From NCBI GenBank assembly GCA_041662125.1, contig JBAZTA010000001.1:195118-259117 (forward strand): 64,000 nt of DNA, given 5' to 3'. The translations under genes were made by a program, and so were the position numbers. This document shows positions 1 to 64,000 of this stretch, in pieces (the stretch's first letter is position 1; each line of letters begins with the position of its first letter). The notes below the pieces were generated by a model. That model was not told the origin of the DNA. It saw only the letters and a program-made list of their open reading frames with translations, and did not search any database. Source of the stretch: Candidatus Omnitrophota bacterium (GTDB lineage Bacteria > Omnitrophota > Gorgyraeia > Gygaellales > Profunditerraquicolaceae).

Positions 1-806
1 TGTTCTTGAATATACCCGGAGATCCTTACCCGCTCCTGCAGCTTCTTTTGCGCTATTATTTTTAAAAGCCCCTGGTAATATTCTTGATCAATGCTGTTAT
101 CAGTCATGCAGCCTCCGGCAATAAAAAAAATAACCTCCGGCGGTAATTGAGGCAAAATATCTAAAATAAGTTCATACCCTTTTTTCTTATTAATAAACCC
201 GAAAATAGTGACAACAGCCTTATCTTCCAACCCCAGCTTTTTCTTGGCTTGCGCTTTTGCCATCAGGCTCTCAAACCGTGAAAACTCCGGGATCCCGTGA
301 GGGATAAGCACGATTTTTTCACGGCTATCAACAAAAGGATTCACCATTATTTGCTGGCAACGGGTATGCACGATGATCTTATTGACACGGCTATACACCA
401 CCTTATGGTACAGATGTGACCAGGTATTCCAAAACAAAAGCGTATGGTTAAAAATAAACTTTTTTACATCCCCATTAAATCCACCCTGTCCCGGCTTATA
501 CGACGGCCTTACTTCATGCGCGGTCATAATAACGGGAACTTTTACGTTTTCCAAGAAATAAAGGAATCGGTTACGATAGGGTAGTTCACCGTTAAAATAA
601 ACATAGTTAAACTGCACATGGCAGACATCAACACCTTCAATACTCTTGGCCAATGCCTGGTAATACGATTTATCATCGATATAAAACCCAAGCTTGGCTA
701 TTTTGATACTAACGCCGCAGCGTTTTAAGCTGGTAACCAGGTGCTGTGAATAATCCGCGATCCCGTCTCGCGGGGTATCCCAACCGGTACAAAAGGCAAC
801 TCTCAT
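1..806 (-). CDS. Glycosyltransferase family 4 (group 1), N-terminal part; 3' end runs off the window start
   Basis: Reverse-strand translation from ATG at 806-804 gives MRVAFCTGWDTPRDGIADYSQHL..., a GT4-like N-terminal Rossmann domain. GGAGG RBS 7 nt upstream. Not in ORF track because it is truncated by the window edge. Confidence 0.55.
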   Translation of the reverse strand, partial: MRVAFCTGWDTPRDGIADYSQHLVTSLKRCGVSIKIAKLGFYIDDKSYYQALAKSIEGVDVCHVQFNYVYFNGELPYRNRFLYFLENVKVPVIMTAHEVRPSYKPGQGGFNGDVKKFIFNHTLLFWNTWSHLYHKVVYSRVNKIIVHTRCQQIMVNPFVDSREKIVLIPHGIPEFSRFESLMAKAQAKKKLGLEDKAVVTIFGFINKKKGYELILDILPQLPPEVIFFIAGGCMTDNSIDQEYYQGLLKIIAQKKLQERVRISGYIQE

Positions 807-807
807 C

Positions 808-1380
808 TTACTTTTTAACCTCCAATTCTAAATAAATCCCTTCAGCCCTGAATACATAACAAAACACTTCTTCGTATAATGCAATATGCCTGTTAAAGAA
901 CCCCTCCAGGCGCCTAAAAAACCTGTGCAGCATGACGTGCCGCTGCCGAAGGATAAAGCGGCAAGAGGCATAAAAGCCATATTCTTTCGATAAAGACGCC
1001 CCTTCAATAAAGTAATCGAGAGAGCGGGCGCTGAAATGATGAATATGCGTCGGATCGATAAAAGAGCCGTCATCGCTAAAATGAGGTGTCAGAATATAGA
1101 GTACGGCTGCGGGTTTTGAAACCCGATAGATTTCTTTCATACTACCGACCGTATCCTGCAAGTGTTCAAGCGCATTGATGCAAATCACGGTATCAAACTC
1201 ATTGTCCTTAAACGGCCAGGGGAACACATTGAGGTCAGCAAACACATCCGCATGAGAGTCACGATTATTATCTATGCCGATAGAGCCGGGATATTTATTC
1301 TTTCCGCAGCACATATGAAGCGTTTTGGTAGCGCGCGAGCGTTCCTGGATCTTTATGATATTGTTCGTCCAATGTTTCAT
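808..1380 (-). CDS. Class I SAM-dependent methyltransferase
   Basis: 190 aa. Methyltransf_11-like core: GSIGIDNN...DLNVFPWPFKDNEFDTVICINALEHL. Confidence 0.65.
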   Translation of the reverse strand: MKHWTNNIIKIQERSRATKTLHMCCGKNKYPGSIGIDNNRDSHADVFADLNVFPWPFKDNEFDTVICINALEHLQDTVGSMKEIYRVSKPAAVLYILTPHFSDDGSFIDPTHIHHFSARSLDYFIEGASLSKEYGFYASCRFILRQRHVMLHRFFRRLEGFFNRHIALYEEVFCYVFRAEGIYLELEVKK

Positions 1381-1401
1381 AGATCACCCGCCATTTCTCT
1401 T

Positions 1402-2544
1402 TTAGCTAACTTGCTGGTAAATCGCCAGAGTCTTCTCTGCAGTTTTTTTCCACGACAGGTCTCTTGTTATACTTGAGCAATTTTGCCGGGACTGCATAGT
1501 CAGGTCTTTATCCGTAAGCAACGCCCGAATTGAGCGGGCGATTTCTTGGCTCTGGGACGGATCAAAGCTTACCACGCGCTCTCCAACCACTTCCAAAGCC
1601 CCTGTATTACGCGAACAGGCCACGGGAACACCGCAGGCCAAAGCCTCTAAAACCGGCATACCAAACCATTCATAGAGGGTCGGTAAAACAAAAGCTGCTG
1701 CCCCGTTATAAAGAACAGGCAGATAGAGGTGGCTTATATAATCAGTAAAGATCACTCTTTCGGAAATCCCTGCTTTTTGAGCTTCTCTGAGTAATGCCTG
1801 ATAATTAGCATCGATCCTGCCTACCAGCACTAAATAATGCTCCCCCAGGCTTTTCTCCTGCAGCACTGTTTTATAAGCATCGAGGAGTCGCGAGAGGTTT
1901 TTATTAGCTTCCGCTGAGCCGATATACAACAAAAACCTTTTTCCTGAAAGGCCAAAACGCGACAATACCGGCTCGAGCTGTTTTTCATCGGGAATACGCC
2001 GAAAAATATCATCAACGCCCAGATGCACGACCGTAACACGATTGTACGGAAGAGAAATACGCCTTAATAAATCTTTTTTTGCTAATTCCGAGACCGCGAT
2101 TATCTTATGCGCCGTCCGGCCTACCCGCTGGAGCCACTGGCGTACCTTATCAACGCTATATTCGGCCCAAAGCGTTTCTGGATCAGCCATACCATGAAAA
2201 GTAACAACCATTTTTCCACGGGCAGGGACCGGAGAATAATGAGTGAAATTATAATTCATCGTATTATGAAACACATCCAGGTTCCCAAGAAAACATTCAA
2301 CAGGAGGAAAAGACAACCGCTCCCAGGATCTCGCCAGGAACCTTCCCGGGAAACGGCACCACACCTGTTTTAATCGCGGAGTATTCTCAGGGAAAGCAAA
2401 TTGCCCTTTTTTAAGCCCATTATAAAAAAGGACATATTCATGCTCCGGGCCGGTTTCCAACAAATTCTTAATTAAATAATACGCGTATTGCCCCTGTCCG
2501 CGCAACTCATTCTGCAATACCCGTGCATCAATACCTATGCGCAT
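1402..2544 (-). CDS. Glycosyltransferase family 4 (GT1 superfamily)
   Basis: 380 aa. C-terminal EX7E-type motif region: EWFGMPVLEALACGVPVACSRNTGALEVVG. Confidence 0.8.
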   Translation of the reverse strand: MRIGIDARVLQNELRGQGQYAYYLIKNLLETGPEHEYVLFYNGLKKGQFAFPENTPRLKQVWCRFPGRFLARSWERLSFPPVECFLGNLDVFHNTMNYNFTHYSPVPARGKMVVTFHGMADPETLWAEYSVDKVRQWLQRVGRTAHKIIAVSELAKKDLLRRISLPYNRVTVVHLGVDDIFRRIPDEKQLEPVLSRFGLSGKRFLLYIGSAEANKNLSRLLDAYKTVLQEKSLGEHYLVLVGRIDANYQALLREAQKAGISERVIFTDYISHLYLPVLYNGAAAFVLPTLYEWFGMPVLEALACGVPVACSRNTGALEVVGERVVSFDPSQSQEIARSIRALLTDKDLTMQSRQNCSSITRDLSWKKTAEKTLAIYQQVS

Positions 2545-2546
2545 AA

Positions 2547-3545
2547 TTACTTCCTGTTGTAGTAAGAGAATAAAGCTTTGACAACTACCCCCCAGAGACG
2601 AATATTCTTTAATACGCCGGTTCTGCCTTTAGACGTGCGAGGGAAAGCCCGTCTCTGCTGCTTCCAGGCGCCGTGCAGCGCTGACCAAACCCCATCCATG
2701 ACCGCATCCGCTAAATCCTGTTTTCCACTGGCTGCTAATTGCTGGAATTTATTTACTGAATCAACAACGTACGTGACACTAAATTGTATCTTTCTCAAGA
2801 GTGGCGCATGTTTCTTTATAAAAATAAAACGGTTGCGAAAAAGATAAAAATAAACCGATGCTGAATAGACTCCGCCGGTAGCCCGTGACCCTTTATGATA
2901 CACCAGGATTTTCGGATACAAAAAAGACTTTATACCCAGTTTAGCGCCGCGCACCCCCCACTCTACATCTTCATAATACGCAAAGAAATCTTCATCCAGC
3001 AATCCGATCCGGTCAATGGCCTCCCGTTTAAAAAAAATAGCGCACCAGGAAGCAAAATCAATTTCCAAAAGCCCTTTCTGTGACACAATATATTCCCATT
3101 CATACTGTCTGCACAAATCACCATTACCCCAATCGATCTGAGTGCCTGAAAATTGCATTTTTTGCCGGTCATCATAATAAGCAATAAGAGGAGAAACAAC
3201 TGATACCTGACTACGCTCTCCCAGCACATTTCTTAAATCATGAATAATTGCCGGTTCAACTACCGTATCGTTATTGAGGACAAGAAAATACTCCGTGCCG
3301 TATTTCAAAGCATATTGGATACCGATATTGTTGGCGACGCAAAAACCTTTATTTTCCTTATTCTCGATTATCACGGCATCTTTAAAACGAGCGCGGATCG
3401 CCTGAAGTGAACCGTCAGTTGACCCATTATCAACCAGAATGACCTGAAAATTGGAATAATCAATCTGAAAAACTGATTCCAGGCACTCCAGAGTATCAAC
3501 TTTACCGTTCCAATTCAAAATTATGATACTGACTTTTGGTTCCAT
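2547..3545 (-). CDS. Glycosyltransferase family 2
   Basis: 332 aa. N-terminal GT2 signature VSIIILNWNG...ILVDNGSTDGS. Confidence 0.8.
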   Translation of the reverse strand: MEPKVSIIILNWNGKVDTLECLESVFQIDYSNFQVILVDNGSTDGSLQAIRARFKDAVIIENKENKGFCVANNIGIQYALKYGTEYFLVLNNDTVVEPAIIHDLRNVLGERSQVSVVSPLIAYYDDRQKMQFSGTQIDWGNGDLCRQYEWEYIVSQKGLLEIDFASWCAIFFKREAIDRIGLLDEDFFAYYEDVEWGVRGAKLGIKSFLYPKILVYHKGSRATGGVYSASVYFYLFRNRFIFIKKHAPLLRKIQFSVTYVVDSVNKFQQLAASGKQDLADAVMDGVWSALHGAWKQQRRAFPRTSKGRTGVLKNIRLWGVVVKALFSYYNRK

Positions 3546-3559
3546 ACGCCTATTTACCC

Positions 3560-4210
3560 TTATATCCTATCTATATTTTTATGTAAGAATTCTTTCAGAC
3601 GCTGCTTAAAAATAAGCCTTTTGAACCGGCCAGAACGAAGGTCAGCATCACGCAGATCATTTATACGCCTTCGAGTAACAATTGAATACAGTGACAATTT
3701 CCGCAGGTCTTGTTCATGAAACTCCTGCGGCTTTACACATTTCAGCAAAACTCCCGGCTGCACATCACACTCGAGCTTATCTATATGGCAATCCTGAAAG
3801 ATAGTACGCATATCCTCTTCTTCATATCTCCAGAAATCAAAGGGATACCCGTGATACACAAAACCTTCAGAGCGAGTCGTAACTAAAATAACCCCGCCTG
3901 GCTTGCAAATTGTTTTCATATTGTGTATTGCCAGCCTCCAATCTCTGACATGTTCCAGCAATTCAGTAGAAACGACCAGATCAAAACTCCGCTCGCCGAA
4001 TCGAGAAACCAAAGCCGTAACGTCACAAACAACGTCAACTCCTTGCCCTGCCGCAATATCCACACCGATATATTCCTGGGGCCCATACTGTTCGATCAAA
4101 GGACGCAAGGAACCGTTAACATTACATGCGCCTATTTCAATAACCCTTTTCCCTTTGATTTCCTCTGCGCTGAGGTTCTTCATACCAAACATAAAACAGT
4201 TAATATTCAT
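3560..4210 (-). CDS. SAM-dependent methyltransferase
   Basis: 216 aa. Class I MTase motifs VIEIGACNVNGSL / FDLVVSTELLEHV. Confidence 0.65.
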   Translation of the reverse strand: MNINCFMFGMKNLSAEEIKGKRVIEIGACNVNGSLRPLIEQYGPQEYIGVDIAAGQGVDVVCDVTALVSRFGERSFDLVVSTELLEHVRDWRLAIHNMKTICKPGGVILVTTRSEGFVYHGYPFDFWRYEEEDMRTIFQDCHIDKLECDVQPGVLLKCVKPQEFHEQDLRKLSLYSIVTRRRINDLRDADLRSGRFKRLIFKQRLKEFLHKNIDRI

Positions 4211-4226
4211 TACTCTACCTTCATCT

Positions 4227-5222
4227 TTATTGTTTCGTTAAATAAATACAGACTTGGTCTCCGGTTCTCTCTTTATTCAATGCAACAGCTTTCACCTGGA
4301 ATTCTTTTATCCTTTCCGCAGAAAAAATGCTCTTTTGAGGATTCACACAATACGATCGCTCATCTCTTAAAGGAATATCCTGCGCATATTGAAGGCTGCC
4401 TATAAATTGAAACTCAGTCGAATCAAACTCAATTTCTTTGATTGCTAAACCGGAGTTCCGCGCAAGTGTTTCAATATTCTTAAGAGAGAACAAGAAGAAA
4501 TGGCGCGGCGCGTCGATCTGTACCCAGTTTACGCCGAACGCTCCCCAGGCATAGGAAGATACTGTCGGGATCCTGATCAAAACGCAGCCATCTTTAGTCA
4601 AAAGCCGAGTGATATCCGAAAATACTTTCGCAGGCTCAGACATATGTTCCAAAGCATGATGCAGCATAATAATATCGAAGCTTCCGGAAACAGCGGATAT
4701 TTCCTTCTTTTCTATCCGCACAGAGCCCTCAAGAATATGACTTTCAATAAAACTATCAACTCCGCGAAGCCGGCGGAAACCATACCAGGCTAACTCTAAC
4801 AAGAGCCTTCCCCTGCCGCTTCCCACATCCAATATCCGAGAACTAAGGTTAGCATTACATTTCTTAAGCCAGGATAGATATTCAACTAATTGCCGCTCTG
4901 CAGGCTTATACCTGTGCACCAACCTTCCAATATAACTTTTGCCTCCCAGATAATATTCAGTCCGTTTATGGCGTAAAAATCGAGCAGTAGGCGAATCCGG
5001 TTTATTCAGAGATAAGCGTTCATCTTCCTGAAACGAATAGTAATCTTCAGGATAATAACGGGACATATCAGCAGGTATATCTTTTATCTGCAAACACCCG
5101 CAGAAAGAACATTCAAAATAAACAAATACCTCTCGGGACCCAAACATCATTTCCCTAACACGGTATTCTTTATTCTCTCCCTGATTTCCACAGATCTTAC
5201 AAACAAGGCCATGATTCTGCAT
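4227..5222 (-). CDS. SAM-dependent methyltransferase with N-terminal Cys4 zinc ribbon
   Basis: 331 aa. CKICGN...CSFCG zinc ribbon, then RILDVGSGRGRLLLEL MTase motif I and LHHALEHM. Confidence 0.6.
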   Translation of the reverse strand: MQNHGLVCKICGNQGENKEYRVREMMFGSREVFVYFECSFCGCLQIKDIPADMSRYYPEDYYSFQEDERLSLNKPDSPTARFLRHKRTEYYLGGKSYIGRLVHRYKPAERQLVEYLSWLKKCNANLSSRILDVGSGRGRLLLELAWYGFRRLRGVDSFIESHILEGSVRIEKKEISAVSGSFDIIMLHHALEHMSEPAKVFSDITRLLTKDGCVLIRIPTVSSYAWGAFGVNWVQIDAPRHFFLFSLKNIETLARNSGLAIKEIEFDSTEFQFIGSLQYAQDIPLRDERSYCVNPQKSIFSAERIKEFQVKAVALNKERTGDQVCIYLTKQ

Positions 5223-5227
5223 ATACT

Positions 5228-6835
5228 CTACGCCAGGCTCTTTATGATGTTGCGGGCAAACGGCACCTTTTCCTGCAAAAACAGGATATCATTTACGCCG
5301 AGCAATTTCCCAGAGCGTATCCCCGCAATATAAACACACGTAAAAATCGTTCCCCGTGCCAAGAGGATGAAAAAAAGCAAATACCGCGACGGGACAGGAA
5401 CAATATATCTCAGGAGCATATCAAAAGCATAGACGAACGCAACAGCAAGGACACTCACGAACAAATACGGGATTATAATTTGAAAAAATCTTTTTACAGG
5501 GATTCCCAGCACTTTATGCAGAATTACCAGAAAATAGACCGTCCCGGCATTTGTAGCTACCATCGTACCCCAGGCAACACCGTAAAACCCCATCATTTTT
5601 ATAAACACAATGCTTAAGATAACATTTAACACGACAACAATAATCGAGCCCCGCGCCATTAATTGCGGTTTATCGATCGCCAGGCAGGTTGAGGAAGCGA
5701 CTTGAGCAATAACATTGATCATGGAACTTAAAGCCAGTATCTGAATGATAAACGCTGATTTTTCATACCCCTGCCCCATCCACACCGACATAATATGAAA
5801 CGCCGATATGATCACAAATATAAATAAGGGCACCATAAAAAATGCTAGGTATTTGGTCGTCATTAAATATGCTTCAATAAGTTTAACGCGCTCACCCCTG
5901 GCTTCGATCTCGGCAAAAGCGGGGATAAGAGCTGAAACAAGCATGTACGAGAACCCCATGACTGCCCCGACAATACCGCTGCCTAACTGATAATACGTAA
6001 CCAGTCCTAACGACAGGAAATACCCGATCAAGATCTTATCTGTTTGCGTAGTGATGACTCCGGCAACCTTGGTCATCTGCACCCGGAAACCAAAATTAAA
6101 TAACATTCCCAACATCCTGCGGTTCACAAAACGCACTCCTAAGCGTAACGAAGGCACCAAGCGAAAAGCTACCGCGATATTGACAATAGTTGCGATACAA
6201 AAAAGGATGATATTATTCACCATTAAACCGGCAAGCCCATAGCCTAAAGACAAAAACATAAGAATTCCCGTAACATTGATCAATGACATCCCTATTGCTA
6301 TTTTATTAGTCACATCCATTCTCTGTATTCCGCTCTGGAGAGAAGAAAATGAGCTCAGTGCATTATTACAGGTAAACAGAACGATCCCCGCTGACACAAC
6401 AAACTTTGTTTCGCCATATAACGCAGCAGAGACCTTAAACAAAACGAGGAGTTGGTCAATAAAAATGAAGGTTACCCCTATTACGCCGATGCCGAAAAAA
6501 GAATAAAAAACTAGCCCCGTATTGATCACTTGGTTTATCTTATCGTATTCTTTTCTGGTATAATATTCCGATAAATATTTTACAAACGAGGAACCGACGC
6601 CAAAATCAAACAAACTAAAATAACCGGTAATAACACCAATAATTGCCCAGACCCCAAAGCGTTCTATACCAATACATTTAATAATATACGGTGTTAAGAA
6701 TACACCGACGATCAAAATCCAGAAACGCCCCAAAAAATTATACAGGGTATTACGGACTATCTTGCCTGAGACGCCCCCTCTGAGCTCTGAGTGCTCATCC
6801 ATGCTGATACGCCTCCGCCGCATTTTCTTCAGCAA
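5228..6835 (-). CDS. Wzx-type oligosaccharide flippase (polysaccharide biosynthesis protein family)
   Basis: 535 aa polytopic membrane protein. N-terminal LYNFLGRFWILIVGVFLTPYII motif typical of the Wzx/MOP family. True start may be the internal Met (MDEHSEL, about 6802), which would reduce the overlap with the next gene. Confidence 0.7.
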   Translation of the reverse strand: MLKKMRRRRISMDEHSELRGGVSGKIVRNTLYNFLGRFWILIVGVFLTPYIIKCIGIERFGVWAIIGVITGYFSLFDFGVGSSFVKYLSEYYTRKEYDKINQVINTGLVFYSFFGIGVIGVTFIFIDQLLVLFKVSAALYGETKFVVSAGIVLFTCNNALSSFSSLQSGIQRMDVTNKIAIGMSLINVTGILMFLSLGYGLAGLMVNNIILFCIATIVNIAVAFRLVPSLRLGVRFVNRRMLGMLFNFGFRVQMTKVAGVITTQTDKILIGYFLSLGLVTYYQLGSGIVGAVMGFSYMLVSALIPAFAEIEARGERVKLIEAYLMTTKYLAFFMVPLFIFVIISAFHIMSVWMGQGYEKSAFIIQILALSSMINVIAQVASSTCLAIDKPQLMARGSIIVVVLNVILSIVFIKMMGFYGVAWGTMVATNAGTVYFLVILHKVLGIPVKRFFQIIIPYLFVSVLAVAFVYAFDMLLRYIVPVPSRYLLFFILLARGTIFTCVYIAGIRSGKLLGVNDILFLQEKVPFARNIIKSLA

Positions 6836-8171
6836 GTATATCCGGCAGGATTGCTACCAAAGCAGTCAAAAACCAAAACGGTTCCATGATGCGGATAATA
6901 ATGAACGTTGCTGAAGAGAAAGAATGGAATAAAAGCCCGACTAACCCCGCTAAATACCCTAAACAGAGCCCTTGAATAAAATTATTCTCACTTGCCTGAA
7001 CATACGATGTCCACGCCACCCGGAAGATCATCACGATAAGGACCAAAAACGCTGAAAAACCGATAAGGCCGGTTTCACTCAAAACCCTGGTATATTGATT
7101 ATCAACAACACTGCCTATCGGTATACCATAGCCAAGTAACGGTTTCTCTTGTACCCGCTGAAAAGCGGTACTCCAGGCGTCAATACGCGCCGCCGCAGAC
7201 TCTGAAACATCAATACGCTTGCCCATCATCTTATAGGAACGTTCAGGCGCAAACGTTTCATTGACACGCTTATATACCTTCTGGGGAAAAATAAACGGCG
7301 AGAGCAAGATCAAAGAAACAAAAACAGTGACTAACTGCGCTTTATATTTCTTACTCAACACGATGATAACCAGGAACATCGGGAAAAAAGCCAGCCACCC
7401 GCCGCGGGAAAGAGTCAGGATAAACACTAACCCGATAAACCCCAGGAAGAAGATCAGGGCTAAACGCTTCATTCTTGTTTCAGGATATACGATGAATCCC
7501 AGCGTTAAAGAAATTATCAAAAGTAAATACCCTGCAAACGTATTTGGTTCCCCCGCTTTACCCTCAAAAGGCGCTGATAACCGGCCTCCCCCGGGTATTT
7601 GGACCCAAGCGTATACACAAGCAAAAAAACAAGTCAGGAGAATAAAAAAAATAAAAATCTTAGCCTGTTTTATGGAACGCAGATTATTAACAACCATAAA
7701 ATAGAGCAGAAAATATTCTACATATTTCAAAAGAAAGAAAAATGAATGTTTTGCATTCAAATACCCTTGCAATATCCCTAATAGTGTGGAAAAAAAACAA
7801 ATAAAAGTATAAAACAGTATCGGCCGGTTTAACGTAGTGACTTTCAATAAGCCGAATTCTTTATTGACTGCCATTTTCGCAAGCCAGCCGAAGAAAATAA
7901 CGAACAAAAAAATATCATCAACACGCACCATCACAGCCCTGCCGGAGACGCCTCCTCCCGCTTCTAATTCCGGAGAGAGGAGCATGGAAAGAATAAGTAT
8001 GACTAATGCGAAATGAGTGTTCGCAAAAGAAATAGCGAAGATTACCGAAGCAAAAATAAAAACAAACGCGTACTGGACAGGAAAGCGGAAAACCACAAAA
8101 AGAAGGGATAAGAATATCGCGAAGAGGAAAACAACAACATGGACCGTCTGTGCCTTTTGATTATGAATCAT
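6795..8171 (-). CDS. O-antigen ligase/polymerase (Wzy-like) membrane protein
   Basis: 458 aa with about 10-12 TM helices and a large periplasmic loop. Called from its position in the EPS cluster. Confidence 0.5.
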   Translation of the reverse strand: MIHNQKAQTVHVVVFLFAIFLSLLFVVFRFPVQYAFVFIFASVIFAISFANTHFALVILILSMLLSPELEAGGGVSGRAVMVRVDDIFLFVIFFGWLAKMAVNKEFGLLKVTTLNRPILFYTFICFFSTLLGILQGYLNAKHSFFFLLKYVEYFLLYFMVVNNLRSIKQAKIFIFFILLTCFFACVYAWVQIPGGGRLSAPFEGKAGEPNTFAGYLLLIISLTLGFIVYPETRMKRLALIFFLGFIGLVFILTLSRGGWLAFFPMFLVIIVLSKKYKAQLVTVFVSLILLSPFIFPQKVYKRVNETFAPERSYKMMGKRIDVSESAAARIDAWSTAFQRVQEKPLLGYGIPIGSVVDNQYTRVLSETGLIGFSAFLVLIVMIFRVAWTSYVQASENNFIQGLCLGYLAGLVGLLFHSFSSATFIIIRIMEPFWFLTALVAILPDILAEENAAEAYQHG

Positions 8172-8214
8172 ACATGTCCAAATGGAGTCAATACTACCAA
8201 ATTACATTTTTCTC

Positions 8215-8255
8215 TAAAAAAGAAAAGAGGGACATTCCGCCCCTTTCGTAATTTC
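8215..8255 (-). terminator. Putative intrinsic terminator after the Wzc gene
   Basis: On the minus strand: AAAGGGGcggaatgtCCCCTcTTT stem-loop followed by TCTTTTTTAG. Confidence 0.35.
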
Positions 8256-8288
8256 TAAAAAAACCAAAACTTTGCGCACGAGCACGAT

Positions 8289-10223
8289 CTATCCTTCTGC
8301 CTCCTTCTTTGCCGATTTATATGGTTTCGGAGGCTCTTCTTTTCCGTAATAGCGGTACTTGTGCGAATAATACGGATATGTCGCGATCGCTTCAGTCTGA
8401 GATTTGGTATGGTTTAAAACTACTCCCGCAATTTTTGCGCCAACGGACTCTAACTGTCCCTTTGCCCGGATAAGGGCCTCTCGGCTTGTCCTGCCGATTT
8501 CATAAACAATAACCACACAATCAATCTTGGGCGCAAGAAGGCTTGCATCAGTAACGGGCAGGATTGGCGGAGCGTCAAAAATGATCACATCAAATCTCAC
8601 TTTTAATTTATCGATAACAGTCGCTAATTCTTTAGATTCTATAAGTTCAGGAGGATTAAACGGCAGGCGGCCGGAAGTAAGCAGCCATATATTCTCAAGG
8701 CCGGGTGTCATCCTGATCTCTTCAAAATTCATCTCCCCCATCATAAGGTCAGTAACATTTTTCAATGCGTCTTCAAGGGTTACCGTCCCCGTCAAAAGTT
8801 CATTGAGCCCAGGCTCTTTCTTTATTCCGAATGTTTTTGCTATTACAGGCCTCCTCAGGTCAGCAGAAACTAAGAGTGTCTTTAACCCGGCCTGCGCCAT
8901 AACAATCGAAAGATTGACTGCAATACTGCTCTTACCTTCACGCGGACCGGAGCTGGTGACAAGAATCGACTTCTTGGAAGGATTGAGTTTTAAGTTTGTA
9001 TGAATATTACGGTAGGCTTCGGTTGTCGGAGATTTCGGGTTATAATGAGAAAATAAACGGATCAGCCTTTCCTGTTCCTCTGTTTTCTGCGCCGGAGAAA
9101 ACTTTGCCCTGATGCGGTCGATGATCCCATACCCCTGATCGCTTTCATTGATCACTGAAGGAATAACGCCTAAAACCGGCAGCTTAACCACATTTTCTAC
9201 ATCTTCGATAGTACCGATGGAAGTATCTAAGGTTTCAAGCACAAACGCCAGCGCTACCCCCAGGATCAGCCCCATGAACGCCCCTACCACAACCCCCATT
9301 TTCTCGTTGCCGGAAACAGGCGCTGAAGGAAGTACTGCGGGGTTGACGACTGAAATATCCCCGACCTTTTGGGCCTCAGTAATACGGGCCTCCTCAAGCT
9401 TTTCTTTAAGCATAGCGTAGAGCTTTTTATTAACATCGATCTCCCTGGTTAAACGGGTATATTCAAGTTCCTGCCCGGAAAAACCTTTGACCTGAGATTC
9501 AATTTGTTCGATCTGTTCACGGGCCTGTATAACACGGGGATGTTTTTCCGTATATTTTTGCATTAAATCCGCCAGTTGAAATTCCAACTCAAGCAATTTC
9601 TGCTGCATAGGTTCAGCTAATTTAATGTTTTTCACCTCATCGCCAAAAATCCGCAATTTATCTTCTGCCTGGCGTAAACGGTCTTCCAAAGACGCTAACT
9701 GTTCTTCAATGAACTGACGAGTATGACGCGCCTGTTTGGCTTTATCAACCAGGTTTTCTTCAATATAGACATCTGCAACGCTGTTTGCCAAATCCATAGC
9801 TTCCTTGGCATTGTCAGCGGTAGCGACAATACGGATCATATTGGTATTGCCGACTTTTTCCGAATCGATGCTCCCTTGCAAATTGCTCACCACGCTGTTA
9901 ACCAATTCTACAGGAGACTTCTCATCGATCAAACCGCGCAGCAATGCGACTTTCTTCATAACCGGATAGCCTTTAATAAATTTGGTTTCCGATTCCATCA
10001 CATCGCCAGGGCTATACATGACCATTTCAGTCAAAAGGCCGGCGATGGTTTTTCGTTCTTCTATTTTGATAGTAGCGCTTGCTTGATAGACAGGCTGTTT
10101 TTTGGAAAGATAAAAAAGACTGCCGATAAAAACGGCAAAAAAGGTAAAAAGAATGACTAATTTTCTTTTATGAAAGATGCGGACATAATCTCTTAAATTA
10201 AGTTCATACTGCGGCAAAATCAC
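8289..10223 (-). CDS. Polysaccharide co-polymerase / tyrosine autokinase (Wzc/EpsB-like)
   Basis: 644 aa. N-terminal Wzz-like TM domain, coiled coil, Walker A SSGPREGKSS, Walker B VIIFDAPP, C-terminal Tyr-rich tail YPYYSHKYRYYG. GAGGAGG RBS. Confidence 0.8.
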   Translation of the reverse strand: MILPQYELNLRDYVRIFHKRKLVILFTFFAVFIGSLFYLSKKQPVYQASATIKIEERKTIAGLLTEMVMYSPGDVMESETKFIKGYPVMKKVALLRGLIDEKSPVELVNSVVSNLQGSIDSEKVGNTNMIRIVATADNAKEAMDLANSVADVYIEENLVDKAKQARHTRQFIEEQLASLEDRLRQAEDKLRIFGDEVKNIKLAEPMQQKLLELEFQLADLMQKYTEKHPRVIQAREQIEQIESQVKGFSGQELEYTRLTREIDVNKKLYAMLKEKLEEARITEAQKVGDISVVNPAVLPSAPVSGNEKMGVVVGAFMGLILGVALAFVLETLDTSIGTIEDVENVVKLPVLGVIPSVINESDQGYGIIDRIRAKFSPAQKTEEQERLIRLFSHYNPKSPTTEAYRNIHTNLKLNPSKKSILVTSSGPREGKSSIAVNLSIVMAQAGLKTLLVSADLRRPVIAKTFGIKKEPGLNELLTGTVTLEDALKNVTDLMMGEMNFEEIRMTPGLENIWLLTSGRLPFNPPELIESKELATVIDKLKVRFDVIIFDAPPILPVTDASLLAPKIDCVVIVYEIGRTSREALIRAKGQLESVGAKIAGVVLNHTKSQTEAIATYPYYSHKYRYYGKEEPPKPYKSAKKEAEG

Positions 10224-10241
10224 CTCCTCGTATAATGTTCT

Positions 10242-10270
10242 AACATATCATAGAATCAACAGGTTATCAA
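10242..10270 (-). promoter_or_regulatory. Candidate sigma70 promoter for the Wzc operon
   Basis: Minus strand: TTGATA, 17-nt spacer, TATGTT, about 20 nt upstream of the GAGGAGG RBS. Confidence 0.3.
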
Positions 10271-10359
10271 GTGAATAATGCGTAAGAAGAACGCACACCT
10301 GCCGCAGAAAGCGGCATACCCAGCACTCCGATATGCTGGGGTGCAATAAGTCCGGGGAC

Positions 10360-10388
10360 TTGACTGCCTATTTCTTTTCTGTTAGACT
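10360..10388 (+). promoter_or_regulatory. Candidate sigma70 promoter for the ABC exporter genes
   Basis: TTGACT, 17-nt spacer, TAGACT, about 35 nt upstream of the ATG at 10424. Confidence 0.4.
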
Positions 10389-10423
10389 AAAAACAAATAA
10401 AACCCTATACTTAAAACAATACT

Positions 10424-11209
10424 ATGAATCCTATCTTAGAAGTTAACGCAATAACCAAGAATTTCTTTTCTCCCCCTTCCTTCAAACAACTCTTCAGAGG
10501 CAACAAAAAAAAAGAAACTCCGGTACGAGCGCTGGAAAACATTTCATTTTCTCTTAAACCTGGAGAAATCATCTCCCTGCTTGGACCCAATGGGGCGGGA
10601 AAAACGACACTTCTTAAGATTATCGTAAAGCTTCTACTTCCAGACCAAGGCTCAATTATTGTAAACGGTTATACCAGTGAGGTTAACGATGAGAAAATAA
10701 AATCCACCTTGGGTATAGCAACTTCTGCTGAACGCAGCTTTTACGCCAGGTTAAGCGGAAGGCAAAACCTGGAATTCTTTGCCGCGCTGTATGGACTAAA
10801 CAAAAAACAAACTAAAAACAAGATCCAGGAACTGGGCGGATTCTTCAATGCGCATTACCTCGATAAACGCTTTGATACATATTCCGCAGGCATGCAACAA
10901 ACCTTAGGGCTCATACGAGGGCTTATGCATGAACCAAAATTACTCCTGCTTGATGAGCCCACAAAATCACTCGATTACATAAGCACGCAACACCTGCATG
11001 GGTTTATCAGAGATTTATCAAAACAATACGGCACGGCCATTATCATGACAACACATCGTATGGATGAAGCGGCACATTTCGCGGGGCTCATCATGATACT
11101 TGATAAAGGCAGGCTTCGCGCGTTCGGGAGCCGGGATGAGATCAGAAAACAAATAGCTCAACCTCATGCCACCTTAGAGGAAATATTTACCCGGCTGACG
11201 ACCCTATGA
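10424..11209 (+). CDS. ABC transporter ATP-binding protein (Wzt-like, ABC-2 exporter)
   Basis: 261 aa. Walker A GPNGAGKTT, signature YSAGMQQ, Walker B LLLLDEPT. Confidence 0.8.
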   Translation: MNPILEVNAITKNFFSPPSFKQLFRGNKKKETPVRALENISFSLKPGEIISLLGPNGAGKTTLLKIIVKLLLPDQGSIIVNGYTSEVNDEKIKSTLGIATSAERSFYARLSGRQNLEFFAALYGLNKKQTKNKIQELGGFFNAHYLDKRFDTYSAGMQQTLGLIRGLMHEPKLLLLDEPTKSLDYISTQHLHGFIRDLSKQYGTAIIMTTHRMDEAAHFAGLIMILDKGRLRAFGSRDEIRKQIAQPHATLEEIFTRLTTL

Positions 11210-12012
11210 CCAATAAAATCATCGCCTTTTTAAAAAAAGACTTTCTCATCGAATCAAGTTACAAGTTATCATTTATTTTTAACGCGTTAAGCGTTCTGGC
11301 CAGTACCCTGGCTTATTTCTTTATCGATAAATTATTCGGGCATCTGATCGTCGGGCATTTGCAGGAATTTGGCGTGACCTATTTCTCGTATGTGCTTTTA
11401 GGCATGGCTACTTTTAGCTATGTCGGAGTCGGCATAGGATCATTTTCAGCGCGGCTGCACTCTGAACAGGTCCAGGGGACATTGGAAGCAATCCTTTCGA
11501 CCCCAACGTCGATCCCTACCCTCTTATATTCACTGGCTAACTAGAACCTCTGCCTGGCGACATTCGATATGCTGATCTATATTATTTTAGGGGTCTATTT
11601 GTTTCATATAGACCTTTCCCATATTAATATCCTCTCAACCGGGATAATCTTTATACTTACCATCGCCACTTTCAGCAGCCTCGGCATTATTTCTGCGAGT
11701 TTCATCATGGTCTTTAAACGGGGCAATCCTATCAGTTGGCTGGCCAGCAACCTTGAAGGGCTTATTGGAGGGGTTTATTTCCCGATAACGGTTTTGCCGG
11801 CATGGGGGCAATTCCTGGCAAAACTTTTTCCCATTACCTATGCGATCAGGGCGCTGCAATTGTCAGTCTATCAGGGCTACAGTCCCCAACAGTTAAAAAA
11901 AGAGATCCTCGCCCTCTTCCTCTTTACCCTTATCCTGCTCCCCTTGAGCCTTTCCTTATTCAAACACAGCATTAAAATAGCGAAGAAAAACGGCAGCCTC
12001 GCAAAATATTAA
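11206..12012 (+). pseudogene. ABC-2 type transporter permease (Wzm-like) interrupted by an in-frame TAG at 11542-11544
   Basis: ORFs 11206-11544 and 11569-12012 are in the same frame (…LYSLAN*NLCLATFDMLIYII…) and together give a canonical ~265-aa six-TM ABC-2 permease. Start overlaps the ATPase stop (ATGA). Confidence 0.6.
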
Positions 12013-12051
12013 TGCTCAAAGGCAAAGACTAAAAAAGAAATCTTGTCTCAT

Positions 12052-12285
12052 AATGAACCTATCGATTTTTCTCGCTCAACACGATTTTTCACCTCAAAGC
12101 ATAACGGACGCCAATGATCTTTGGCATTTCGGTGGCTGCTGAACTCGTGTTTTTTGCTCTAGCAAAAAACCCTCGAACAGCATCGCCATCCCAGATTGTC
12201 AGCCTTTCGGCTGACCTGGGATTCCCTCAATGCCAAAGCTCCATTGGCTAAAATCGTGATTCGCTCGAAAAACCGATAGGTTCAT
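12052..12285. repeat. Long composite hairpin / MITE-like inverted-repeat element
   Basis: ~35-bp imperfect terminal inverted repeats: aatgaacctatcgatttttctcgctcaacacgattt / aaatcgtgattcgctcgaaaaaccgataggttcatt. Nested inner inverted repeats (gccaatgatctttggcatt / aatgccaaagctccattggc). Internal perfect hairpins (GTTTTTTGCT..AGCAAAAAAC; GTCAGCCtttcGGCTGAC). Confidence 0.5.
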
Positions 12286-12328
12286 TTTTATCCCTCTACC
12301 TCATAAAAGTTTATTCTACCCTGACTAC

Positions 12329-12492
12329 TAACGGGTGGCTTGGACTGTTTTCGAGCGGGGCATAAAGGCAAGGAGCGGGCACGGTGTCCGAGTGAAACGA
12401 GGACGAGCGACGCAGCCGACCTGAGTGCAGCCACGCCACGCCGGGGCGTGGCAAACGTCCCCGCGAGAAACAGTCCAAGACAGGACCCGTTA
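12329..12492. ncRNA. Candidate structured ncRNA, family not identified; GC-rich rod-like element
   Basis: Nested complementary helices: taacgggt/acccgtta (12329-36 / 12485-92), cttggactgttt/aaacagtccaag (12339-50 / 12468-79), gcgggg/ccccgc, gccacgcc/ggcgtggc. About 62% GC in a genome of about 41% GC. Sits in a convergent intergenic region. Confidence 0.3.
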
Positions 12493-12600
12493 CCTGGCAT
12501 AATATCATTAAGAGAAAAAAACCGACAGATTCATTCTAAAATAGCAGGCTATAATAGATTTAGTGGTTTGTTAAGGTTAGGATATTAGACAGGAACAATT

Positions 12601-12876
12601 TTAAACGGGAATTACCAGGCCTTTGCTCACTAGCTCTTCAATAAACTCCACAGCATCCTTTTGCAGGCTGCTTTCTTCGACTTCAAATTCATCATGAATA
12701 ATCACGAGGATCTCCCGGCAGGTTTTAGTGCCGTCAATAAGTTCCCAAATTCTCGTACCTGCCGCATTCAAAGGATAGATCAATCCGTCTTTCGGATCAA
12801 CCAACAATGCCTCTTCTTCAATCGTCCTCCAGGCAATACTCTGGTTACGCTTTATTTTCTTATCCAATAATTCCAT
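12601..12876 (-). CDS. PqqD-family RiPP recognition element (RRE) protein, stand-alone
   Basis: Matches K. pneumoniae PqqD from memory: W..(hydrophobic)..P..G....LN..(A/G)..I.EL.DG..........EF.........V.EF…L…KG motifs line up (IAWRT…YPLNAAGTRIWELIDGTKT…DAVEFIEELVSKGLV). Start assigned to the internal ATG at 12876, which has a GGAGG RBS; the ORF-track start at 12933 would overlap the kinase gene by 74 nt. Confidence 0.75.
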   Translation of the reverse strand: MELLDKKIKRNQSIAWRTIEEEALLVDPKDGLIYPLNAAGTRIWELIDGTKTCREILVIIHDEFEVEESSLQKDAVEFIEELVSKGLVIPV

Positions 12877-13669
12877 CAATATACCTCCAGATAGCTTCAT
12901 CCTGTTTAAAATAAAGTTGGTAACAGGGCACATTGTGCGTCAGATCCGCCAAAGAGACTAATAAAGTATTAACAATAGCCCTATCAGGAATATTGACCAA
13001 AATATTATGCAGTAATTCCTTAACGGCATCAGCCTGTTTAAGGCGGCGATGCGTAAACAATCTATCTTTAGAAATCAAGAAGATCGCTTTAAGCGGCGCT
13101 CCCTTGTTTTCATCAGGTAAACCAAAATCACCAAAGAAAGGCGTCGCATACGCATAGAATTTGCCTTTACGCTTAAGGATCGCCGCTGTTTCATCTGTCA
13201 AAACAATACTGCCTTGAGACAGCCGCGCAATAGTAGTTTTACCGCTCTCTGAGGGCCCAAAGAACACATACGAAAAACCACGGTGTAAAACTACACTTGC
13301 GTGCAGCAGGAATCCGCTTTTTTTCAATAAAACAACAAAACACAAAAACCGCAGCACATCAACAATCCCGACATCGGGCACTGCTGAAACACTCACCTTT
13401 TTCTTGCAAAAATCAACCTTCAGGTCAAAGGTCGCTGTTTTAAATTTCGATAAACTCTTTTGAAAGCAGTTGCAAGAACTATACCGCAGATCCTTAGGTC
13501 CTTTTCTTTTGTTTAATTGCAATGATACCAGATAATCCGGCCTATCCTGAGTGACAAAAAGGCAATAATTTTTCTTCAACCAAGTGATCTGCCGCAACTC
13601 TGCGCATCCAACTTCAAAAACAATGTCTACAAGTTTAATTTTTATCCGGTGGGCCATAATTCTTATCAA
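12860..13669 (-). CDS. HprK-related kinase (HPr kinase/phosphorylase C-terminal-domain-like), RiPP-tailoring-kinase type
   Basis: 269 aa. LHASVVLHRGFSYVFFGPSESGKTTIA is the HprK P-loop (G.SG.GKS/T) context. Start overlaps the upstream peptidase stop (ATGA). Confidence 0.7.
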   Translation of the reverse strand: MIRIMAHRIKIKLVDIVFEVGCAELRQITWLKKNYCLFVTQDRPDYLVSLQLNKRKGPKDLRYSSCNCFQKSLSKFKTATFDLKVDFCKKKVSVSAVPDVGIVDVLRFLCFVVLLKKSGFLLHASVVLHRGFSYVFFGPSESGKTTIARLSQGSIVLTDETAAILKRKGKFYAYATPFFGDFGLPDENKGAPLKAIFLISKDRLFTHRRLKQADAVKELLHNILVNIPDRAIVNTLLVSLADLTHNVPCYQLYFKQDEAIWRYIDGIIG

Positions 13670-14112
13670 AATTTTTTAAGCAGATATCTAAGCCGCGCTA
13701 TGCAGGGAAGAAAAAACGCTAAACACAACCCAAAGATCCGGGCATTCCAGGTATCAAGACAAACCACGCCTTTGTCTTTCTTAACCAAAGTTACCTTGCC
13801 AAGCAATTCTTTTGAGCCGATAAAAGTTTCAAGTGAAAAACCGGTATCAGCTTTCGCCATGACAAGCAATTCGCCGTTTCTACGCGCTTTCTTGATGACT
13901 CTATGGCTTATGAGACTATTCTGCCTCTTAAAAACAACTATATCACCATAATGCAGCTGGCTGAGCAAACAAGGAGAAATCGAGACAAGATCATTTTCTT
14001 TTAAAACCGGCACCATACTCTTACCGGTAACCCGCGCCCAACTTCCTTGATTCTTTTGCAACGCTTCGCTAAACAAAGTAAGTGAGCACAAAGAAAAATC
14101 ATGCTCAGTCAT
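13666..14112 (-). CDS. S24/S26-family (LexA/signal-peptidase-like) serine peptidase; candidate leader peptidase
   Basis: 148 aa. TGKSMVPVLKENDLV…YGDIVVFKR matches the G-x-S-M-x-P…GD…K Ser/Lys-dyad motif. ATG overlaps the TAA of the upstream peptide ORF (TAATG). Confidence 0.5.
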   Translation of the reverse strand: MTEHDFSLCSLTLFSEALQKNQGSWARVTGKSMVPVLKENDLVSISPCLLSQLHYGDIVVFKRQNSLISHRVIKKARRNGELLVMAKADTGFSLETFIGSKELLGKVTLVKKDKGVVCLDTWNARIFGLCLAFFLPCIARLRYLLKKF

Positions 14113-14270
14113 TATGAAGAATTAGTAGTACGCTGGCCCTTGCCTGTGCCAGTACGGCTGGTTTGAGAACACGTTACTGCAGTTGCCCTGCAACAAAGCG
14201 CAGCCCCTACTTCCATCATTTTAACTGCCTTTAACTGCGGTTTCTCATATGGTTTCTTTTTTTTGTTCAT
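14112..14270 (-). CDS. Candidate RiPP precursor peptide (52 aa), not in ORF track
   Basis: Minus strand AGGGAGGTGCC-ATG…TAA translates to MNKKKKPYEKPQLKAVKMMEVGAALCCRATAVTCSQTSRTGTGKGQRTTNSS. Basic leader with a Y-x-x-P-x-L motif; Cys/Ser/Thr-rich C-terminal half ending in Ser-Ser. 10 nt after the rSAM stop; stop overlaps the peptidase start. Confidence 0.5.
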   Translation of the reverse strand: MNKKKKPYEKPQLKAVKMMEVGAALCCRATAVTCSQTSRTGTGKGQRTTNSS

Positions 14271-14280
14271 GGCACCTCCC

Positions 14281-15354
14281 TTAACTTATCCTGTCATTAT
14301 ACAACTCATAATCAACTTTTGAAATACAACGCAGGGTATCATAACAAGCTTTTACATCTTTTTTCTCTAAATATGCTAACCCTAAGCACTTCTTGCAAAA
14401 ACGGATATACCGGCAATCCAGGCAATCCGGCATATCAGCGTAGGTGCGCAAATTATCCAATTCTTTGCGTAATGCTGACGGCGATTGCCAGATCTCTCGA
14501 AAACTCATCTTTCTGATATTTCCCATGGGGATCAACAGTTGAATACAGGGATACACATCCCCGTACGGAGAAATATAACAACCGATCACTCCTGTTCCGC
14601 ATAAGAGTTTTTCAAGCGGCTTATCCCAATAACCATGCTTCTTTTCAGAAAGAGGGATATTCGCGCGGGCAATCATTGAACGGATCTGGCCCTCATTGAT
14701 CTGATATTGTTTAGGCTCAGGCGAACCGTCATTTTTACAGGAAAGCTCCATGGTAAAACGATACGCCTGCGCTCCTATCTGATAACAGAATTCTTCAATT
14801 TCTTTTTCTTGATGCACATTACCATTCATTATAGCTGATTTCAATACTACCTTCAAATGATTATCTTTCAAGGATTTCACCGCTCTGCAGAGCTCTTCAA
14901 ACGATCCCGGCCGCCGCGTAATAGCATCATGCACTGCTGCAGTTGAACCATAAACGCTCATTTCAACACATAAAGGAGAAAGCTCTGCAATACGCCTGGC
15001 GCAGGTATCATCGATCAAGGTAGCGTTGGTGAAAATATTCAGCGCGAAATTCTTTTTTCTGGCATAGCGGGCAATCTTAAAAAAATCCCGGCGCAAGAAA
15101 ACTTCCCCTCCGGAAAGGGTAAGATATAATGATCCGACCTCAGATAACTGGTCTAAGAGAGAGAATATTTCACCGGTAGATAATTCTTTTTGGTTAGAAG
15201 GAAAGCTTTCTGACAAACCTTGACAATAACAGTGGATACAATCCTGATTACACCGATAGGTCAGGTCAAGATGGGCCCAAAGAGGTATTTTTCGCTCTTC
15301 TACCTTAGCTAAGATGGTATTAAATTGATATTCTGCCTTGTGGCACGATTGCAT
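14281..15354 (-). CDS. Radical SAM / SPASM-domain peptide-modifying enzyme
   Basis: 357 aa. CNQDCIHCY is the CxxxCxxC radical SAM motif. C-terminal SPASM-type Cys cluster: CGTGVIGCYISPYGDVYPC…CLDCRYIRFCKKC. Confidence 0.8.
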   Translation of the reverse strand: MQSCHKAEYQFNTILAKVEERKIPLWAHLDLTYRCNQDCIHCYCQGLSESFPSNQKELSTGEIFSLLDQLSEVGSLYLTLSGGEVFLRRDFFKIARYARKKNFALNIFTNATLIDDTCARRIAELSPLCVEMSVYGSTAAVHDAITRRPGSFEELCRAVKSLKDNHLKVVLKSAIMNGNVHQEKEIEEFCYQIGAQAYRFTMELSCKNDGSPEPKQYQINEGQIRSMIARANIPLSEKKHGYWDKPLEKLLCGTGVIGCYISPYGDVYPCIQLLIPMGNIRKMSFREIWQSPSALRKELDNLRTYADMPDCLDCRYIRFCKKCLGLAYLEKKDVKACYDTLRCISKVDYELYNDRIS

Positions 15355-15372
15355 CGTATCGAAAAAAACAGC

Positions 15373-18300
15373 TTACTTCTTAATGACCATAGCCGGGTCG
15401 CCAAAAAGATTATAGGTTTCTAAGATCGCCCTGATATTAGGATTATTCTTTTCGTACACATATTTCTTTGCCAACTGTATTGCTTCACCAAAACTCATAT
15501 TCATATTATTGTTATCAAATACCGCCTGATAGAAACCTTTCGCGAAGAATTCCTGCTCTTCAGGAGAACTCACGATACTGGGAAATACCCCGCCTGCCGC
15601 TCCTTTATCAGGAGTTAAAAGCAATACTTCACCCACTGAATCAAGAATCCTTTGCGGATATATAAAATAACCGTTAGCGCAGGTCAAAGTAATAAAGAAT
15701 GGATATTTTCCCGTATTGGTAAGGCGCCCCACATCCGCATTGGTAAATACACGGCTGGTCGACCATAAACTTATTCCTCCGTGTCCCGTATACGTGACAA
15801 AAGAAACTCCCCGGTTAATTTCCTCAAGGATCCCCTGATGCACGGCCGATGCGCTATCATTATCGAGGTATAACTTGACCTTTTGATCAGGAGCAGGGAA
15901 TTCCAGCGCCAGCCTATCAGAAAGCGACGAATAGGCTTTATGTTCATCTCCATCAGCTACGAGAAGATGGTTTCCGGTAGAATACCCTGCTGTTTCATAA
16001 TTAATGATCTTCTGTATGACTGCCTGCAGTTGCACTGTGTCGTTAACCGGGAGTCGGCCGATCATCATTTTTGGCAGAGCTGAATCTTCAAATGTAGCAA
16101 ACCAGCCATCTGAAGGCCCTTCTCCAAAACGGCCTGCATATACCAGGTATGCCGGCACCAGATTTTTAGCGCCTAATTGATACTGATCTTTATAATCAAA
16201 CGTACCGTCCCCGACAAACAACACATATTTTGGCTTCGGCAGCTGCCAATTCAGATAGGCATACTTCAAGAAATCTTTAATAGCAACCGGCGAGAAAACC
16301 CCGTAATTAAACGCATCATATATCTCATCGACCGTTACAACTTTGACCGAGTACCCTTGAGATGCCCTATACTCTACTAAAGGTTTAATACCCTCGAGGA
16401 AATCGCTATGCGTAATGACAATATAATCCGCCTGGTTAGTTTTCTTTATGATATCAGAAGGCCCAGATTGCGTGATCTCAACCGGCGAGCGCACCCCTTT
16501 ATCGGATACCGCCACGTACATCCGCTTATTCTTGTCACGATTATTAAATCGCGCGCTGTATGTTAACCCGTTATTTTCAACGCTGACATTGGCAAGCCGC
16601 ACCGGCCGGTTTTCTCTCGTAATATCAAACACATTAATTTTATCTGAGCTAAACCCAGTAATATAATACGTCGAGGCTTGAGCTTTTCCTTCAAACACAA
16701 GCGCATCATTTTGAGCAACGAAATTACGCGGGTATTGCAGCTTAACCCAATCCAAAAGCACTAATTGAGGAAGCAGGCCACCGTCGTCAGGAACTTCGAT
16801 CCTGAGGATATTCGAGCCTTCGGATAAAACAGTCGCATCAAATTCCCCCTGACAGACATAATACGTATCTCCATTCCACTGCCCAGCAGCAACGGCAACT
16901 CCATTAATATACACTTTTATTTTTTGCAGGTTGTTGCCCGCCATTAATATACTTGAGAACCCCTGCAGCCCTATTTGAATACGCGCGCTGCCTCCGGAAA
17001 CATTTAATTGGTCAACAGAAAGCTCTAATTCATAGTCCATAGGAGAAAATAATTCATCCGCCCAAAACCAGTGCTCTTCGCCGTTAATTTCAGGATAATA
17101 ACTGCTGTTATCTTCCAGCTTTACCTCGCTCATATAATAACCTTGCACAGTTCCGGCAGAAGACGCAAGCCTATTTTCTATTCTTTCTCCATTTTTATTT
17201 ATCATAAGCCAATAAATATTGCGTTTGGCATAACGGGTATCAATTGCCTTGGCGTAAAACTCGATATAATCATCCCCGGCAATGACCGACACCACTTTAC
17301 CCTGATTAAGCAGTTTGATATTCGCAGGGTCAAACAGGCTTGCATCAAAGCCTGCCGTTTGCAGATCAAGTTTAGTGAGCCGGTACATCCCATCCTGCTC
17401 AACTGCCAGTTTGAACACATCTTTCTGATTTTGCACCCTTTGCAGGCGAACCGCGGGAACATTCAGGGCATCCTTAAGGGTATTACGCTCTTTAAGTTTC
17501 TTGCCGTTACGCAATAGTATACTCTCTTCTTTATCCAGCCAGGAATTATCTCCGACTCCGACACTTACCGGGCCGACATACGTTTCTCCTGTAGGCCGGT
17601 TAAGAACTCCCAAGATATAATAATAATTCACATTGGGTTCGGTATCAATCACTTCGTAATTCTTGCCGCTGATCGGGCCGCCGCAGGAAGGAATGAATTT
17701 ACCTACCGGCACATAACTTTCTTTGTTATCCGGGGTCAAGCTGCGGTATACCTGGAAGCCTTTAACGGCAATTTCTGATTCGCTGGTAAAACGCACAGAA
17801 ATATTATTATCTCTGTTGTAATTCGCCGCTAATGAAACGATCTTTGCCGCGGTAGGTTCGCTAATAGCGATATAACGCAGGCTCATAAGAGCAAAGTCCC
17901 AATCCCTGGTTGCTGCGGCAGTCGCGGTAGATGTAGAAGTACCCAGCCTTAAATTTCCCAGGTTATTCGTCGTATCGATATAATCAGGCAGATTATTCTG
18001 ATACGTAGTAGTATAAAACGTTAACGTTGTAGTCGCGTTAGTCGAACCGGAACTGATCCAGCCTCCGGTCGTATTATTAATTCCGGTATAATCTAGCAAA
18101 CCTAATGTCACGGTATTGGTTGCCAGATTGCTCCTAAACCTGTTCGCAAGCCTGATACCGGTGATTTTTGAACCATATGGGATCGTTAAAGGGAATGAAA
18201 GATTACTTGATGAGCAATAGTTCGTTGCCCATGTCCCTGCCCGGTCTAAAGCATAAAACGTTGCAGCGCTCGTCGTAACCGTAGTATGCTGCCAGGTGGA

Positions 18301-20931
18301 ATCAGCGGAGCTGGTATCCATAGTCATGGTATTAGCTGCGGTAGTGCCTCCAGCCTCAGTTCCGAAGCTCGTTTCCGATAAAGAAACATTATTATTAACT
18401 GAACCTACAATGATATACATTAAATCAAGGGAATGATTATAACTTAACGCGGGAGCATTCGTCAGAATACCGACGCGCATTTCCCCTTCAGAAGACATAT
18501 AATCCGATAACGTAACATTTGACTTGGCGAAATAATAGGTTGCTTCCGTGGTATTTGAAAGGGTAGTAGCGTTCAAATTCTCCCAAAGTGTCGTGTTAAA
18601 ATTATAAATCTGCACATTATAGGTCAATGCCACATTAGAAACCAATCCTTCATATGCGACCATGACCGTATTAGCCCCGGTATAAGCGGCAACATTCATA
18701 AATGACAAATAATACTGTAATGCCGCCCCTGCAACATTAGGAACAGTAATACGGTTATTATCAGTCGTAAAGGTATAATCATAGGTATTGGTTTCTGTGC
18801 CTCCGGCAACTTTCGTATATCCGGCTGGTTCATAATAAGGATCAATAGCTACTTCTAATACCATTCTATCCATATAATGGATATACGAATTTGTTGTATA
18901 GCTGGAATATATCCGCAGCATCACCCTGTTATTATTTGCGGTATCTACAAAGTTTGACAGAGGCGTGGATACAGGACTGTTGCCTGACTGCCAATATCCG
19001 TCATAGATCTCCCAAACCCGGTCAGCATCAGCGGTATTGGTTAATGTCGTATTTCGCTCATTTAACGGCCTCCAGGTAGCATTCAACACATCATAGATCT
19101 GCACCTGATAGGTCAAAGCGGCATTAGATACATAGCCGCCTTCATAAATAATTAATTTATTAGCTGCCTTTAAATCAACTCCTTCAATATAGATCCGTTT
19201 ATCTAACCCATCACTTCCTCCCGTAACACTACTGGTTGCCCAATATACCGTATCATTAGCTAATGTCCCTTTCCATCCTGCAGAGGTAGCAGAAAGCGCT
19301 GCTTCTGTGCCCATGGCAAGACTAAATCCTGTTGGGCTATAACCGGCTTGTATCGAAGGACGGGTCGGAACTTCAACCCAGCGGATACTCATCATAGCAA
19401 AATCCCAGTCCCGGGTCACGGTCGCGGTCGCGGTAGAAGCGGAAGTTCGCAGCCTCAAATTACCCAGATCATTCGTACTATCGATAAAATCAGGACAGTT
19501 ATTCTGATAGGTCGTAGTATAAAATGTTATGGTTGTCGTAAGATTCGTTGAGCCTGAATCAACCCAGCCTCCTGTCGCGGCATTAATCCCTGAATAATCT
19601 TTTAAACTTAAGGCAACGGTATTTGCGGTTGAGTTACTTCTGAACCTGTTCACCATCCTGATACCGGTGACCGCGCAGCCATCCGGCACGGTGATCGGAA
19701 ATGAAAGATTTGACGAAGCAGAATAATTAGTCCCCCAGGTTCCTGCCCTATCGGAAGTATAAAACGTAGCAGCGCTCGTCGCAACCGTATCATGCTGCCA
19801 GGTAGAATTAGCGGAGCTACTGTCCATATCCCTGGTATTAGCAACAGAGGAGCCCACGGTTTCTGTGCCAAAAGATGTTTCAGACAAGCCCGCGTCGGTA
19901 TTGACGGAACCGACAATAATATACAATGAATCAATATTATGGTTACGGGTTGCCGCAGGGGCATTGGTCAAGAAACCTATTCGAGCCTCTCCATCCTGTA
20001 TATAATCAGCCAGATCGACATTTGACTTCGCGAAATAATAGGTGGTTTCCGTAGTATTAGAAAGCGTGGTGCCGGAAAGATTTTCCCAGTTTGAAGTAGT
20101 AAAATTATATATTTGTACATCATAGGTTAAAGCAACGTTAGAAACAGCGCCTTCATACGTCACCTCTATAGCGTTAGCACCGGGATAAGTCTTTACATTG
20201 TTAAAAGAGAAATAATATTGCGACGTAGCTGCTACATTACTAGCGACCGTTAAACGCGTATTATCCGAAGTAAAGGTATAATCATAGGTATTAGTAACTG
20301 CGCCGCCTGAAACTTTAGTAAAACCCGCCGCCTCATAATACGGGTCAACGGCTACTTCTAACAACATACGCTCTACATAGTGAGTACGGGCAACCGAAAC
20401 ATATGTCGAATAAATACGCAAGGTTACCCGCTGATTGGCATCCTGGGTCACAAAATTGGATAAGGGAGTTGAAATGGGGATGTTGCCTGCCTGCCAATAT
20501 CCATCATATATTTCATAGGTATAATTGGTATCAGCGGTATTGGCTAAGGTAACATTGCGTTCATTAAGCGTCCGCCAAGTGGCATTAACCACATCATAGA
20601 TCTCCACCAGATACACTAATGCCGCGTTAGAACTATACCCGCTATAACTAATAATGAATTTATTAGCGCCTTTTATATCCACACCGTCAATATAAATTTC
20701 CTTATCTAAGCCAACGCCTCCGGCTATAAGGTTGCCCGTCGCCCAATAAACGTTCTCATTTGCCAAAGCCCCTTTCCATCCCGAAGAGGTGGCAGAAAGC
20801 GCTACTTCTGTACCAACAACCAAATTATAACCGGTAGGAGTATAGCCGGAGTTAGCCCATACCTTATAAAAAACACACAATACTGAAAAACAGATGAAGA
20901 ATAATAAAAAAACAAGATTTATTTTTCTCAT
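15373..20931 (-). CDS. Giant secreted protein: signal peptide, two ~500-aa tandem repeat domains, pro-region, C-terminal peptidase C25 (gingipain-like) catalytic domain
   Basis: 1852 aa. N-terminal signal peptide MRKINLVFLLFFICFSVLCVFYKVWA. C-terminal YTGHGGISLWSTS…PFFITLTCANGYF matches the gingipain His/Cys dyad context (Kgp NYAGHGSETAWGTS…FIFDVACVNGDF). AAGGAG RBS. Confidence 0.8.
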   Translation of the reverse strand: MRKINLVFLLFFICFSVLCVFYKVWANSGYTPTGYNLVVGTEVALSATSSGWKGALANENVYWATGNLIAGGVGLDKEIYIDGVDIKGANKFIISYSGYSSNAALVYLVEIYDVVNATWRTLNERNVTLANTADTNYTYEIYDGYWQAGNIPISTPLSNFVTQDANQRVTLRIYSTYVSVARTHYVERMLLEVAVDPYYEAAGFTKVSGGAVTNTYDYTFTSDNTRLTVASNVAATSQYYFSFNNVKTYPGANAIEVTYEGAVSNVALTYDVQIYNFTTSNWENLSGTTLSNTTETTYYFAKSNVDLADYIQDGEARIGFLTNAPAATRNHNIDSLYIIVGSVNTDAGLSETSFGTETVGSSVANTRDMDSSSANSTWQHDTVATSAATFYTSDRAGTWGTNYSASSNLSFPITVPDGCAVTGIRMVNRFRSNSTANTVALSLKDYSGINAATGGWVDSGSTNLTTTITFYTTTYQNNCPDFIDSTNDLGNLRLRTSASTATATVTRDWDFAMMSIRWVEVPTRPSIQAGYSPTGFSLAMGTEAALSATSAGWKGTLANDTVYWATSSVTGGSDGLDKRIYIEGVDLKAANKLIIYEGGYVSNAALTYQVQIYDVLNATWRPLNERNTTLTNTADADRVWEIYDGYWQSGNSPVSTPLSNFVDTANNNRVMLRIYSSYTTNSYIHYMDRMVLEVAIDPYYEPAGYTKVAGGTETNTYDYTFTTDNNRITVPNVAGAALQYYLSFMNVAAYTGANTVMVAYEGLVSNVALTYNVQIYNFNTTLWENLNATTLSNTTEATYYFAKSNVTLSDYMSSEGEMRVGILTNAPALSYNHSLDLMYIIVGSVNNNVSLSETSFGTEAGGTTAANTMTMDTSSADSTWQHTTVTTSAATFYALDRAGTWATNYCSSSNLSFPLTIPYGSKITGIRLANRFRSNLATNTVTLGLLDYTGINNTTGGWISSGSTNATTTLTFYTTTYQNNLPDYIDTTNNLGNLRLGTSTSTATAAATRDWDFALMSLRYIAISEPTAAKIVSLAANYNRDNNISVRFTSESEIAVKGFQVYRSLTPDNKESYVPVGKFIPSCGGPISGKNYEVIDTEPNVNYYYILGVLNRPTGETYVGPVSVGVGDNSWLDKEESILLRNGKKLKERNTLKDALNVPAVRLQRVQNQKDVFKLAVEQDGMYRLTKLDLQTAGFDASLFDPANIKLLNQGKVVSVIAGDDYIEFYAKAIDTRYAKRNIYWLMINKNGERIENRLASSAGTVQGYYMSEVKLEDNSSYYPEINGEEHWFWADELFSPMDYELELSVDQLNVSGGSARIQIGLQGFSSILMAGNNLQKIKVYINGVAVAAGQWNGDTYYVCQGEFDATVLSEGSNILRIEVPDDGGLLPQLVLLDWVKLQYPRNFVAQNDALVFEGKAQASTYYITGFSSDKINVFDITRENRPVRLANVSVENNGLTYSARFNNRDKNKRMYVAVSDKGVRSPVEITQSGPSDIIKKTNQADYIVITHSDFLEGIKPLVEYRASQGYSVKVVTVDEIYDAFNYGVFSPVAIKDFLKYAYLNWQLPKPKYVLFVGDGTFDYKDQYQLGAKNLVPAYLVYAGRFGEGPSDGWFATFEDSALPKMMIGRLPVNDTVQLQAVIQKIINYETAGYSTGNHLLVADGDEHKAYSSLSDRLALEFPAPDQKVKLYLDNDSASAVHQGILEEINRGVSFVTYTGHGGISLWSTSRVFTNADVGRLTNTGKYPFFITLTCANGYFIYPQRILDSVGEVLLLTPDKGAAGGVFPSIVSSPEEQEFFAKGFYQAVFDNNNMNMSFGEAIQLAKKYVYEKNNPNIRAILETYNLFGDPAMVIKK
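17854..20850 (-). repeat. Tandem duplication, 2 x ~1.5 kb, encoding two ~500-aa paralogous domains inside the giant C25 gene
   Basis: Protein residues 28-528 and 529-1026 align end to end at about 65-70% identity (SGYTPTGYNLVVGTEVALSATSSGWKG… / AGYSPTGFSLAMGTEAALSATSAGWKG…). DNA blocks are visibly similar about 1.5 kb apart. Confidence 0.7.
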
Positions 20932-20979
20932 AATCCCGAACTCCTTATTTTGTTACTGTTAAGACATCCCGAAAATAAA

Positions 20980-21010
20980 AAAACCCATTGCCTAATCATC
21001 AATGGGTTTT
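20980..21010 (-). terminator. Intrinsic terminator-like hairpin plus U-tract, between the NTase gene and the giant C25 gene
   Basis: Minus strand: AAAACCCATTGatgattaggCAATGGGTTTT stem-loop (11-bp stem), then TTTTTTTATTTTCGGG. Lies only about 30 nt upstream of the AAGGAG RBS of the next gene. Confidence 0.5.
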
Positions 21011-21169
21011 ACCTAAAAACTCACCATCATTTTCGGCAGCTGACTGTCTTGGCCTTTTGGCTTTAGACTCTTTAAGCTTTGCGCCCTGAGCTTTCGCTAA
21101 GTTTGCCCTTTTCGTATCTCTTTTCCTATCCAAATGTAAGTATATCATATGATTACAACAAAAACAAGT

Positions 21170-22231
21170 TTAAAAAGACTTAGCGGCTTTCCAGCGCACA
21201 CCCGCAGAAATAGCCTTTATTTTGTTAAAAAATCCTTTCTGTATCGCTAAGTATAAAAGAACACATGCGTCTTCACGGGGAAAATCGTTATTTTTCGCAT
21301 AAGTAAAGAAATATTTCTCTAAAAGAGACATTCCCTGCGGCCGTAATGTCGAAAGAAAATCCTCAGGCACAGGAGTAGAAAACAATTCTTTGATCAACGA
21401 AACTCCCATATATATAGGTAAAACAAGCCCCCATTGACGGCCCAAAGCAGCAATTTCCTGCCAATCAAGTGAATCTCGATACGCCAACACAAATGCATGT
21501 AAATCATAAAGGATATTGAGCCGTGCAAATCCATGGCGCATCCCATGTTCACACAACGCGGTAAACATCTGTTCTGGTGGCATCATAAACAAATTATCTT
21601 TATTTTTATCTATTCGAACTCCTGCATCCCAGATTTCTTCAACATCGACTCCTGAGGCTTGCTTGCGTAATAAAGGCATCGAAACATTAGATAAACCCCA
21701 ATGCAGATGCAGCGGCATAAAGACCGATTGGTCCTTATCGTGTTTTAAGAACATTGCCGCGGTCGATTCGCCTGATGGTGCATTTTTTTCCCGCGTATCA
21801 AAATTTCTATATCCCAGCGATCCAATAAGATGGCGTGCTTTCTCCACATTGGCCGCTTTTACAAGAAAATCAACATCTTCCATGCGCCTTACCCCAATGC
21901 GAGCCTGATAAACTACATGTAAAAAAAACATCCCCTTAAGCACTATGATCTCTATCCCAGCGGCCGCAAAGGCCGTGCGCAACTTTTCAAATTCCTCTAA
22001 CAAGAGGGTATTACGAAAAAGATTCATTCTATACTTCTCTTGGAGCTGTTGGTAAACCTCATCAGGAATACTTAAATCTTTTTGCCGGTCTCTGACAATA
22101 TGAAATAAAAGGGCTGATACTTTCGAACGAGCAGCAATACTCACTAACCGCCCCCAATCGCATTTCTTCCCGTTATAAGGAAGAAATTTTCCATTCAATA
22201 ACGAAACTAAATATGTTTTTACCGGTGTCAT
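21170..22231 (-). CDS. Nucleotidyltransferase-family protein, PF14907/NTP_transf_5-like
   Basis: 353 aa. IIVLKGMFFLHVVY…RRMEDVDFLVKAANVEKARHLIGSLGY resembles the LKG…D(I/V)D(L/F)LV core of the uncharacterised nucleotidyltransferase family that co-occurs with HprK-like kinases in lasso/RiPP clusters. Confidence 0.45.
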   Translation of the reverse strand: MTPVKTYLVSLLNGKFLPYNGKKCDWGRLVSIAARSKVSALLFHIVRDRQKDLSIPDEVYQQLQEKYRMNLFRNTLLLEEFEKLRTAFAAAGIEIIVLKGMFFLHVVYQARIGVRRMEDVDFLVKAANVEKARHLIGSLGYRNFDTREKNAPSGESTAAMFLKHDKDQSVFMPLHLHWGLSNVSMPLLRKQASGVDVEEIWDAGVRIDKNKDNLFMMPPEQMFTALCEHGMRHGFARLNILYDLHAFVLAYRDSLDWQEIAALGRQWGLVLPIYMGVSLIKELFSTPVPEDFLSTLRPQGMSLLEKYFFTYAKNNDFPREDACVLLYLAIQKGFFNKIKAISAGVRWKAAKSF

Positions 22232-22249
22232 AGAGAACAGATTGGCGGA

Positions 22250-23149
22250 TTAGAACTTTTGTATTTCCTGATTGACATACGAGCCTCGTGAAAGAGGTTC
22301 AAGTATCTGGCTGAGGAAGTAATTAAGGTTGGCAATGAATTTCTTCGGGACAAAGATTATATCTTCCGACACAAGAGAGATATTCTGATTAGCATCCCCT
22401 TTAAGCACCTTATTGAGCGTGATACGTTTGACTTCAGGCTTTTCCAAACCGCCCCGTATAATAACAATACTGGAAGCGACAGCATCCTTGGTCAGCCCGC
22501 CGGCTAAGGTAATAGCTTCAACGATCGTTTTAGCGCCGGTAAGGGAATAGACACCTGGCCGGTAAATTTCGCCCAGCAGCAGCACTTTTTGCCCTCCTAT
22601 TTTCTTAATAGAGATAGAGACTTCCGGATGCTTTACGTATTCCTTTAATCGCTCTGTAAGCAAGGCATCAAGTTCAGTAATAGTAAGTCCTACCACATCA
22701 ACATCTCCAATTAAGGGAAAAGAAATCTTTCCATCCGGCCGTACCACAACTTCCTGGTCAAGGTCCTGATTTTGCCAAACTAAAATATGCAAAACATCAT
22801 CTTCGCCAATGGTATATTCCTGAAGCGGCTTTTTCTTTGCATTCAAATTCTTTGCTACCGGCGGCTGAAGCGGTTGTTCCAGGCTCATCGGCTCTCCGGC
22901 CGCAGTTTGCGCTGCCTGCTTATCCTGAAACGTTATCGCCGGTGTTTCTTCCTTCTGATTCAAAAGGCCTAATGCATTGTTAAACTCAGCTTGAGCTTCC
23001 TGGAACTTTCCCTGCTGGTAATACAAATTACCTTTGAGATAATGTTCACGTGCCTGCTCCTGGGCATGGTCATCCTGCCCGTATATGCACGGAACCACCA
23101 TCCCGGACATTAAGAGAACAAACACTATTTTTTTAACGCGATCAAGCAT
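22250..23149 (-). CDS. Polysaccharide export protein (Wza/GumB/KpsD family; Poly_export + SLBB)
   Basis: 299 aa. Signal peptide, then YTIGEDDVLHILVWQNQDL…VRPDGKISFPLIGDVDVVGLTITEL (Poly_export), then an SLBB-like C-terminal part. Confidence 0.75.
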   Translation of the reverse strand: MLDRVKKIVFVLLMSGMVVPCIYGQDDHAQEQAREHYLKGNLYYQQGKFQEAQAEFNNALGLLNQKEETPAITFQDKQAAQTAAGEPMSLEQPLQPPVAKNLNAKKKPLQEYTIGEDDVLHILVWQNQDLDQEVVVRPDGKISFPLIGDVDVVGLTITELDALLTERLKEYVKHPEVSISIKKIGGQKVLLLGEIYRPGVYSLTGAKTIVEAITLAGGLTKDAVASSIVIIRGGLEKPEVKRITLNKVLKGDANQNISLVSEDIIFVPKKFIANLNYFLSQILEPLSRGSYVNQEIQKF

Positions 23150-23154
23150 AGATA

Positions 23155-25110
23155 TTAGTTTTTGTTATTTGCAGGCTCTAAGATCACTTCGATCTTTCTT
23201 TTTAATTCTTCAGCGTCCTGCTTATCTTTAGAAAATATATCTGGAGACTCATTGCCGTAAGAGTTGGTGTTTATCTTATTCTGCAGAAGGGCATTGATAC
23301 GCACTGCGGAGGCCAAGTCATCAATGGTTTTTTTCTGAAGGTCTCTGGTTGCCGCTAATTCTTCCTGCAATTTTTCTGAACGCACGCGTAAACCAGCGAT
23401 CTCCTGGCGCAAGGAACCAAGTTCCCTGTTTTTTTGTTTCAACTCCGCCTCTTTATCATTCAAAAGCTGAGTTAACTGCGTAATCTGCGACCTCAGGCTG
23501 TTATATAATAAATTTACTTCATCAACATGCGATTGCTGTTTGGCTAACTCTTCCTGTGTTGAAGCTTTCGAGGCCTGGATCGCGGCAAGATTATTCTCCA
23601 GGGAGCGCTTCTCCTCTTCTTTACGTAATATCTGCTGGCTTAAATAATCGAGATTCTTTTGCAAAGAGGTACTTATTTCCTCTTTCTTTACCAGCGCCGA
23701 TTGGGCATCGTTTAACTGCGCCTGTAACGAAAGCTTCTGCGTTTCCAAATCCCGCACTTTCTCTTTATTATCCAAAGATGCCTTTTGGTTATTCTCCAAT
23801 TCCCCTACCTTATTCTGCAGTGAAAGCATTTTGTCTTTTGATAAGGATAATTCTGTTTTCACTTTATCTAATTCCAATTCCTTACGGATCATGATATCCG
23901 CCAGTTGCCTTACCTGCCCTGAAGTATTCTCAATTTCCGCGGATACTGCCGGATTACCGCTTTTATTCACCCGCAAACGTTCAAGCGATGCCGATAAGCG
24001 TTCTTTTTCAGCATTGAGTTTTGCGATAAGAGTATCTTGGCTGCTGATCTCATCCTGAGCCTGGCGCAGGGAGTCTTCTGACACACTTCTGCCTGATTCC
24101 CAATCCCTGACTCGCCGGACAGACTGCTTACTGCCGCTCAACTCCTCATCAACCGTCCCCAGGCGTGCTTTTAAGTCCGCGACATCATTCTTCAGGCGCG
24201 CGCTTTCCGTCTTTTGCGCGTCCAATTCCTGCCGTTTCTTTGATAATTCATCAGAGAGCATGGCAAGCTGGCTTTTGAGGTTACGATTAGCCGTCTCCAA
24301 TGAAGTAATCGAATCCTGATACTGCCGCGCCTGTTTTTCCTGAGTGAATTTGGCGGAATTTAATTGTGTAAACTCTGCCTGAAGAGAACTGATCTGGCTT
24401 CTCTTTTGAGCAAGTTCAGCATTAAGCTGCGAGATATTCTCTTCTAATGATTTTAACGGCCCACTCTGACGGGAAACCGTCTGCTGAAATTCAGAGATCT
24501 TAGACAGCAGAGATGACTTTTCAGTTTCCAGGTCTTTCACCTTTTTTTCAAGCAGTTTATTAATTTGGCGCTCGCCTTGCAGCTCTTTTAATTCTTTTTT
24601 AGCCTGGGCTAATTCCTCATCTTTGCCTTGGCTGCTCAAGGATAATTTCTCTATTTTCTCCCTTAAGGGGAGGATCTGGTTCTTATCCGCATGCAATAAT
24701 TGGCTTTTAATATTCTTAAGCTCTTCGGTCACACGGATAAATTCCTTGGTAGTATTCTGTAAACGATTAACCATACTGGAATTACTTTCCTGCAGCGTGA
24801 TCCGTTCTTTATTGACCGTGGCCAATTCCCGGCTTAACTGGTCTATAGTGGCTTGCGCATTGGTCACTGATTGCCGTATAGCCTCTACATGAGCAAGCCC
24901 TTTTAATGTTTTATCTTTTTCTTGAAGGGACATTTGCAGTTCCGCAGCCCTATTTTCTATCTCCTGGGTATAGCCCTGTAATTCTTCCTTTTCCTGATTT
25001 AATTGGGTATTTAAATCCTGGGCACGCGTCAGTTTTTCATAAACCATAAACGCTGCGTAACCAACAATAGCAATCACTACAATTATCCCTAGTAAACGAA
25101 TACGTTTCAT
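23155..25110 (-). CDS. Membrane-anchored long coiled-coil protein
   Basis: 651 aa. N-terminal TM (LLGIIVVIAIVGYAAFMV) followed by >550 aa of Q/E/K/L-rich heptad-like sequence. Confidence 0.45.
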   Translation of the reverse strand: MKRIRLLGIIVVIAIVGYAAFMVYEKLTRAQDLNTQLNQEKEELQGYTQEIENRAAELQMSLQEKDKTLKGLAHVEAIRQSVTNAQATIDQLSRELATVNKERITLQESNSSMVNRLQNTTKEFIRVTEELKNIKSQLLHADKNQILPLREKIEKLSLSSQGKDEELAQAKKELKELQGERQINKLLEKKVKDLETEKSSLLSKISEFQQTVSRQSGPLKSLEENISQLNAELAQKRSQISSLQAEFTQLNSAKFTQEKQARQYQDSITSLETANRNLKSQLAMLSDELSKKRQELDAQKTESARLKNDVADLKARLGTVDEELSGSKQSVRRVRDWESGRSVSEDSLRQAQDEISSQDTLIAKLNAEKERLSASLERLRVNKSGNPAVSAEIENTSGQVRQLADIMIRKELELDKVKTELSLSKDKMLSLQNKVGELENNQKASLDNKEKVRDLETQKLSLQAQLNDAQSALVKKEEISTSLQKNLDYLSQQILRKEEEKRSLENNLAAIQASKASTQEELAKQQSHVDEVNLLYNSLRSQITQLTQLLNDKEAELKQKNRELGSLRQEIAGLRVRSEKLQEELAATRDLQKKTIDDLASAVRINALLQNKINTNSYGNESPDIFSKDKQDAEELKRKIEVILEPANNKN

Positions 25111-25114
25111 ATTT

Positions 25115-26206
25115 TTAAACTTGATTATTTAAACATTCATCGACATAAATCATGGAATTATCCGCCAGATTAACCTGTTTAGGCTCTTTTAATTCTTTCC
25201 CATACGCGTCAATAATGATATTAACTACCGGACGCAGCGGTAAATCAAGATTTTCCCTGACCACTAAACCGATCTCTTTAGTATTAAGCCTGACCAGTGT
25301 CCCGAGAGGAAATACCCCTATGCGTTCGATCAATAATTTAATGATCTTATGGTCAAAAAATGACTTATTCTTTAAAATTGTTTTAATCGTCTCCAAAGGG
25401 CTGAATTTAAGGCGGTACGGGCGCTTATGGTTCATCGCCTCATAAACATCGACTAACCCGACAATGCGCGCATATTCACAGATCTGATCCTCCTTAAGGC
25501 CGGCAGGATACCCGGCACCATCCATACGCTCATGTTCCTGGCGCACGACATCAAAAACCCGCTGTCCGAATTCCCGGCCAAACTTTTGTACTATTTCAAG
25601 CCCTGCCAAAGGATGCTCTTTAATACGCTTGGTTTCTTCAAGCCTCAAAACATCTGGTTTATTGATAATATCGAAACACTTCACCATTCCTATGTCATGT
25701 GTCAGCGCAGCAACGCCTAATTCCATTAATCCAGCCTGGTCAAAGCGTAAACCTATCCCCAGCTCAAGAGAAATAACGCAGACATTAACGGTATGATAAT
25801 AAAAGTAATCCGTGGCTTGAGGATAATCAATTAAGCAACACCGCAATAAATTCTTATTGCCCCCTTGCAGCAACCCAATAGTTTTTTCAACCAACGGGGA
25901 AAGCGAAGCAAGGAATCCTTCCTCATATTTTAAATCAGGATTATACAATACGCGGGATGCCGATACGAGATGGTCATACAATTCAGAGGCTTTTGTGGCG
26001 TTAATACTATTTAACTCTTTATGAACAGCTGCTGAAATGCTGACTTGCTGTGCTTGCGGGACTTGGTTTTGATCTGCCGATCCTCCTGTACCCTGCGGGG
26101 GAACCCTGTACGCGCTTCCTAAAACACCCGAATTTATCTCAAAATCAGTATCAAGGTTTTTCTTTTGCTCCCTGTGTTTCTTGAAAATATCGGATATTCT
26201 AAGCAT
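25115..26206 (-). CDS. HD-GYP domain protein (putative c-di-GMP phosphodiesterase)
   Basis: 363 aa. HDIG motif (ALTHDIGM) and HERMDGAGYPAGL (HD-GYP signature). Confidence 0.7.
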   Translation of the reverse strand: MLRISDIFKKHREQKKNLDTDFEINSGVLGSAYRVPPQGTGGSADQNQVPQAQQVSISAAVHKELNSINATKASELYDHLVSASRVLYNPDLKYEEGFLASLSPLVEKTIGLLQGGNKNLLRCCLIDYPQATDYFYYHTVNVCVISLELGIGLRFDQAGLMELGVAALTHDIGMVKCFDIINKPDVLRLEETKRIKEHPLAGLEIVQKFGREFGQRVFDVVRQEHERMDGAGYPAGLKEDQICEYARIVGLVDVYEAMNHKRPYRLKFSPLETIKTILKNKSFFDHKIIKLLIERIGVFPLGTLVRLNTKEIGLVVRENLDLPLRPVVNIIIDAYGKELKEPKQVNLADNSMIYVDECLNNQV

Positions 26207-27041
26207 TCTTCTTGTCTAGCGGGAGTTGATTGCTGAAATTAGAGGCTTCGAGGTCATCATTTATTTTAGTAACTGTTTTCTTCTCGATCACGCTCATTTC
26301 ACTGCCAAAACCGACTAATAAGGCTAAATCACAAATATTATTGATCCGCCGCGGTATACCTCCCGAACAAAGGAATATTTCTTGATAGGCATCTTCTTCA
26401 AAGATCTGTTTTAAGGCTCCCGCGACATTTAAACGGTGCAGGATATATTCTTTCGTTTCCTGTTCGTTTAAGGCTTTGAGGTGAAAACGGACCGCCATAC
26501 GCTGGCTCAGCTGAGGTAAATTCGATACCGCGTAATTAAGCTCCGGCTGGCCTAATAAAATAAGCGTCAAAAGAAAAGCATTATCGAGCTGAAAATTCAA
26601 GAGAAGACGCAATTCCTCAAATATGTCTTTACTCTCAATGGCCTGGGCTTCATCGATCATGATCACAACATGCTTACCCATACTATGATTTGAATACAAT
26701 ATCTTATGCAGGCAATGGAACAGATCGATCTTCGTGGCCAGCTCTTCCCCTCCCAACTGATGGATGATCTCGCGGATGAATTCCAAACCGGAAAGCCGGG
26801 GGTTCAAGATAAAAACAGAATGGTATAAATGCTCCTGCTGTAATTCCTGCCAGAGGATACGGTTTAACAGAGTCTTGCCGCTTCCGTATTCTCCGGTAAT
26901 TAAACCCGCGCCCTTACGTTCCCGCACCACATACAGCATGCGCGCCAAAGCCTCTTTATGCTGTTGTGAATAATACACAAACCGCGGGTCAGGCGTATTC
27001 TCAAAGGGCTTCTCTTTTAAACCCCAGTATGGTTCATACAT
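26199..27041 (-). CDS. ExeA/GspA-like AAA+ ATPase (AAA_22), secretion- or EPS-locus-associated
   Basis: 280 aa. Walker A GLITGEYGSGKTLL, Walker B VVIMIDEAQ. Architecture typical of ExeA-type secretin-assembly ATPases. Confidence 0.65.
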   Translation of the reverse strand: MYEPYWGLKEKPFENTPDPRFVYYSQQHKEALARMLYVVRERKGAGLITGEYGSGKTLLNRILWQELQQEHLYHSVFILNPRLSGLEFIREIIHQLGGEELATKIDLFHCLHKILYSNHSMGKHVVIMIDEAQAIESKDIFEELRLLLNFQLDNAFLLTLILLGQPELNYAVSNLPQLSQRMAVRFHLKALNEQETKEYILHRLNVAGALKQIFEEDAYQEIFLCSGGIPRRINNICDLALLVGFGSEMSVIEKKTVTKINDDLEASNFSNQLPLDKKNA

Positions 27042-27044
27042 GCG

Positions 27045-27629
27045 TTAGTTCCCGCTAACCGGGATACCCTTCTTGCTGACGCTTACAAACGAAAAATCTT
27101 CTTTAGCCTTAGCATCGATCTGATGGCTCAAGACTCCGCGCATACCCTGCATATCCGCTGACATTTCACCGCGCCAGAAAGAAACACCTGATTTCTCTGA
27201 AGTCTGCATAGTCTCCCAAACTACCTGATTATCATCCTGCACTGTTAAGGTATAATTGGTTATGGGAAACCCCTTTTTCCCGTAATTAACAAAGGAAACC
27301 TGGTTATTCTTAAATATGACGGTTTCTTTATCTTTCTTACCTTGGCCTGAAAGAGGAGACAACTCAATAAGCCATTCGGTATTATTCAATTCTTGGCGTT
27401 TCTTCTCAGCCAACGCCTTTTGGTTCTTATCTGCTGCTTCTTTGGCTTTATCAACTTTCTTCTCCGGGGCTTTTTTGGCTACGGGAGCAGCCTTTACATC
27501 GGCAGCCTTCGATTGAACCTGTGTTGAAGCATCATCCGTTTTCTTTTTATTGCCGAACCAGGCGTGCGCGTCATTCATAGTAATAAACATAAAACTTAAA
27601 ACCACCGTGAGTACTAACCCTTTTTTCAT
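27045..27629 (-). CDS. Secreted Lys/Ala-rich hypothetical protein
   Basis: 194 aa. Signal peptide, low-complexity KA-rich region, C-terminal globular part. Confidence 0.35.
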   Translation of the reverse strand: MKKGLVLTVVLSFMFITMNDAHAWFGNKKKTDDASTQVQSKAADVKAAPVAKKAPEKKVDKAKEAADKNQKALAEKKRQELNNTEWLIELSPLSGQGKKDKETVIFKNNQVSFVNYGKKGFPITNYTLTVQDDNQVVWETMQTSEKSGVSFWRGEMSADMQGMRGVLSHQIDAKAKEDFSFVSVSKKGIPVSGN

Positions 27630-27653
27630 TTCTCCTCCTCCTTTAACTAAAGA

Positions 27654-28682
27654 TTAATTCATGGGCTTTTTGCCTTCCCATGTCTGCCACGTTAAAATAT
27701 ATTTCTTGACCCAATCCACATCTTTATCGTTTCCTTTGGTTAAACTCAAGTATTTCCTGAAATGTTCTATTGCCTTTGGCCGATTAACCAGGTATTCCGA
27801 ATAAATGTAACCGATATTATAATGAGACGCGGCATCATCAGGATTTAACTCTACGGCTTTCTCGAATTCCGCGATCGCGCGCGCGTGTTCCTTGTTTTTT
27901 GTGTAGAAAACCCCCAGGTTATAATGCATCAGCGCTGTCTCTTTTATCAAAACCTTATTTTCCCGCGCGATCTCAGCGATACGCGCCGGCTGAGCTTCAG
28001 CTTTTTTCTCAAGCATATGGTTCTTTAACATTGATTCTTCATACCTGCGCTTAAATTCTTTTACCTGGCGGCGGTAAACTTCGATCTGCGCATCAGCATC
28101 AAGTTTACGTTCTTCATAGCGCTTGAGCTTGGCTTCAATACCGCTGTATTTCCTCAGCAGATCTCTTTTATCATTTTGTAACCGGCTTATTTCTTTTCTT
28201 GTTTCAGGGACGACTTTATAATCAATCTCAAGCTTATCAACAGCGTTTTTCAGAGTAAGTTTTTCCTCGGCAAGCAGGTTGATCTGGTCCTGCAACTCTT
28301 TGGCGCCCTTTTTTAAGGCGGCATTTTCTTCTCCTAAAGACTTCTCTACCTCTTCTGACTGCGATTTACTCGCATCCAAAGCTACCTGAAGCTTGTTTTT
28401 CTCATCCTGCAATTTCTTAATTTGCACATCCACCTCTAAATATTTCGCTTTATATTCAAGCAGGTTCTTTGACTGCGTTAAAACATTATCCCTGTCCGCA
28501 ACAACTTTTTCGTATTCTTTTTTCAGCTTATCGTATTCGCTCTTAAGATTATCCTGCGCGTACACATTCGGCAAAAATCCAACCATTATGACCATAATAA
28601 ATAAAATTTTTCTTTTCATAGGTAAGGGCTTATGCTCCATGTTAGAAATTCTTGACCGGTTTAAGCACCGGCAAACGCTCAA
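27654..28682 (-). CDS. Coiled-coil + TPR-repeat protein, paralog of the C-terminus of the 1025-aa protein
   Basis: 342 aa. C-terminal TPR block LMHYNLGVFYTKNKEHARAIAEFEKAVELNPDDAASHYNIGYIY…HFRKYL resembles the 30654-33731 protein (YNLGVMYAQKQEYTKAIKEFEKVLELKPDDAESHYNLGVIF…HFRKYL). Confidence 0.5.
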   Translation of the reverse strand: MSVCRCLNRSRISNMEHKPLPMKRKILFIMVIMVGFLPNVYAQDNLKSEYDKLKKEYEKVVADRDNVLTQSKNLLEYKAKYLEVDVQIKKLQDEKNKLQVALDASKSQSEEVEKSLGEENAALKKGAKELQDQINLLAEEKLTLKNAVDKLEIDYKVVPETRKEISRLQNDKRDLLRKYSGIEAKLKRYEERKLDADAQIEVYRRQVKEFKRRYEESMLKNHMLEKKAEAQPARIAEIARENKVLIKETALMHYNLGVFYTKNKEHARAIAEFEKAVELNPDDAASHYNIGYIYSEYLVNRPKAIEHFRKYLSLTKGNDKDVDWVKKYILTWQTWEGKKPMN

Positions 28683-30435
28683 CTTCTTGTTTTATCGATT
28701 GATAATTCTGGTACGCCTTGAGTTCTACCGGAACATTCTCCTCAGAGAAATCCTGGTATTTCTGATACTCTTTATCCAAAGAATGGCCAAAATCACGGTC
28801 ATAACCGGTAACAAGCTCATCGCCTTCCACGACATGCGGAGTCAATAAAATAACCAATTCTGACCGCACCTTCTTATTGGTTTTCGTCTTAAAGGCATCC
28901 CCGATAAACGGGATCTTGCTTAAAAACGGCGTGCCGGTAGAATCAAGGGTCTTTTCTTCTTTACTTAACCCTCCGATTAAAATACTGGAACCATCCTTGA
29001 CCATAACGATCGTTTCTGCGGTCGAGGTATCGATTATCGGGATCTTATTCTTACTGGAAGTCTCCAGGAATGAGATAACGCTTGAGATCTCTGGCTTTAC
29101 TTTGACGGTGACAAAACCATCGTCATTGATCGTCGGAGTAACCATCATCTGTATACCGACATCAACATAGGTGACCGCTTCTGATACAGTCGTACTTGTC
29201 TGCGTCTGAGTAGTAGTCGTCGTTATATATGCCTGCTTCTCGCCGACATGGATCTTGGCTTCCTGATTATTGACCACGGCAAGTTTTGGGTTAGAGAGTA
29301 TGCGCGTTTCGCCTAAAGTCTGCAGGTATTTTATAATCGCGTCAAAATCATGCTTACCGACAACACCCAAATGCATTTCTTCGGTCGCTGTTTTCGCAGT
29401 TGAGGCGGAAAAATCGGTCGTCGTGCCCGAAAAAGGATATGATCCGACATATCCGGTATCCGCTACGACTTCCTTACGTGAACGCCAAGTATTGCTCGTC
29501 GCTGTCGTAGAAGGCCCGACTGAACTTAAAGGATACGACCCCAGATAGGTAGTCCCCCATTTCTTCCCGAGGTTAAACAACCCTTCCCATTCAACACCAG
29601 ACCCCACAGAATCAGTTAATTTGACCTGAATGATCTTTGCGTCAATAAGTATCTGCTTGGTCTTTTTGTCCAGGCTCTGGATCAAACGGCTGATATCATC
29701 CATACGATCAGGCAATGTTTGCACGATAACCTGGTTTGTCCGTTCATCGGCTTTAATTGAGCCTAATTTTTTTACATCAATTTGAGGCTTTAATTGTTCT
29801 TCAATATCTTTGGCACGGGCGTATTTTAAGTCAAATACAATAATAATATTCTTTTGCTCCATTGCCTGCAAAGTAGACTCCATGCTCCTGACTCGTTCCG
29901 GGGTATCCATGACCAGAATGACCCCGGAATCCTGATCCAGGAGAATCTTGCCGATATCGCTCTTAAGCGTGTTCAAAAGATTATAGGCTTGTTCGGGGAT
30001 CGCGTATTTTAAATTAAAGACCTTCGTGACTCTGCTATCCGTAAAATTCTTGCCATAGCGGGCCTTGTATTCGTTCTCGGTCATCACATTATAAATATCG
30101 CCCTTTTTCTCATACGCCAGGTTATTACTGCGCAAGATGATATCAAAAACATCCCTCGCAGGCACACCATCAACCATAAGCGATGTACGGCCTGAAACCT
30201 CTTTTGTAGGGATGATATTTAAATTCGCTTTAGTAGCGATATATTTTAATGCTTCGATTATCTCCATATCCCTAAGGTCCAAAGAAATATTTACCTTTGG
30301 AAAATTATCATGTGCGATATTTGCTTCCTCTTGAAAAGGAAGTTTATCCGCACGCTGCAACCCTTGCGCGTAAGTTTTTATTATCCCGCAAAACAGGAAA
30401 ATAATCAATAATGGATATACTTTATGTACTTTCAT
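28642..30435 (-). CDS. Secretin (GspD/PilQ/MshL superfamily outer-membrane channel), copy A
   Basis: 597 aa. C-terminal secretin domain KIPIIDTSTAETIVMVKDGSSILIGGL…GTPFLSKIPFIGDAFKTK…ELVILLTPHVV. N-terminal N0/STN-like part. Confidence 0.75.
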   Translation of the reverse strand: MKVHKVYPLLIIFLFCGIIKTYAQGLQRADKLPFQEEANIAHDNFPKVNISLDLRDMEIIEALKYIATKANLNIIPTKEVSGRTSLMVDGVPARDVFDIILRSNNLAYEKKGDIYNVMTENEYKARYGKNFTDSRVTKVFNLKYAIPEQAYNLLNTLKSDIGKILLDQDSGVILVMDTPERVRSMESTLQAMEQKNIIIVFDLKYARAKDIEEQLKPQIDVKKLGSIKADERTNQVIVQTLPDRMDDISRLIQSLDKKTKQILIDAKIIQVKLTDSVGSGVEWEGLFNLGKKWGTTYLGSYPLSSVGPSTTATSNTWRSRKEVVADTGYVGSYPFSGTTTDFSASTAKTATEEMHLGVVGKHDFDAIIKYLQTLGETRILSNPKLAVVNNQEAKIHVGEKQAYITTTTTQTQTSTTVSEAVTYVDVGIQMMVTPTINDDGFVTVKVKPEISSVISFLETSSKNKIPIIDTSTAETIVMVKDGSSILIGGLSKEEKTLDSTGTPFLSKIPFIGDAFKTKTNKKVRSELVILLTPHVVEGDELVTGYDRDFGHSLDKEYQKYQDFSEENVPVELKAYQNYQSIKQEVERLPVLKPVKNF

Positions 30436-30436
30436 A

Positions 30437-30664
30437 TTAGTTGCCCAAAAGTTTCTTGCGGATCAGCGTAAGCGAATATCCCTCTTTAGAAAGGGAGGTA
30501 ATTTGTTTCAGGCGCCTGTTTGCCTGTGTACGCTCATAAAACCTTACATTACCTTTTTTAAAGGCAACACTCAACAATCCCACATCAGAATAACGATTGA
30601 TCGTCTGCGGCGATAATCCGTAAAGCTGAGATATTTCTTTTACTGTAATGAATTTATCTGCCAT
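30437..30664 (-). CDS. Small MerR/excisionase-like HTH DNA-binding protein, copy A
   Basis: 75 aa. MADKFITVKEISQLYGLSPQTINRY… is paralogous to the 37139-37372 product. Confidence 0.5.
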   Translation of the reverse strand: MADKFITVKEISQLYGLSPQTINRYSDVGLLSVAFKKGNVRFYERTQANRRLKQITSLSKEGYSLTLIRKKLLGN

Positions 30665-33600
30665 TTTTTAAATCCTGATCCGCGGTCTCCCAGGTAAGCA
30701 CGAACCTTCTGACCTGCTCAGATTCCTGATCATTGGGAGCTAAAGCCAAATATTTCCTAAAATGGAAAATCGCCTTTTTACGGTTATTTAATTGTTCACC
30801 AAAGATAACGCCTAGATTATAGTGGCTTTCAGCGTCATCCGGTTTTAACTCCAAAACTTTCTCAAACTCTTTGATAGCCTTAGTATATTCCTGTTTCTGA
30901 GCATACATAACGCCCAGATTATACCGCAATACCGTATTTTCCTCAGGGAGTTCAGCATACCGGGTAGTCAGCGTTTGATGCCTTTCCTTAGCTTCTTCAG
31001 TGACTTTGAAACGCTGCGTTAATTGATCATAATTGTTTTTTAAATTTTGATAATCTGCCATTAATTCTTTATATTGCTTTTCCACCTCTTCTTTGTTCTT
31101 AACCCGTTGTTCATAATCCTGGAGCTTGCGATTATACTCTTTTGTCTTCTCAAGCAATTCGTTTTTCGAAGTTTCCAAATCAGCGACCTTCTTGGTCATC
31201 GCAGGAGGAGGCATGCCGCCCATTTTCTCTTTCTCTTTTTCTAATCTGGCAAACTGGTTTTGCAAATCATTAACCTGTTCAGAAACAGCCACGTATTGAT
31301 TTTTCAGGAATGTATTTTGTTCAAGCAACTTCTTATTTTCATCCGTTAAAAGGATCCTCTGCGTTTCCAATTCTTTGAGCTGGCCAAGATTCTGTTTTTG
31401 CTGATTTAAAAGTGAGCTTTTTTCCTGGACTAACTGGTAAGAAAGCTCCTGAGAACTGCTCAGATCAGCCAGGTTTTTATTGGCCGCCTCGGTAATCGCC
31501 CGGATATCCGCTTCTTTTTGCAATTTAAATTCCCGGAATTTGTCATTTAACTGAGCCCACTCGCCGTCTTTATGCGCTTTCACCTGCTCTATCTCGGCAT
31601 CAAGGAGCGCCCTATCCTGCTCTTTATTGGTTTTTAATTTCGTGATCTGCTCGTAAAGCTCTCCGAGCTGTCTTTTAAACTCATCGCATTCCCGCTGCAG
31701 CGCTGACCTCTCTTTTTCGCCCTGAGATATTTGCGCCAGTAATTGTTCTGTTTTCTGCTGGTAATTTTGTACCTGAACCGTTGAACCAGCTTTGAGGTTT
31801 TCCGCATCCGAAAGCCTGACCATAGCCCGCGCTAACTGCTCAGAAATCCTGGTGCGTTCATCAAGGATAGTCAGATTTTTCTGCATACAATCCTGATACT
31901 GCGCTTCTAAAACCGTATTCTCACTCTCCAGGGCTTTGATCTTTACGCCCGACACATTTTCCTGGCTTTGATACACGGCTTTTTCCTGAATCAATTGGCC
32001 GGAGAGCTCCTGAGCAACTTTCAGGTCTTTTTGCAGCTGATGTATCTGCTGAACAAAAACATTGTCACTGACACCCTGAGTGAGGGCAGATTCTTTTTCT
32101 TTACTTTCTTTCAACTGAGCCGATAAAACCGCTTGGCTGCTTTTGAGCTCATCAATCTCTTTCTGCGCGGCCAAACGTTCTTTCTGCGACTGCGCAGATT
32201 TATTTTTCAACTGCTCTACTTCCTGTGACGAAACAATTTTATTCTTACTGTTAAGTGCCTCCTGCCGCAAAAGGTTCCGCTCTGCCTCAAGTTTAACCAG
32301 CTGCTGGCGTAACTGCGCACTATCGCTCTTTGAACCCACCTGTTTTTTTAACTCCTCAGCCTGCGCTTCCAATTGGTCACGTTCAGATTCAACTTTAGCT
32401 AACTTTACGCGCAGCTGATCCAGGTCTTTTTGCAAAGGCAGCTGCTTCTTTAACGCTGCCCCCTCATCCCGCAGTTGATCGCGCTCCTCTTCCAGTTTAA
32501 CCACTTTGTTTCGCAATACAGAAACGTCTTTCTCTGAGCCAAGTTGTTTTTTCAAAGCTCCCACTTGCTCCTGCAAAACATTACGCTCATCTTCTAATGC
32601 CGCGAACTTACTACGCACCCGCGCGATATCATCCTCAGACCCCACCTGCGCCTTGAGCGACTTAACTTCAGACTGCAGGGAATTACGTACCTCTTCCAAT
32701 TCAGAGAATTTCTCGCGTAATTTCTCAATATCTTTTTGAGAAATAAGCTGCTTCTTTAACTCAGCAGCCTCTTGCTGGAGATGGCTACGCTCCCCTTCAA
32801 GCTTTGAGGCCTTATCACGCATAGCGTCAAAATCACGCTTGGTGATAATTTCTTTTTTCAGTCGAGCAGTATCTTCTTTTAGCTTGTCGCGTTCTTCTTC
32901 CACGAGCGATAGTTTTTCGCGAAGCTCATGTACTTCCTGCGAAACAACTGACAATTCCTTGAAACGCATGTCCTTTTCTTTGAGATCATTGACCAGGCGG
33001 CTGCGTTCTTCATCAAACTCTGAGGCCCGCAGGCGAAGCGCATCTATGTCTTTTTGAGCAACGACTTTCTTTTTAAGGGTATTGACTTCTTCCTGCAGCT
33101 GGACGCGCTCTGTCACCGCTTCAGATAATTTATCGCGTAAATTATCAAACTCTTTCTGCGGGATCTGCTTTTTCTTAAGCGCGTTCAATTTAAGGTTAAG
33201 CTCAGTGCGCTCCGATTCAACACGGGTAAACTTATCACGCAGCTGTTCGATCTCTTTCTTTAACGATTCAACTTCACCGCTTAAGACAACCCTGACTGTT
33301 TCCAAATCACTGAGCTGTGAAGAAGCTTCTTTTTGTTTGCCCTGTACAAATTCTTTTTCCTGAGTAAGCCTATTGATCAATTCCTGAAAACTCTTAAAGT
33401 CATCCTGGAGTTTAAATATTTTCTCATTCAAAGACTTATTTTCCTGTTCCTTTAAACCGCAGAGTTCCTTAAGCTGCAGGAGCGCCTGTTGGGAAAGCAA
33501 AAGCTCATCTTTTGCTTTCCTAAGCAAATTTATAAGTTTGTCTTTACTGATCGCTGAATCAACGCTGTCAAGATCAGCCGTGACCGTAGGTGAAGCGTCT

Positions 33601-33731
33601 TTTGCCTGTGCCTGAGCATTCACAAAAGGAAAAAGGAGCATACATCCGGACAGTATAATACTGATACTTAAGCACACTCCAAGCGAACCAGTTTTTTTCT
33701 CCATATGATCTCCACTTAAAATCACAATCAC
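30654..33731 (-). CDS. Giant coiled-coil protein with signal peptide/TM, ~34-aa tandem repeats and C-terminal TPR domain
   Basis: 1025 aa. N-terminal hydrophobic segment, long E/K/L/Q coiled coil, C-terminal TPR block paralogous to the 27654-28682 product. Confidence 0.55.
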   Translation of the reverse strand: MIVILSGDHMEKKTGSLGVCLSISIILSGCMLLFPFVNAQAQAKDASPTVTADLDSVDSAISKDKLINLLRKAKDELLLSQQALLQLKELCGLKEQENKSLNEKIFKLQDDFKSFQELINRLTQEKEFVQGKQKEASSQLSDLETVRVVLSGEVESLKKEIEQLRDKFTRVESERTELNLKLNALKKKQIPQKEFDNLRDKLSEAVTERVQLQEEVNTLKKKVVAQKDIDALRLRASEFDEERSRLVNDLKEKDMRFKELSVVSQEVHELREKLSLVEEERDKLKEDTARLKKEIITKRDFDAMRDKASKLEGERSHLQQEAAELKKQLISQKDIEKLREKFSELEEVRNSLQSEVKSLKAQVGSEDDIARVRSKFAALEDERNVLQEQVGALKKQLGSEKDVSVLRNKVVKLEEERDQLRDEGAALKKQLPLQKDLDQLRVKLAKVESERDQLEAQAEELKKQVGSKSDSAQLRQQLVKLEAERNLLRQEALNSKNKIVSSQEVEQLKNKSAQSQKERLAAQKEIDELKSSQAVLSAQLKESKEKESALTQGVSDNVFVQQIHQLQKDLKVAQELSGQLIQEKAVYQSQENVSGVKIKALESENTVLEAQYQDCMQKNLTILDERTRISEQLARAMVRLSDAENLKAGSTVQVQNYQQKTEQLLAQISQGEKERSALQRECDEFKRQLGELYEQITKLKTNKEQDRALLDAEIEQVKAHKDGEWAQLNDKFREFKLQKEADIRAITEAANKNLADLSSSQELSYQLVQEKSSLLNQQKQNLGQLKELETQRILLTDENKKLLEQNTFLKNQYVAVSEQVNDLQNQFARLEKEKEKMGGMPPPAMTKKVADLETSKNELLEKTKEYNRKLQDYEQRVKNKEEVEKQYKELMADYQNLKNNYDQLTQRFKVTEEAKERHQTLTTRYAELPEENTVLRYNLGVMYAQKQEYTKAIKEFEKVLELKPDDAESHYNLGVIFGEQLNNRKKAIFHFRKYLALAPNDQESEQVRRFVLTWETADQDLKNGR
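32230..33200 (-). repeat. Tandem ~102-nt (34-aa) coiled-coil repeats within the 1025-aa gene
   Basis: Protein unit KDxxxLRxKxxxLEEERxxLxxExxxLKKQLxSx recurs about 9-10 times (…LKKQLISQKDIEKLREKFSELEEVRNSLQSEV / …LKKQLGSEKDVSVLRNKVVKLEEERDQLRDEG…). Confidence 0.5.
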
Positions 33732-35545
33732 CGTGAAAGCGACTTAGGCCCTTTTATTTCCAATCTTTGTTTATCAACCGGCATAAAAACCGGAGCCGCC
33801 GGTTCAATCAGCTCTTCTTTCTTTAACGCGGTATAATCTTTCGGCGGCTTAACCGCGCCTCCGCCGACTTCTTTCAAAACAGTACCGGAAACCAAGACCT
33901 CCCCGGAAATTATTTTTGGCGTCAGAATGATCAATAGTTCTGCCTTATCTTTTGACTTCGATTTTACACTGAAGAAGCGGCCAAGTAAAGGAATATCTCC
34001 CAATATCGGAGTCTGCTGGGTACTAAAGACCTCTGTTTCTTTACGCAATCCGCCGATAATGACGGTTGAACCATCTTTAACCATAACCGTAGTTTCCGCT
34101 AGCGACGTATCTATTATCGGGATTTGATTCTTCGTCGGAGTAATAAGCATTTCCAGGACACTGTTTATTTCCGCTTTTATTTTTAAGGTAATAAATCCTT
34201 CGTCGTTTATGGAAGGAACCACTGAAATAATAACGCCGACATCGACAAAAGTTACCTGCTCTGAAACAGTATTGGTTGTCTGCCCGGTCGTCGTTGTCGT
34301 GGTAACATATGCCTCTTTCTGGCCGACGTGAATTTTGGCTTCCTGATTATTAACTACCGCTAATTTAGGATTTGAAACAACTTTGGTCTTGCCGATCGTC
34401 TGTAAATATTTTATAACGGTATCAAAATCGTGTTTTCCGACAACTCCCAAATGCATTTCCTCAGTTCCAATTCTCGAAGTACTTGAAGAATAATTGGTCG
34501 TCGTCCCGCTGAAAGGATATGAACCTACATTTCCCACGGTATTCCATACCGAATTCCGGGAAGTCCAGGTGTCGGTTGACGCCTGCACTGACGCAAAAGG
34601 AGTAGATCCCAGGTAACTCATGCCGAATTGCCTGCCCAGATCAAATAACCCTTCCCACTGTATTCCTTCACTGGTTTCATCTGATAATTTTACATTAACG
34701 ATATTTATATCAACGATGATCTCCTTGGTCTTCTGGTCAAGGTCCTTGATCAGTTTTTCGATCTGATCCATACGCTTCGGCAATGTCTGGACGAGTATTT
34801 GATTGCCCCGTTCATCAGCCTTGATCATCCCGACTTTTTTTGAATCCAGCTGATTTCTTAACGCTTCTTCGACATCCTTAGCTTTGGCGTAATTTAACTT
34901 AAAAACTTTTACCGTATTCTTTTCTTCAAAATCCTTAAGTATCTTCTCCATGATTTCAATACGCGCGGGAGAATCAATCACTAATACATTACCGGATTCC
35001 GGATCCACCAATACCCTGCCGATCTCGCTTTTAAGCATATCCAACAGGCTAAAAGCTTGTTCCGGGACAGTATAATTCAAATAAAAGACTTTTACCTGGC
35101 GCATATCGGAAAAACTCTTCCCATAAAGCACCTTGTATTCTTCCTGAGTCATGACATTATAGATCTCACCTTGCTTATCATACGCGAGATTATTACTGCG
35201 CAACATCAGGTCAAAAACATCCTGAATAGGAGCGTTCTCGACCATAAGCGTAACTCTTCCCATGACAGACTTGGTCGTGACAATATTCAATCCCGCTTTT
35301 ATAGATACGAACTTTAACGCGTCAACAACATCAATATTCCTTAAATCAAGGGATATCTTTCCCGCGATGATAGTCGCAGTAGGAGCCACCATGAGTTTAG
35401 GAAGCGCTGTTTGAGCTAATTGTATTATTTTATCCCCCGATGAACTTTCAGGGGCAGCATGAAGGATGGGAATACAGACAAAACTTAAGCAGGCCAGGGT
35501 ATAAACGAAAATAAGATATTGTAAGAACCTTTTCTTGACTGTCAT
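33728..35545 (-). CDS. Secretin (GspD/PilQ/MshL superfamily), copy B
   Basis: 605 aa. C-terminal secretin domain NQIPIIDTSLAETTVMVKDGSTVIIGGL…TPILGDIPLLGRFFSVKSK…ELLIILTPKII. Colinear with copy A. Confidence 0.75.
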   Translation of the reverse strand: MTVKKRFLQYLIFVYTLACLSFVCIPILHAAPESSSGDKIIQLAQTALPKLMVAPTATIIAGKISLDLRNIDVVDALKFVSIKAGLNIVTTKSVMGRVTLMVENAPIQDVFDLMLRSNNLAYDKQGEIYNVMTQEEYKVLYGKSFSDMRQVKVFYLNYTVPEQAFSLLDMLKSEIGRVLVDPESGNVLVIDSPARIEIMEKILKDFEEKNTVKVFKLNYAKAKDVEEALRNQLDSKKVGMIKADERGNQILVQTLPKRMDQIEKLIKDLDQKTKEIIVDINIVNVKLSDETSEGIQWEGLFDLGRQFGMSYLGSTPFASVQASTDTWTSRNSVWNTVGNVGSYPFSGTTTNYSSSTSRIGTEEMHLGVVGKHDFDTVIKYLQTIGKTKVVSNPKLAVVNNQEAKIHVGQKEAYVTTTTTTGQTTNTVSEQVTFVDVGVIISVVPSINDEGFITLKIKAEINSVLEMLITPTKNQIPIIDTSLAETTVMVKDGSTVIIGGLRKETEVFSTQQTPILGDIPLLGRFFSVKSKSKDKAELLIILTPKIISGEVLVSGTVLKEVGGGAVKPPKDYTALKKEELIEPAAPVFMPVDKQRLEIKGPKSLSR

Positions 35546-36141
35546 CGTAATTCGATTAATTCTTCTCCATAGCGCAAAAGTATCTTATCTTTAAAAACAC
35601 TTTCTACTTTAAGATCTCCGACCATTTGCCCTTTTCTGACAAAAAAAGTTCGAACGGACTTAACATCTTCTATCATAACATCGGGATTATCCGACCAGGA
35701 AATCCCCACGAGCCTTAAATTTTGCATTACTTCAGCCGCTTTAGAAGAAATAACCTCATTAACCGACGAAGATGAGTCACTCATCCCCATCTTAAAAATA
35801 TCTCTGCTTTGTATTTTACCTATATAATAGGCGCTATCTTTTAACCGGGATGTTTCCTGCTTAACGTTTGCATCCTTGGTTAATTCAGGGATCACCCATT
35901 CACCCGGATTTATTTTCTTTATTCCCTGTGAAACACTATAGGCAAAATAAACAGACAAGATAATAACACATAAAAAAAGAACGATATTAATTACTTTAAT
36001 ATCAACTTGATCCTGCTTTTTCTTAAAGGCCTTGAGGATATTCTCTTTAAAAGCAGAAAAAACCACAGCTATTTGTTCTGGGGAGAAAACATTTAAAATA
36101 TTTACTTTTATCGCCATAAGGCCTTGCCGCTCTCCGGTCAA
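35542..36141 (-). CDS. Single-TM secretin-associated inner-membrane protein (PilP/GspC-like?)
   Basis: 199 aa. One TM helix (INIVLFLCVIILSVYFAY) and a small C-terminal beta-rich domain. Overlaps the secretin start. Confidence 0.3.
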   Translation of the reverse strand: MTGERQGLMAIKVNILNVFSPEQIAVVFSAFKENILKAFKKKQDQVDIKVINIVLFLCVIILSVYFAYSVSQGIKKINPGEWVIPELTKDANVKQETSRLKDSAYYIGKIQSRDIFKMGMSDSSSSVNEVISSKAAEVMQNLRLVGISWSDNPDVMIEDVKSVRTFFVRKGQMVGDLKVESVFKDKILLRYGEELIELR

Positions 36142-37130
36142 TTGGTCTTTCCAGGTTTTATTTCTGCCGCCGCGGGTTTAGGATATACCAGGATTTTTGC
36201 TTCAGCCTTTAATTTTCCCAGCCAACCATTAAGCTCATCGTATTTCTTGATCATCTCAACCTGCTTCAAATACGAATCCCGCAATTTCGGAAAATCTTCT
36301 TTATTCGCCAACCTCTTTTTTAAAATACGGATAACGCCATAGCCCTTATATACAGGAATAGGCGGGTATATGGAATTAACTTCTAAATCGAGCATTTTAT
36401 AAAGGTCATCTTTGGGAATCTTCCACATATTAATAAGAAACTCTAGTGACACAAACCCGGGATGCTTGCCAAACTTCTGATCTTTCTTAGATGCTTCATC
36501 CCAAAGGGCCGGGTCCCTCATTTTCGCGTAAAAAGCATCCGCATCCTTTTTCTCGTCAAACGCTACCAGCTCCAGTTCTAAAGTATTGTATTCATTCAGG
36601 AATTCCTGGTAAGCCTCAGCTTCGGTAACGGAAGGCTTAAACGTATCCAGGACCTGCTGGCGCAGTTTTTCTAATTGTATCAAATGGCGCAATTGATTTT
36701 CAAAGAGCTCAGAAGTCTCGCCGGTTTTTTCTTTGAGCCATGTATCGTATGCAGCTTTATCGTTCTGCCAGTCGAATGCTACCTTCTCGCTTTTGAGCGT
36801 CTTAGAAACTTCCTGCTCCAACTCATCCTTGCTGACAGTAATATCCCGGCGAAACGCTTCGTAGGAAAGAAGCAACTGCTCCCAGGTCCTATCCTCAAAC
36901 TCTACATCCGTCGCAGGAGCCTGTCCCCAGCGCGTCCCAAAGACACTGATAACCCTTTTAATAAAATAATAATTACCTACCGTGACCTTGACACCAAAAC
37001 CGCTCAATTCGCCGGCAAATTCATCCGGTTTAATCCGGGTATCCTGACAATACGCGACTTTGCATACGCATACAGTACTACCCGCACACATAAAGAAGAG
37101 AATAAAAACAATAGTGAAATATTTTTTCAT
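36138..37130 (-). CDS. Secreted hypothetical protein (SurA-N-like chaperone domain?)
   Basis: 330 aa. Signal peptide, then a helical domain weakly reminiscent of SurA/PpiD N-terminal chaperone domains. Confidence 0.3.
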   Translation of the reverse strand: MKKYFTIVFILFFMCAGSTVCVCKVAYCQDTRIKPDEFAGELSGFGVKVTVGNYYFIKRVISVFGTRWGQAPATDVEFEDRTWEQLLLSYEAFRRDITVSKDELEQEVSKTLKSEKVAFDWQNDKAAYDTWLKEKTGETSELFENQLRHLIQLEKLRQQVLDTFKPSVTEAEAYQEFLNEYNTLELELVAFDEKKDADAFYAKMRDPALWDEASKKDQKFGKHPGFVSLEFLINMWKIPKDDLYKMLDLEVNSIYPPIPVYKGYGVIRILKKRLANKEDFPKLRDSYLKQVEMIKKYDELNGWLGKLKAEAKILVYPKPAAAEIKPGKTN

Positions 37131-37138
37131 CTAACCCC

Positions 37139-37372
37139 TTAAACACCTACTACTTTTTTTCTGATCAGGCGCAAGGAATAACCTTCGCGCGACAAACGAA
37201 CAATTAACGAGATACGCTGTTTCACCAGCTTAGAATCATAAAACCGGATATTCCCTTTCTTAAAAGCAAGCGGCAATAATCCAAAATCGGTATAATGATT
37301 GACCGTCTGATAAGTCAAGTGATACCTGCTCATAATCTCTTTCGCCGAAATCAAGGTATTTTCGTCTGCCAT
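37139..37372 (-). CDS. Small MerR/excisionase-like HTH DNA-binding protein, copy B
   Basis: MADENTLISAKEIMSRYHLTYQTVNHY… is paralogous to copy A. Start assigned to the ATG at 37372, by alignment with copy A, rather than the GTG at 37387. Confidence 0.5.
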   Translation of the reverse strand: MADENTLISAKEIMSRYHLTYQTVNHYTDFGLLPLAFKKGNIRFYDSKLVKQRISLIVRLSREGYSLRLIRKKVVGV

Positions 37373-37406
37373 TCTCAATCCAATCACTTTAAAAACGACA
37401 TCTGAT

Positions 37407-37464
37407 ATATGTAGTATATATATGAGTTATTGTAGTTACAATAACTCATATATATACTACATAT
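37407..37464. promoter_or_regulatory. Perfect 28-bp / 2-nt spacer / 28-bp AT-rich palindrome; candidate operator/promoter element upstream of the module-B operon
   Basis: atatgtagtatatatatgagttattgta-gt-tacaataactcatatatatactacatat. Arms are exact reverse complements. Lies 35-92 nt upstream of the HTH gene start. Confidence 0.5.
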
Positions 37465-37566
37465 TCCAGGCTTGTCAATAGTTTTTTTTATTATTTATGG
37501 AGAGAGGATGCTGGAGTGCTGCCTTACACCCGGCCTTATCGGATAGGCCGGTGTGGGCTTACTGCC

Positions 37567-37962
37567 CTACTTCTTAAGCTTCTTATGTGTACGTAACGCA
37601 GCCTCAAGGAGGGATAAACCTTCCTGAAAATCGGTACCCTTGTAAAAGACGCCTGAAACACCATAACTCATCGCTTCATTGACGCGCTTATCATCGACAA
37701 AAGCACTGATAAAAATAACAGGGATATTCGCATTAAACTTCCTGATTCTTTTTAACGATTCAACACCATCCATAACCGGCATATTCAGATCCAGGAAAAT
37801 AATATCGGGATTCTGCTCCTTGACCATGGCGAGCGCATTTTCACCGTTAGAGGCCGAAATAACGCTATAGCCTTTGGATTGCAGCCAGAACGTCATTACC
37901 TGACGAAAATCAGACTCATCATCAACAACTAAAACCTTAATATCATTATTTTCCATGAGCAA
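37567..37962 (-). CDS. Single-domain response regulator (CheY-like receiver)
   Basis: 131 aa. KVLVVDDESDFRQV…DIIFLDLNMPVMDG receiver-domain motifs. Confidence 0.8.
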   Translation of the reverse strand: MLMENNDIKVLVVDDESDFRQVMTFWLQSKGYSVISASNGENALAMVKEQNPDIIFLDLNMPVMDGVESLKRIRKFNANIPVIFISAFVDDKRVNEAMSYGVSGVFYKGTDFQEGLSLLEAALRTHKKLKK

Positions 37963-39961
37963 CCTCCGTTATTGGTACTCCTGAAAAAGGAAGCGTAAAA
38001 TTAAAAACTGTCCCCTCTCCCCTTTTACTCTCAACCCAGATTTTTCCTCCATGCAGCTCGACGATCTCCTTGGCGACCGCTAAACCAATGCCGGTGCCTC
38101 CTACATCAGCAGTCGACTTCTCTCCTATCTGATAAAATTTATCAAAAACCTTTTTAAGGTTCTGCTCTTCAATACCGATCCCATTATCTTTCACCAGGAC
38201 ATGGCACTCTTGTTTTTCCACAGAAGCCCTGGCTTCTACGGTGATCAAACCGTTTTCAGGCGTAAATTTGATCGAATTACCGATGAGATTATTTAAAACC
38301 TGGATGACCCTGTTAGCGTCGATATTAATTTCAGGAAGGCCTTCCTGAATAGACTTACGTATTTCTATCGATTTTGTCTTTGCCCAGATAGTGAGGCTCT
38401 CAGTTGAATCGGTGATCACCGTATCAATCCGGCACAAAGAACGCTGGATCCGCATTTGGCCCGCCTCAAGTTTGGAAAGGTCCAACAGATCATTGATCAA
38501 AAGGCTCAAACGCTTAAGGTTGCGCTCTGCGATAGAAAGAAACTGTTCCTGAGGCTCTGATAACTCTCCTGCGGTTTTCTCTAATATCAATGAAATTGAC
38601 TTCTGAATAGCAACAAGCGGCGTGCGCAATTCATGCGAGACATTGGCGACAAAATTTGATTTTATCTGGTCGAGCTCTTTCTGTTTCGTGACATCATTGA
38701 GTATCGTCACCATACCGACAGTCTTGCCAAAGCTGTCCTCGACAACAGCTGAACTCGTACGCAGGATCTTCTTTGTCGTTTCATTGCTGCCGACTAATTC
38801 AATATCCTTCTGCATGACTTCATCTTTGGTAGTGGGAATATCTTTTACCACGGTCAAAAGATGTTCATCTTTAACCAACTCTTTGATGGGGGTACCCGAG
38901 TATTGCTGATTAACCCCCAGCATTGTTTCTGCCTGAGGGTTCATGAGCAGTATTTTACCCTGCGGATCAATGACCACTAAACCATCAGCCATATGGTGGA
39001 TGATATTATCAATGCGATCCTTCTCGCTCTGAACGACTTTGCTGTGTTTTTTCACCTGATCTAACTCAAGGTTAAACTGATCGCGTTCTTCTTGAAGGCG
39101 GTGAAGTCTTGCCCTTAATTCCTCATTTTCATTCTTAAGATTCTCAGTTTCTTCTTGAGGGACCCCCTTGGCGCGCACTTTCGAGGGGCCGGAAATCTCC
39201 CTCTGGATCTTATTCACCAGCGTTTCGACTTCCTGCGGCGGGCAACCGTAACCAATCAATGCCTCTTTTAAAACCTGCAGCGTATCATTTTTGTCTTTTG
39301 TTGTCGCGGCGATGAACTTCTTAAAGATGCTCTTGGTCGCCGGGCTTATTTTATTTTTTTCTTTAAATTCAGCGCTCATCATGGAAAAAAGCTCTTTTTC
39401 TATCCCTCCGACATCCTGCGGCTTAACCGCTTTACCATGAGACAATTCTTTTATTTTTTCTTTTAAAGCATCCAAAGCTGATAATTCGGCCCCCAGGAGC
39501 GCTTCTTTGTCTTTATTGATTTTAATGTAAGAATACTGGTCAGCCTTAACATGCAGGATATTCTTATCAGAAAATATTTTATTGATATCGCCCAACTTCT
39601 TGACCTGCGCGGAGTCTAAAAGCAATATCTGAATAAAATCTTCGATTTCTTTCTCAGTTATACCGCGCTGAAAAGTCATATTCTCTATGTCAATTTTCTT
39701 AAGATACGGCAGGACATCCTTGGCAAGCGCGGGATTTTTATCGCTTAAGGGCTCTCCGTCAATAAGCACCTTATTATCCTGAGACAGGCTTAAACTTAAC
39801 GTTTCTTTATAAGAAAGTATCTCGGATATCACCCCATAAACATTTTTGATGGAATCCATGACAATAGGATGTTTCGCAGGATAAATAGAAATCTTTCTGA
39901 CAGCGGTTACGAGATTGGAAATAAACTGAGGGGATTTATTTTGAGATGGTTGATTCTCCAT
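37946..39961 (-). CDS. Sensor histidine kinase (PAS, HisKA, HATPase_c)
   Basis: 671 aa. H-box SHELRTPL, N/G boxes LNNLIGNSIKF and GGTGIGLAVAKEIVELHGG. Confidence 0.8.
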   Translation of the reverse strand: MENQPSQNKSPQFISNLVTAVRKISIYPAKHPIVMDSIKNVYGVISEILSYKETLSLSLSQDNKVLIDGEPLSDKNPALAKDVLPYLKKIDIENMTFQRGITEKEIEDFIQILLLDSAQVKKLGDINKIFSDKNILHVKADQYSYIKINKDKEALLGAELSALDALKEKIKELSHGKAVKPQDVGGIEKELFSMMSAEFKEKNKISPATKSIFKKFIAATTKDKNDTLQVLKEALIGYGCPPQEVETLVNKIQREISGPSKVRAKGVPQEETENLKNENEELRARLHRLQEERDQFNLELDQVKKHSKVVQSEKDRIDNIIHHMADGLVVIDPQGKILLMNPQAETMLGVNQQYSGTPIKELVKDEHLLTVVKDIPTTKDEVMQKDIELVGSNETTKKILRTSSAVVEDSFGKTVGMVTILNDVTKQKELDQIKSNFVANVSHELRTPLVAIQKSISLILEKTAGELSEPQEQFLSIAERNLKRLSLLINDLLDLSKLEAGQMRIQRSLCRIDTVITDSTESLTIWAKTKSIEIRKSIQEGLPEINIDANRVIQVLNNLIGNSIKFTPENGLITVEARASVEKQECHVLVKDNGIGIEEQNLKKVFDKFYQIGEKSTADVGGTGIGLAVAKEIVELHGGKIWVESKRGEGTVFNFTLPFSGVPITEVAHGK

Positions 39962-40048
39962 GGATATAGATTATATAGCAGACGCCTTGGTTTTACAACA
40001 AGAAATAGGAATAATTCTAAAGAGAGGCTATCTATAGATCCCGAGGGA

Positions 40049-41242
40049 TTATAATCTGACTCGCTCGACTTTTTCCTGCAGTTTCTTAGCGATGTCTGAA
40101 AGCTGCATTGTGGCTCCTGCTATTTCTTCGGTTGCGGCAGTCTGTTCTTGCGCAACAGCGGTAACCTCCTCTGAAGCTCCAGCGGTTTGCTGCACCGCAG
40201 CAACAATACGTTCTACCTGAGAAGTAATGACATTTACTCCCGATGAGATCTCATCAAACTGCAAAGCGACAGTCTTGATCAACACCGCTCCAACCTGGAT
40301 ACGCTGTTTGGTCTCACCGGCAGTGGTCGTTGCCTGGACGATCGATTCCTGAACCTGCTGGACGATTTTCTTTATTTCCTTGACCGATTCAGCGGAGTTT
40401 TCCGCAAGCTTTCGCACTTCATCAGCGACAACAGCAAACCCCACTCCTGCCTCACCCGCGCGCGCGGCTTCAATAGCGGCGTTTAACGCCAAGAGATTTG
40501 TCTGCTCAGCGATCTTAGTGATCATATTGACCATTTTACTGATCTGTTCGGAATATTCCGAAACCCGCTGCATGATCTTGGTATTGAACTCGGCATGAAC
40601 CTGCAGCTGTTGCACCTGCTCTGTAAACCTATCGATGTTTTCTTTGCCTTTTTCGGTACAACTATAGGTCTGCTTGGCGCTATTCAAGGCCTTCATGGAA
40701 CTGCCTGAAATCTCTGAGATTGATTGCGATATCTGATACACAGTTTCGGTAAACTCACTCACGCGCTCTTTAAACGACTGAGAAGTACTTGCCAAAACGC
40801 CAGAGTGATTCGAAACGATCGTCGATGACTCCTGCAGCTGCTGCATCAAACCCCTTAAATATTCTAATATCCGATTAGTTGTTTTCCCTAAAGATTTTAG
40901 TAAGTCATCTTCCACAGACTCATTAGCAACCACACTAAAATCCCCCTCACTAATACTCTTTAAGGTATGAAAGAACTCGGTTAAATAGCACGCCATATTC
41001 ATGGCATTATCGTGTACCCCTTCTTGATCTGCAACGAAAGTTTCCATCTCATGACGGGCATTCCTTATCCAATTAAAAACCAGGAAAAAGGACACTCCCA
41101 ACACCCCTGAAAAAATACGGGCCATTAATCCAACTTTTGCCATATTTATTAAGACCAGCAAAAGAAAAGCGGCAAGAAACAAAAGCTGCGATCCTATTTT
41201 AATTTTCGTAGCCGCTGGTAATGTCCGAAAACTCATACCCAT
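40049..41242 (-). CDS. Methyl-accepting chemotaxis protein
   Basis: 397 aa. Two TM helices; MCP signalling domain [32 protein letters not shown]. Confidence 0.75.
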
Positions 41243-41257
41243 AGAAGCTATCCTTAA

Positions 41258-41482
41258 CTAGAATTGAATTTGCGCCCTGTTTGTTCCAGCGCCTTCATCA
41301 CGGCAAAATAACAAGGTTTTCTTCGAGCGTTCACACCACATCTGGACATCTTTCGGAAATGACGGACAATCCGCCACAACTTCTAAAACGTCCCCTGGTT
41401 TTACTTCAGGGACTTTTGCCGCTATTTTTAGTACAGGTTGCGGGCATTTTAAACCTGTCGCGTCCAATCGTATTACTGCCAT
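41258..41482 (-). CDS. TusA-like sulfurtransferase (CPxP motif)
   Basis: 74 aa. LDATGLKCPQPVLK is the TusA CPxP active-site context. AGGAGGAGG RBS. Confidence 0.7.
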   Translation of the reverse strand: MAVIRLDATGLKCPQPVLKIAAKVPEVKPGDVLEVVADCPSFPKDVQMWCERSKKTLLFCRDEGAGTNRAQIQF

Positions 41483-41542
41483 TTCGCCTCCTCCTTTGTA
41501 TTTTCCTTGTTACTCAAGCACAAACGTTCTTAGAATGCACCA

Positions 41543-41571
41543 ATTCTACCTATACGGTCATGCTTTGTCAA
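41543..41571 (-). promoter_or_regulatory. Candidate sigma70 promoter for the tusA-like gene
   Basis: Minus strand: TTGACA, 17-nt spacer, TAGAAT, about 55 nt upstream of the ATG. Confidence 0.4.
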
Positions 41572-41598
41572 GAAATATTAAGCACTCAGACACCTGGA

Positions 41599-41847
41599 TT
41601 ATTCGCCCTCTATCGACGCTAATGTTGCTAATTTTGAATCCACCTCTTCAATATCAAACCTGCATCCATGGACACTCCCTGCTTCTTTTTGCGCTAAAAC
41701 CTGCAAACAGTCACGAAATTCATCAATACCGATATGTAAGCTTTTACCCAGTTTTATTTCTGCCGCAACGACTTTGGCGATCCCGTTCTCTAATGCGTTT
41801 TCTTTGATCTTTTCGATAATATTCGAAGCGATCCCCCACTCATGCAT
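41599..41847 (-). CDS. HypA-like hydrogenase nickel-insertion protein, N-terminal domain only (no zinc-finger module)
   Basis: MHEWGIASNIIEKIKENALENGIAKVVAAEIKLGKSLHIGIDEF…HGCRFDIEE aligns with HypA (MHEITLCQRALELIEQQAAKHGAKRVTGVWLKIGAFSCV…). ORF stops before any CxxC…CxxC motif. Start assigned to the MHE Met. Confidence 0.45.
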   Translation of the reverse strand: MHEWGIASNIIEKIKENALENGIAKVVAAEIKLGKSLHIGIDEFRDCLQVLAQKEAGSVHGCRFDIEEVDSKLATLASIEGE

Positions 41848-42328
41848 AAAGTTGGCCTCCATCTTGAGTTATTCCCGAAAACTCATTTTTAATGATTTCA
41901 GACAAAATACCCGGCACCCTGGACAGGATCTGCTCGCTGATTTGCTCGGAAAACTCATAAATTGTACGTGCGGCAACCGCATACACAACAATCTCTCCTG
42001 CCGTAATCATACCCGTTTGACGGGCTAACTCCAGCATTTCAAGAAAACCGACATTATGAGAACTTTGCCGGTGTAAAGGAATAGTCGCGGGAAGGTCCAT
42101 TTTAAAACAGTCCCCCGGCTGGCGTTTATCATCGCATATCACATCAATAATAATGATCTTTTCATACCCCGGGAAGAAATCGATACACCGCCAGCCCGCG
42201 TACGACGATTCAATAAAATCAACGTGCTCTGATTTAACCCGGGAATAGACTTCCCGCGCGATCAAAAGGCCGGCTCCGTCATCACTTAAAATATTATTGC
42301 CTAAACCGACAATAAGGGTCTTACCCAC
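41840..42328 (-). CDS. Hydrogenase maturation protease (HycI/HoxW/FrhD family)
   Basis: 162 aa. LIVGLGNNILSDDGAGLLIA is the GxGNxxxxDDGxG signature. Confidence 0.75.
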   Translation of the reverse strand: MGKTLIVGLGNNILSDDGAGLLIAREVYSRVKSEHVDFIESSYAGWRCIDFFPGYEKIIIIDVICDDKRQPGDCFKMDLPATIPLHRQSSHNVGFLEMLELARQTGMITAGEIVVYAVAARTIYEFSEQISEQILSRVPGILSEIIKNEFSGITQDGGQLYA

Positions 42329-42332
42329 AAAA

Positions 42333-43793
42333 TCAGTCCCTTCGTATAGTATGCATTACTTTCCCGAAACTATTGTAAACATTCACAATTAATGGTGTTT
42401 CGCCAATAGCATGCGTGGCGCAGGAAAAACACGGGTCATACGCCCGGAAAGCCATCTCTACCATATTCAACAACCCGTCATTGACCTTTCCCTTTTTAAT
42501 AACCCCTTTTGCCACATCTCTAATGGACATACAGATGGAGGCATGATTATTACACGTAGCGACGATCAAGTTAACCGCTTGAGTGATACCCGATGCATCG
42601 GTCTTATAATGATGGAACAACGTTCCCCGGGGAGCTTCCACCACCCCCACTCCTTCATCAGGCGTTTGGGATGGAAGAATCCTTACCTGGGGAGAAGTTA
42701 TTTCAGGGTCACGGCTTAATTGCAGCATACGCTCTGAGGAGTAGAGCAATTCAATGATCCGCGCCCAATGCATGGCAAGCGTATGATGGACAGGTTTACC
42801 GCCTAAAGTATGATACATCGTATCATATTCAGCCTGCGCTAAAGGAGTAGACATTCCGTCTGCCACGTTTAAACGGGCAAGAGGAGCGACCCGGTAAATC
42901 CCTGAATCCCGGCCGGCTTTCAAACCATGCCAGCCGATCTTCTTCAAATAGGTAAACTTCAAATACGTCCATGGTTCAACGATCTCAGCAATATGCTCCA
43001 GGTAATCCTGCGGCCTGAATTTCAGGAATTCCTTCCCATCTGGTGAAACAACCCTGATATCACCGTCATAAAAGTTCACTTTATTATCTTTATCAACCAT
43101 CCCCATATAATATGTCTCCATATAATAAAGGTCTTTTGCCAGGATCAGATCAACATAGTGCTTGTTCTTTAAAACAATATTTTCGAAAACTTTCTGAGTA
43201 AACTGCGAGAATTCAACACAAGAGCTTGATTTTTCTTCGATTTTTTTTCTTTCCTCTTCGGTAAGCGCTTTTGAACAACCTCCCGGAAGGCCGCAGACCG
43301 GTTGAGTGGCCCTGCCTCCGATAATCGACTGGATATCCTGCGCATAGGCGCGGTGTTTAATGACTTCTTTACCGATATCCAAACCAACTTTAGCTATCAC
43401 TCCCAGAATATTTCGCTCTGACGCAGGAGCATCAGGGCCAACGATAAAATCAGGCCCGGCCAAGGCGTAAAAATGCGCGATATGCGAATGGATGATATGA
43501 GCGCAGTAAAACAATTCCCGCAATTTCTTTGCCGCTGGCGGCGGGTCAACCTTATAGACCGCATCCACCGCTTTAGCTGCCGCCAAATGATGGGCTTCAG
43601 GGCATACCCCGCATATTTTCGGGGTTATTCTCGGCAATTCTTCAACATTCCTGCCTTCGCAGAATTTTTCAAAACCACGCAATTCAGGCACCTGAAAATA
43701 AGCATTTTCCACATCACCTGCGTCATTTAAGAAAATATCGATTTTACCATGCCCTTCCAACCTGGTAACAGGATCTATGGTAATCTTTTTCAT
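42333..43793 (-). CDS. [NiFe] hydrogenase large subunit (group 3/Mvh-type)
   Basis: 486 aa. N-terminal RLEGHGKI and ICGVCPEAH; C-terminal DPCFSCATH metal-binding motifs. Confidence 0.85.
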   Translation of the reverse strand: MKKITIDPVTRLEGHGKIDIFLNDAGDVENAYFQVPELRGFEKFCEGRNVEELPRITPKICGVCPEAHHLAAAKAVDAVYKVDPPPAAKKLRELFYCAHIIHSHIAHFYALAGPDFIVGPDAPASERNILGVIAKVGLDIGKEVIKHRAYAQDIQSIIGGRATQPVCGLPGGCSKALTEEERKKIEEKSSSCVEFSQFTQKVFENIVLKNKHYVDLILAKDLYYMETYYMGMVDKDNKVNFYDGDIRVVSPDGKEFLKFRPQDYLEHIAEIVEPWTYLKFTYLKKIGWHGLKAGRDSGIYRVAPLARLNVADGMSTPLAQAEYDTMYHTLGGKPVHHTLAMHWARIIELLYSSERMLQLSRDPEITSPQVRILPSQTPDEGVGVVEAPRGTLFHHYKTDASGITQAVNLIVATCNNHASICMSIRDVAKGVIKKGKVNDGLLNMVEMAFRAYDPCFSCATHAIGETPLIVNVYNSFGKVMHTIRRD

Positions 43794-44749
43794 TTGACAA
43801 CCCCTTTGAGTATTGATTTAGCCAAACTGAATTGATAGAAAGTCCCGATTGGATCCTTAATATCGGAAACGATTCTTGCTATTTCCTGCTCATCATTAGA
43901 ATCAATAGCGGAAGTGATCGCGCTTAACATCTTTGCGCCTTGATCTTTGATACCCGGTGGCGCGCCGTAACAGCCGCGGCAGGGCATATTTACTTCCATG
44001 CATTTAGCGCCGCAGCCGCCCCGGGTAGCAGGGCCGCAACAAATGATCCCCTGATCAAGCAGGCATTGCTTTGTATCAGGAATAATCTCGTGCGGACGAA
44101 AAAACTTCTTGATCTTCCTATCAGAGGATTTCTCGCGGGGGCACTCATCACAGAGCGTCTTTTCCAGCCCGATCACTGAGCCCACAGGCCCAAGATTATT
44201 CGAGGCGATCGCTTCAATGGCTTTAAGCACCCACTCAACTGTCGGCGGACATCCGGGAAGATAATATTCAACCGTAACTATCTCATCAAGGGGAAAAACT
44301 TTATCATAGAATTTTGGTATTTCCAACTCACCCTCCGGCATCATGGTCTTCATAGCGGGACGTATACGTTTCGGGTTAATAGTAGAAGGTGTGGTCTCAT
44401 AAACCCGCTTTAAGATATCTTCGGCATGGAATTGATTCGCTAACCCCGGGATCCCGCCCCAGCTGGCGCATGCGCCATAGGAAATCATTACTTGGGACTT
44501 CTCCCGCAAGAGCTTTGCTAAATGTTCGGCTTCAGAATTCCTGATGCCTCCGTTAAAAAAACATATATCAATCGCCTTCTCAGGCAAAGCCTCAATATCT
44601 TTATATTTACCGTCAAAAGCAACCGGCATGATCAAAACATCAACCAGCGCACTTACTTCAACTATTTTTTCATTAATATCCAAAAAAGATATCTCGCAGC
44701 CGCCGCAGGAAGCTCCCCAGTAAAAAGCGATCTTCAATTTATTGCTCAT
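43790..44749 (-). CDS. [NiFe] hydrogenase small subunit (MvhG-like)
   Basis: 319 aa. ASCGGCEISFLD proximal-cluster motif plus additional Cys clusters. Confidence 0.8.
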   Translation of the reverse strand: MSNKLKIAFYWGASCGGCEISFLDINEKIVEVSALVDVLIMPVAFDGKYKDIEALPEKAIDICFFNGGIRNSEAEHLAKLLREKSQVMISYGACASWGGIPGLANQFHAEDILKRVYETTPSTINPKRIRPAMKTMMPEGELEIPKFYDKVFPLDEIVTVEYYLPGCPPTVEWVLKAIEAIASNNLGPVGSVIGLEKTLCDECPREKSSDRKIKKFFRPHEIIPDTKQCLLDQGIICCGPATRGGCGAKCMEVNMPCRGCYGAPPGIKDQGAKMLSAITSAIDSNDEQEIARIVSDIKDPIGTFYQFSLAKSILKGVVK

Positions 44750-45168
44750 CGATTATCCCCCTTATTCACCATGAGCGGCCCCAATCTTCTCACTGTTTCA
44801 ACCATCTCTTGAGTCAAGAGCGAAAAACGTTCCGCTTGGGCCGCAGAAACCCAATCAAGACGCAAACGCTCTTTTTCAATGCCAAACTGCTCGAGCATCA
44901 CCTCTAATAATTTCATCCGCCGCAGTGTTTTATAATTACCTTCTTTATAATGGCAGTCACCAGGATGACAGCCTAAGACCATCACGCCGTCTGCTCCCTG
45001 TTGAAATGCCTTGAGGACAAACTGCGGATCAACCCTTCCTGAACACATGACCCGGATAACCTTAAGGTTGCTGGGAACATCCTTGTGTTGATTTCCCGCT
45101 AGATCAGCCCCCGCGTAACTGCACCAATTACATAAAAATCCTATTATCTTGGGTTGGAATTCATTCAT
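44746..45168 (-). CDS. mvhD: MvhD/FlpD-like hydrogenase iron-sulfur subunit
   Basis: 140 aa. IIGFLCNWCSYAGADLAG…VMCSGRV matches the MvhD family. Confidence 0.7.
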   Translation of the reverse strand: MNEFQPKIIGFLCNWCSYAGADLAGNQHKDVPSNLKVIRVMCSGRVDPQFVLKAFQQGADGVMVLGCHPGDCHYKEGNYKTLRRMKLLEVMLEQFGIEKERLRLDWVSAAQAERFSLLTQEMVETVRRLGPLMVNKGDNR

Positions 45169-47102
45169 GGCAACAATCCTTCGATTTCGGCAAATATTTC
45201 ATCTTCGGTAAAATGTTTGCTTTTGATTGCCCCCGCCGGGCAGGCAGCAGTGCAAACCCCGCAGCCAAGGCATAAAACCTCGTTAATGACCGCGACTTTC
45301 TTTCCCTCGTCAAATTTAATCGCCTGGAATGGGCATAACGGGATACAGCTGTGGCAAGCGCCGCAGAGTTTTTCATCGACACTGGATGTAAAGACTTCCA
45401 GCTCCAATTTCTCTCCCGGGACAATTAAGCTTAACGCCATTCCGGCAGCAGCCTGCGCGTGCAATACTGACTGTGCAATATCCTTTGGTCCGGCAGCGCA
45501 TCCTGCACTATATATCCCGCGTAAATGAGTAGATGCCGGAGCTAATGCGTCATGCTCAGCGGCATAAAAACCGTATTGATCCGCTGTTATCCCTAAGAGA
45601 GCCGCAAGCGTGAAAGCATCAGGGTTAGAGACCATTGCAGAAGCTAAAACACACATATCAACCAAGATCCTTCTATCCCCGTCTTTCATGACAAGGCCGT
45701 TACCCTGCGAATATATTAACAGCTCATTGGGATTATTCACCCTGATATATTCCGTTCCCGCGTCAAAAACATGCTTACAAAAAGAGGGATACTCTTTTCC
45801 AGGCAGGCACCAATCGGAATAAAATTCATATATCTTTACATCACCGAGCTTTTTCTTTGCCAAATACGCTAACTTCAATGAATACGAGCAGCAGACACCG
45901 CTACAGTATTCCTTATAATTCTTGTCCCTTCCTCCTGCGCAATGCACAAACGCAAGGCTTGTGGGCTTTTTTCCGGAAGCAGTCAGTATCTTGCCTTCAG
46001 TCGGGCCGGTAGAACTCATTAAACGTTCAAATTGAAAAGCATCAACGATATGAGGGTTATCAACAGCGATATTCTTAAGTATCGTTTTATCCAAAAGTTC
46101 AAATCCCGTTGCTACCACAATCGCCCCAACTTCTACAGAAAGCGCCTGATCTTTCTGTTCATAATCAATCGCTCCAAAGGGGCATGACTCCTGACATTTA
46201 CGGCAATCCTGGCCTTTTAACCTTAAACAATTTTGAGCATCTATAACGGGTAAATTCGGAAGAGCTCCCGCAAAGGGAGTATATACCGCATGGCGAAGTG
46301 ATAAATTACCATTGAACTTGTTTTTAACGCTGACCGGGCATGCTTCAAAACAAGCGCCACAACCGATACATTTTTCAGCGTCAATACCACGCGCCTTCTG
46401 CTTTATCTGAACATTAAAATTACCAAAAAACCCTGTGACATTCTCTATCGTGCTATTTGTCAGGAGCCTGATGCGCTCATGGTGCATAACGCTGTCCATT
46501 GTTGGCTCAAGCATGCACGGCGCGCATTCCATATTCGGGAATATCTCTTCAAAGGCCACGATCTTACCCCCGATCCAGGCTTCTTTTTCAACAAGGTATA
46601 CTTTTCGGTTTTTTTGCTGGGCGAGAGTCAATGCGGCGGTCATACCGGAAACGCCGGCGCCAATGACCAGAAAATCAGTCTTACATTCTATCTCTGATCT
46701 TTCCAGCGGTTCGTGAAATTGCACGCGCTTAATCGCGGCGCCAAGCTGAAGGATCGCTTTTTGTGTCGCGGCTGCTTTATCTTTTGTCACCCAGGCAATC
46801 TGCTCCCGGATGTTTACTATTTGCAGGAGATACGGGTTTAACCCCGCTTGAGTGAGGACTTTTTGGAAAGTTAATTCGTGCTGTTTGGGAGAACACGCGG
46901 CAATGATAACGCGGGAAATTTCTTTTTCTCTGATCGCCCGTTTCAGCTCTTCGCGGCCTTCTTGTGAACACCAAAGCCGGTGGACTTTAATTTCAACTAC
47001 CCCGGGTATTGCCCGGGCAAATTCTGACAATGCTTGTGTGTCAATACCCTCAGAAATATTATTGCCGCAATCGCAAATAAAAACACCGGTTTTTAGATTC
47101 AT
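45165..47102 (-). CDS. hdrA: HdrA-like FAD-dependent oxidoreductase with 4Fe-4S ferredoxin domains (heterodisulfide reductase subunit A family)
   Basis: 645 aa. FAD motif FLVIGAGVSGMTAAL and several CxxCxxCxxxCP ferredoxin motifs. Confidence 0.7.
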   Translation of the reverse strand: MNLKTGVFICDCGNNISEGIDTQALSEFARAIPGVVEIKVHRLWCSQEGREELKRAIREKEISRVIIAACSPKQHELTFQKVLTQAGLNPYLLQIVNIREQIAWVTKDKAAATQKAILQLGAAIKRVQFHEPLERSEIECKTDFLVIGAGVSGMTAALTLAQQKNRKVYLVEKEAWIGGKIVAFEEIFPNMECAPCMLEPTMDSVMHHERIRLLTNSTIENVTGFFGNFNVQIKQKARGIDAEKCIGCGACFEACPVSVKNKFNGNLSLRHAVYTPFAGALPNLPVIDAQNCLRLKGQDCRKCQESCPFGAIDYEQKDQALSVEVGAIVVATGFELLDKTILKNIAVDNPHIVDAFQFERLMSSTGPTEGKILTASGKKPTSLAFVHCAGGRDKNYKEYCSGVCCSYSLKLAYLAKKKLGDVKIYEFYSDWCLPGKEYPSFCKHVFDAGTEYIRVNNPNELLIYSQGNGLVMKDGDRRILVDMCVLASAMVSNPDAFTLAALLGITADQYGFYAAEHDALAPASTHLRGIYSAGCAAGPKDIAQSVLHAQAAAGMALSLIVPGEKLELEVFTSSVDEKLCGACHSCIPLCPFQAIKFDEGKKVAVINEVLCLGCGVCTAACPAGAIKSKHFTEDEIFAEIEGLLP

Positions 47103-47297
47103 AAAATCGGCTCCTGTTTTTTATCTGAGGCTATTATAACATCTTTATTACCAGAACCTTATTACTCTTTACGAGAACCTATTAAAGAACTTTTCAGCGC
47201 ATAAAAACCAAATCACTGACACTTAGTTTTATTAAAATAATTGTAACAAATCCTTATTAAAAGTAAAGAAGATTTACTCGCAGGCACATCAAGACAG

Positions 47298-48095
47298 TTA
47301 AATTTCTGTCAAGAAATTGACTAAACGCGCAAAATCTTCCAAAGATAACCGTTCAGGCCGAATATTTTTGTCAATGCCATAGTGAACAAAAAATTCAGCA
47401 AGCCTGCTTTCTTCCACCGTATCTCTGAGGCTATTGCGCAAAATCTTTCGTCTCTGTTGAAAAGATGTCCTGATAAGTTTGAACAACAACGCTTCATCTT
47501 TTACCTGAACTGCCGGCTGCTGTCGTATCTCTAATCTGAGCAAGCATGAATCCACCTTCGGCCGCGGATTAAAACATCCCTTTGGTATCATCATTAAAAT
47601 ACGCGGCACCGTAAAATACCGCACAAAACAACTAAAAGAGCCATACAGCTTTGTCCCTGCTTCAGCAACGATCCTTTCGGCAAATTCTTTTTGCACCGTA
47701 ATAAAAATAACACTGATATGCTCACGCGCGGCGAAAAGATGTTCAATTATCGGCGTGGTGATATAATAAGGGATATTCCCGAATACTTTAATTTTGCGGT
47801 TTTTAATCCCGCACTCTAAAGCGATATCCGCTGTTAAGATGTCCTTACCATGAATATGGACATGGCTCTCCCCTTTAAACATATCGGCTAAAACACGCTC
47901 AAGCCGGTGGTCTATCTCAAAAGCGTGGAGTTCTCCAACAGCCGTTGCCAGCAACGCGGTCATGATCCCGGTGCCGGCGCCTATTTCCACAACAGCATCA
48001 AAGGGATCAAAAGCGCAGGTTTTGATTATTTTTCTTTGGATATTCTTATCAACAAGGAAATTCTGGCCTAAACTTTTTTTTGGCTTAATCTGCAT
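47298..48095 (-). CDS. rsmA: 16S rRNA (adenine1518/1519-N6)-dimethyltransferase
   Basis: 265 aa. KKSLGQNFLVDKNI…VVEIGAGTGIMT is the KsgA signature. Confidence 0.85.
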   Translation of the reverse strand: MQIKPKKSLGQNFLVDKNIQRKIIKTCAFDPFDAVVEIGAGTGIMTALLATAVGELHAFEIDHRLERVLADMFKGESHVHIHGKDILTADIALECGIKNRKIKVFGNIPYYITTPIIEHLFAAREHISVIFITVQKEFAERIVAEAGTKLYGSFSCFVRYFTVPRILMMIPKGCFNPRPKVDSCLLRLEIRQQPAVQVKDEALLFKLIRTSFQQRRKILRNSLRDTVEESRLAEFFVHYGIDKNIRPERLSLEDFARLVNFLTEI

Positions 48096-49069
48096 TGTAT
48101 GGCAAGCTGTAGGGCCGCGATTAAAGAACGAGGGTCAGCATTGCCTGTGGCGGCTATACCAAAGGCAGTACCGTGCAAGGGAGAGGTCCGGATAAAGCCA
48201 AGCCCCAAAGTAATGTTAACGCCGCTTGAAGCATCAAGGAGCTTGAGAGGGATCAATGCCTGATCATGGTAACAGGCAATAACACAATCATATTTCTTCG
48301 CATATGCCTGAGCAATAGCGGTATCTGCTGAAACCGGGCCTTTCAAACCAGGCAATTCGTTATGAAGTATTTTTACTGCCGGTGAGATAACATCATTCTC
48401 TTCTCTTCCTAAAAGCCCGTTATCGGAGGCGTGCGGATTCAAACCACAAATGATAATACGCGGTTGCCGGATACCGAATAATTTCTTTAAAGAATCAGCG
48501 GTGACTCGTATAGTATCACAGACCGAATGCTTAACTAAACACTCCGATACGCTTTTAAGCGGAACATGCCTGGTGAGCAAACTGAATCTTAGATATTTAT
48601 TTAACAGCATCATCACGGCATTGCCGGCATGCGTATGGTGCGCGAAATATTCGGTATGCCCTGAATAATGAAATCCCGCCAGATTAATTGCTTCTTTTGA
48701 AATCGGACAGGTCACCAGGCAGTCGATGGTTTGATCCTTTATTAATTCCATAGCCTTATCCAGGTATTCAACCGAAGCTCTGCCATAACCGGCACTAACA
48801 CGGCCGAATGAAAAATTCTTACGCGGGACATTTGCCAGGTCTATGAAGGTAAAATTGCGCGGCGTGCATTGCCTGAAGTTCGATTTGCGGCAAAGTACTT
48901 GAGCTTTATGAAACACACCTTGGTCGCCGATGATCACCAATTCCACAGATGAGTGGACCTGACTCAATGCTAAAGCGATAATAGAAGGCCCGATACCGGA
49001 AGGATCCCCCATCGTAATACCGACTTTAATGGGCCCTCGTTTTTTATTCATAGGTTTAGAAATAGACAT
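48068..49069 (-). CDS. pdxA: 4-hydroxythreonine-4-phosphate dehydrogenase
   Basis: 333 aa. ITMGDPSGIGPSII and HTEYF motifs of PdxA. 3' end overlaps rsmA by 28 nt. Confidence 0.85.
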   Translation of the reverse strand: MSISKPMNKKRGPIKVGITMGDPSGIGPSIIALALSQVHSSVELVIIGDQGVFHKAQVLCRKSNFRQCTPRNFTFIDLANVPRKNFSFGRVSAGYGRASVEYLDKAMELIKDQTIDCLVTCPISKEAINLAGFHYSGHTEYFAHHTHAGNAVMMLLNKYLRFSLLTRHVPLKSVSECLVKHSVCDTIRVTADSLKKLFGIRQPRIIICGLNPHASDNGLLGREENDVISPAVKILHNELPGLKGPVSADTAIAQAYAKKYDCVIACYHDQALIPLKLLDASSGVNITLGLGFIRTSPLHGTAFGIAATGNADPRSLIAALQLAIQCRLSQKKV

Positions 49070-49143
49070 GCGAAAATCAGGAATAATAGTTAAATTTTAA
49101 ATTTTCAAGGTTGCGGATTATTACAACAATACAAGAATCAACC

Positions 49144-50091
49144 TTATAAGATCTTTATGTAGGCCTGTTTTTTCAATCCTTCTACCCATGTGAGGAGTTC
49201 TTCCTGCATTTTCTTCTCGAAAATAAAGCGGTAGATTTCATGCTGAGCCTCTTCAAAGCTCTGCTCTTTCGGCGGGATGATAGTATTTAATTTAAAGACA
49301 TAGAAATAACCTTCACTCTTGACCGGCTGGCTCAGTTCACCTATGGTTAGGTTAAAGACTGCATCTTCAATCTCTTTGCGTAATTCCTGCCCGCCACCTC
49401 TTGCGCTGAGCTTATTAATCTTTACCGGGTATTTAAGCGAAAGGTCGATCAGGCTCTCTCCCGCTGCCAGTTTATTGTGCACTTCCTGAGCAATCTTTTC
49501 ATCCTCAGCTTCAATAGAATCAAACTCACGCTGTTCAGGGAGCTTAAAATCTTTAATATTTTTGTAATAGAAATCGGTAACCTCGCCCGGATTTATATTA
49601 ATCTTAGCGCGCACCTGAGTTTCAACGACTGTATACATAAGCATCTGCTCCCGTATCCTTTTATCCAAATCCGCGGCTACCAGCCCTTGAACGGCCAAAG
49701 AACTCTGAAATTCTGCTTCACTAGTATACCGCTTGCGGATTTCAGATAATTTCTCTTTAACCCTGGTTTCGTCTATTTGAGTGTCTTTCTTCTTGGCTTC
49801 CTGCAAAATAAGCCGGTCCTCGATCAAGCGGTCCAGCAAGTCAGACTTGATCGAAGTGATCTTTTGCTGCACCTGGTCTTCAGGATATTCGCGTGAAAGC
49901 TGCACATAGGTGAAATTAATAAAATCATCCAGGTCTTTTTGAGTTATTATATCGTTATTGACCACCGCGATCATTTTATCAGCGGCGAAAACTTCAAGCG
50001 CCGCTTGCGGGAGAAAGGCAGCAGATCCAAAAACTACGATAAGTAAAGAAAGAACCACCCACACCTGATTTTGAACATTACATTTCTGCAT
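49144..50091 (-). CDS. SurA-like periplasmic chaperone / parvulin-type PPIase
   Basis: Signal peptide MQKCNVQNQVWVVLSLLIVVFGSAA (start trimmed to this Met to avoid overlap with mfd), SurA-N-like domain, and parvulin-like segment SARGGGQELRKEIEDAVFNLTIGELSQPV. Confidence 0.55.
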   Translation of the reverse strand: MQKCNVQNQVWVVLSLLIVVFGSAAFLPQAALEVFAADKMIAVVNNDIITQKDLDDFINFTYVQLSREYPEDQVQQKITSIKSDLLDRLIEDRLILQEAKKKDTQIDETRVKEKLSEIRKRYTSEAEFQSSLAVQGLVAADLDKRIREQMLMYTVVETQVRAKININPGEVTDFYYKNIKDFKLPEQREFDSIEAEDEKIAQEVHNKLAAGESLIDLSLKYPVKINKLSARGGGQELRKEIEDAVFNLTIGELSQPVKSEGYFYVFKLNTIIPPKEQSFEEAQHEIYRFIFEKKMQEELLTWVEGLKKQAYIKIL

Positions 50092-51985
50092 GGTTAAAAA
50101 CCCCTGCTTTCTTAAAGTTGTTAATCGCTTCCCTGAGCAGCCGGCAATACAGGTCAAATCCGACGGCATTAATAAAACCGTGTTGTTGAACGCCCAAAAG
50201 ATTTCCTGCTCCCCGGATTTCCAGGTCTTCCATGGCGATCTTAAACCCGGAACCTAATTGTGCGTACTCAGAAATAGCATGCAACCGTTTATGAGCATCA
50301 CTGCTTAAAACACCATGGCGGGGAACCATAAAATAGGCGTAGGCCGGACGGTTAAACCTGCCAACCCTTCCCCTGAGTTGATGTAAATCTGATACCCCGA
50401 AAGTATGCGCGTTATCAATAATAATGGTATTCACGTTAGGGATATCAATACCCGATTCAATGATCATAGTACATAAAAAAACGTCGATTTCACCCTTCAA
50501 GAGCTCATACATCACCTTTTCCAGGTATTGCGGCGGCATCTGCCCGTGAGCGACCGCAATTACGGTATTTGCCGGAAGCATCTTCGAAAGACGCTCTTTT
50601 ACTTTATCAATATCATGGATACGGTTATGTAAAAAATAAACCTGCCCTTTACGGTGTATTTCCCGCAGTATTGCCTGGCGGATAATATCTTCGTCATATT
50701 CTATCACAATCGTTTTTATAGGCAACCTATTTTCAGGAGGGGTATTAATAACGGAGAAATCTTTTGCGTTCATCAGGCTTAAATATAACGTCCGGGGGAT
50801 AGGGGTGGCCGTTAACGTCAAAACATCGGTGGTCAAACGAAGGGATTTGAGTTTTTCCTTGGCTTTGACGCCGAAACGCTGCTCTTCATCTATGATCACC
50901 AAGCCCAGGTCTTTAAACCTGACATCGTCAGACAATAAACGGTGCGTCCCGATGACAATATCAACCGCTCCCAGGCGCATGGCTTCAACAATCTGTTTTT
51001 GCTGAGCCTGCGTCTTAAACCGGCAGAGCATTTCGACTTTAACGGGAAAATCTTTAAGGCGCTGGGTAAAATTCTGGTAATGCTGTTCAGCCAAGATGGT
51101 CGTCGGTACCAGATACGCCACCTGCTTATTATCCATGACTGCTTTAAAAGCGGCGCGCATCGCCACTTCGGTCTTTCCGTAACCGACATCGCCGCACAAA
51201 AGGCGGTCCATCGGCTTAAGGCTTTCCATATCTTTTTTTACATCACAAACGGCAGTAACCTGGTCCGGGGTCTCTTGATAGGGAAATGTCCGCTCAAATT
51301 CTTTCTGCCACTCTGAATCTGTTGCGAAAGAAAAACCCTGTATCGACAAACGCATCGCTTGCAAAGATAACAGTTCGATCGCCAGCTTTTGTATCCCCTT
51401 CTTTGCGCGCTCTTTTATCCTCAACCATTCTTTACTTCCCAGACGGTAGAGTTTTGGCCGGCGCAGCTGGAAGGCGACATATTTTTGAACCAGGTTCATG
51501 CTATCGACCGGGACAAAAAGCTTCTCCTGGCGGTCGTATTCAATAACAAGATGCTCGAGCATTTTGTCGCGGACTTTGATTTTCTCAAACCCAAGGAACC
51601 TGCCGATCCCGTGCTGGTTATGGACGACATAATCGCCTTTATGTAAATCAAGAAAATTATCCAGGGGGAACGCTTCATTAAAAGCAAAGGTTTTAAAAGA
51701 ATGCAGTTTCTTTACAGGCAGGATAATGACCATCGTATGCGGCCACAGAGGATTACCTTGCGCGGGATTATACGTTTTTATTGACACGATCAAGTCATTA
51801 TCAAGTTCAATACGGATAGGAAGCTCAAACGTATAAGGAAAAATATCTATAAGAGAGCCGCGGCAGGCAAAATCCCCTTCTTCAGAAACAAAATCCTGGC
51901 GCGTATACCCGAATTCAACCAGCAAGCGGGTAATCGTTTCAAAATCAAAGGTAGCGCCAATATTTAGTTTGAGTGATTTAAACAT
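50078..51985 (-). CDS. mfd: Transcription-repair coupling factor Mfd, short form lacking N-terminal UvrB-homology D1a/D2 and C-terminal D7
   Basis: 635 aa. GDFACRGSLIDIFP (UvrB-like D1b/D3), CarD-like RID KGDYVVHNQHGIGRF, helicase motifs LLCGDVGYGKTEVA, DEEQRFGV, and TRG region LEIRGAGNLLGVQQHG. Only 109 nt separate the start from secDF. Confidence 0.7.
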   Translation of the reverse strand: MFKSLKLNIGATFDFETITRLLVEFGYTRQDFVSEEGDFACRGSLIDIFPYTFELPIRIELDNDLIVSIKTYNPAQGNPLWPHTMVIILPVKKLHSFKTFAFNEAFPLDNFLDLHKGDYVVHNQHGIGRFLGFEKIKVRDKMLEHLVIEYDRQEKLFVPVDSMNLVQKYVAFQLRRPKLYRLGSKEWLRIKERAKKGIQKLAIELLSLQAMRLSIQGFSFATDSEWQKEFERTFPYQETPDQVTAVCDVKKDMESLKPMDRLLCGDVGYGKTEVAMRAAFKAVMDNKQVAYLVPTTILAEQHYQNFTQRLKDFPVKVEMLCRFKTQAQQKQIVEAMRLGAVDIVIGTHRLLSDDVRFKDLGLVIIDEEQRFGVKAKEKLKSLRLTTDVLTLTATPIPRTLYLSLMNAKDFSVINTPPENRLPIKTIVIEYDEDIIRQAILREIHRKGQVYFLHNRIHDIDKVKERLSKMLPANTVIAVAHGQMPPQYLEKVMYELLKGEIDVFLCTMIIESGIDIPNVNTIIIDNAHTFGVSDLHQLRGRVGRFNRPAYAYFMVPRHGVLSSDAHKRLHAISEYAQLGSGFKIAMEDLEIRGAGNLLGVQQHGFINAVGFDLYCRLLREAINNFKKAGVFNHAEM

Positions 51986-52039
51986 GATCGTTTAGTTCGT
52001 TAATTTCGTTAAACGATACTGCCAATAAGCAAAAGGACG

Positions 52040-52073
52040 CAAAGGAAATCCTTTGCGTCCTTTTAAAGACGTG
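52040..52073 (-). terminator. Putative terminator after secDF
   Basis: Perfect 14-bp stem AAAGGACGCAAAGG-aaat-CCTTTGCGTCCTTT, followed on the minus strand by TTTTGCTTATT. Confidence 0.35.
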
Positions 52074-52094
52074 GCGTGATACAATGAATATCAG

Positions 52095-54296
52095 TTATTT
52101 CTCACCTTTACGTGCCCACGCTAATACCAACGGTGAGGCGATATAAACGGTAGAATAAACACCGGAAATAAATCCGACAAGTAACGCGAACGCAAAATTA
52201 CTTAAAACTGCTCCTCCATACCATAAAATTGAAACGACGGTCAAAAGCGTAACTCCGGATGTCAAAATAGTCCTGCCTAAACACTGATTTACGCTAAGAT
52301 TGATCTGTTCATACAAACTTTTCTTCGGAAAAAGACGCATATTCTCGCGCACCCGGTCATAAATAACTATCGTATCATTAATAGAGTAGCCGGCAATGGT
52401 CAAGAATGCGGTCACACTCAACAAATCAACCTGCCGTGACGTCAACACCATAAATCCTAATGCTACTAACACGTCATGGAACAATGCGATCACACCCGCC
52501 GCGGCGAAATTAAAATGCTTAAACCGGAAAGCGACATACACTAAAATACCCAGCAATGACCAAAAAAGCGCCCATGACGCTTTCTCTTTTAAATGCTTTC
52601 CAGCGACAGGGCCAACGCGTTCAATCCGTAACATTTGAATATCCTCAGCCGGGAAAGCCTCTTTTAATTTCTGAGTCATTACATTGCTCTTATCCTGGGT
52701 TGTCTTTACCAAAATCACGTTAGGCGTATCATTAAATTGCTGAATTGAAGCATCAGCTAAACCCAGATCTTTTAAGGCCTGGCGTACATGCTCAATGTTT
52801 GGAGAATTTTTAAACTTGTATTCCTGGATTTGACCTCCCGAAAAATCAATGCCAAACGCTTTAGTCCCCTTCTGGAAACACACAGCCAACCCAATCCCAA
52901 CCACCAAAAGCGATATGGCGTAGAAAATCTTTCTTTTGCCGATAAAGTCAAACTTTGTTTCCTTGATCAATTGCAACATCGGCAAAGATTTGATCAAATT
53001 AAAATGCAATAACACCTCAAAGATAACACGGGTAACCACGATTGCCGTGAACATGCTGGCGAGCAAACCGATGGTTAAGGTAACCGCAAAACCTCTAATA
53101 GGCCCGGTCCCGAATTGAAACAATAAAAAAGCGGCAATTAACGTTGTAAAATTAGAATCAAAAATTGCACTGAATGCTTTATGATACCCATTTTGGATTG
53201 CCGCGCGCAAAGTTTTCCCCGTTAACAACTCTTCACGAATACGCTCATTGATAAGGACATTGGCATCAACCGCCATACCCAAAGACAAAACAATACCGGC
53301 AATGCCCGGCAAAGTCAGCGTTGCTGAGATCCCCGGGAATAAAACAGGAAGGATCCCTAATCCCCCCAAAATCATCAACAGGTTACACAAAAGCGCTACA
53401 TCGGATATAACGCCTGCCAAAAGATAATACCCCGCCATAAAAACAAACACTAACGTAATACCGACAAGGCTTGCTTTAATCCCTTTATTGATAGAATCCT
53501 GCCCCAACAAAGGCCCGATAGTCCTTTCTTCTTCAATAATCATAGGAGCGGGAAGCGCGCCAACTCGTAAAACAAGCGCTAAATCCTGAGCTTGCTCAAC
53601 ATCAAATCGCCCTGAAATAACTGCTTCCCCTGAGGGAATAGCTTCTTTAATGTTCGGGGCTGATTGCACTTTCCCATCCAGGACGATCGCCAGCCTCCTG
53701 CCAACATTGGCAGCAGTGATCTCTCCAAACTTCTTAGCGCCTTCAGCGTTAAATTTCAAACCGACCGCTGGTTCATTAAATTGCGAAGAGCTGAAATGCA
53801 CCGAAGCGTCAGTCAAAGCATCACCGGTCAAAACTGCTTGTTTTTCCAGGAGTATCGGCTCATTGTTTTCTTCCGTATATTTCAACTCCAGGCCTTCCGC
53901 AACAGTACCGGCGAGGGCATCTTTGAGTTTCACAGGATCAGCGACAGCGAGTTTAAACTCAAGCATCGCAGTTTTTCCGATAATTTCAATCGCTCGTTCA
54001 CGATCGGTAACACCCGGCAACTGAACAATAACTTCATCATCACCCTGTTTCTGAATAGAAGTCTCTCTGACACCAAATTGGTCTATCCTGTTGCGGATAA
54101 CTTCAACAGCCCTGTCCGCAGCATCAAGTTTTGCTTTCTCAGATAAATGAGATGTATCGACTTTAAGCAAAAGATGCATTCCTCCCTTGAGATCCAGGCC
54201 CAAATTAATTCTCTTATTGACCGGAAAAGCATAAAAAGCACAGGTGCCTACAATAGCGAGAATTAAAACTATCTTACCAATTAACTTACGCTCCAT
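52095..54296 (-). CDS. secDF: Protein translocase subunit SecDF (fused)
   Basis: 733 aa. SecD-type N-terminal part (GLDLKGGMHLLLKVD) and SecF-type C-terminal part (FGIDFSGGQIQEY), 12 TM helices. Confidence 0.85.
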   Translation of the reverse strand: MERKLIGKIVLILAIVGTCAFYAFPVNKRINLGLDLKGGMHLLLKVDTSHLSEKAKLDAADRAVEVIRNRIDQFGVRETSIQKQGDDEVIVQLPGVTDRERAIEIIGKTAMLEFKLAVADPVKLKDALAGTVAEGLELKYTEENNEPILLEKQAVLTGDALTDASVHFSSSQFNEPAVGLKFNAEGAKKFGEITAANVGRRLAIVLDGKVQSAPNIKEAIPSGEAVISGRFDVEQAQDLALVLRVGALPAPMIIEEERTIGPLLGQDSINKGIKASLVGITLVFVFMAGYYLLAGVISDVALLCNLLMILGGLGILPVLFPGISATLTLPGIAGIVLSLGMAVDANVLINERIREELLTGKTLRAAIQNGYHKAFSAIFDSNFTTLIAAFLLFQFGTGPIRGFAVTLTIGLLASMFTAIVVTRVIFEVLLHFNLIKSLPMLQLIKETKFDFIGKRKIFYAISLLVVGIGLAVCFQKGTKAFGIDFSGGQIQEYKFKNSPNIEHVRQALKDLGLADASIQQFNDTPNVILVKTTQDKSNVMTQKLKEAFPAEDIQMLRIERVGPVAGKHLKEKASWALFWSLLGILVYVAFRFKHFNFAAAGVIALFHDVLVALGFMVLTSRQVDLLSVTAFLTIAGYSINDTIVIYDRVRENMRLFPKKSLYEQINLSVNQCLGRTILTSGVTLLTVVSILWYGGAVLSNFAFALLVGFISGVYSTVYIASPLVLAWARKGEK

Positions 54297-54339
54297 AGCA
54301 TATTCCCCTTTATGTTGTAAATTCGATTATCATGGGACA

Positions 54340-54627
54340 TTACACATTTTGCGTCTTCTTGACAAAAGAAACGCAATTCTTTTCAACTTCGATCTTGACG
54401 TTTTCATCAACGCGCATGATCACGGTTTTTTCTTTTACCGTAACGACCGTACCGTGTATCCCGCCGGTAGTAACGACCTCATCATTTTTATTCAAGCTGC
54501 CGATCATTTTCTGCCGCAGATTCTCCTGCTTTTTCTGCGGGCGGATGATAAGAAAATAAAAAATAATGAACAACAGGACCAACGGGACCAGGTTTAAAAT
54601 CGGATTAACCGGTGTTTGCGGTGACAT
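54340..54627 (-). CDS. yajC: Preprotein translocase subunit YajC
   Basis: 95 aa. Single TM, then FLIIRPQKK…TTGGIHGTVV, the YajC signature. Confidence 0.8.
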   Translation of the reverse strand: MSPQTPVNPILNLVPLVLLFIIFYFLIIRPQKKQENLRQKMIGSLNKNDEVVTTGGIHGTVVTVKEKTVIMRVDENVKIEVEKNCVSFVKKTQNV

Positions 54628-54658
54628 AGTTCTCCTCCTCTATAAAAATAAATAGTTA

Positions 54659-54895
54659 TTATTGCGCTTTATCAACAAGCCGTGCGATCGTCTGGGAAAC
54701 CAAGGCTCCCTTGCCTTTCCAGTATTCCAGCCGTTCTTTATCGACCTTGATCGCACCGGTTACCGGGTTATAAAAACCGATCTCTTCAACAAACCTGCTG
54801 TCTCTTCCGGCAGCGCTGTTAAAGACCGAAACGCGAAAATGCGGATTTTTCTTTGGATTTTTACCTATTCTTCTGAGCCTGATACGTACTGCCAT
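54659..54895 (-). CDS. rpsP: 30S ribosomal protein S16
   Basis: 78 aa. MAVRIRLRRIGKNPKKNPHFRVSV…FYNP. Confidence 0.85.
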   Translation of the reverse strand: MAVRIRLRRIGKNPKKNPHFRVSVFNSAAGRDSRFVEEIGFYNPVTGAIKVDKERLEYWKGKGALVSQTIARLVDKAQ

Positions 54896-54957
54896 GATAC
54901 CCTCCCTTTATTTTTTTATAATCACCCAAGCTACTTTAAGTGAAAGCCCGCGCCGTT

Positions 54958-56481
54958 TTAACAACGCAGCGCCTCAAGTAATACCTTGGCCTTATTAACT
55001 GATTCCATATATTCCCGTTCGGGTATAGAATCAGCGACAATACCCGCGCCTGCCTGAACATACGCGACGCCATTTTTAACCAGGATCGTCCGTATGGTAA
55101 TACAAGTATCCATATTATGCGAAAAACTGAAATACCCCACTGCCCCCGCGTAGGTAGCGCGCTTGGCATTCTCTAACTCATCAACGATCTCCATCGCCCT
55201 GATCTTCGGGCTGCCGGAAACAGTGCCGGCAGGAAAACACGCTCGCAAGGCATCATAAACATCCTTGCCTTTTTGTAACTGGCCGCTGACATCACTAACC
55301 AGGTGCATAACGTGGGAATAGCGTTCTACCGCCATAAAGGTATTAACCTTCACCTTACCCTGCTGACAAACCCTGCCTAAATCATTTCTTCCCAGGTCAA
55401 CCAACATTATATGTTCTGCTTTTTCTTTGGCATCCGCTAAAAGCTCTTTTTCTAAAAGAACATCTTCGCTTTCACTCTTGCCGCGCCGGCGAGTCCCGGC
55501 AATAGGCCTGGTCTCGACATACTTATCTTCGCAGCGCACCAGCATTTCCGGAGAAGAACCGATCAAAGTAACCGTATTCAATTTCAAAAAGAACATATAG
55601 GGAGACGGATTGAGGCTGCGCAAGTCCCGGTAAATGTCAAACGGCCCTTTTGAAATCCGGGCCTTAAACCGCTGCGAAAGAACGACCTGAATAATATCTC
55701 CCTTACGGATATATTCTTTGGCTTTATTTACTATACCACAAAACTCAGATTTTTTAAAATTAGATTCTATTGTTATCGCGCGGGCAGGGCTACGCTCTTT
55801 TCTTTCCACTTTAAGCGTTTTCTTGAAATCATCGCTGATAGACTCAATATTTTTAATCGCCCGGCAATAAATCCTCTCTTTTTCATTCAAGGAGAGCTTC
55901 CCGGCCCCCTGAGGCAGAATAATATTTGAAACGATCTTAATGGTATGGTTAACGTGGTCAAAAACCAATAAGGTATCCGTTAAGATAAAAATACAATCCG
56001 GCACTCCCAGGTCATCCGGATTCTTATCCGGGATCTCTTCAAAAAACCGCACCATATCATAACCGATATACCCGACAAACCCTCCGTAAAAACGCGGCAG
56101 CCCTTTAATATCCGCCGCACGGAAATCTTTCATGATCTTCTTGATCTCATCCAAGGGGTCAGTCGCAGTTACATACTGCTCACGTGCTTTTTGCGTTGCC
56201 CCAAAATTGTTTATCTGATTTTTCCCCGCGCCGCGGTATTCAACGCTGATATTTCTGCCTTTACTCTGGAACACCAGGCAGGGGTTACTTCCCAGAAAAG
56301 AAAACCGCGCGATATTCTCCTGGCCTTCCACAGACTCCAGCAAAAACGCGTAGGCATCCTTCTTTATTTTAAGGAAAGACGATACCGGCGTATCCAGGTC
56401 AGCATTGATCTGCTTATAAACAGGGATAATGTTGTACTGTTTCGATAATTGCAAGAATTCTTTTAGTGATGGAGTGTACAT
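54958..56481 (-). CDS. Anthranilate synthase component I family (TrpE/PabB)
   Basis: 507 aa. AFLLESVEG…, C-terminal chorismate-binding motifs GAVGYFSF…ITIRT. Confidence 0.75.
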   Translation of the reverse strand: MYTPSLKEFLQLSKQYNIIPVYKQINADLDTPVSSFLKIKKDAYAFLLESVEGQENIARFSFLGSNPCLVFQSKGRNISVEYRGAGKNQINNFGATQKAREQYVTATDPLDEIKKIMKDFRAADIKGLPRFYGGFVGYIGYDMVRFFEEIPDKNPDDLGVPDCIFILTDTLLVFDHVNHTIKIVSNIILPQGAGKLSLNEKERIYCRAIKNIESISDDFKKTLKVERKERSPARAITIESNFKKSEFCGIVNKAKEYIRKGDIIQVVLSQRFKARISKGPFDIYRDLRSLNPSPYMFFLKLNTVTLIGSSPEMLVRCEDKYVETRPIAGTRRRGKSESEDVLLEKELLADAKEKAEHIMLVDLGRNDLGRVCQQGKVKVNTFMAVERYSHVMHLVSDVSGQLQKGKDVYDALRACFPAGTVSGSPKIRAMEIVDELENAKRATYAGAVGYFSFSHNMDTCITIRTILVKNGVAYVQAGAGIVADSIPEREYMESVNKAKVLLEALRC

Positions 56482-56490
56482 CGTTAATCT

Positions 56491-56841
56491 TTATATTTTA
56501 GTTTTTAGCGCTATTTTTCTAAAAAAACACGAACGGTTTCCGGTGTGGCAGGCAACTCCGATCTGCCGAACCTTGATCAACAAGGCATCCATATCACAAT
56601 CATAGGAAATGGATTTTACAAATTGAAAATTTCCTGAAGTAGCGCCCTTGACCCAATATTCCTTGCGTGAACGGGACCAAAAACAGGTTTTACCAAGTTT
56701 GACCGTCCTCCTGACCGACTCAGCGTTCATATAGGCAACCATTAAGACTTCATGGTCTTTATAATCCTGAATAATAGCCGGGATCAACCCTTTTTCATCA
56801 AATTTAAGCTCTTTAACGTTACATGCCGTTTTCTTCTCCAC
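56491..56841 (-). CDS. hisI: Phosphoribosyl-AMP cyclohydrolase
   Basis: 116 aa. [21 protein letters not shown]…[11 protein letters not shown]…CHTG. Confidence 0.8.
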
Positions 56842-56864
56842 GATTACTCCATCCTCCTCTCAAC

Positions 56865-57635
56865 TCAAAACCTGACTGCTACCCCTTTTTCCTTCAAATA
56901 TTCTTTTACCTGTTTAACGTCTAATTCCTGATAGTGAAAAAGAGATGCCGCTAAACAGGCATCCGCTTTTGCTTTATCAATAACCTCATAAAAATCTGAC
57001 AACTTGCCCGCTCCCCCTGAAGCAATGACCGGGATATTGATTGCTCCAGCCACACTTCTGGTCAAGGCGATATCATAACCGTCTTTTGTCCCGTCAAAAT
57101 CCATACTGGTCAAAAGGATCTCTCCTGCTCCCAGGCAAGCGGCTTGCTTTGCCCAATCCAGCGCGTCAATCCCTGTTGCTGTCCTGCCTCCATTAATATA
57201 TACTTCCCATTTTTCCGCCGGGGCACTGCCGCTGGCCGCCTTAGCGTCAATTGCCACTACGATACATTGGCTTCCAAACCTGGCTGCCGCGTCGCTTATT
57301 AAATCAGGGAATCTTACGGCAGAAGTATTAATTGAAACTTTTTCCGCTCCCGCGTTAAGCAGAGTGCGAATATCAGCAACAGAGCCGATACCGCCGCCCA
57401 CGGTAAAAGGCATGAATATATTTTGGGCGATCCGTTCCACCAGGTCTACTAAAGTCTTACGCTTCTCAAAACTTGCCGTGATATCAAGGAAGACCAACTC
57501 ATCAGAGCCTTGAGCATCATATACTTTAGCAACCTCAACCGGGTCGCCGGCATCCCGCAAGCCTAAGAACTTGACTCCTTTAACAACTCTTCCCTCTTTA
57601 ATGTCCAGGCAGGGAATAATACGCTTAGTAAGCAT
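56865..57635 (-). CDS. hisF: Imidazole glycerol phosphate synthase cyclase subunit
   Basis: 256 aa. [23 protein letters not shown]. Confidence 0.9.
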
Positions 57636-57646
57636 TCGTCTTTAGA

Positions 57647-58093
57647 TTACTTCTCATTCTGATATAAATATTTACTGAGTAACTCCCAGGTCTTCTTACC
57701 AGCGGCTCCATCAGCCTTCAAGTTATTGCCTCTCTGAAAAGACTTGATCGCTTCCTTGGTCTGTTTTCCCTTACGTCCATCGATCCTTCCCGGATCAAAA
57801 CCCGCATTCTTTAACGCGACCTGAATTTGCTTCATAGTAGGGCGCATGACTTTTAAAGAAACTGTTTCGACAAACGTTACTTTAGATGAAGAGTTTTCTT
57901 CAGTCACCCTGCGCAAAGCATCGCGTAAACTGCTGATTTCCTGGTCTTTAGCCTGAAGCTGCGCTTCCAAGACACCGACCTGATTACGTAAACCCTGGCT
58001 CTCAAGATCAGCTGATTTATGGGTTGTCGCGCATCCGTTTAAAAGAAATAAACCAGATAAAGCCATGGAAAAAACTATTGCCTTCTTAACCAT
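57647..58093 (-). CDS. Lipoprotein with peptidoglycan-binding (PG_binding_1) domain
   Basis: 148 aa. Lipobox LLNGC; C-terminal ALKNAGFDPGRIDGRKGKQTKEAIKSFQRGNNLKADGAAGKKTWELL. Confidence 0.6.
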   Translation of the reverse strand: MVKKAIVFSMALSGLFLLNGCATTHKSADLESQGLRNQVGVLEAQLQAKDQEISSLRDALRRVTEENSSSKVTFVETVSLKVMRPTMKQIQVALKNAGFDPGRIDGRKGKQTKEAIKSFQRGNNLKADGAAGKKTWELLSKYLYQNEK

Positions 58094-58135
58094 CTTCTAC
58101 CTCCTTGGTATCCAAGTTACATTTCATTGACTCAC

Positions 58136-58861
58136 CTACGCTAACCGCAACGCTTCCTGAAGCGTAAACTTACCTTCATACAGCGCTTTCCCGACAATAA
58201 CACCCGTCAAGCCTTCCTTTTCTAATGACTTCAGCCTCGAAATATCAGCCAGGTTTGATATCCCTCCTGAAGCAACAACACCGATACCAACTTTCTTTAA
58301 CAAAACACTGATCGCCTCAATATTAGGCCCTTTGAGAGTCCCATCTTTCAAGATATCCGTATAAATAAGTTCGGTAAACCCTAAGCTTTTTAATTGACGG
58401 GCGAATTCCAGCACTTCGACACCTTCAAAACTTTCTTTCCACCCCTTCGTCAATATGTGGCCGCTTTTAGCATCGATACTGACAATGACCTTATTTTTGA
58501 AACGCTTAAACGCATCTTCCAGGAAATTACGATCTTCAACTGCCTTAGTTCCTAAAATAACCCGGGAAACTCCTGCTTCAAGCAGTTCTTTGATCGTATC
58601 AATAGTGCGTACTCCTCCGCCAAATTCAACCGGTGTTTTAATTGTTTCAATGATCTGTTTTACTTTATCTAAATTACGCGGCCTGCCTAATGCCGCGCCA
58701 TCCAAATCAACGATATGGATAAGCGAAGCTCCCTGCGCCGCCCATTTCTTGGCAACTACTACCGGCTCATCAGCGTATACATTGATCGTTTTATCAAACC
58801 TGCCCTGCGTAAGCCTGACAACCTTACCATCTTTGATATCTATAGCGGGAATAAGTAACAT
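58136..58861 (-). CDS. hisA: 1-(5-phosphoribosyl)-5-[(5-phosphoribosylamino)methylideneamino]imidazole-4-carboxamide isomerase
   Basis: 241 aa. MLLIPAIDIKDGKVVRL. Confidence 0.9.
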   Translation of the reverse strand: MLLIPAIDIKDGKVVRLTQGRFDKTINVYADEPVVVAKKWAAQGASLIHIVDLDGAALGRPRNLDKVKQIIETIKTPVEFGGGVRTIDTIKELLEAGVSRVILGTKAVEDRNFLEDAFKRFKNKVIVSIDAKSGHILTKGWKESFEGVEVLEFARQLKSLGFTELIYTDILKDGTLKGPNIEAISVLLKKVGIGVVASGGISNLADISRLKSLEKEGLTGVIVGKALYEGKFTLQEALRLA

Positions 58862-58910
58862 TAAAAGCTCCTCAAAACAAACTATGTTAATTGTAACTTT
58901 GTATACTGTA

Positions 58911-59543
58911 TTACAATTCTACAAAGTTCCTTAGTATCTCCAGGCCAACGGTCTGGCTTTTTTCCGGGTGGAACTGCGCGCCGAACACAGTATCCTTCCA
59001 AACCATGGAAGTAAAATCCTCACCGTAATCAGTCACTGCCGCGGAAACTTCAAGCTCTTCGGGCACCGGATAATATGAGTGGCAAAAATAAACAAACACG
59101 TTATCTTTTACCCCTTTTAACAACGGACACTCAAGCATCCTTTGGCTGCGAGTGACTTGATGCAGCTGGTTCCACCCCATATGCGGAACTTTGAGCCCTG
59201 GGCGGGAAGGAAACCGCTTTACCCCTCCTTTAAGAATCCCTAAACCTAACACGCCAGGAGATTCTTCGCTGTATTCAAACAAAAGCTGCATCCCTAAACA
59301 GATCCCCAAAAAAATCTTTTTCTGGCGAATATCCTCTTTGATCGCTGCAACCAAACCTTGTTTTTTAAGTTCCTCCATGGCATCGCCAAAAGCCCCGACT
59401 CCGGGCAATACCAATTTCTCGCATTTCTTGATCTCTTGCGGCTTATTGGTCACCAGCGTCTCTGCACCCATGACTTCCAGTGCTTTCTTGACGCTATGAA
59501 TATTACCCATGCCATAGTCGATGATCGCGATCATGTCAATCAA
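58911..59543 (-). CDS. hisH: Imidazole glycerol phosphate synthase glutamine amidotransferase subunit
   Basis: 210 aa. IAIIDYGMGNIHSV…GVGAFG; catalytic Cys in LGICLGMQ. Confidence 0.9.
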   Translation of the reverse strand: MIDMIAIIDYGMGNIHSVKKALEVMGAETLVTNKPQEIKKCEKLVLPGVGAFGDAMEELKKQGLVAAIKEDIRQKKIFLGICLGMQLLFEYSEESPGVLGLGILKGGVKRFPSRPGLKVPHMGWNQLHQVTRSQRMLECPLLKGVKDNVFVYFCHSYYPVPEELEVSAAVTDYGEDFTSMVWKDTVFGAQFHPEKSQTVGLEILRNFVEL

Positions 59544-60168
59544 TCACACCCTTCGTAGAAGGTACACCTTTGCGACGAGGATCAATCTGAGTTGCCTGGT
59601 CCAAAGCAATGCCTAACGCCTTAAAGACCGGCTCTAAAGTCGTATGCAAATCAATTGATATCGGTTCAACAAAAATATTCAGATTCATTCCTAAATGCTC
59701 TGCGAACTGCTCAAGTAAATGCTCCACATCTTTAAGTTCATAGCCTTCTTGATGCTTTGGATTTTCTTTGCGTATACCGCTGAACTTATAAAATGGCCTT
59801 CCGCTAATATCAATTACTACACGTGCGACAACTTCTTCCATCGGAACCGCGGCAAAACCAAATCTTTTAATACCTTTTCTATCGCCAAGGGCTTTACTAA
59901 ACGCCTGCCCCAGAACAATCCCGATGTCTTCGTTAGTATGATGAATATCTACTTTTTTGAAATCACCGGTTGCGTTAATATCCAAATCAAATTGCCCGTG
60001 AAAAGCAAACAACTCTAACATATGGTTTAATAACTTCAAAGGAGTTTTTATCTTTACTTTTCCGCTCCCATCAATATTCAGCGTTACCGTTATATCGGTC
60101 TCTGTAGTTTTTCTTTTTACCGTCGCAATCCTCTTTTTCATGCTCTTCCCCTTCTTTAAACTAGCCAC
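59536..60168 (-). CDS. hisB: Imidazoleglycerol-phosphate dehydratase
   Basis: 210 aa. RKTTETDITVTLNIDGSGK and HH-containing motifs. Confidence 0.85.
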   Translation of the reverse strand: MASLKKGKSMKKRIATVKRKTTETDITVTLNIDGSGKVKIKTPLKLLNHMLELFAFHGQFDLDINATGDFKKVDIHHTNEDIGIVLGQAFSKALGDRKGIKRFGFAAVPMEEVVARVVIDISGRPFYKFSGIRKENPKHQEGYELKDVEHLLEQFAEHLGMNLNIFVEPISIDLHTTLEPVFKALGIALDQATQIDPRRKGVPSTKGVID

Positions 60169-60192
60169 TCTACGCTCTATGGAATACGCTGC

Positions 60193-61419
60193 CTATTCAA
60201 ACCTCGTTTTCACCGAATCAAGATGCTGATGCAGCCCTTCAATACCGGCGATTTTCTCTAAGGGTTCCCGGACTTTTTCCAGAGCCTTCTTAGAATAGCT
60301 GATAATATGGCTGCACTTGACAAAATCCTGCACCGATATCCCGGAGAAAAAACGCGCTGTACCATTGGTCGGTAACACGTGGCTTGGGCCGGCGACATAA
60401 TCTCCTACTGCTGTTGGGCTATAGGGCCCTAAGAAGATCGCGCCCGCGTGCTTAATGCCTTTTACCAAACGCTGGGGATTCTTCACCAGAATTTCTAAAT
60501 GTTCAGGCGCGATTTTATTAGCAACCTCAACCGCCTGTTCTAAATTTTTAGTCAAAACTATAGAACCATTCACCTGGAGAAGCTCAGACTTTATCTCTTT
60601 AGCAAGCGCCTTGGAATTGGTTATTAAGATCGCTACTCCATGCGCATGTTCAGACTGCGCTTTTAAGTCCGCGATAATATATTTCGGGTCGCTATGGCGA
60701 TTAGCTATAATCACCAGTTCAGTGGGTCCGGCAATCATATCAATATCCACATACCCGAATACCTGGCGCTTTGCCTCACTGACATAGATATTGCCGGGGC
60801 CTACGATCTTATCCACACGAGGAATAGTCTTAGTGCCATAAGCCAGTGCCGCGATCCCCTGCGCCCCTCCTACCCGGTAAATCTCATCCACCTTTAAAAG
60901 ATTAGCGACCACCAGGATGTGCGGATTAATATTACCTGATTTATCAGGAGGGCTTATTAAGACTATTTTCTTAACACCGGCAATTTTTGCCGGTAACACC
61001 GTCATATATACCGTTGATACCAGCGGCGCAGTACCCGCAGGGATATAGACTCCGACTTTTTCTAAAGGTTGATAGTTTTCACCCAGAACTAAGCCGTCAG
61101 CATCCCTCATTTTCCAGGATTTCCTGACCGTTTTACGGTAGAATCTATTGACATTATCGATAACAACCTTTAAGCTGGAGACAAAATTCTGCGTAATACT
61201 CTGATAGGCGCCACTGATCTCGGTTTCAGAAACTCGCAGCTGCCGGGGGGCAAACTTAACCTTATCAAATTTCTTAGTATATTTAATAACCGCTTCGTCA
61301 CCGAGCAAACGGACATCCTGCAGGATCTGCCTGACTTTCTCTTCAACGCGCCGGGATTTCACCATCCCGCGGCTATAAATCTTTTCCAATTGTTTACTGT
61401 TAAAACGAATGATCTTCAT
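60193..61419 (-). CDS. hisD: Histidinol dehydrogenase
   Basis: GPGNIYVSEAKRQVFGYVDIDMIAGPTELVIIAN is the HisD signature. Start trimmed to MKIIRF (the ORF-track start at 61461 adds 14 unlikely residues). Confidence 0.85.
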   Translation of the reverse strand: MKIIRFNSKQLEKIYSRGMVKSRRVEEKVRQILQDVRLLGDEAVIKYTKKFDKVKFAPRQLRVSETEISGAYQSITQNFVSSLKVVIDNVNRFYRKTVRKSWKMRDADGLVLGENYQPLEKVGVYIPAGTAPLVSTVYMTVLPAKIAGVKKIVLISPPDKSGNINPHILVVANLLKVDEIYRVGGAQGIAALAYGTKTIPRVDKIVGPGNIYVSEAKRQVFGYVDIDMIAGPTELVIIANRHSDPKYIIADLKAQSEHAHGVAILITNSKALAKEIKSELLQVNGSIVLTKNLEQAVEVANKIAPEHLEILVKNPQRLVKGIKHAGAIFLGPYSPTAVGDYVAGPSHVLPTNGTARFFSGISVQDFVKCSHIISYSKKALEKVREPLEKIAGIEGLHQHLDSVKTRFE

Positions 61420-61472
61420 AATGAGGTCATGGTTTATGTTTACCAAGTAAACATAAACCATCGCTTGTTATT

Positions 61473-64000
61473 TTACTTGCCGACTTCCTGCGCAATGATT
61501 TCCTTTAACTTCGCAAATGCCTGAGGGAAATTCTCAGGTTTGGTCCCACCTGCCTGAGCAAAATCTTTTCTTCCGCCGCCGCTTCCGCCTATGACAGGAG
61601 CAATCTCCTTGTTTAATTTACCAGCATCAAGGGTGAACCCCTGCGCGCTAAAATTAGTCGCAGTAACTAAAAAAGCTTTGCCTTCATACGTAGAGCCTAA
61701 AGCAATAACGCAATTATCAGTTTTTTGCTTAATCATATCAACAGTTTTTCTCAACAGATCCATGTCAACATTATTAAAAACATGGGTAATCAGCAGGATG
61801 TCTTTGATTATCTGGGCACCCTTGATCAAGCTGTCGATTGAAGATTTAACCGCTTCTAATTTCTGGGCGTTCAATTGTTTTTCCAACTCTTTGATATACC
61901 CGATTTTCTTTTGAGCTTCCTGTGCTAATTTCTCTTCCGGCGCCTGCAAAAGCTCAGAAACCTGCTCAATGATCGCTTCCTGTTGCTTGATAGCTTTATA
62001 TGCGTAATGGCCGGTTACCGCTTCGATCCTTCGAACACCACTGGCAACTGAACCTTCCTGAATGATCTTAAAAAGCCCAATTTGTCCGGTTGCAGTAAGG
62101 TGCGTTCCGCCGCATAACTCTAAAGAAACATGAGCGATAGCAACAACCCTTACCTCATCTTCGTATTTTTCACCGAAAAATGCCAACGCGTCGGTTTTTT
62201 TAGCTTCTGCTAAAGACATTTGATGAATATCAAGAGCGCGGTCATCCATAACATATCTATTGACTGCTTCTTCAATACGGTCAAGCTCTTCTTGTGCGAT
62301 ATCCTTAAAATGCGTAAAATCAAAACGCAGCCGCTCAGCAGCCACAAAAGAACCTTGTTGCTGCACGTGCGCGCCCAAAACTTTGCGCAGTGCCGACTGC
62401 AAAAGATGCGTGGCAGTATGGTTACGGGCAATAGAAAGCCTGCGTTCCACATCAAGCTTTGCCACAACCCTATCACCCTTTTTAAACGTCCCGGCTTTCA
62501 CCCGGCCTATATGTAAAACAACTTTATCGATTTTCTTGGTAGCGGTCACTTCGAAAATATTACCATTGTTTTCTATATGGCCCGTATCGCCGACTTGCCC
62601 GCCTGATTCCCCGTAAAAAACTGTTTCATCCAGAATGATTGTCACTTCATCATCCTTCTGGACGCTTTGGATCTGAACAGTATCTTTTATAAGAGCTACT
62701 ATTCTGGCCTCACGAGTAGTGGCGTTATACCCCAAAAAAACAGATTCTTTGATGCCTAACTGCAACTCTTTAACACTGAATACATCGCCCTTCATCTGAC
62801 TCTGCGATTTTGAACGGGATTTCTGCTTTTCCACCTCTTTCTCAAAAGTGTCGAAAGAAATAGTGATTCTATGAGTGTCCAGCCAATGTTTGGTCAACTC
62901 AAACGGGATGCCATACGTATCATACAGCTGAAAGGCAATAACGCCTACTTTCTCGGCATCCGGGGAATTGATAAACCCGTGGAATTTTTCCTTTAATAAC
63001 TCGGGGCTTGCGTTTAACGTATCAATAAAACTCTTTTCTTCCGCCAGTATAATTTCGGCGATATTTTCCCTGCGCTTCTCTAAATCAGGATACGGCACTT
63101 TCATGACTGACGATAAAACCGGCACCAAAGTATACAGAAACGGATGCGCCAGCCCAAGGCCACGTAAATGCAAACAGCTTTTTCTGATCAATTTTCTGAC
63201 AATGTAACCCCGCCCTTCATTTGCAGGCAATACCCCGTCATAAATCGAAAAGCTGATCGCGCGGATATGGTCGGTCACCGCGTAAATGAATTCTTTTGAA
63301 TCTTGCGCATTATGTTTGGCATGCTGCGTGATCTCTTTAATAAGAGGAGCAAACAGGTCAGTTTCAAAATTACTTTTTACCCCCTGCATAACCGCCGCCA
63401 AACGCTCTAATCCCATGCCGGTATCGATATTTTTCTGAGGCAGCGGCTCCAACACTCCTGCGTCTTTACGGTTAAACTGTGTAAAAACCAGGTTCCAAAC
63501 TTCAAGGAACCTGCCGCAGCTGCAACCCGGGTCACAATCATCTTTCCCGCAGCCAACGAGTTTACCCTGGTCAAAAAATATTTCTGAACAGGGCCCGCAA
63601 GGCCCGTTCGGGCCTTTTTCTTTTGCGTCAGACGGCCAGAAGTTATCCTTATCCCCTAACCTGACGATTCTTTGTTCCGGGACTTTGATCGTATCCTTCC
63701 AGATGGCATACGCTTCGTTATCATCTTTATATACCGAAACCCATAATTTCTCTTGGGGCATCTTTAATTCTTGGGTCAAGAATTCCCATCCCCAGGTGAT
63801 CGCGTCTTCTTTAAAATAATCCCCAAAAGAAAAGTTTCCCAGCATCTCGAAAAACGTATGATGGCCGGAAGTCTTACCAACTTTATCCAGGTCATCCGTG
63901 CGCAGGCACCGCTGAGAAGATGCCGCGCGGCGGTAATCCGTTACCAACCCCAGGAATTGTTTTTTAAACTGGTTCATTCCTGCGGGAGTGAATAAAACAG
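61473..64000 (-). CDS. alaS: Alanine--tRNA ligase; 5' end (N-terminal ~30 aa) lies beyond the window end
   Basis: The reading frame continues upstream of the listed Met (…VLFTPAGMNQFK) and matches AlaS LLFTNAGMNQFK. HHTFFEMLGNFSFGDYFK motif and C-terminal DHHA1 region are present. Confidence 0.9.
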   Translation of the reverse strand, partial: VLFTPAGMNQFKKQFLGLVTDYRRAASSQRCLRTDDLDKVGKTSGHHTFFEMLGNFSFGDYFKEDAITWGWEFLTQELKMPQEKLWVSVYKDDNEAYAIWKDTIKVPEQRIVRLGDKDNFWPSDAKEKGPNGPCGPCSEIFFDQGKLVGCGKDDCDPGCSCGRFLEVWNLVFTQFNRKDAGVLEPLPQKNIDTGMGLERLAAVMQGVKSNFETDLFAPLIKEITQHAKHNAQDSKEFIYAVTDHIRAISFSIYDGVLPANEGRGYIVRKLIRKSCLHLRGLGLAHPFLYTLVPVLSSVMKVPYPDLEKRRENIAEIILAEEKSFIDTLNASPELLKEKFHGFINSPDAEKVGVIAFQLYDTYGIPFELTKHWLDTHRITISFDTFEKEVEKQKSRSKSQSQMKGDVFSVKELQLGIKESVFLGYNATTREARIVALIKDTVQIQSVQKDDEVTIILDETVFYGESGGQVGDTGHIENNGNIFEVTATKKIDKVVLHIGRVKAGTFKKGDRVVAKLDVERRLSIARNHTATHLLQSALRKVLGAHVQQQGSFVAAERLRFDFTHFKDIAQEELDRIEEAVNRYVMDDRALDIHQMSLAEAKKTDALAFFGEKYEDEVRVVAIAHVSLELCGGTHLTATGQIGLFKIIQEGSVASGVRRIEAVTGHYAYKAIKQQEAIIEQVSELLQAPEEKLAQEAQKKIGYIKELEKQLNAQKLEAVKSSIDSLIKGAQIIKDILLITHVFNNVDMDLLRKTVDMIKQKTDNCVIALGSTYEGKAFLVTATNFSAQGFTLDAGKLNKEIAPVIGGSGGGRKDFAQAGGTKPENFPQAFAKLKEIIAQEVGK

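Follow-up and report, generated by a model that had tools for sequence, protein, structure and literature searches.

A predicted secreted C25-family peptidase of an Omnitrophota bacterium joins a duplicated jelly-roll array to a PorU-like catalytic unit behind a c-di-GMP-I riboswitch

In a stretch of 64,000 nucleotides from an uncultured Candidatus Omnitrophota bacterium (the window), one long open reading frame raises the question of what kind of protein carries a gingipain-type domain at its very C-terminus, behind a large tandem duplication, and what such a protein may do for the cell. An earlier note had read the frame as a secreted gingipain-like protease with an inverted order of domains. 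Our analysis shows that the protein is a real and unusual chimera, in which a six-domain array is joined to a cysteine protease of the PorU/gingipain family, and that it is no inverted gingipain. The best reading of its function, to which we give slightly better than an even chance, is a c-di-GMP-regulated, secreted protease that is targeted to a surface or a glycan.

The mature protein amounts to about 200 kDa with a pI of 4.8, and NCBI holds an identical protein under the name [quoted passage not shown]. Its parts are the following:

15373-20931, minus strand: whole open reading frame, ATG start, 1852 aa
20854-20931, minus strand: predicted Sec-type signal peptide, residues 1-26, with the sequence features MRK, hydrophobic stretch, VWA/N
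19348-20850, minus strand: module copy A, residues 28-528, three jelly-roll beta-sandwiches (about 28-200, 200-346 and 346-528)
17854-19347, minus strand: module copy B, residues 529-1026, three-domain layout as in copy A
17566-17853, minus strand: small beta-sandwich, residues 1027-1122 (AlphaFold2 model 2, strands through model residues 3-96, pLDDT about 72-91)
17449-17556, minus strand: disordered linker rich in Lys, Glu and Leu, residues 1126-1161 (pLDDT below 50)
16426-17418, minus strand: PorU-like beta domains, residues 1172-1502 (NCBIfam PorU model, family profile and Foldseek)
15376-16425, minus strand: Peptidase_C25 catalytic domain, residues 1503-1852 (Pfam, alignments and structure model)
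15781-15783, minus strand: codon of His1717
15679-15681, minus strand: codon of Cys1751

Structures were predicted with AlphaFold2 for the array (pLDDT 91, pTM 0.86) and for the C-terminal part (model 2; pLDDT 86, pTM 0.80). The signal region was modelled as a helix (residues 2-20) with low confidence at residues 19-26, and the N-terminus of the ortholog has the same form. By appearance the small beta-sandwich is Fn3-like; no fold match was obtained for it, and in a relative, P0184, a similar small beta-sandwich is placed after the C25 domain. The linker shows 35% identity between orthologs and a dN of 0.96; its dN/dS of about 0.95 is near neutral, a value to be taken as indicative because the dS between the orthologs is saturated. 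The linker is a candidate processing site.

The assignment of the catalytic domain is clear. Pfam PF01364 covers residues 1503-1849 over positions 1-373 of its 374 (E 1.1e-87, 295 bits against a cut-off of 23), and the protein terminates 3 residues past the end of the model. The motifs YTGH(1717)GG and TLTC(1751)ANG align with His211 and Cys244 of RgpB, so that the C25 alignment holds across the catalytic dyad; His1717 and Cys1751 follow the clan CD order, His then Cys, and neither residue varies in the two alignments of 24 and 32 relatives. The modelled domain has a caspase-like alpha/beta fold and superposes on RgpB and Kgp with TM-scores of 0.62-0.69 (normalised to the gingipain) at an rmsd of 3.1-5.4 Å. 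Together with the predicted signal peptide, these data support the earlier proposal that the protein is secreted, belongs to family C25 and retains the His/Cys dyad, as far as sequence and model can tell. The further remark that no sorting tail follows the domain was also borne out, as neither T9SS CTD nor PEP-CTERM models gave a match at E<=1.

A close match to Kgp and Rgp, as had been noted earlier, was not supported. Among solved structures, PorU of P. gingivalis (6ZA2) comes closest to the C-terminal 826 aa (Foldseek E 9e-30 over 817 columns; profile score 269 bits), while RgpB is matched by the catalytic domain alone (E 6e-21, 156 bits). The family profile matches PorU residues 19-208 as well as the catalytic part, and PorU shares the succession of N-terminal beta domains and a C25 domain with the His/Cys dyad, at an identity of about 13-14%; the Omnitrophota protein adds an N-terminal array of 1000 aa that PorU does not have. 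With the gingipains RgpB and Kgp (MEROPS C25; 1CVR, 4IEF, 4RBM) it has the catalytic fold and the motifs YTGHG and C-x-NG in common at about 20% identity, whereas Propeptide_C25, C-terminal Ig-like or adhesin domains and a T9SS CTD are all absent here. In gingipains an acidic S1 residue (Asp163 in RgpB, Asp516 in Kgp) sets the specificity for Arg or Lys. In the profile alignment RgpB Asp163 stands opposite Ser1668, with a conserved Ser-Asp (Asp1672) four residues further on, in a loop that aligns poorly.

Environmental metagenomes commonly contain extracellular C25 peptidases (PMC8359207, PMC6365825), and uncharacterised environmental C25 proteins are the nearest sequences to the C-terminal part of about 700 aa, with identities of about 33%. 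Two groups come closest (27-33% identity over 80-98% of the query): environmental proteins of about 1000 aa (P0184-P0203), built from Propeptide_C25, PorU-like beta domains and C25, and DUF11/TIGR01451 repeat proteins (P0059-P0082), which end in C25. Where these carry Propeptide_C25 or DUF11 repeats, the present protein has the module pair and the small beta-sandwich. Propeptide_C25 (PF08126) was detected neither in the whole protein at E<=1 nor in the C-terminal half at E<=0.1, while relatives P0184 and P0187 do match it, and its absence sets this protein apart from its C25 relatives. Most relatives carry C25 at the C-terminus or about 15-150 residues from it, several of the environmental ones ending in a short tail; in the DUF11/TIGR01451 proteins it likewise lies near the C-terminus, and three relatives carry it in mid-protein. 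Because this position is normal among the relatives, where C25 follows the same PorU-like beta domains, nothing is inverted here, and the earlier description has to be given up on this point. Beta domains followed by a C-terminal C25 domain are the usual layout outside Porphyromonas, and the C-terminal 700 aa are a PorU-like C25 unit, in which beta domains precede a caspase-fold catalytic domain.

Given its resemblance to PorU, the unit could perform transpeptidase instead of hydrolase chemistry. PorU couples T9SS cargo to A-LPS, and one may therefore ask whether the present protein is a PorU-like sortase that would cut a C-terminal signal off itself or other exported proteins and couple them to the polysaccharide of the flanking Wzx/Wzy locus. 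PorU is indeed the top structural, profile and NCBIfam match, and the gene sits in a polysaccharide-export locus, flanked by Wza on one side and Wzc, Wzy, Wzx and glycosyltransferase genes on the other. However, the PorU model NF033707, which aligns at positions 106-732 of 1095 with residues 1233-1850, scores 275.5 bits, under its equivalog cut-off of 420 (PorU2: 242 against 450), and its positions 733-1095, including the CTD, are without a counterpart here. A scan of nearly all genes of the window identified neither PorV, PorZ, PorQ, SprA or other T9SS genes nor proteins that have a C-terminal signal in common, and the link to the polysaccharide locus is based on two genomes. We consider the sortase function unlikely.

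The N-terminal 1000 aa were modelled as a rigid array of six jelly-roll beta-sandwiches, that is, twice a three-domain module. Residues 28-528 and 529-1026 share 334 identities in 502 columns (66.5%), and the DNA of the two copies is 68% identical over 1507 columns with a period of 1503 nt, which confirms that a beta-rich module of about 500 aa has been duplicated head to tail. The repeat escaped Tandem Repeats Finder, because this period exceeds the longest one it allows (500), and was measured by direct alignment instead. Matching sub-domains of the copies find each other in BLASTP at E values of 3e-88, 2e-71 and 3e-94, and the first two domains within the module are themselves homologous (E 1e-11). 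The module is assigned to no family in Pfam or NCBIfam; Kelch and DUF5640, which gave weak matches below threshold, were rejected as its identity. Foldseek matches include reelin repeats, tandem CBM22, Cry protoxin, CBM-type domains of GH101 and phage tail or baseplate arrays, and the array thus resembles tandem CBM-type and galactose-binding-like domains and phage receptor-binding arrays, with TM-scores of only 0.1-0.3 that indicate a generic jelly-roll array. It is acidic (pI 4.5), rich in Thr (14%), Ser (9%), Asn (9%) and Tyr, with 10% Ala, and contains 3 Cys per 1000 aa and 24 N-x-S/T sequons. Between the orthologs, dN is 0.16-0.20 in both copies as compared to 0.26 in C25 and 0.41 in the PorU-like beta domains; the two module copies are the most constrained and best conserved part of the protein.

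The module belongs to a rare family, almost all of it from Patescibacteria, with 119 clusters among 1.84 billion representatives and no Pfam model. A genome scan with a 9-sequence alignment of the last 150 residues of the module gave 11 matches, of which nine come from Patescibacteria (Falkow-, Magasanik-, Kerfeld-, Doudna-, Parcu- and Saccharibacteria, plus one that bears the label Patescibacteria group); the other two come from a Planctomycetota MAG and from a genome labelled Gammaproteobacteria. By phmmer, two near-full-length copies are present in 55 of 58 near-full-length homologs, as in this protein, and four copies in the other three; the joint alignment of this protein with the family is confident. 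A pair of modules of about 500 aa, each of three jelly-rolls, is thus the standard layout of the family and neither private nor unstable. This count, together with the low dN in both copies, does not support the expectation that the repeat is prone to copy-number variation. Family members have a hydrophobic N-terminal segment and variable C-terminal parts; in one, the module pair is preceded by a Peptidase_M23 wall hydrolase domain, and one matches PG_binding_1. The Patescibacteria members of about 1300 aa (such as P0007, P0013, P0016, P0025 and P0055) have the same three-domain layout, in modules of 500-550 aa with 30-50% identity to the present array, and are probably surface proteins with the module pair as N-terminal body. 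Their C-terminus is formed by a beta-rich domain of about 170 aa, where the present protein has the small beta-sandwich and the PorU-like C25 unit, and many carry Cys-containing loop insertions. Their genes belong to a conserved operon of unknown proteins, which this window lacks, no homologs of their conserved neighbour families being found at 8-38 kb, and a riboswitch is absent from their loci. No description of the fusion or of the module family was found in the literature.

The fusion to C25 is limited to this protein and its ortholog in another Omnitrophota MAG, thus to two genomes; a third ortholog, reached via P0085, is truncated and stops before the C-terminal half, and a metagenome scan found no further fusion orthologs. 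Across the family the module copies evolve in concert: inter-copy identity ranges from 25% to 99% at a fixed copy number of two, and copies 1 and 2 show only weak orthology by position (mean difference 0.004-0.010). For this latter reason, a single ancient duplication without later homogenisation was rejected. The four Omnitrophota copies are 0.67-0.73 identical in DNA in all pairs, and a sliding-window comparison of them revealed no recent gene-conversion tracts. The combination of a fixed two-copy state with so wide a range of inter-copy identity is an odd feature of the evolution of this family.

Two other functions could be proposed from the array. It might be the building block of a surface coat, the module pair self-assembling as an envelope or S-layer-type subunit and the C25 half serving maturation, by self-cleavage in the linker, or anchoring. 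The S-layer-like composition given above, the rigid model and fixed two-copy state, the near-neutral disordered linker between the halves and the use of the pair as the main body of Patescibacteria proteins encoded in conserved operons would all fit. But with only 119 clusters the module family, even if it coats the lineages that have it, cannot be a general Patescibacteria S-layer, and control by a second-messenger riboswitch (see below) would be unusual for a constitutive coat protein; we regard this function, too, as improbable. Alternatively, the array could be a cell-to-cell attachment device that moved between Patescibacteria and Omnitrophota, both of them groups of ultra-small, host-dependent bacteria. 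Omnitrophota would have equipped it with a PorU-like C25 enzyme and brought it under the control of a c-di-GMP riboswitch. A protease or transpeptidase that docks on surfaces and a radical-SAM-modified peptide would then be deployed together only in one phase of the lifestyle, e.g. host seeking or attack. Taken as a whole, this combination of proposals appears rather doubtful to us.

Regulation of the gene is suggested by its leader, in which the following elements were found:

21032-21117, minus strand: c-di-GMP-I (GEMM-I) riboswitch aptamer in the 5' leader (Rfam RF01051, model positions 1-87, 73.4 bits against a gathering score of 35)
20972-21010, minus strand: terminator-like hairpin AAAACCCATTG...CAATGGGTTTTTTTATTTT, the putative expression platform between aptamer and ribosome-binding site, read from the sequence and folded
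20941-20946, minus strand: ribosome-binding site AAGGAG, 9 nt before the ATG at 20931

RF01051 is the sole Rfam match in the window. Aptamer and terminator precede the gene in all three orthologs; in the loci L001 and L020 the aptamer scores 80 and 74.9 bits, respectively, over the full model (1-87), with compensatory changes in the stems. In both of these leaders the hairpin is complementary to the P3 (second-hairpin) strand of the aptamer, with duplex energies of -46.3 and -40.9 kcal/mol as compared to -24 to -25 +/- 4 for shuffles, whereas no such anti-terminator pairing is found in the window's own leader (-22.7 against -21.5). The two orthologous leaders suggest that the riboswitch is probably an OFF switch, with the caution from the literature that the ON or OFF direction is not transferable between c-di-GMP riboswitches. 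The riboswitch is absent from the loci of the closest C25 relatives.

Downstream, a group of tightly packed genes, abutting or overlapping one another, probably shares an operon with the C25 gene:

14281-15354, minus strand: radical SAM/SPASM gene, 18 nt after the C25 stop codon
14112-14270, minus strand: 52-aa Cys-containing peptide
13666-14112, minus strand: S24/S26-like peptidase
12860-13669, minus strand: ScmC-like P-loop protein
12601-12933, minus strand: PqqD

The short gap to the radical SAM gene, the identical gene order in the ortholog locus L001 and the conservation there of the 52-aa peptide with its core GAALCCRAT..TCS could be taken to mean that the C25 protein acts in a RiPP pathway, as leader peptidase or processing enzyme for the peptide modified by the adjacent radical SAM/SPASM enzyme. 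The cassette already has an S24/S26-like peptidase of its own, however, and a leader peptidase would need neither a Sec signal nor a binding array of 1000 aa. The closest C25 relatives have no such adjoining cassette, and a link between C25 gene and radical-SAM cassette was looked for in other lineages and not found. A RiPP function is therefore very unlikely. That the gene is an artefact or decaying, by mis-assembly of the duplication or as a fused pseudogene, is extremely unlikely and nothing was found in its support: the copies, 68% identical in DNA, share no exact word longer than 23 nt, the identical protein is called on a separately assembled Logan contig (run SRR18595301), the ortholog, 66% identical and with both copies, is intact at 1851 aa, dN is low in both copies and both structure models are confident.

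We thus return to the regulated, surface- or glycan-targeted protease as the best reading. The protein, of about 200 kDa, would be a cysteine peptidase with several domains that is exported by the Sec route. Its array would direct or attach it to a glycan or a cell surface and hold the protease on the surface of its substrate, which could be the envelope or polysaccharide layer of the producing cell itself or of a different cell. Binding of c-di-GMP would favour the terminator, and at low c-di-GMP the protein would be made, probably along with the downstream radical-SAM peptide cassette. Besides the polysaccharide genes, the neighbourhood encodes two secretins, an ExeA-like ATPase and an HD-domain protein that weakly matches a model of c-di-GMP phosphodiesterases, and judged from all these genes the genomic context fits cell envelope and c-di-GMP biology. 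Known c-di-GMP riboswitches control adhesins and the protease ZmpI, and the proposed scheme may be likened to that of ZmpI (PPEP-1) of Clostridioides difficile, also a secreted protease with a class I c-di-GMP riboswitch, which is repressed at high c-di-GMP, cleaves adhesins off the cell surface and so links the second messenger to cell-surface remodelling (PMC6366702). ZmpI differs in being an unrelated zinc metalloprotease from a Gram-positive host that has no binding array.

C25 peptidases are routinely tallied as "gingipains" in environmental metagenomes, and to our knowledge no C25 peptidase outside the Bacteroidota has a known role. The present locus offers three leads towards such a role: a defined candidate regulator, c-di-GMP, which would act through a riboswitch that is shared by three lineages; a defined setting, in which genes for polysaccharide export and secretins lie beside a peptide-modification cassette; and a putative targeting half that is tied to a family of uncharacterised Patescibacteria proteins, probably located at the surface. 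If cell surfaces are what the array binds, the fusion and about 100 Patescibacteria proteins would become candidate host-attachment factors of organisms that still cannot be grown alone. Should the wider proposal of an armed cell-to-cell attachment device prove true, this would provide a first molecular handle on how such organisms recognise and attack their partner cells.

The C25 gene (1852-aa ORF, 15373-20931, minus strand) has a good RBS 9 nt 5' of its start codon, and its product begins with what resembles a Sec signal peptide. Residues 28-528 and 529-1026 were aligned end to end with 66.5% protein and 68% DNA identity at an offset of 1503 nt, and three sub-domains were each matched to their counterparts in the other copy (E 3e-88, 2e-71 and 3e-94). 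The head-to-tail duplication of a module of about 500 aa, described in the earlier note, is thus real. An assembly artefact was excluded as its source: the longest exact word common to both copies is 23 nt, a second assembly carries the identical ORF, and an ortholog from another MAG (locus L001; 1851 aa, 66% identical) has the same layout. NCBI also holds the exact protein, on a 646-kb contig.

The AlphaFold2 model of residues 1-1026 (50 homologs in the alignment; pLDDT 91, pTM 0.86) is all-beta, each module being built from three jelly-roll sandwiches; sub-domains 1 and 2 are homologous to each other (E 1e-11). With a pI of 4.5 the array is acidic; Thr, Ala, Ser, Asn and Tyr are abundant in it, and Cys is nearly absent. 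Its Foldseek matches were arrays of CBM-type or galactose-binding-like domains in tandem, among them reelin repeats, CBM22 pairs, the domains of Cry protoxin, accessory domains of GH101 and phage tail/baseplate proteins; every TM-score was low, as expected for a query of six domains. For residues 1027-1852 (pLDDT 86, pTM 0.80) the model gave:

residues 1027-1122: small beta-sandwich
residues 1126-1161: disordered linker
residues 1172-1501: beta domains
residues 1503-1852: alpha/beta catalytic domain

Pfam Peptidase_C25 matches residues 1503-1849 (E 1e-87). His1717 (YTGHGG) and Cys1751 (TLTCANG) align with RgpB His211 and Cys244 and are invariant in alignments of relatives, confirming the proposed C25 domain and its dyad. 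The absence of a sorting tail holds as well, since the chain ends 3 residues past the domain and sorting-domain models gave no match to the protein.

The gingipains are, however, not the appropriate reference. PorU, the T9SS sortase (6ZA2), is the top solved-structure match for the whole C-terminal unit (E 9e-30 over 817 columns), whereas the match to RgpB and Kgp is confined to the catalytic domain; the family profile scores PorU with 269 bits, RgpB with 156 and Kgp with 82. The NCBIfam PorU model covers residues 1233-1850 with 275 bits, below its cut-off of 420. In sequence, the C-terminal half comes closest to a set of uncharacterised proteins about 1000 aa long (27-33% identity), in which Propeptide_C25 is followed by beta domains as in the window protein and then by C25. 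This domain ends about 15-150 residues from the C-terminus in most of them and 1-2 residues from it in several; three have it in mid-protein. DUF11/TIGR01451 repeat proteins (1250-3140 aa) mostly terminate in a beta-domain plus C25 unit too. Because relatives mostly place C25 at or near the C-terminus, the order earlier called inverted is the normal one outside Porphyromonas. The peculiarity of the window protein lies in its lack of the prodomain, whose place is taken by another element. Genes for extracellular C25 peptidases turn up routinely in environmental data (PMC8359207, PMC6365825). Several close C25 relatives (P0184, P0185, P0186, P0189, P0196, P0200, P0201) have a common short C-terminal tail, (F/Y/L)LP(L/V/F)(V/I)x(R/K/Y), which may be an undescribed sorting or anchoring signal and is not present in the window protein.

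When 1.84 billion representatives were searched exhaustively with HMMER, only 119 clusters matched the module. In none of them does a Pfam family cover it, and apart from the Omnitrophota fusion no representative of these clusters has a C25 domain. Named and genome hits are nearly all from Patescibacteria (Falkow-, Magasanik-, Kerfeld-, Doudna-, Parcu-, Nomura- and Saccharibacteria), apart from one Planctomycetota MAG and one entry labelled Gammaproteobacteria. The usual member (about 1300 aa) opens with a hydrophobic segment, continues with two modules and closes with a beta-rich region about 170 aa long. Two copies are found in 55 of 58 near-full-length homologs and four in the other 3, with a few single-copy proteins among the representatives, so that the predicted instability in copy number is not borne out. 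Identity between copies within a protein ranges from 25% to 99% (median 60%; at least 95% in seven proteins), and copy-1-to-copy-1 orthology is limited to close relatives; together this is the signature of concerted evolution, with two copies kept by constraint. The four copies of the two Omnitrophota orthologs are roughly equidistant. Between these orthologs dN is lowest in the module copies (0.16-0.20), followed by C25 (0.26), the beta domains (0.41) and the linker (0.96).

Identity between the two 500-aa copies is 97-99% in P0007, P0008, P0009, P0011, P0016, P0021 and P0028 but only 25-45% in other homologs, a sign that gene conversion or re-duplication has occurred recently inside a fixed two-copy architecture. 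In P0107, P0113, P0139, P0141 and P0148 about 360 aa are inserted between sub-domains 2 and 3 of each module. P0095 (2103 aa) combines Peptidase_M23, a peptidoglycan endopeptidase and wall hydrolase (413-501), with a module pair C-terminal to it (598-1679), a second, independent array-hydrolase union.

In Patescibacteria (L002, L003, L010, L013, L014, L017) the two-module gene belongs to a conserved operon of unknown proteins. Its proteins of about 350 aa share a similarity cluster with the module protein, and three more unknown families recur in 5-6 of 7 loci. These families had no Pfam matches and no homologs in the window (8-38 kb compared).

The surroundings of the C25 gene comprise the following features:

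21032-21117, minus strand: full-length c-di-GMP-I riboswitch, 73.4 bits (gathering score 35)
21170-22231: NTP_transf_5 gene, on the side away from the cassette
12601-15354, minus strand: RiPP-like cassette (radical SAM/SPASM, 52-aa Cys peptide, S24/S26-like peptidase, ScmC-like P-loop protein, PqqD)
14112-14270, minus strand: the conserved 52-aa Cys peptide, MNKKKKPYEKPQLKAVKMMEVGAALCCRATAVTCSQTSRTGTGKGQRTTNSS
1-10223 and 22250-37130, minus strand: Wzx/Wzy-type polysaccharide locus in which the gene is embedded (methyltransferases, GT4, GT2, Wzx, Wzy, Wzc, Wza with TPR segment; HD-domain protein weakly matching a c-di-GMP phosphodiesterase model; ExeA-like AAA_22 ATPase with a pepcterm_ATPase match below cut-off; long coiled-coil/TPR proteins)
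28642-30435 and 33728-35545, minus strand: two PilQ/GspD-type secretins

The riboswitch, which the earlier note did not mention, was the only Rfam match in the window. It lies in a 238-nt leader, followed by a terminator-like hairpin and the RBS. Riboswitch and terminator are kept directly 5' of the gene in three orthologous loci (L001:517-602, 80 bits; the truncated L020:1028-1112, 74.9 bits), with compensatory stem changes in the L001 and L020 aptamers and the common order NTP_transf_5 gene, riboswitch, module gene. Neither the homologs from Patescibacteria nor the closest C25 relatives have a riboswitch in front of them. Pairing of the P3 (second-hairpin) strand with the terminator reaches -46.3 (L001) and -40.9 kcal/mol (L020), versus about -25 +/- 4 for shuffles; the window's own leader gives no such signal. 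Since this pairing is strong in the L001 and L020 leaders, ligand binding should free the terminator, and the riboswitch should act as an OFF switch.

No exosortase was seen in the polysaccharide locus. The packed gene set beginning 18 nt past the C25 stop codon is repeated in its cassette order in L001, where the peptide core is conserved. Next to an ABC ATPase (10424-11209), an ABC-2 permease is split into two plus-strand ORFs (11206-11544, 112 aa; 11569-12012, 147 aa), whereas L001 has one ABC2_membrane gene of 267 aa in its place. The split may reflect a pseudogene, a frameshift or an error in sequencing. Upstream, at 41840-47102 (minus strand), lie genes similar to those for Mvh/Vhu-type [NiFe] hydrogenase subunits and HdrA, a cluster that suggests hydrogen-linked, possibly electron-bifurcating, metabolism in this Omnitrophota bacterium.

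Overall, the window protein is a genuine and conserved chimera in which a beta-sandwich array of the Patescibacteria type is joined to a PorU-like C25 unit; its dyad is intact, and a c-di-GMP aptamer precedes its gene. Given the PorU-like unit and the polysaccharide locus around the gene, sortase-type coupling to the polysaccharide is conceivable but doubtful, and we consider it similarly unlikely that the array is a coat subunit. That the protein acts in the neighbouring peptide pathway is highly improbable. In the reading we favor, the array would dock the enzyme onto a glycan or a cell surface, where C25 would cleave, or possibly transfer, surface proteins, and high c-di-GMP would shut expression off, as for C. 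difficile ZmpI (PMC6366702). The original finding is therefore genuine, its headline of an inverted gingipain with an unstable duplication being mostly the product of a wrong reference. Its real interest lies in the cross-phylum module, the fixed two-copy state with concerted evolution, and the putative riboswitch control.
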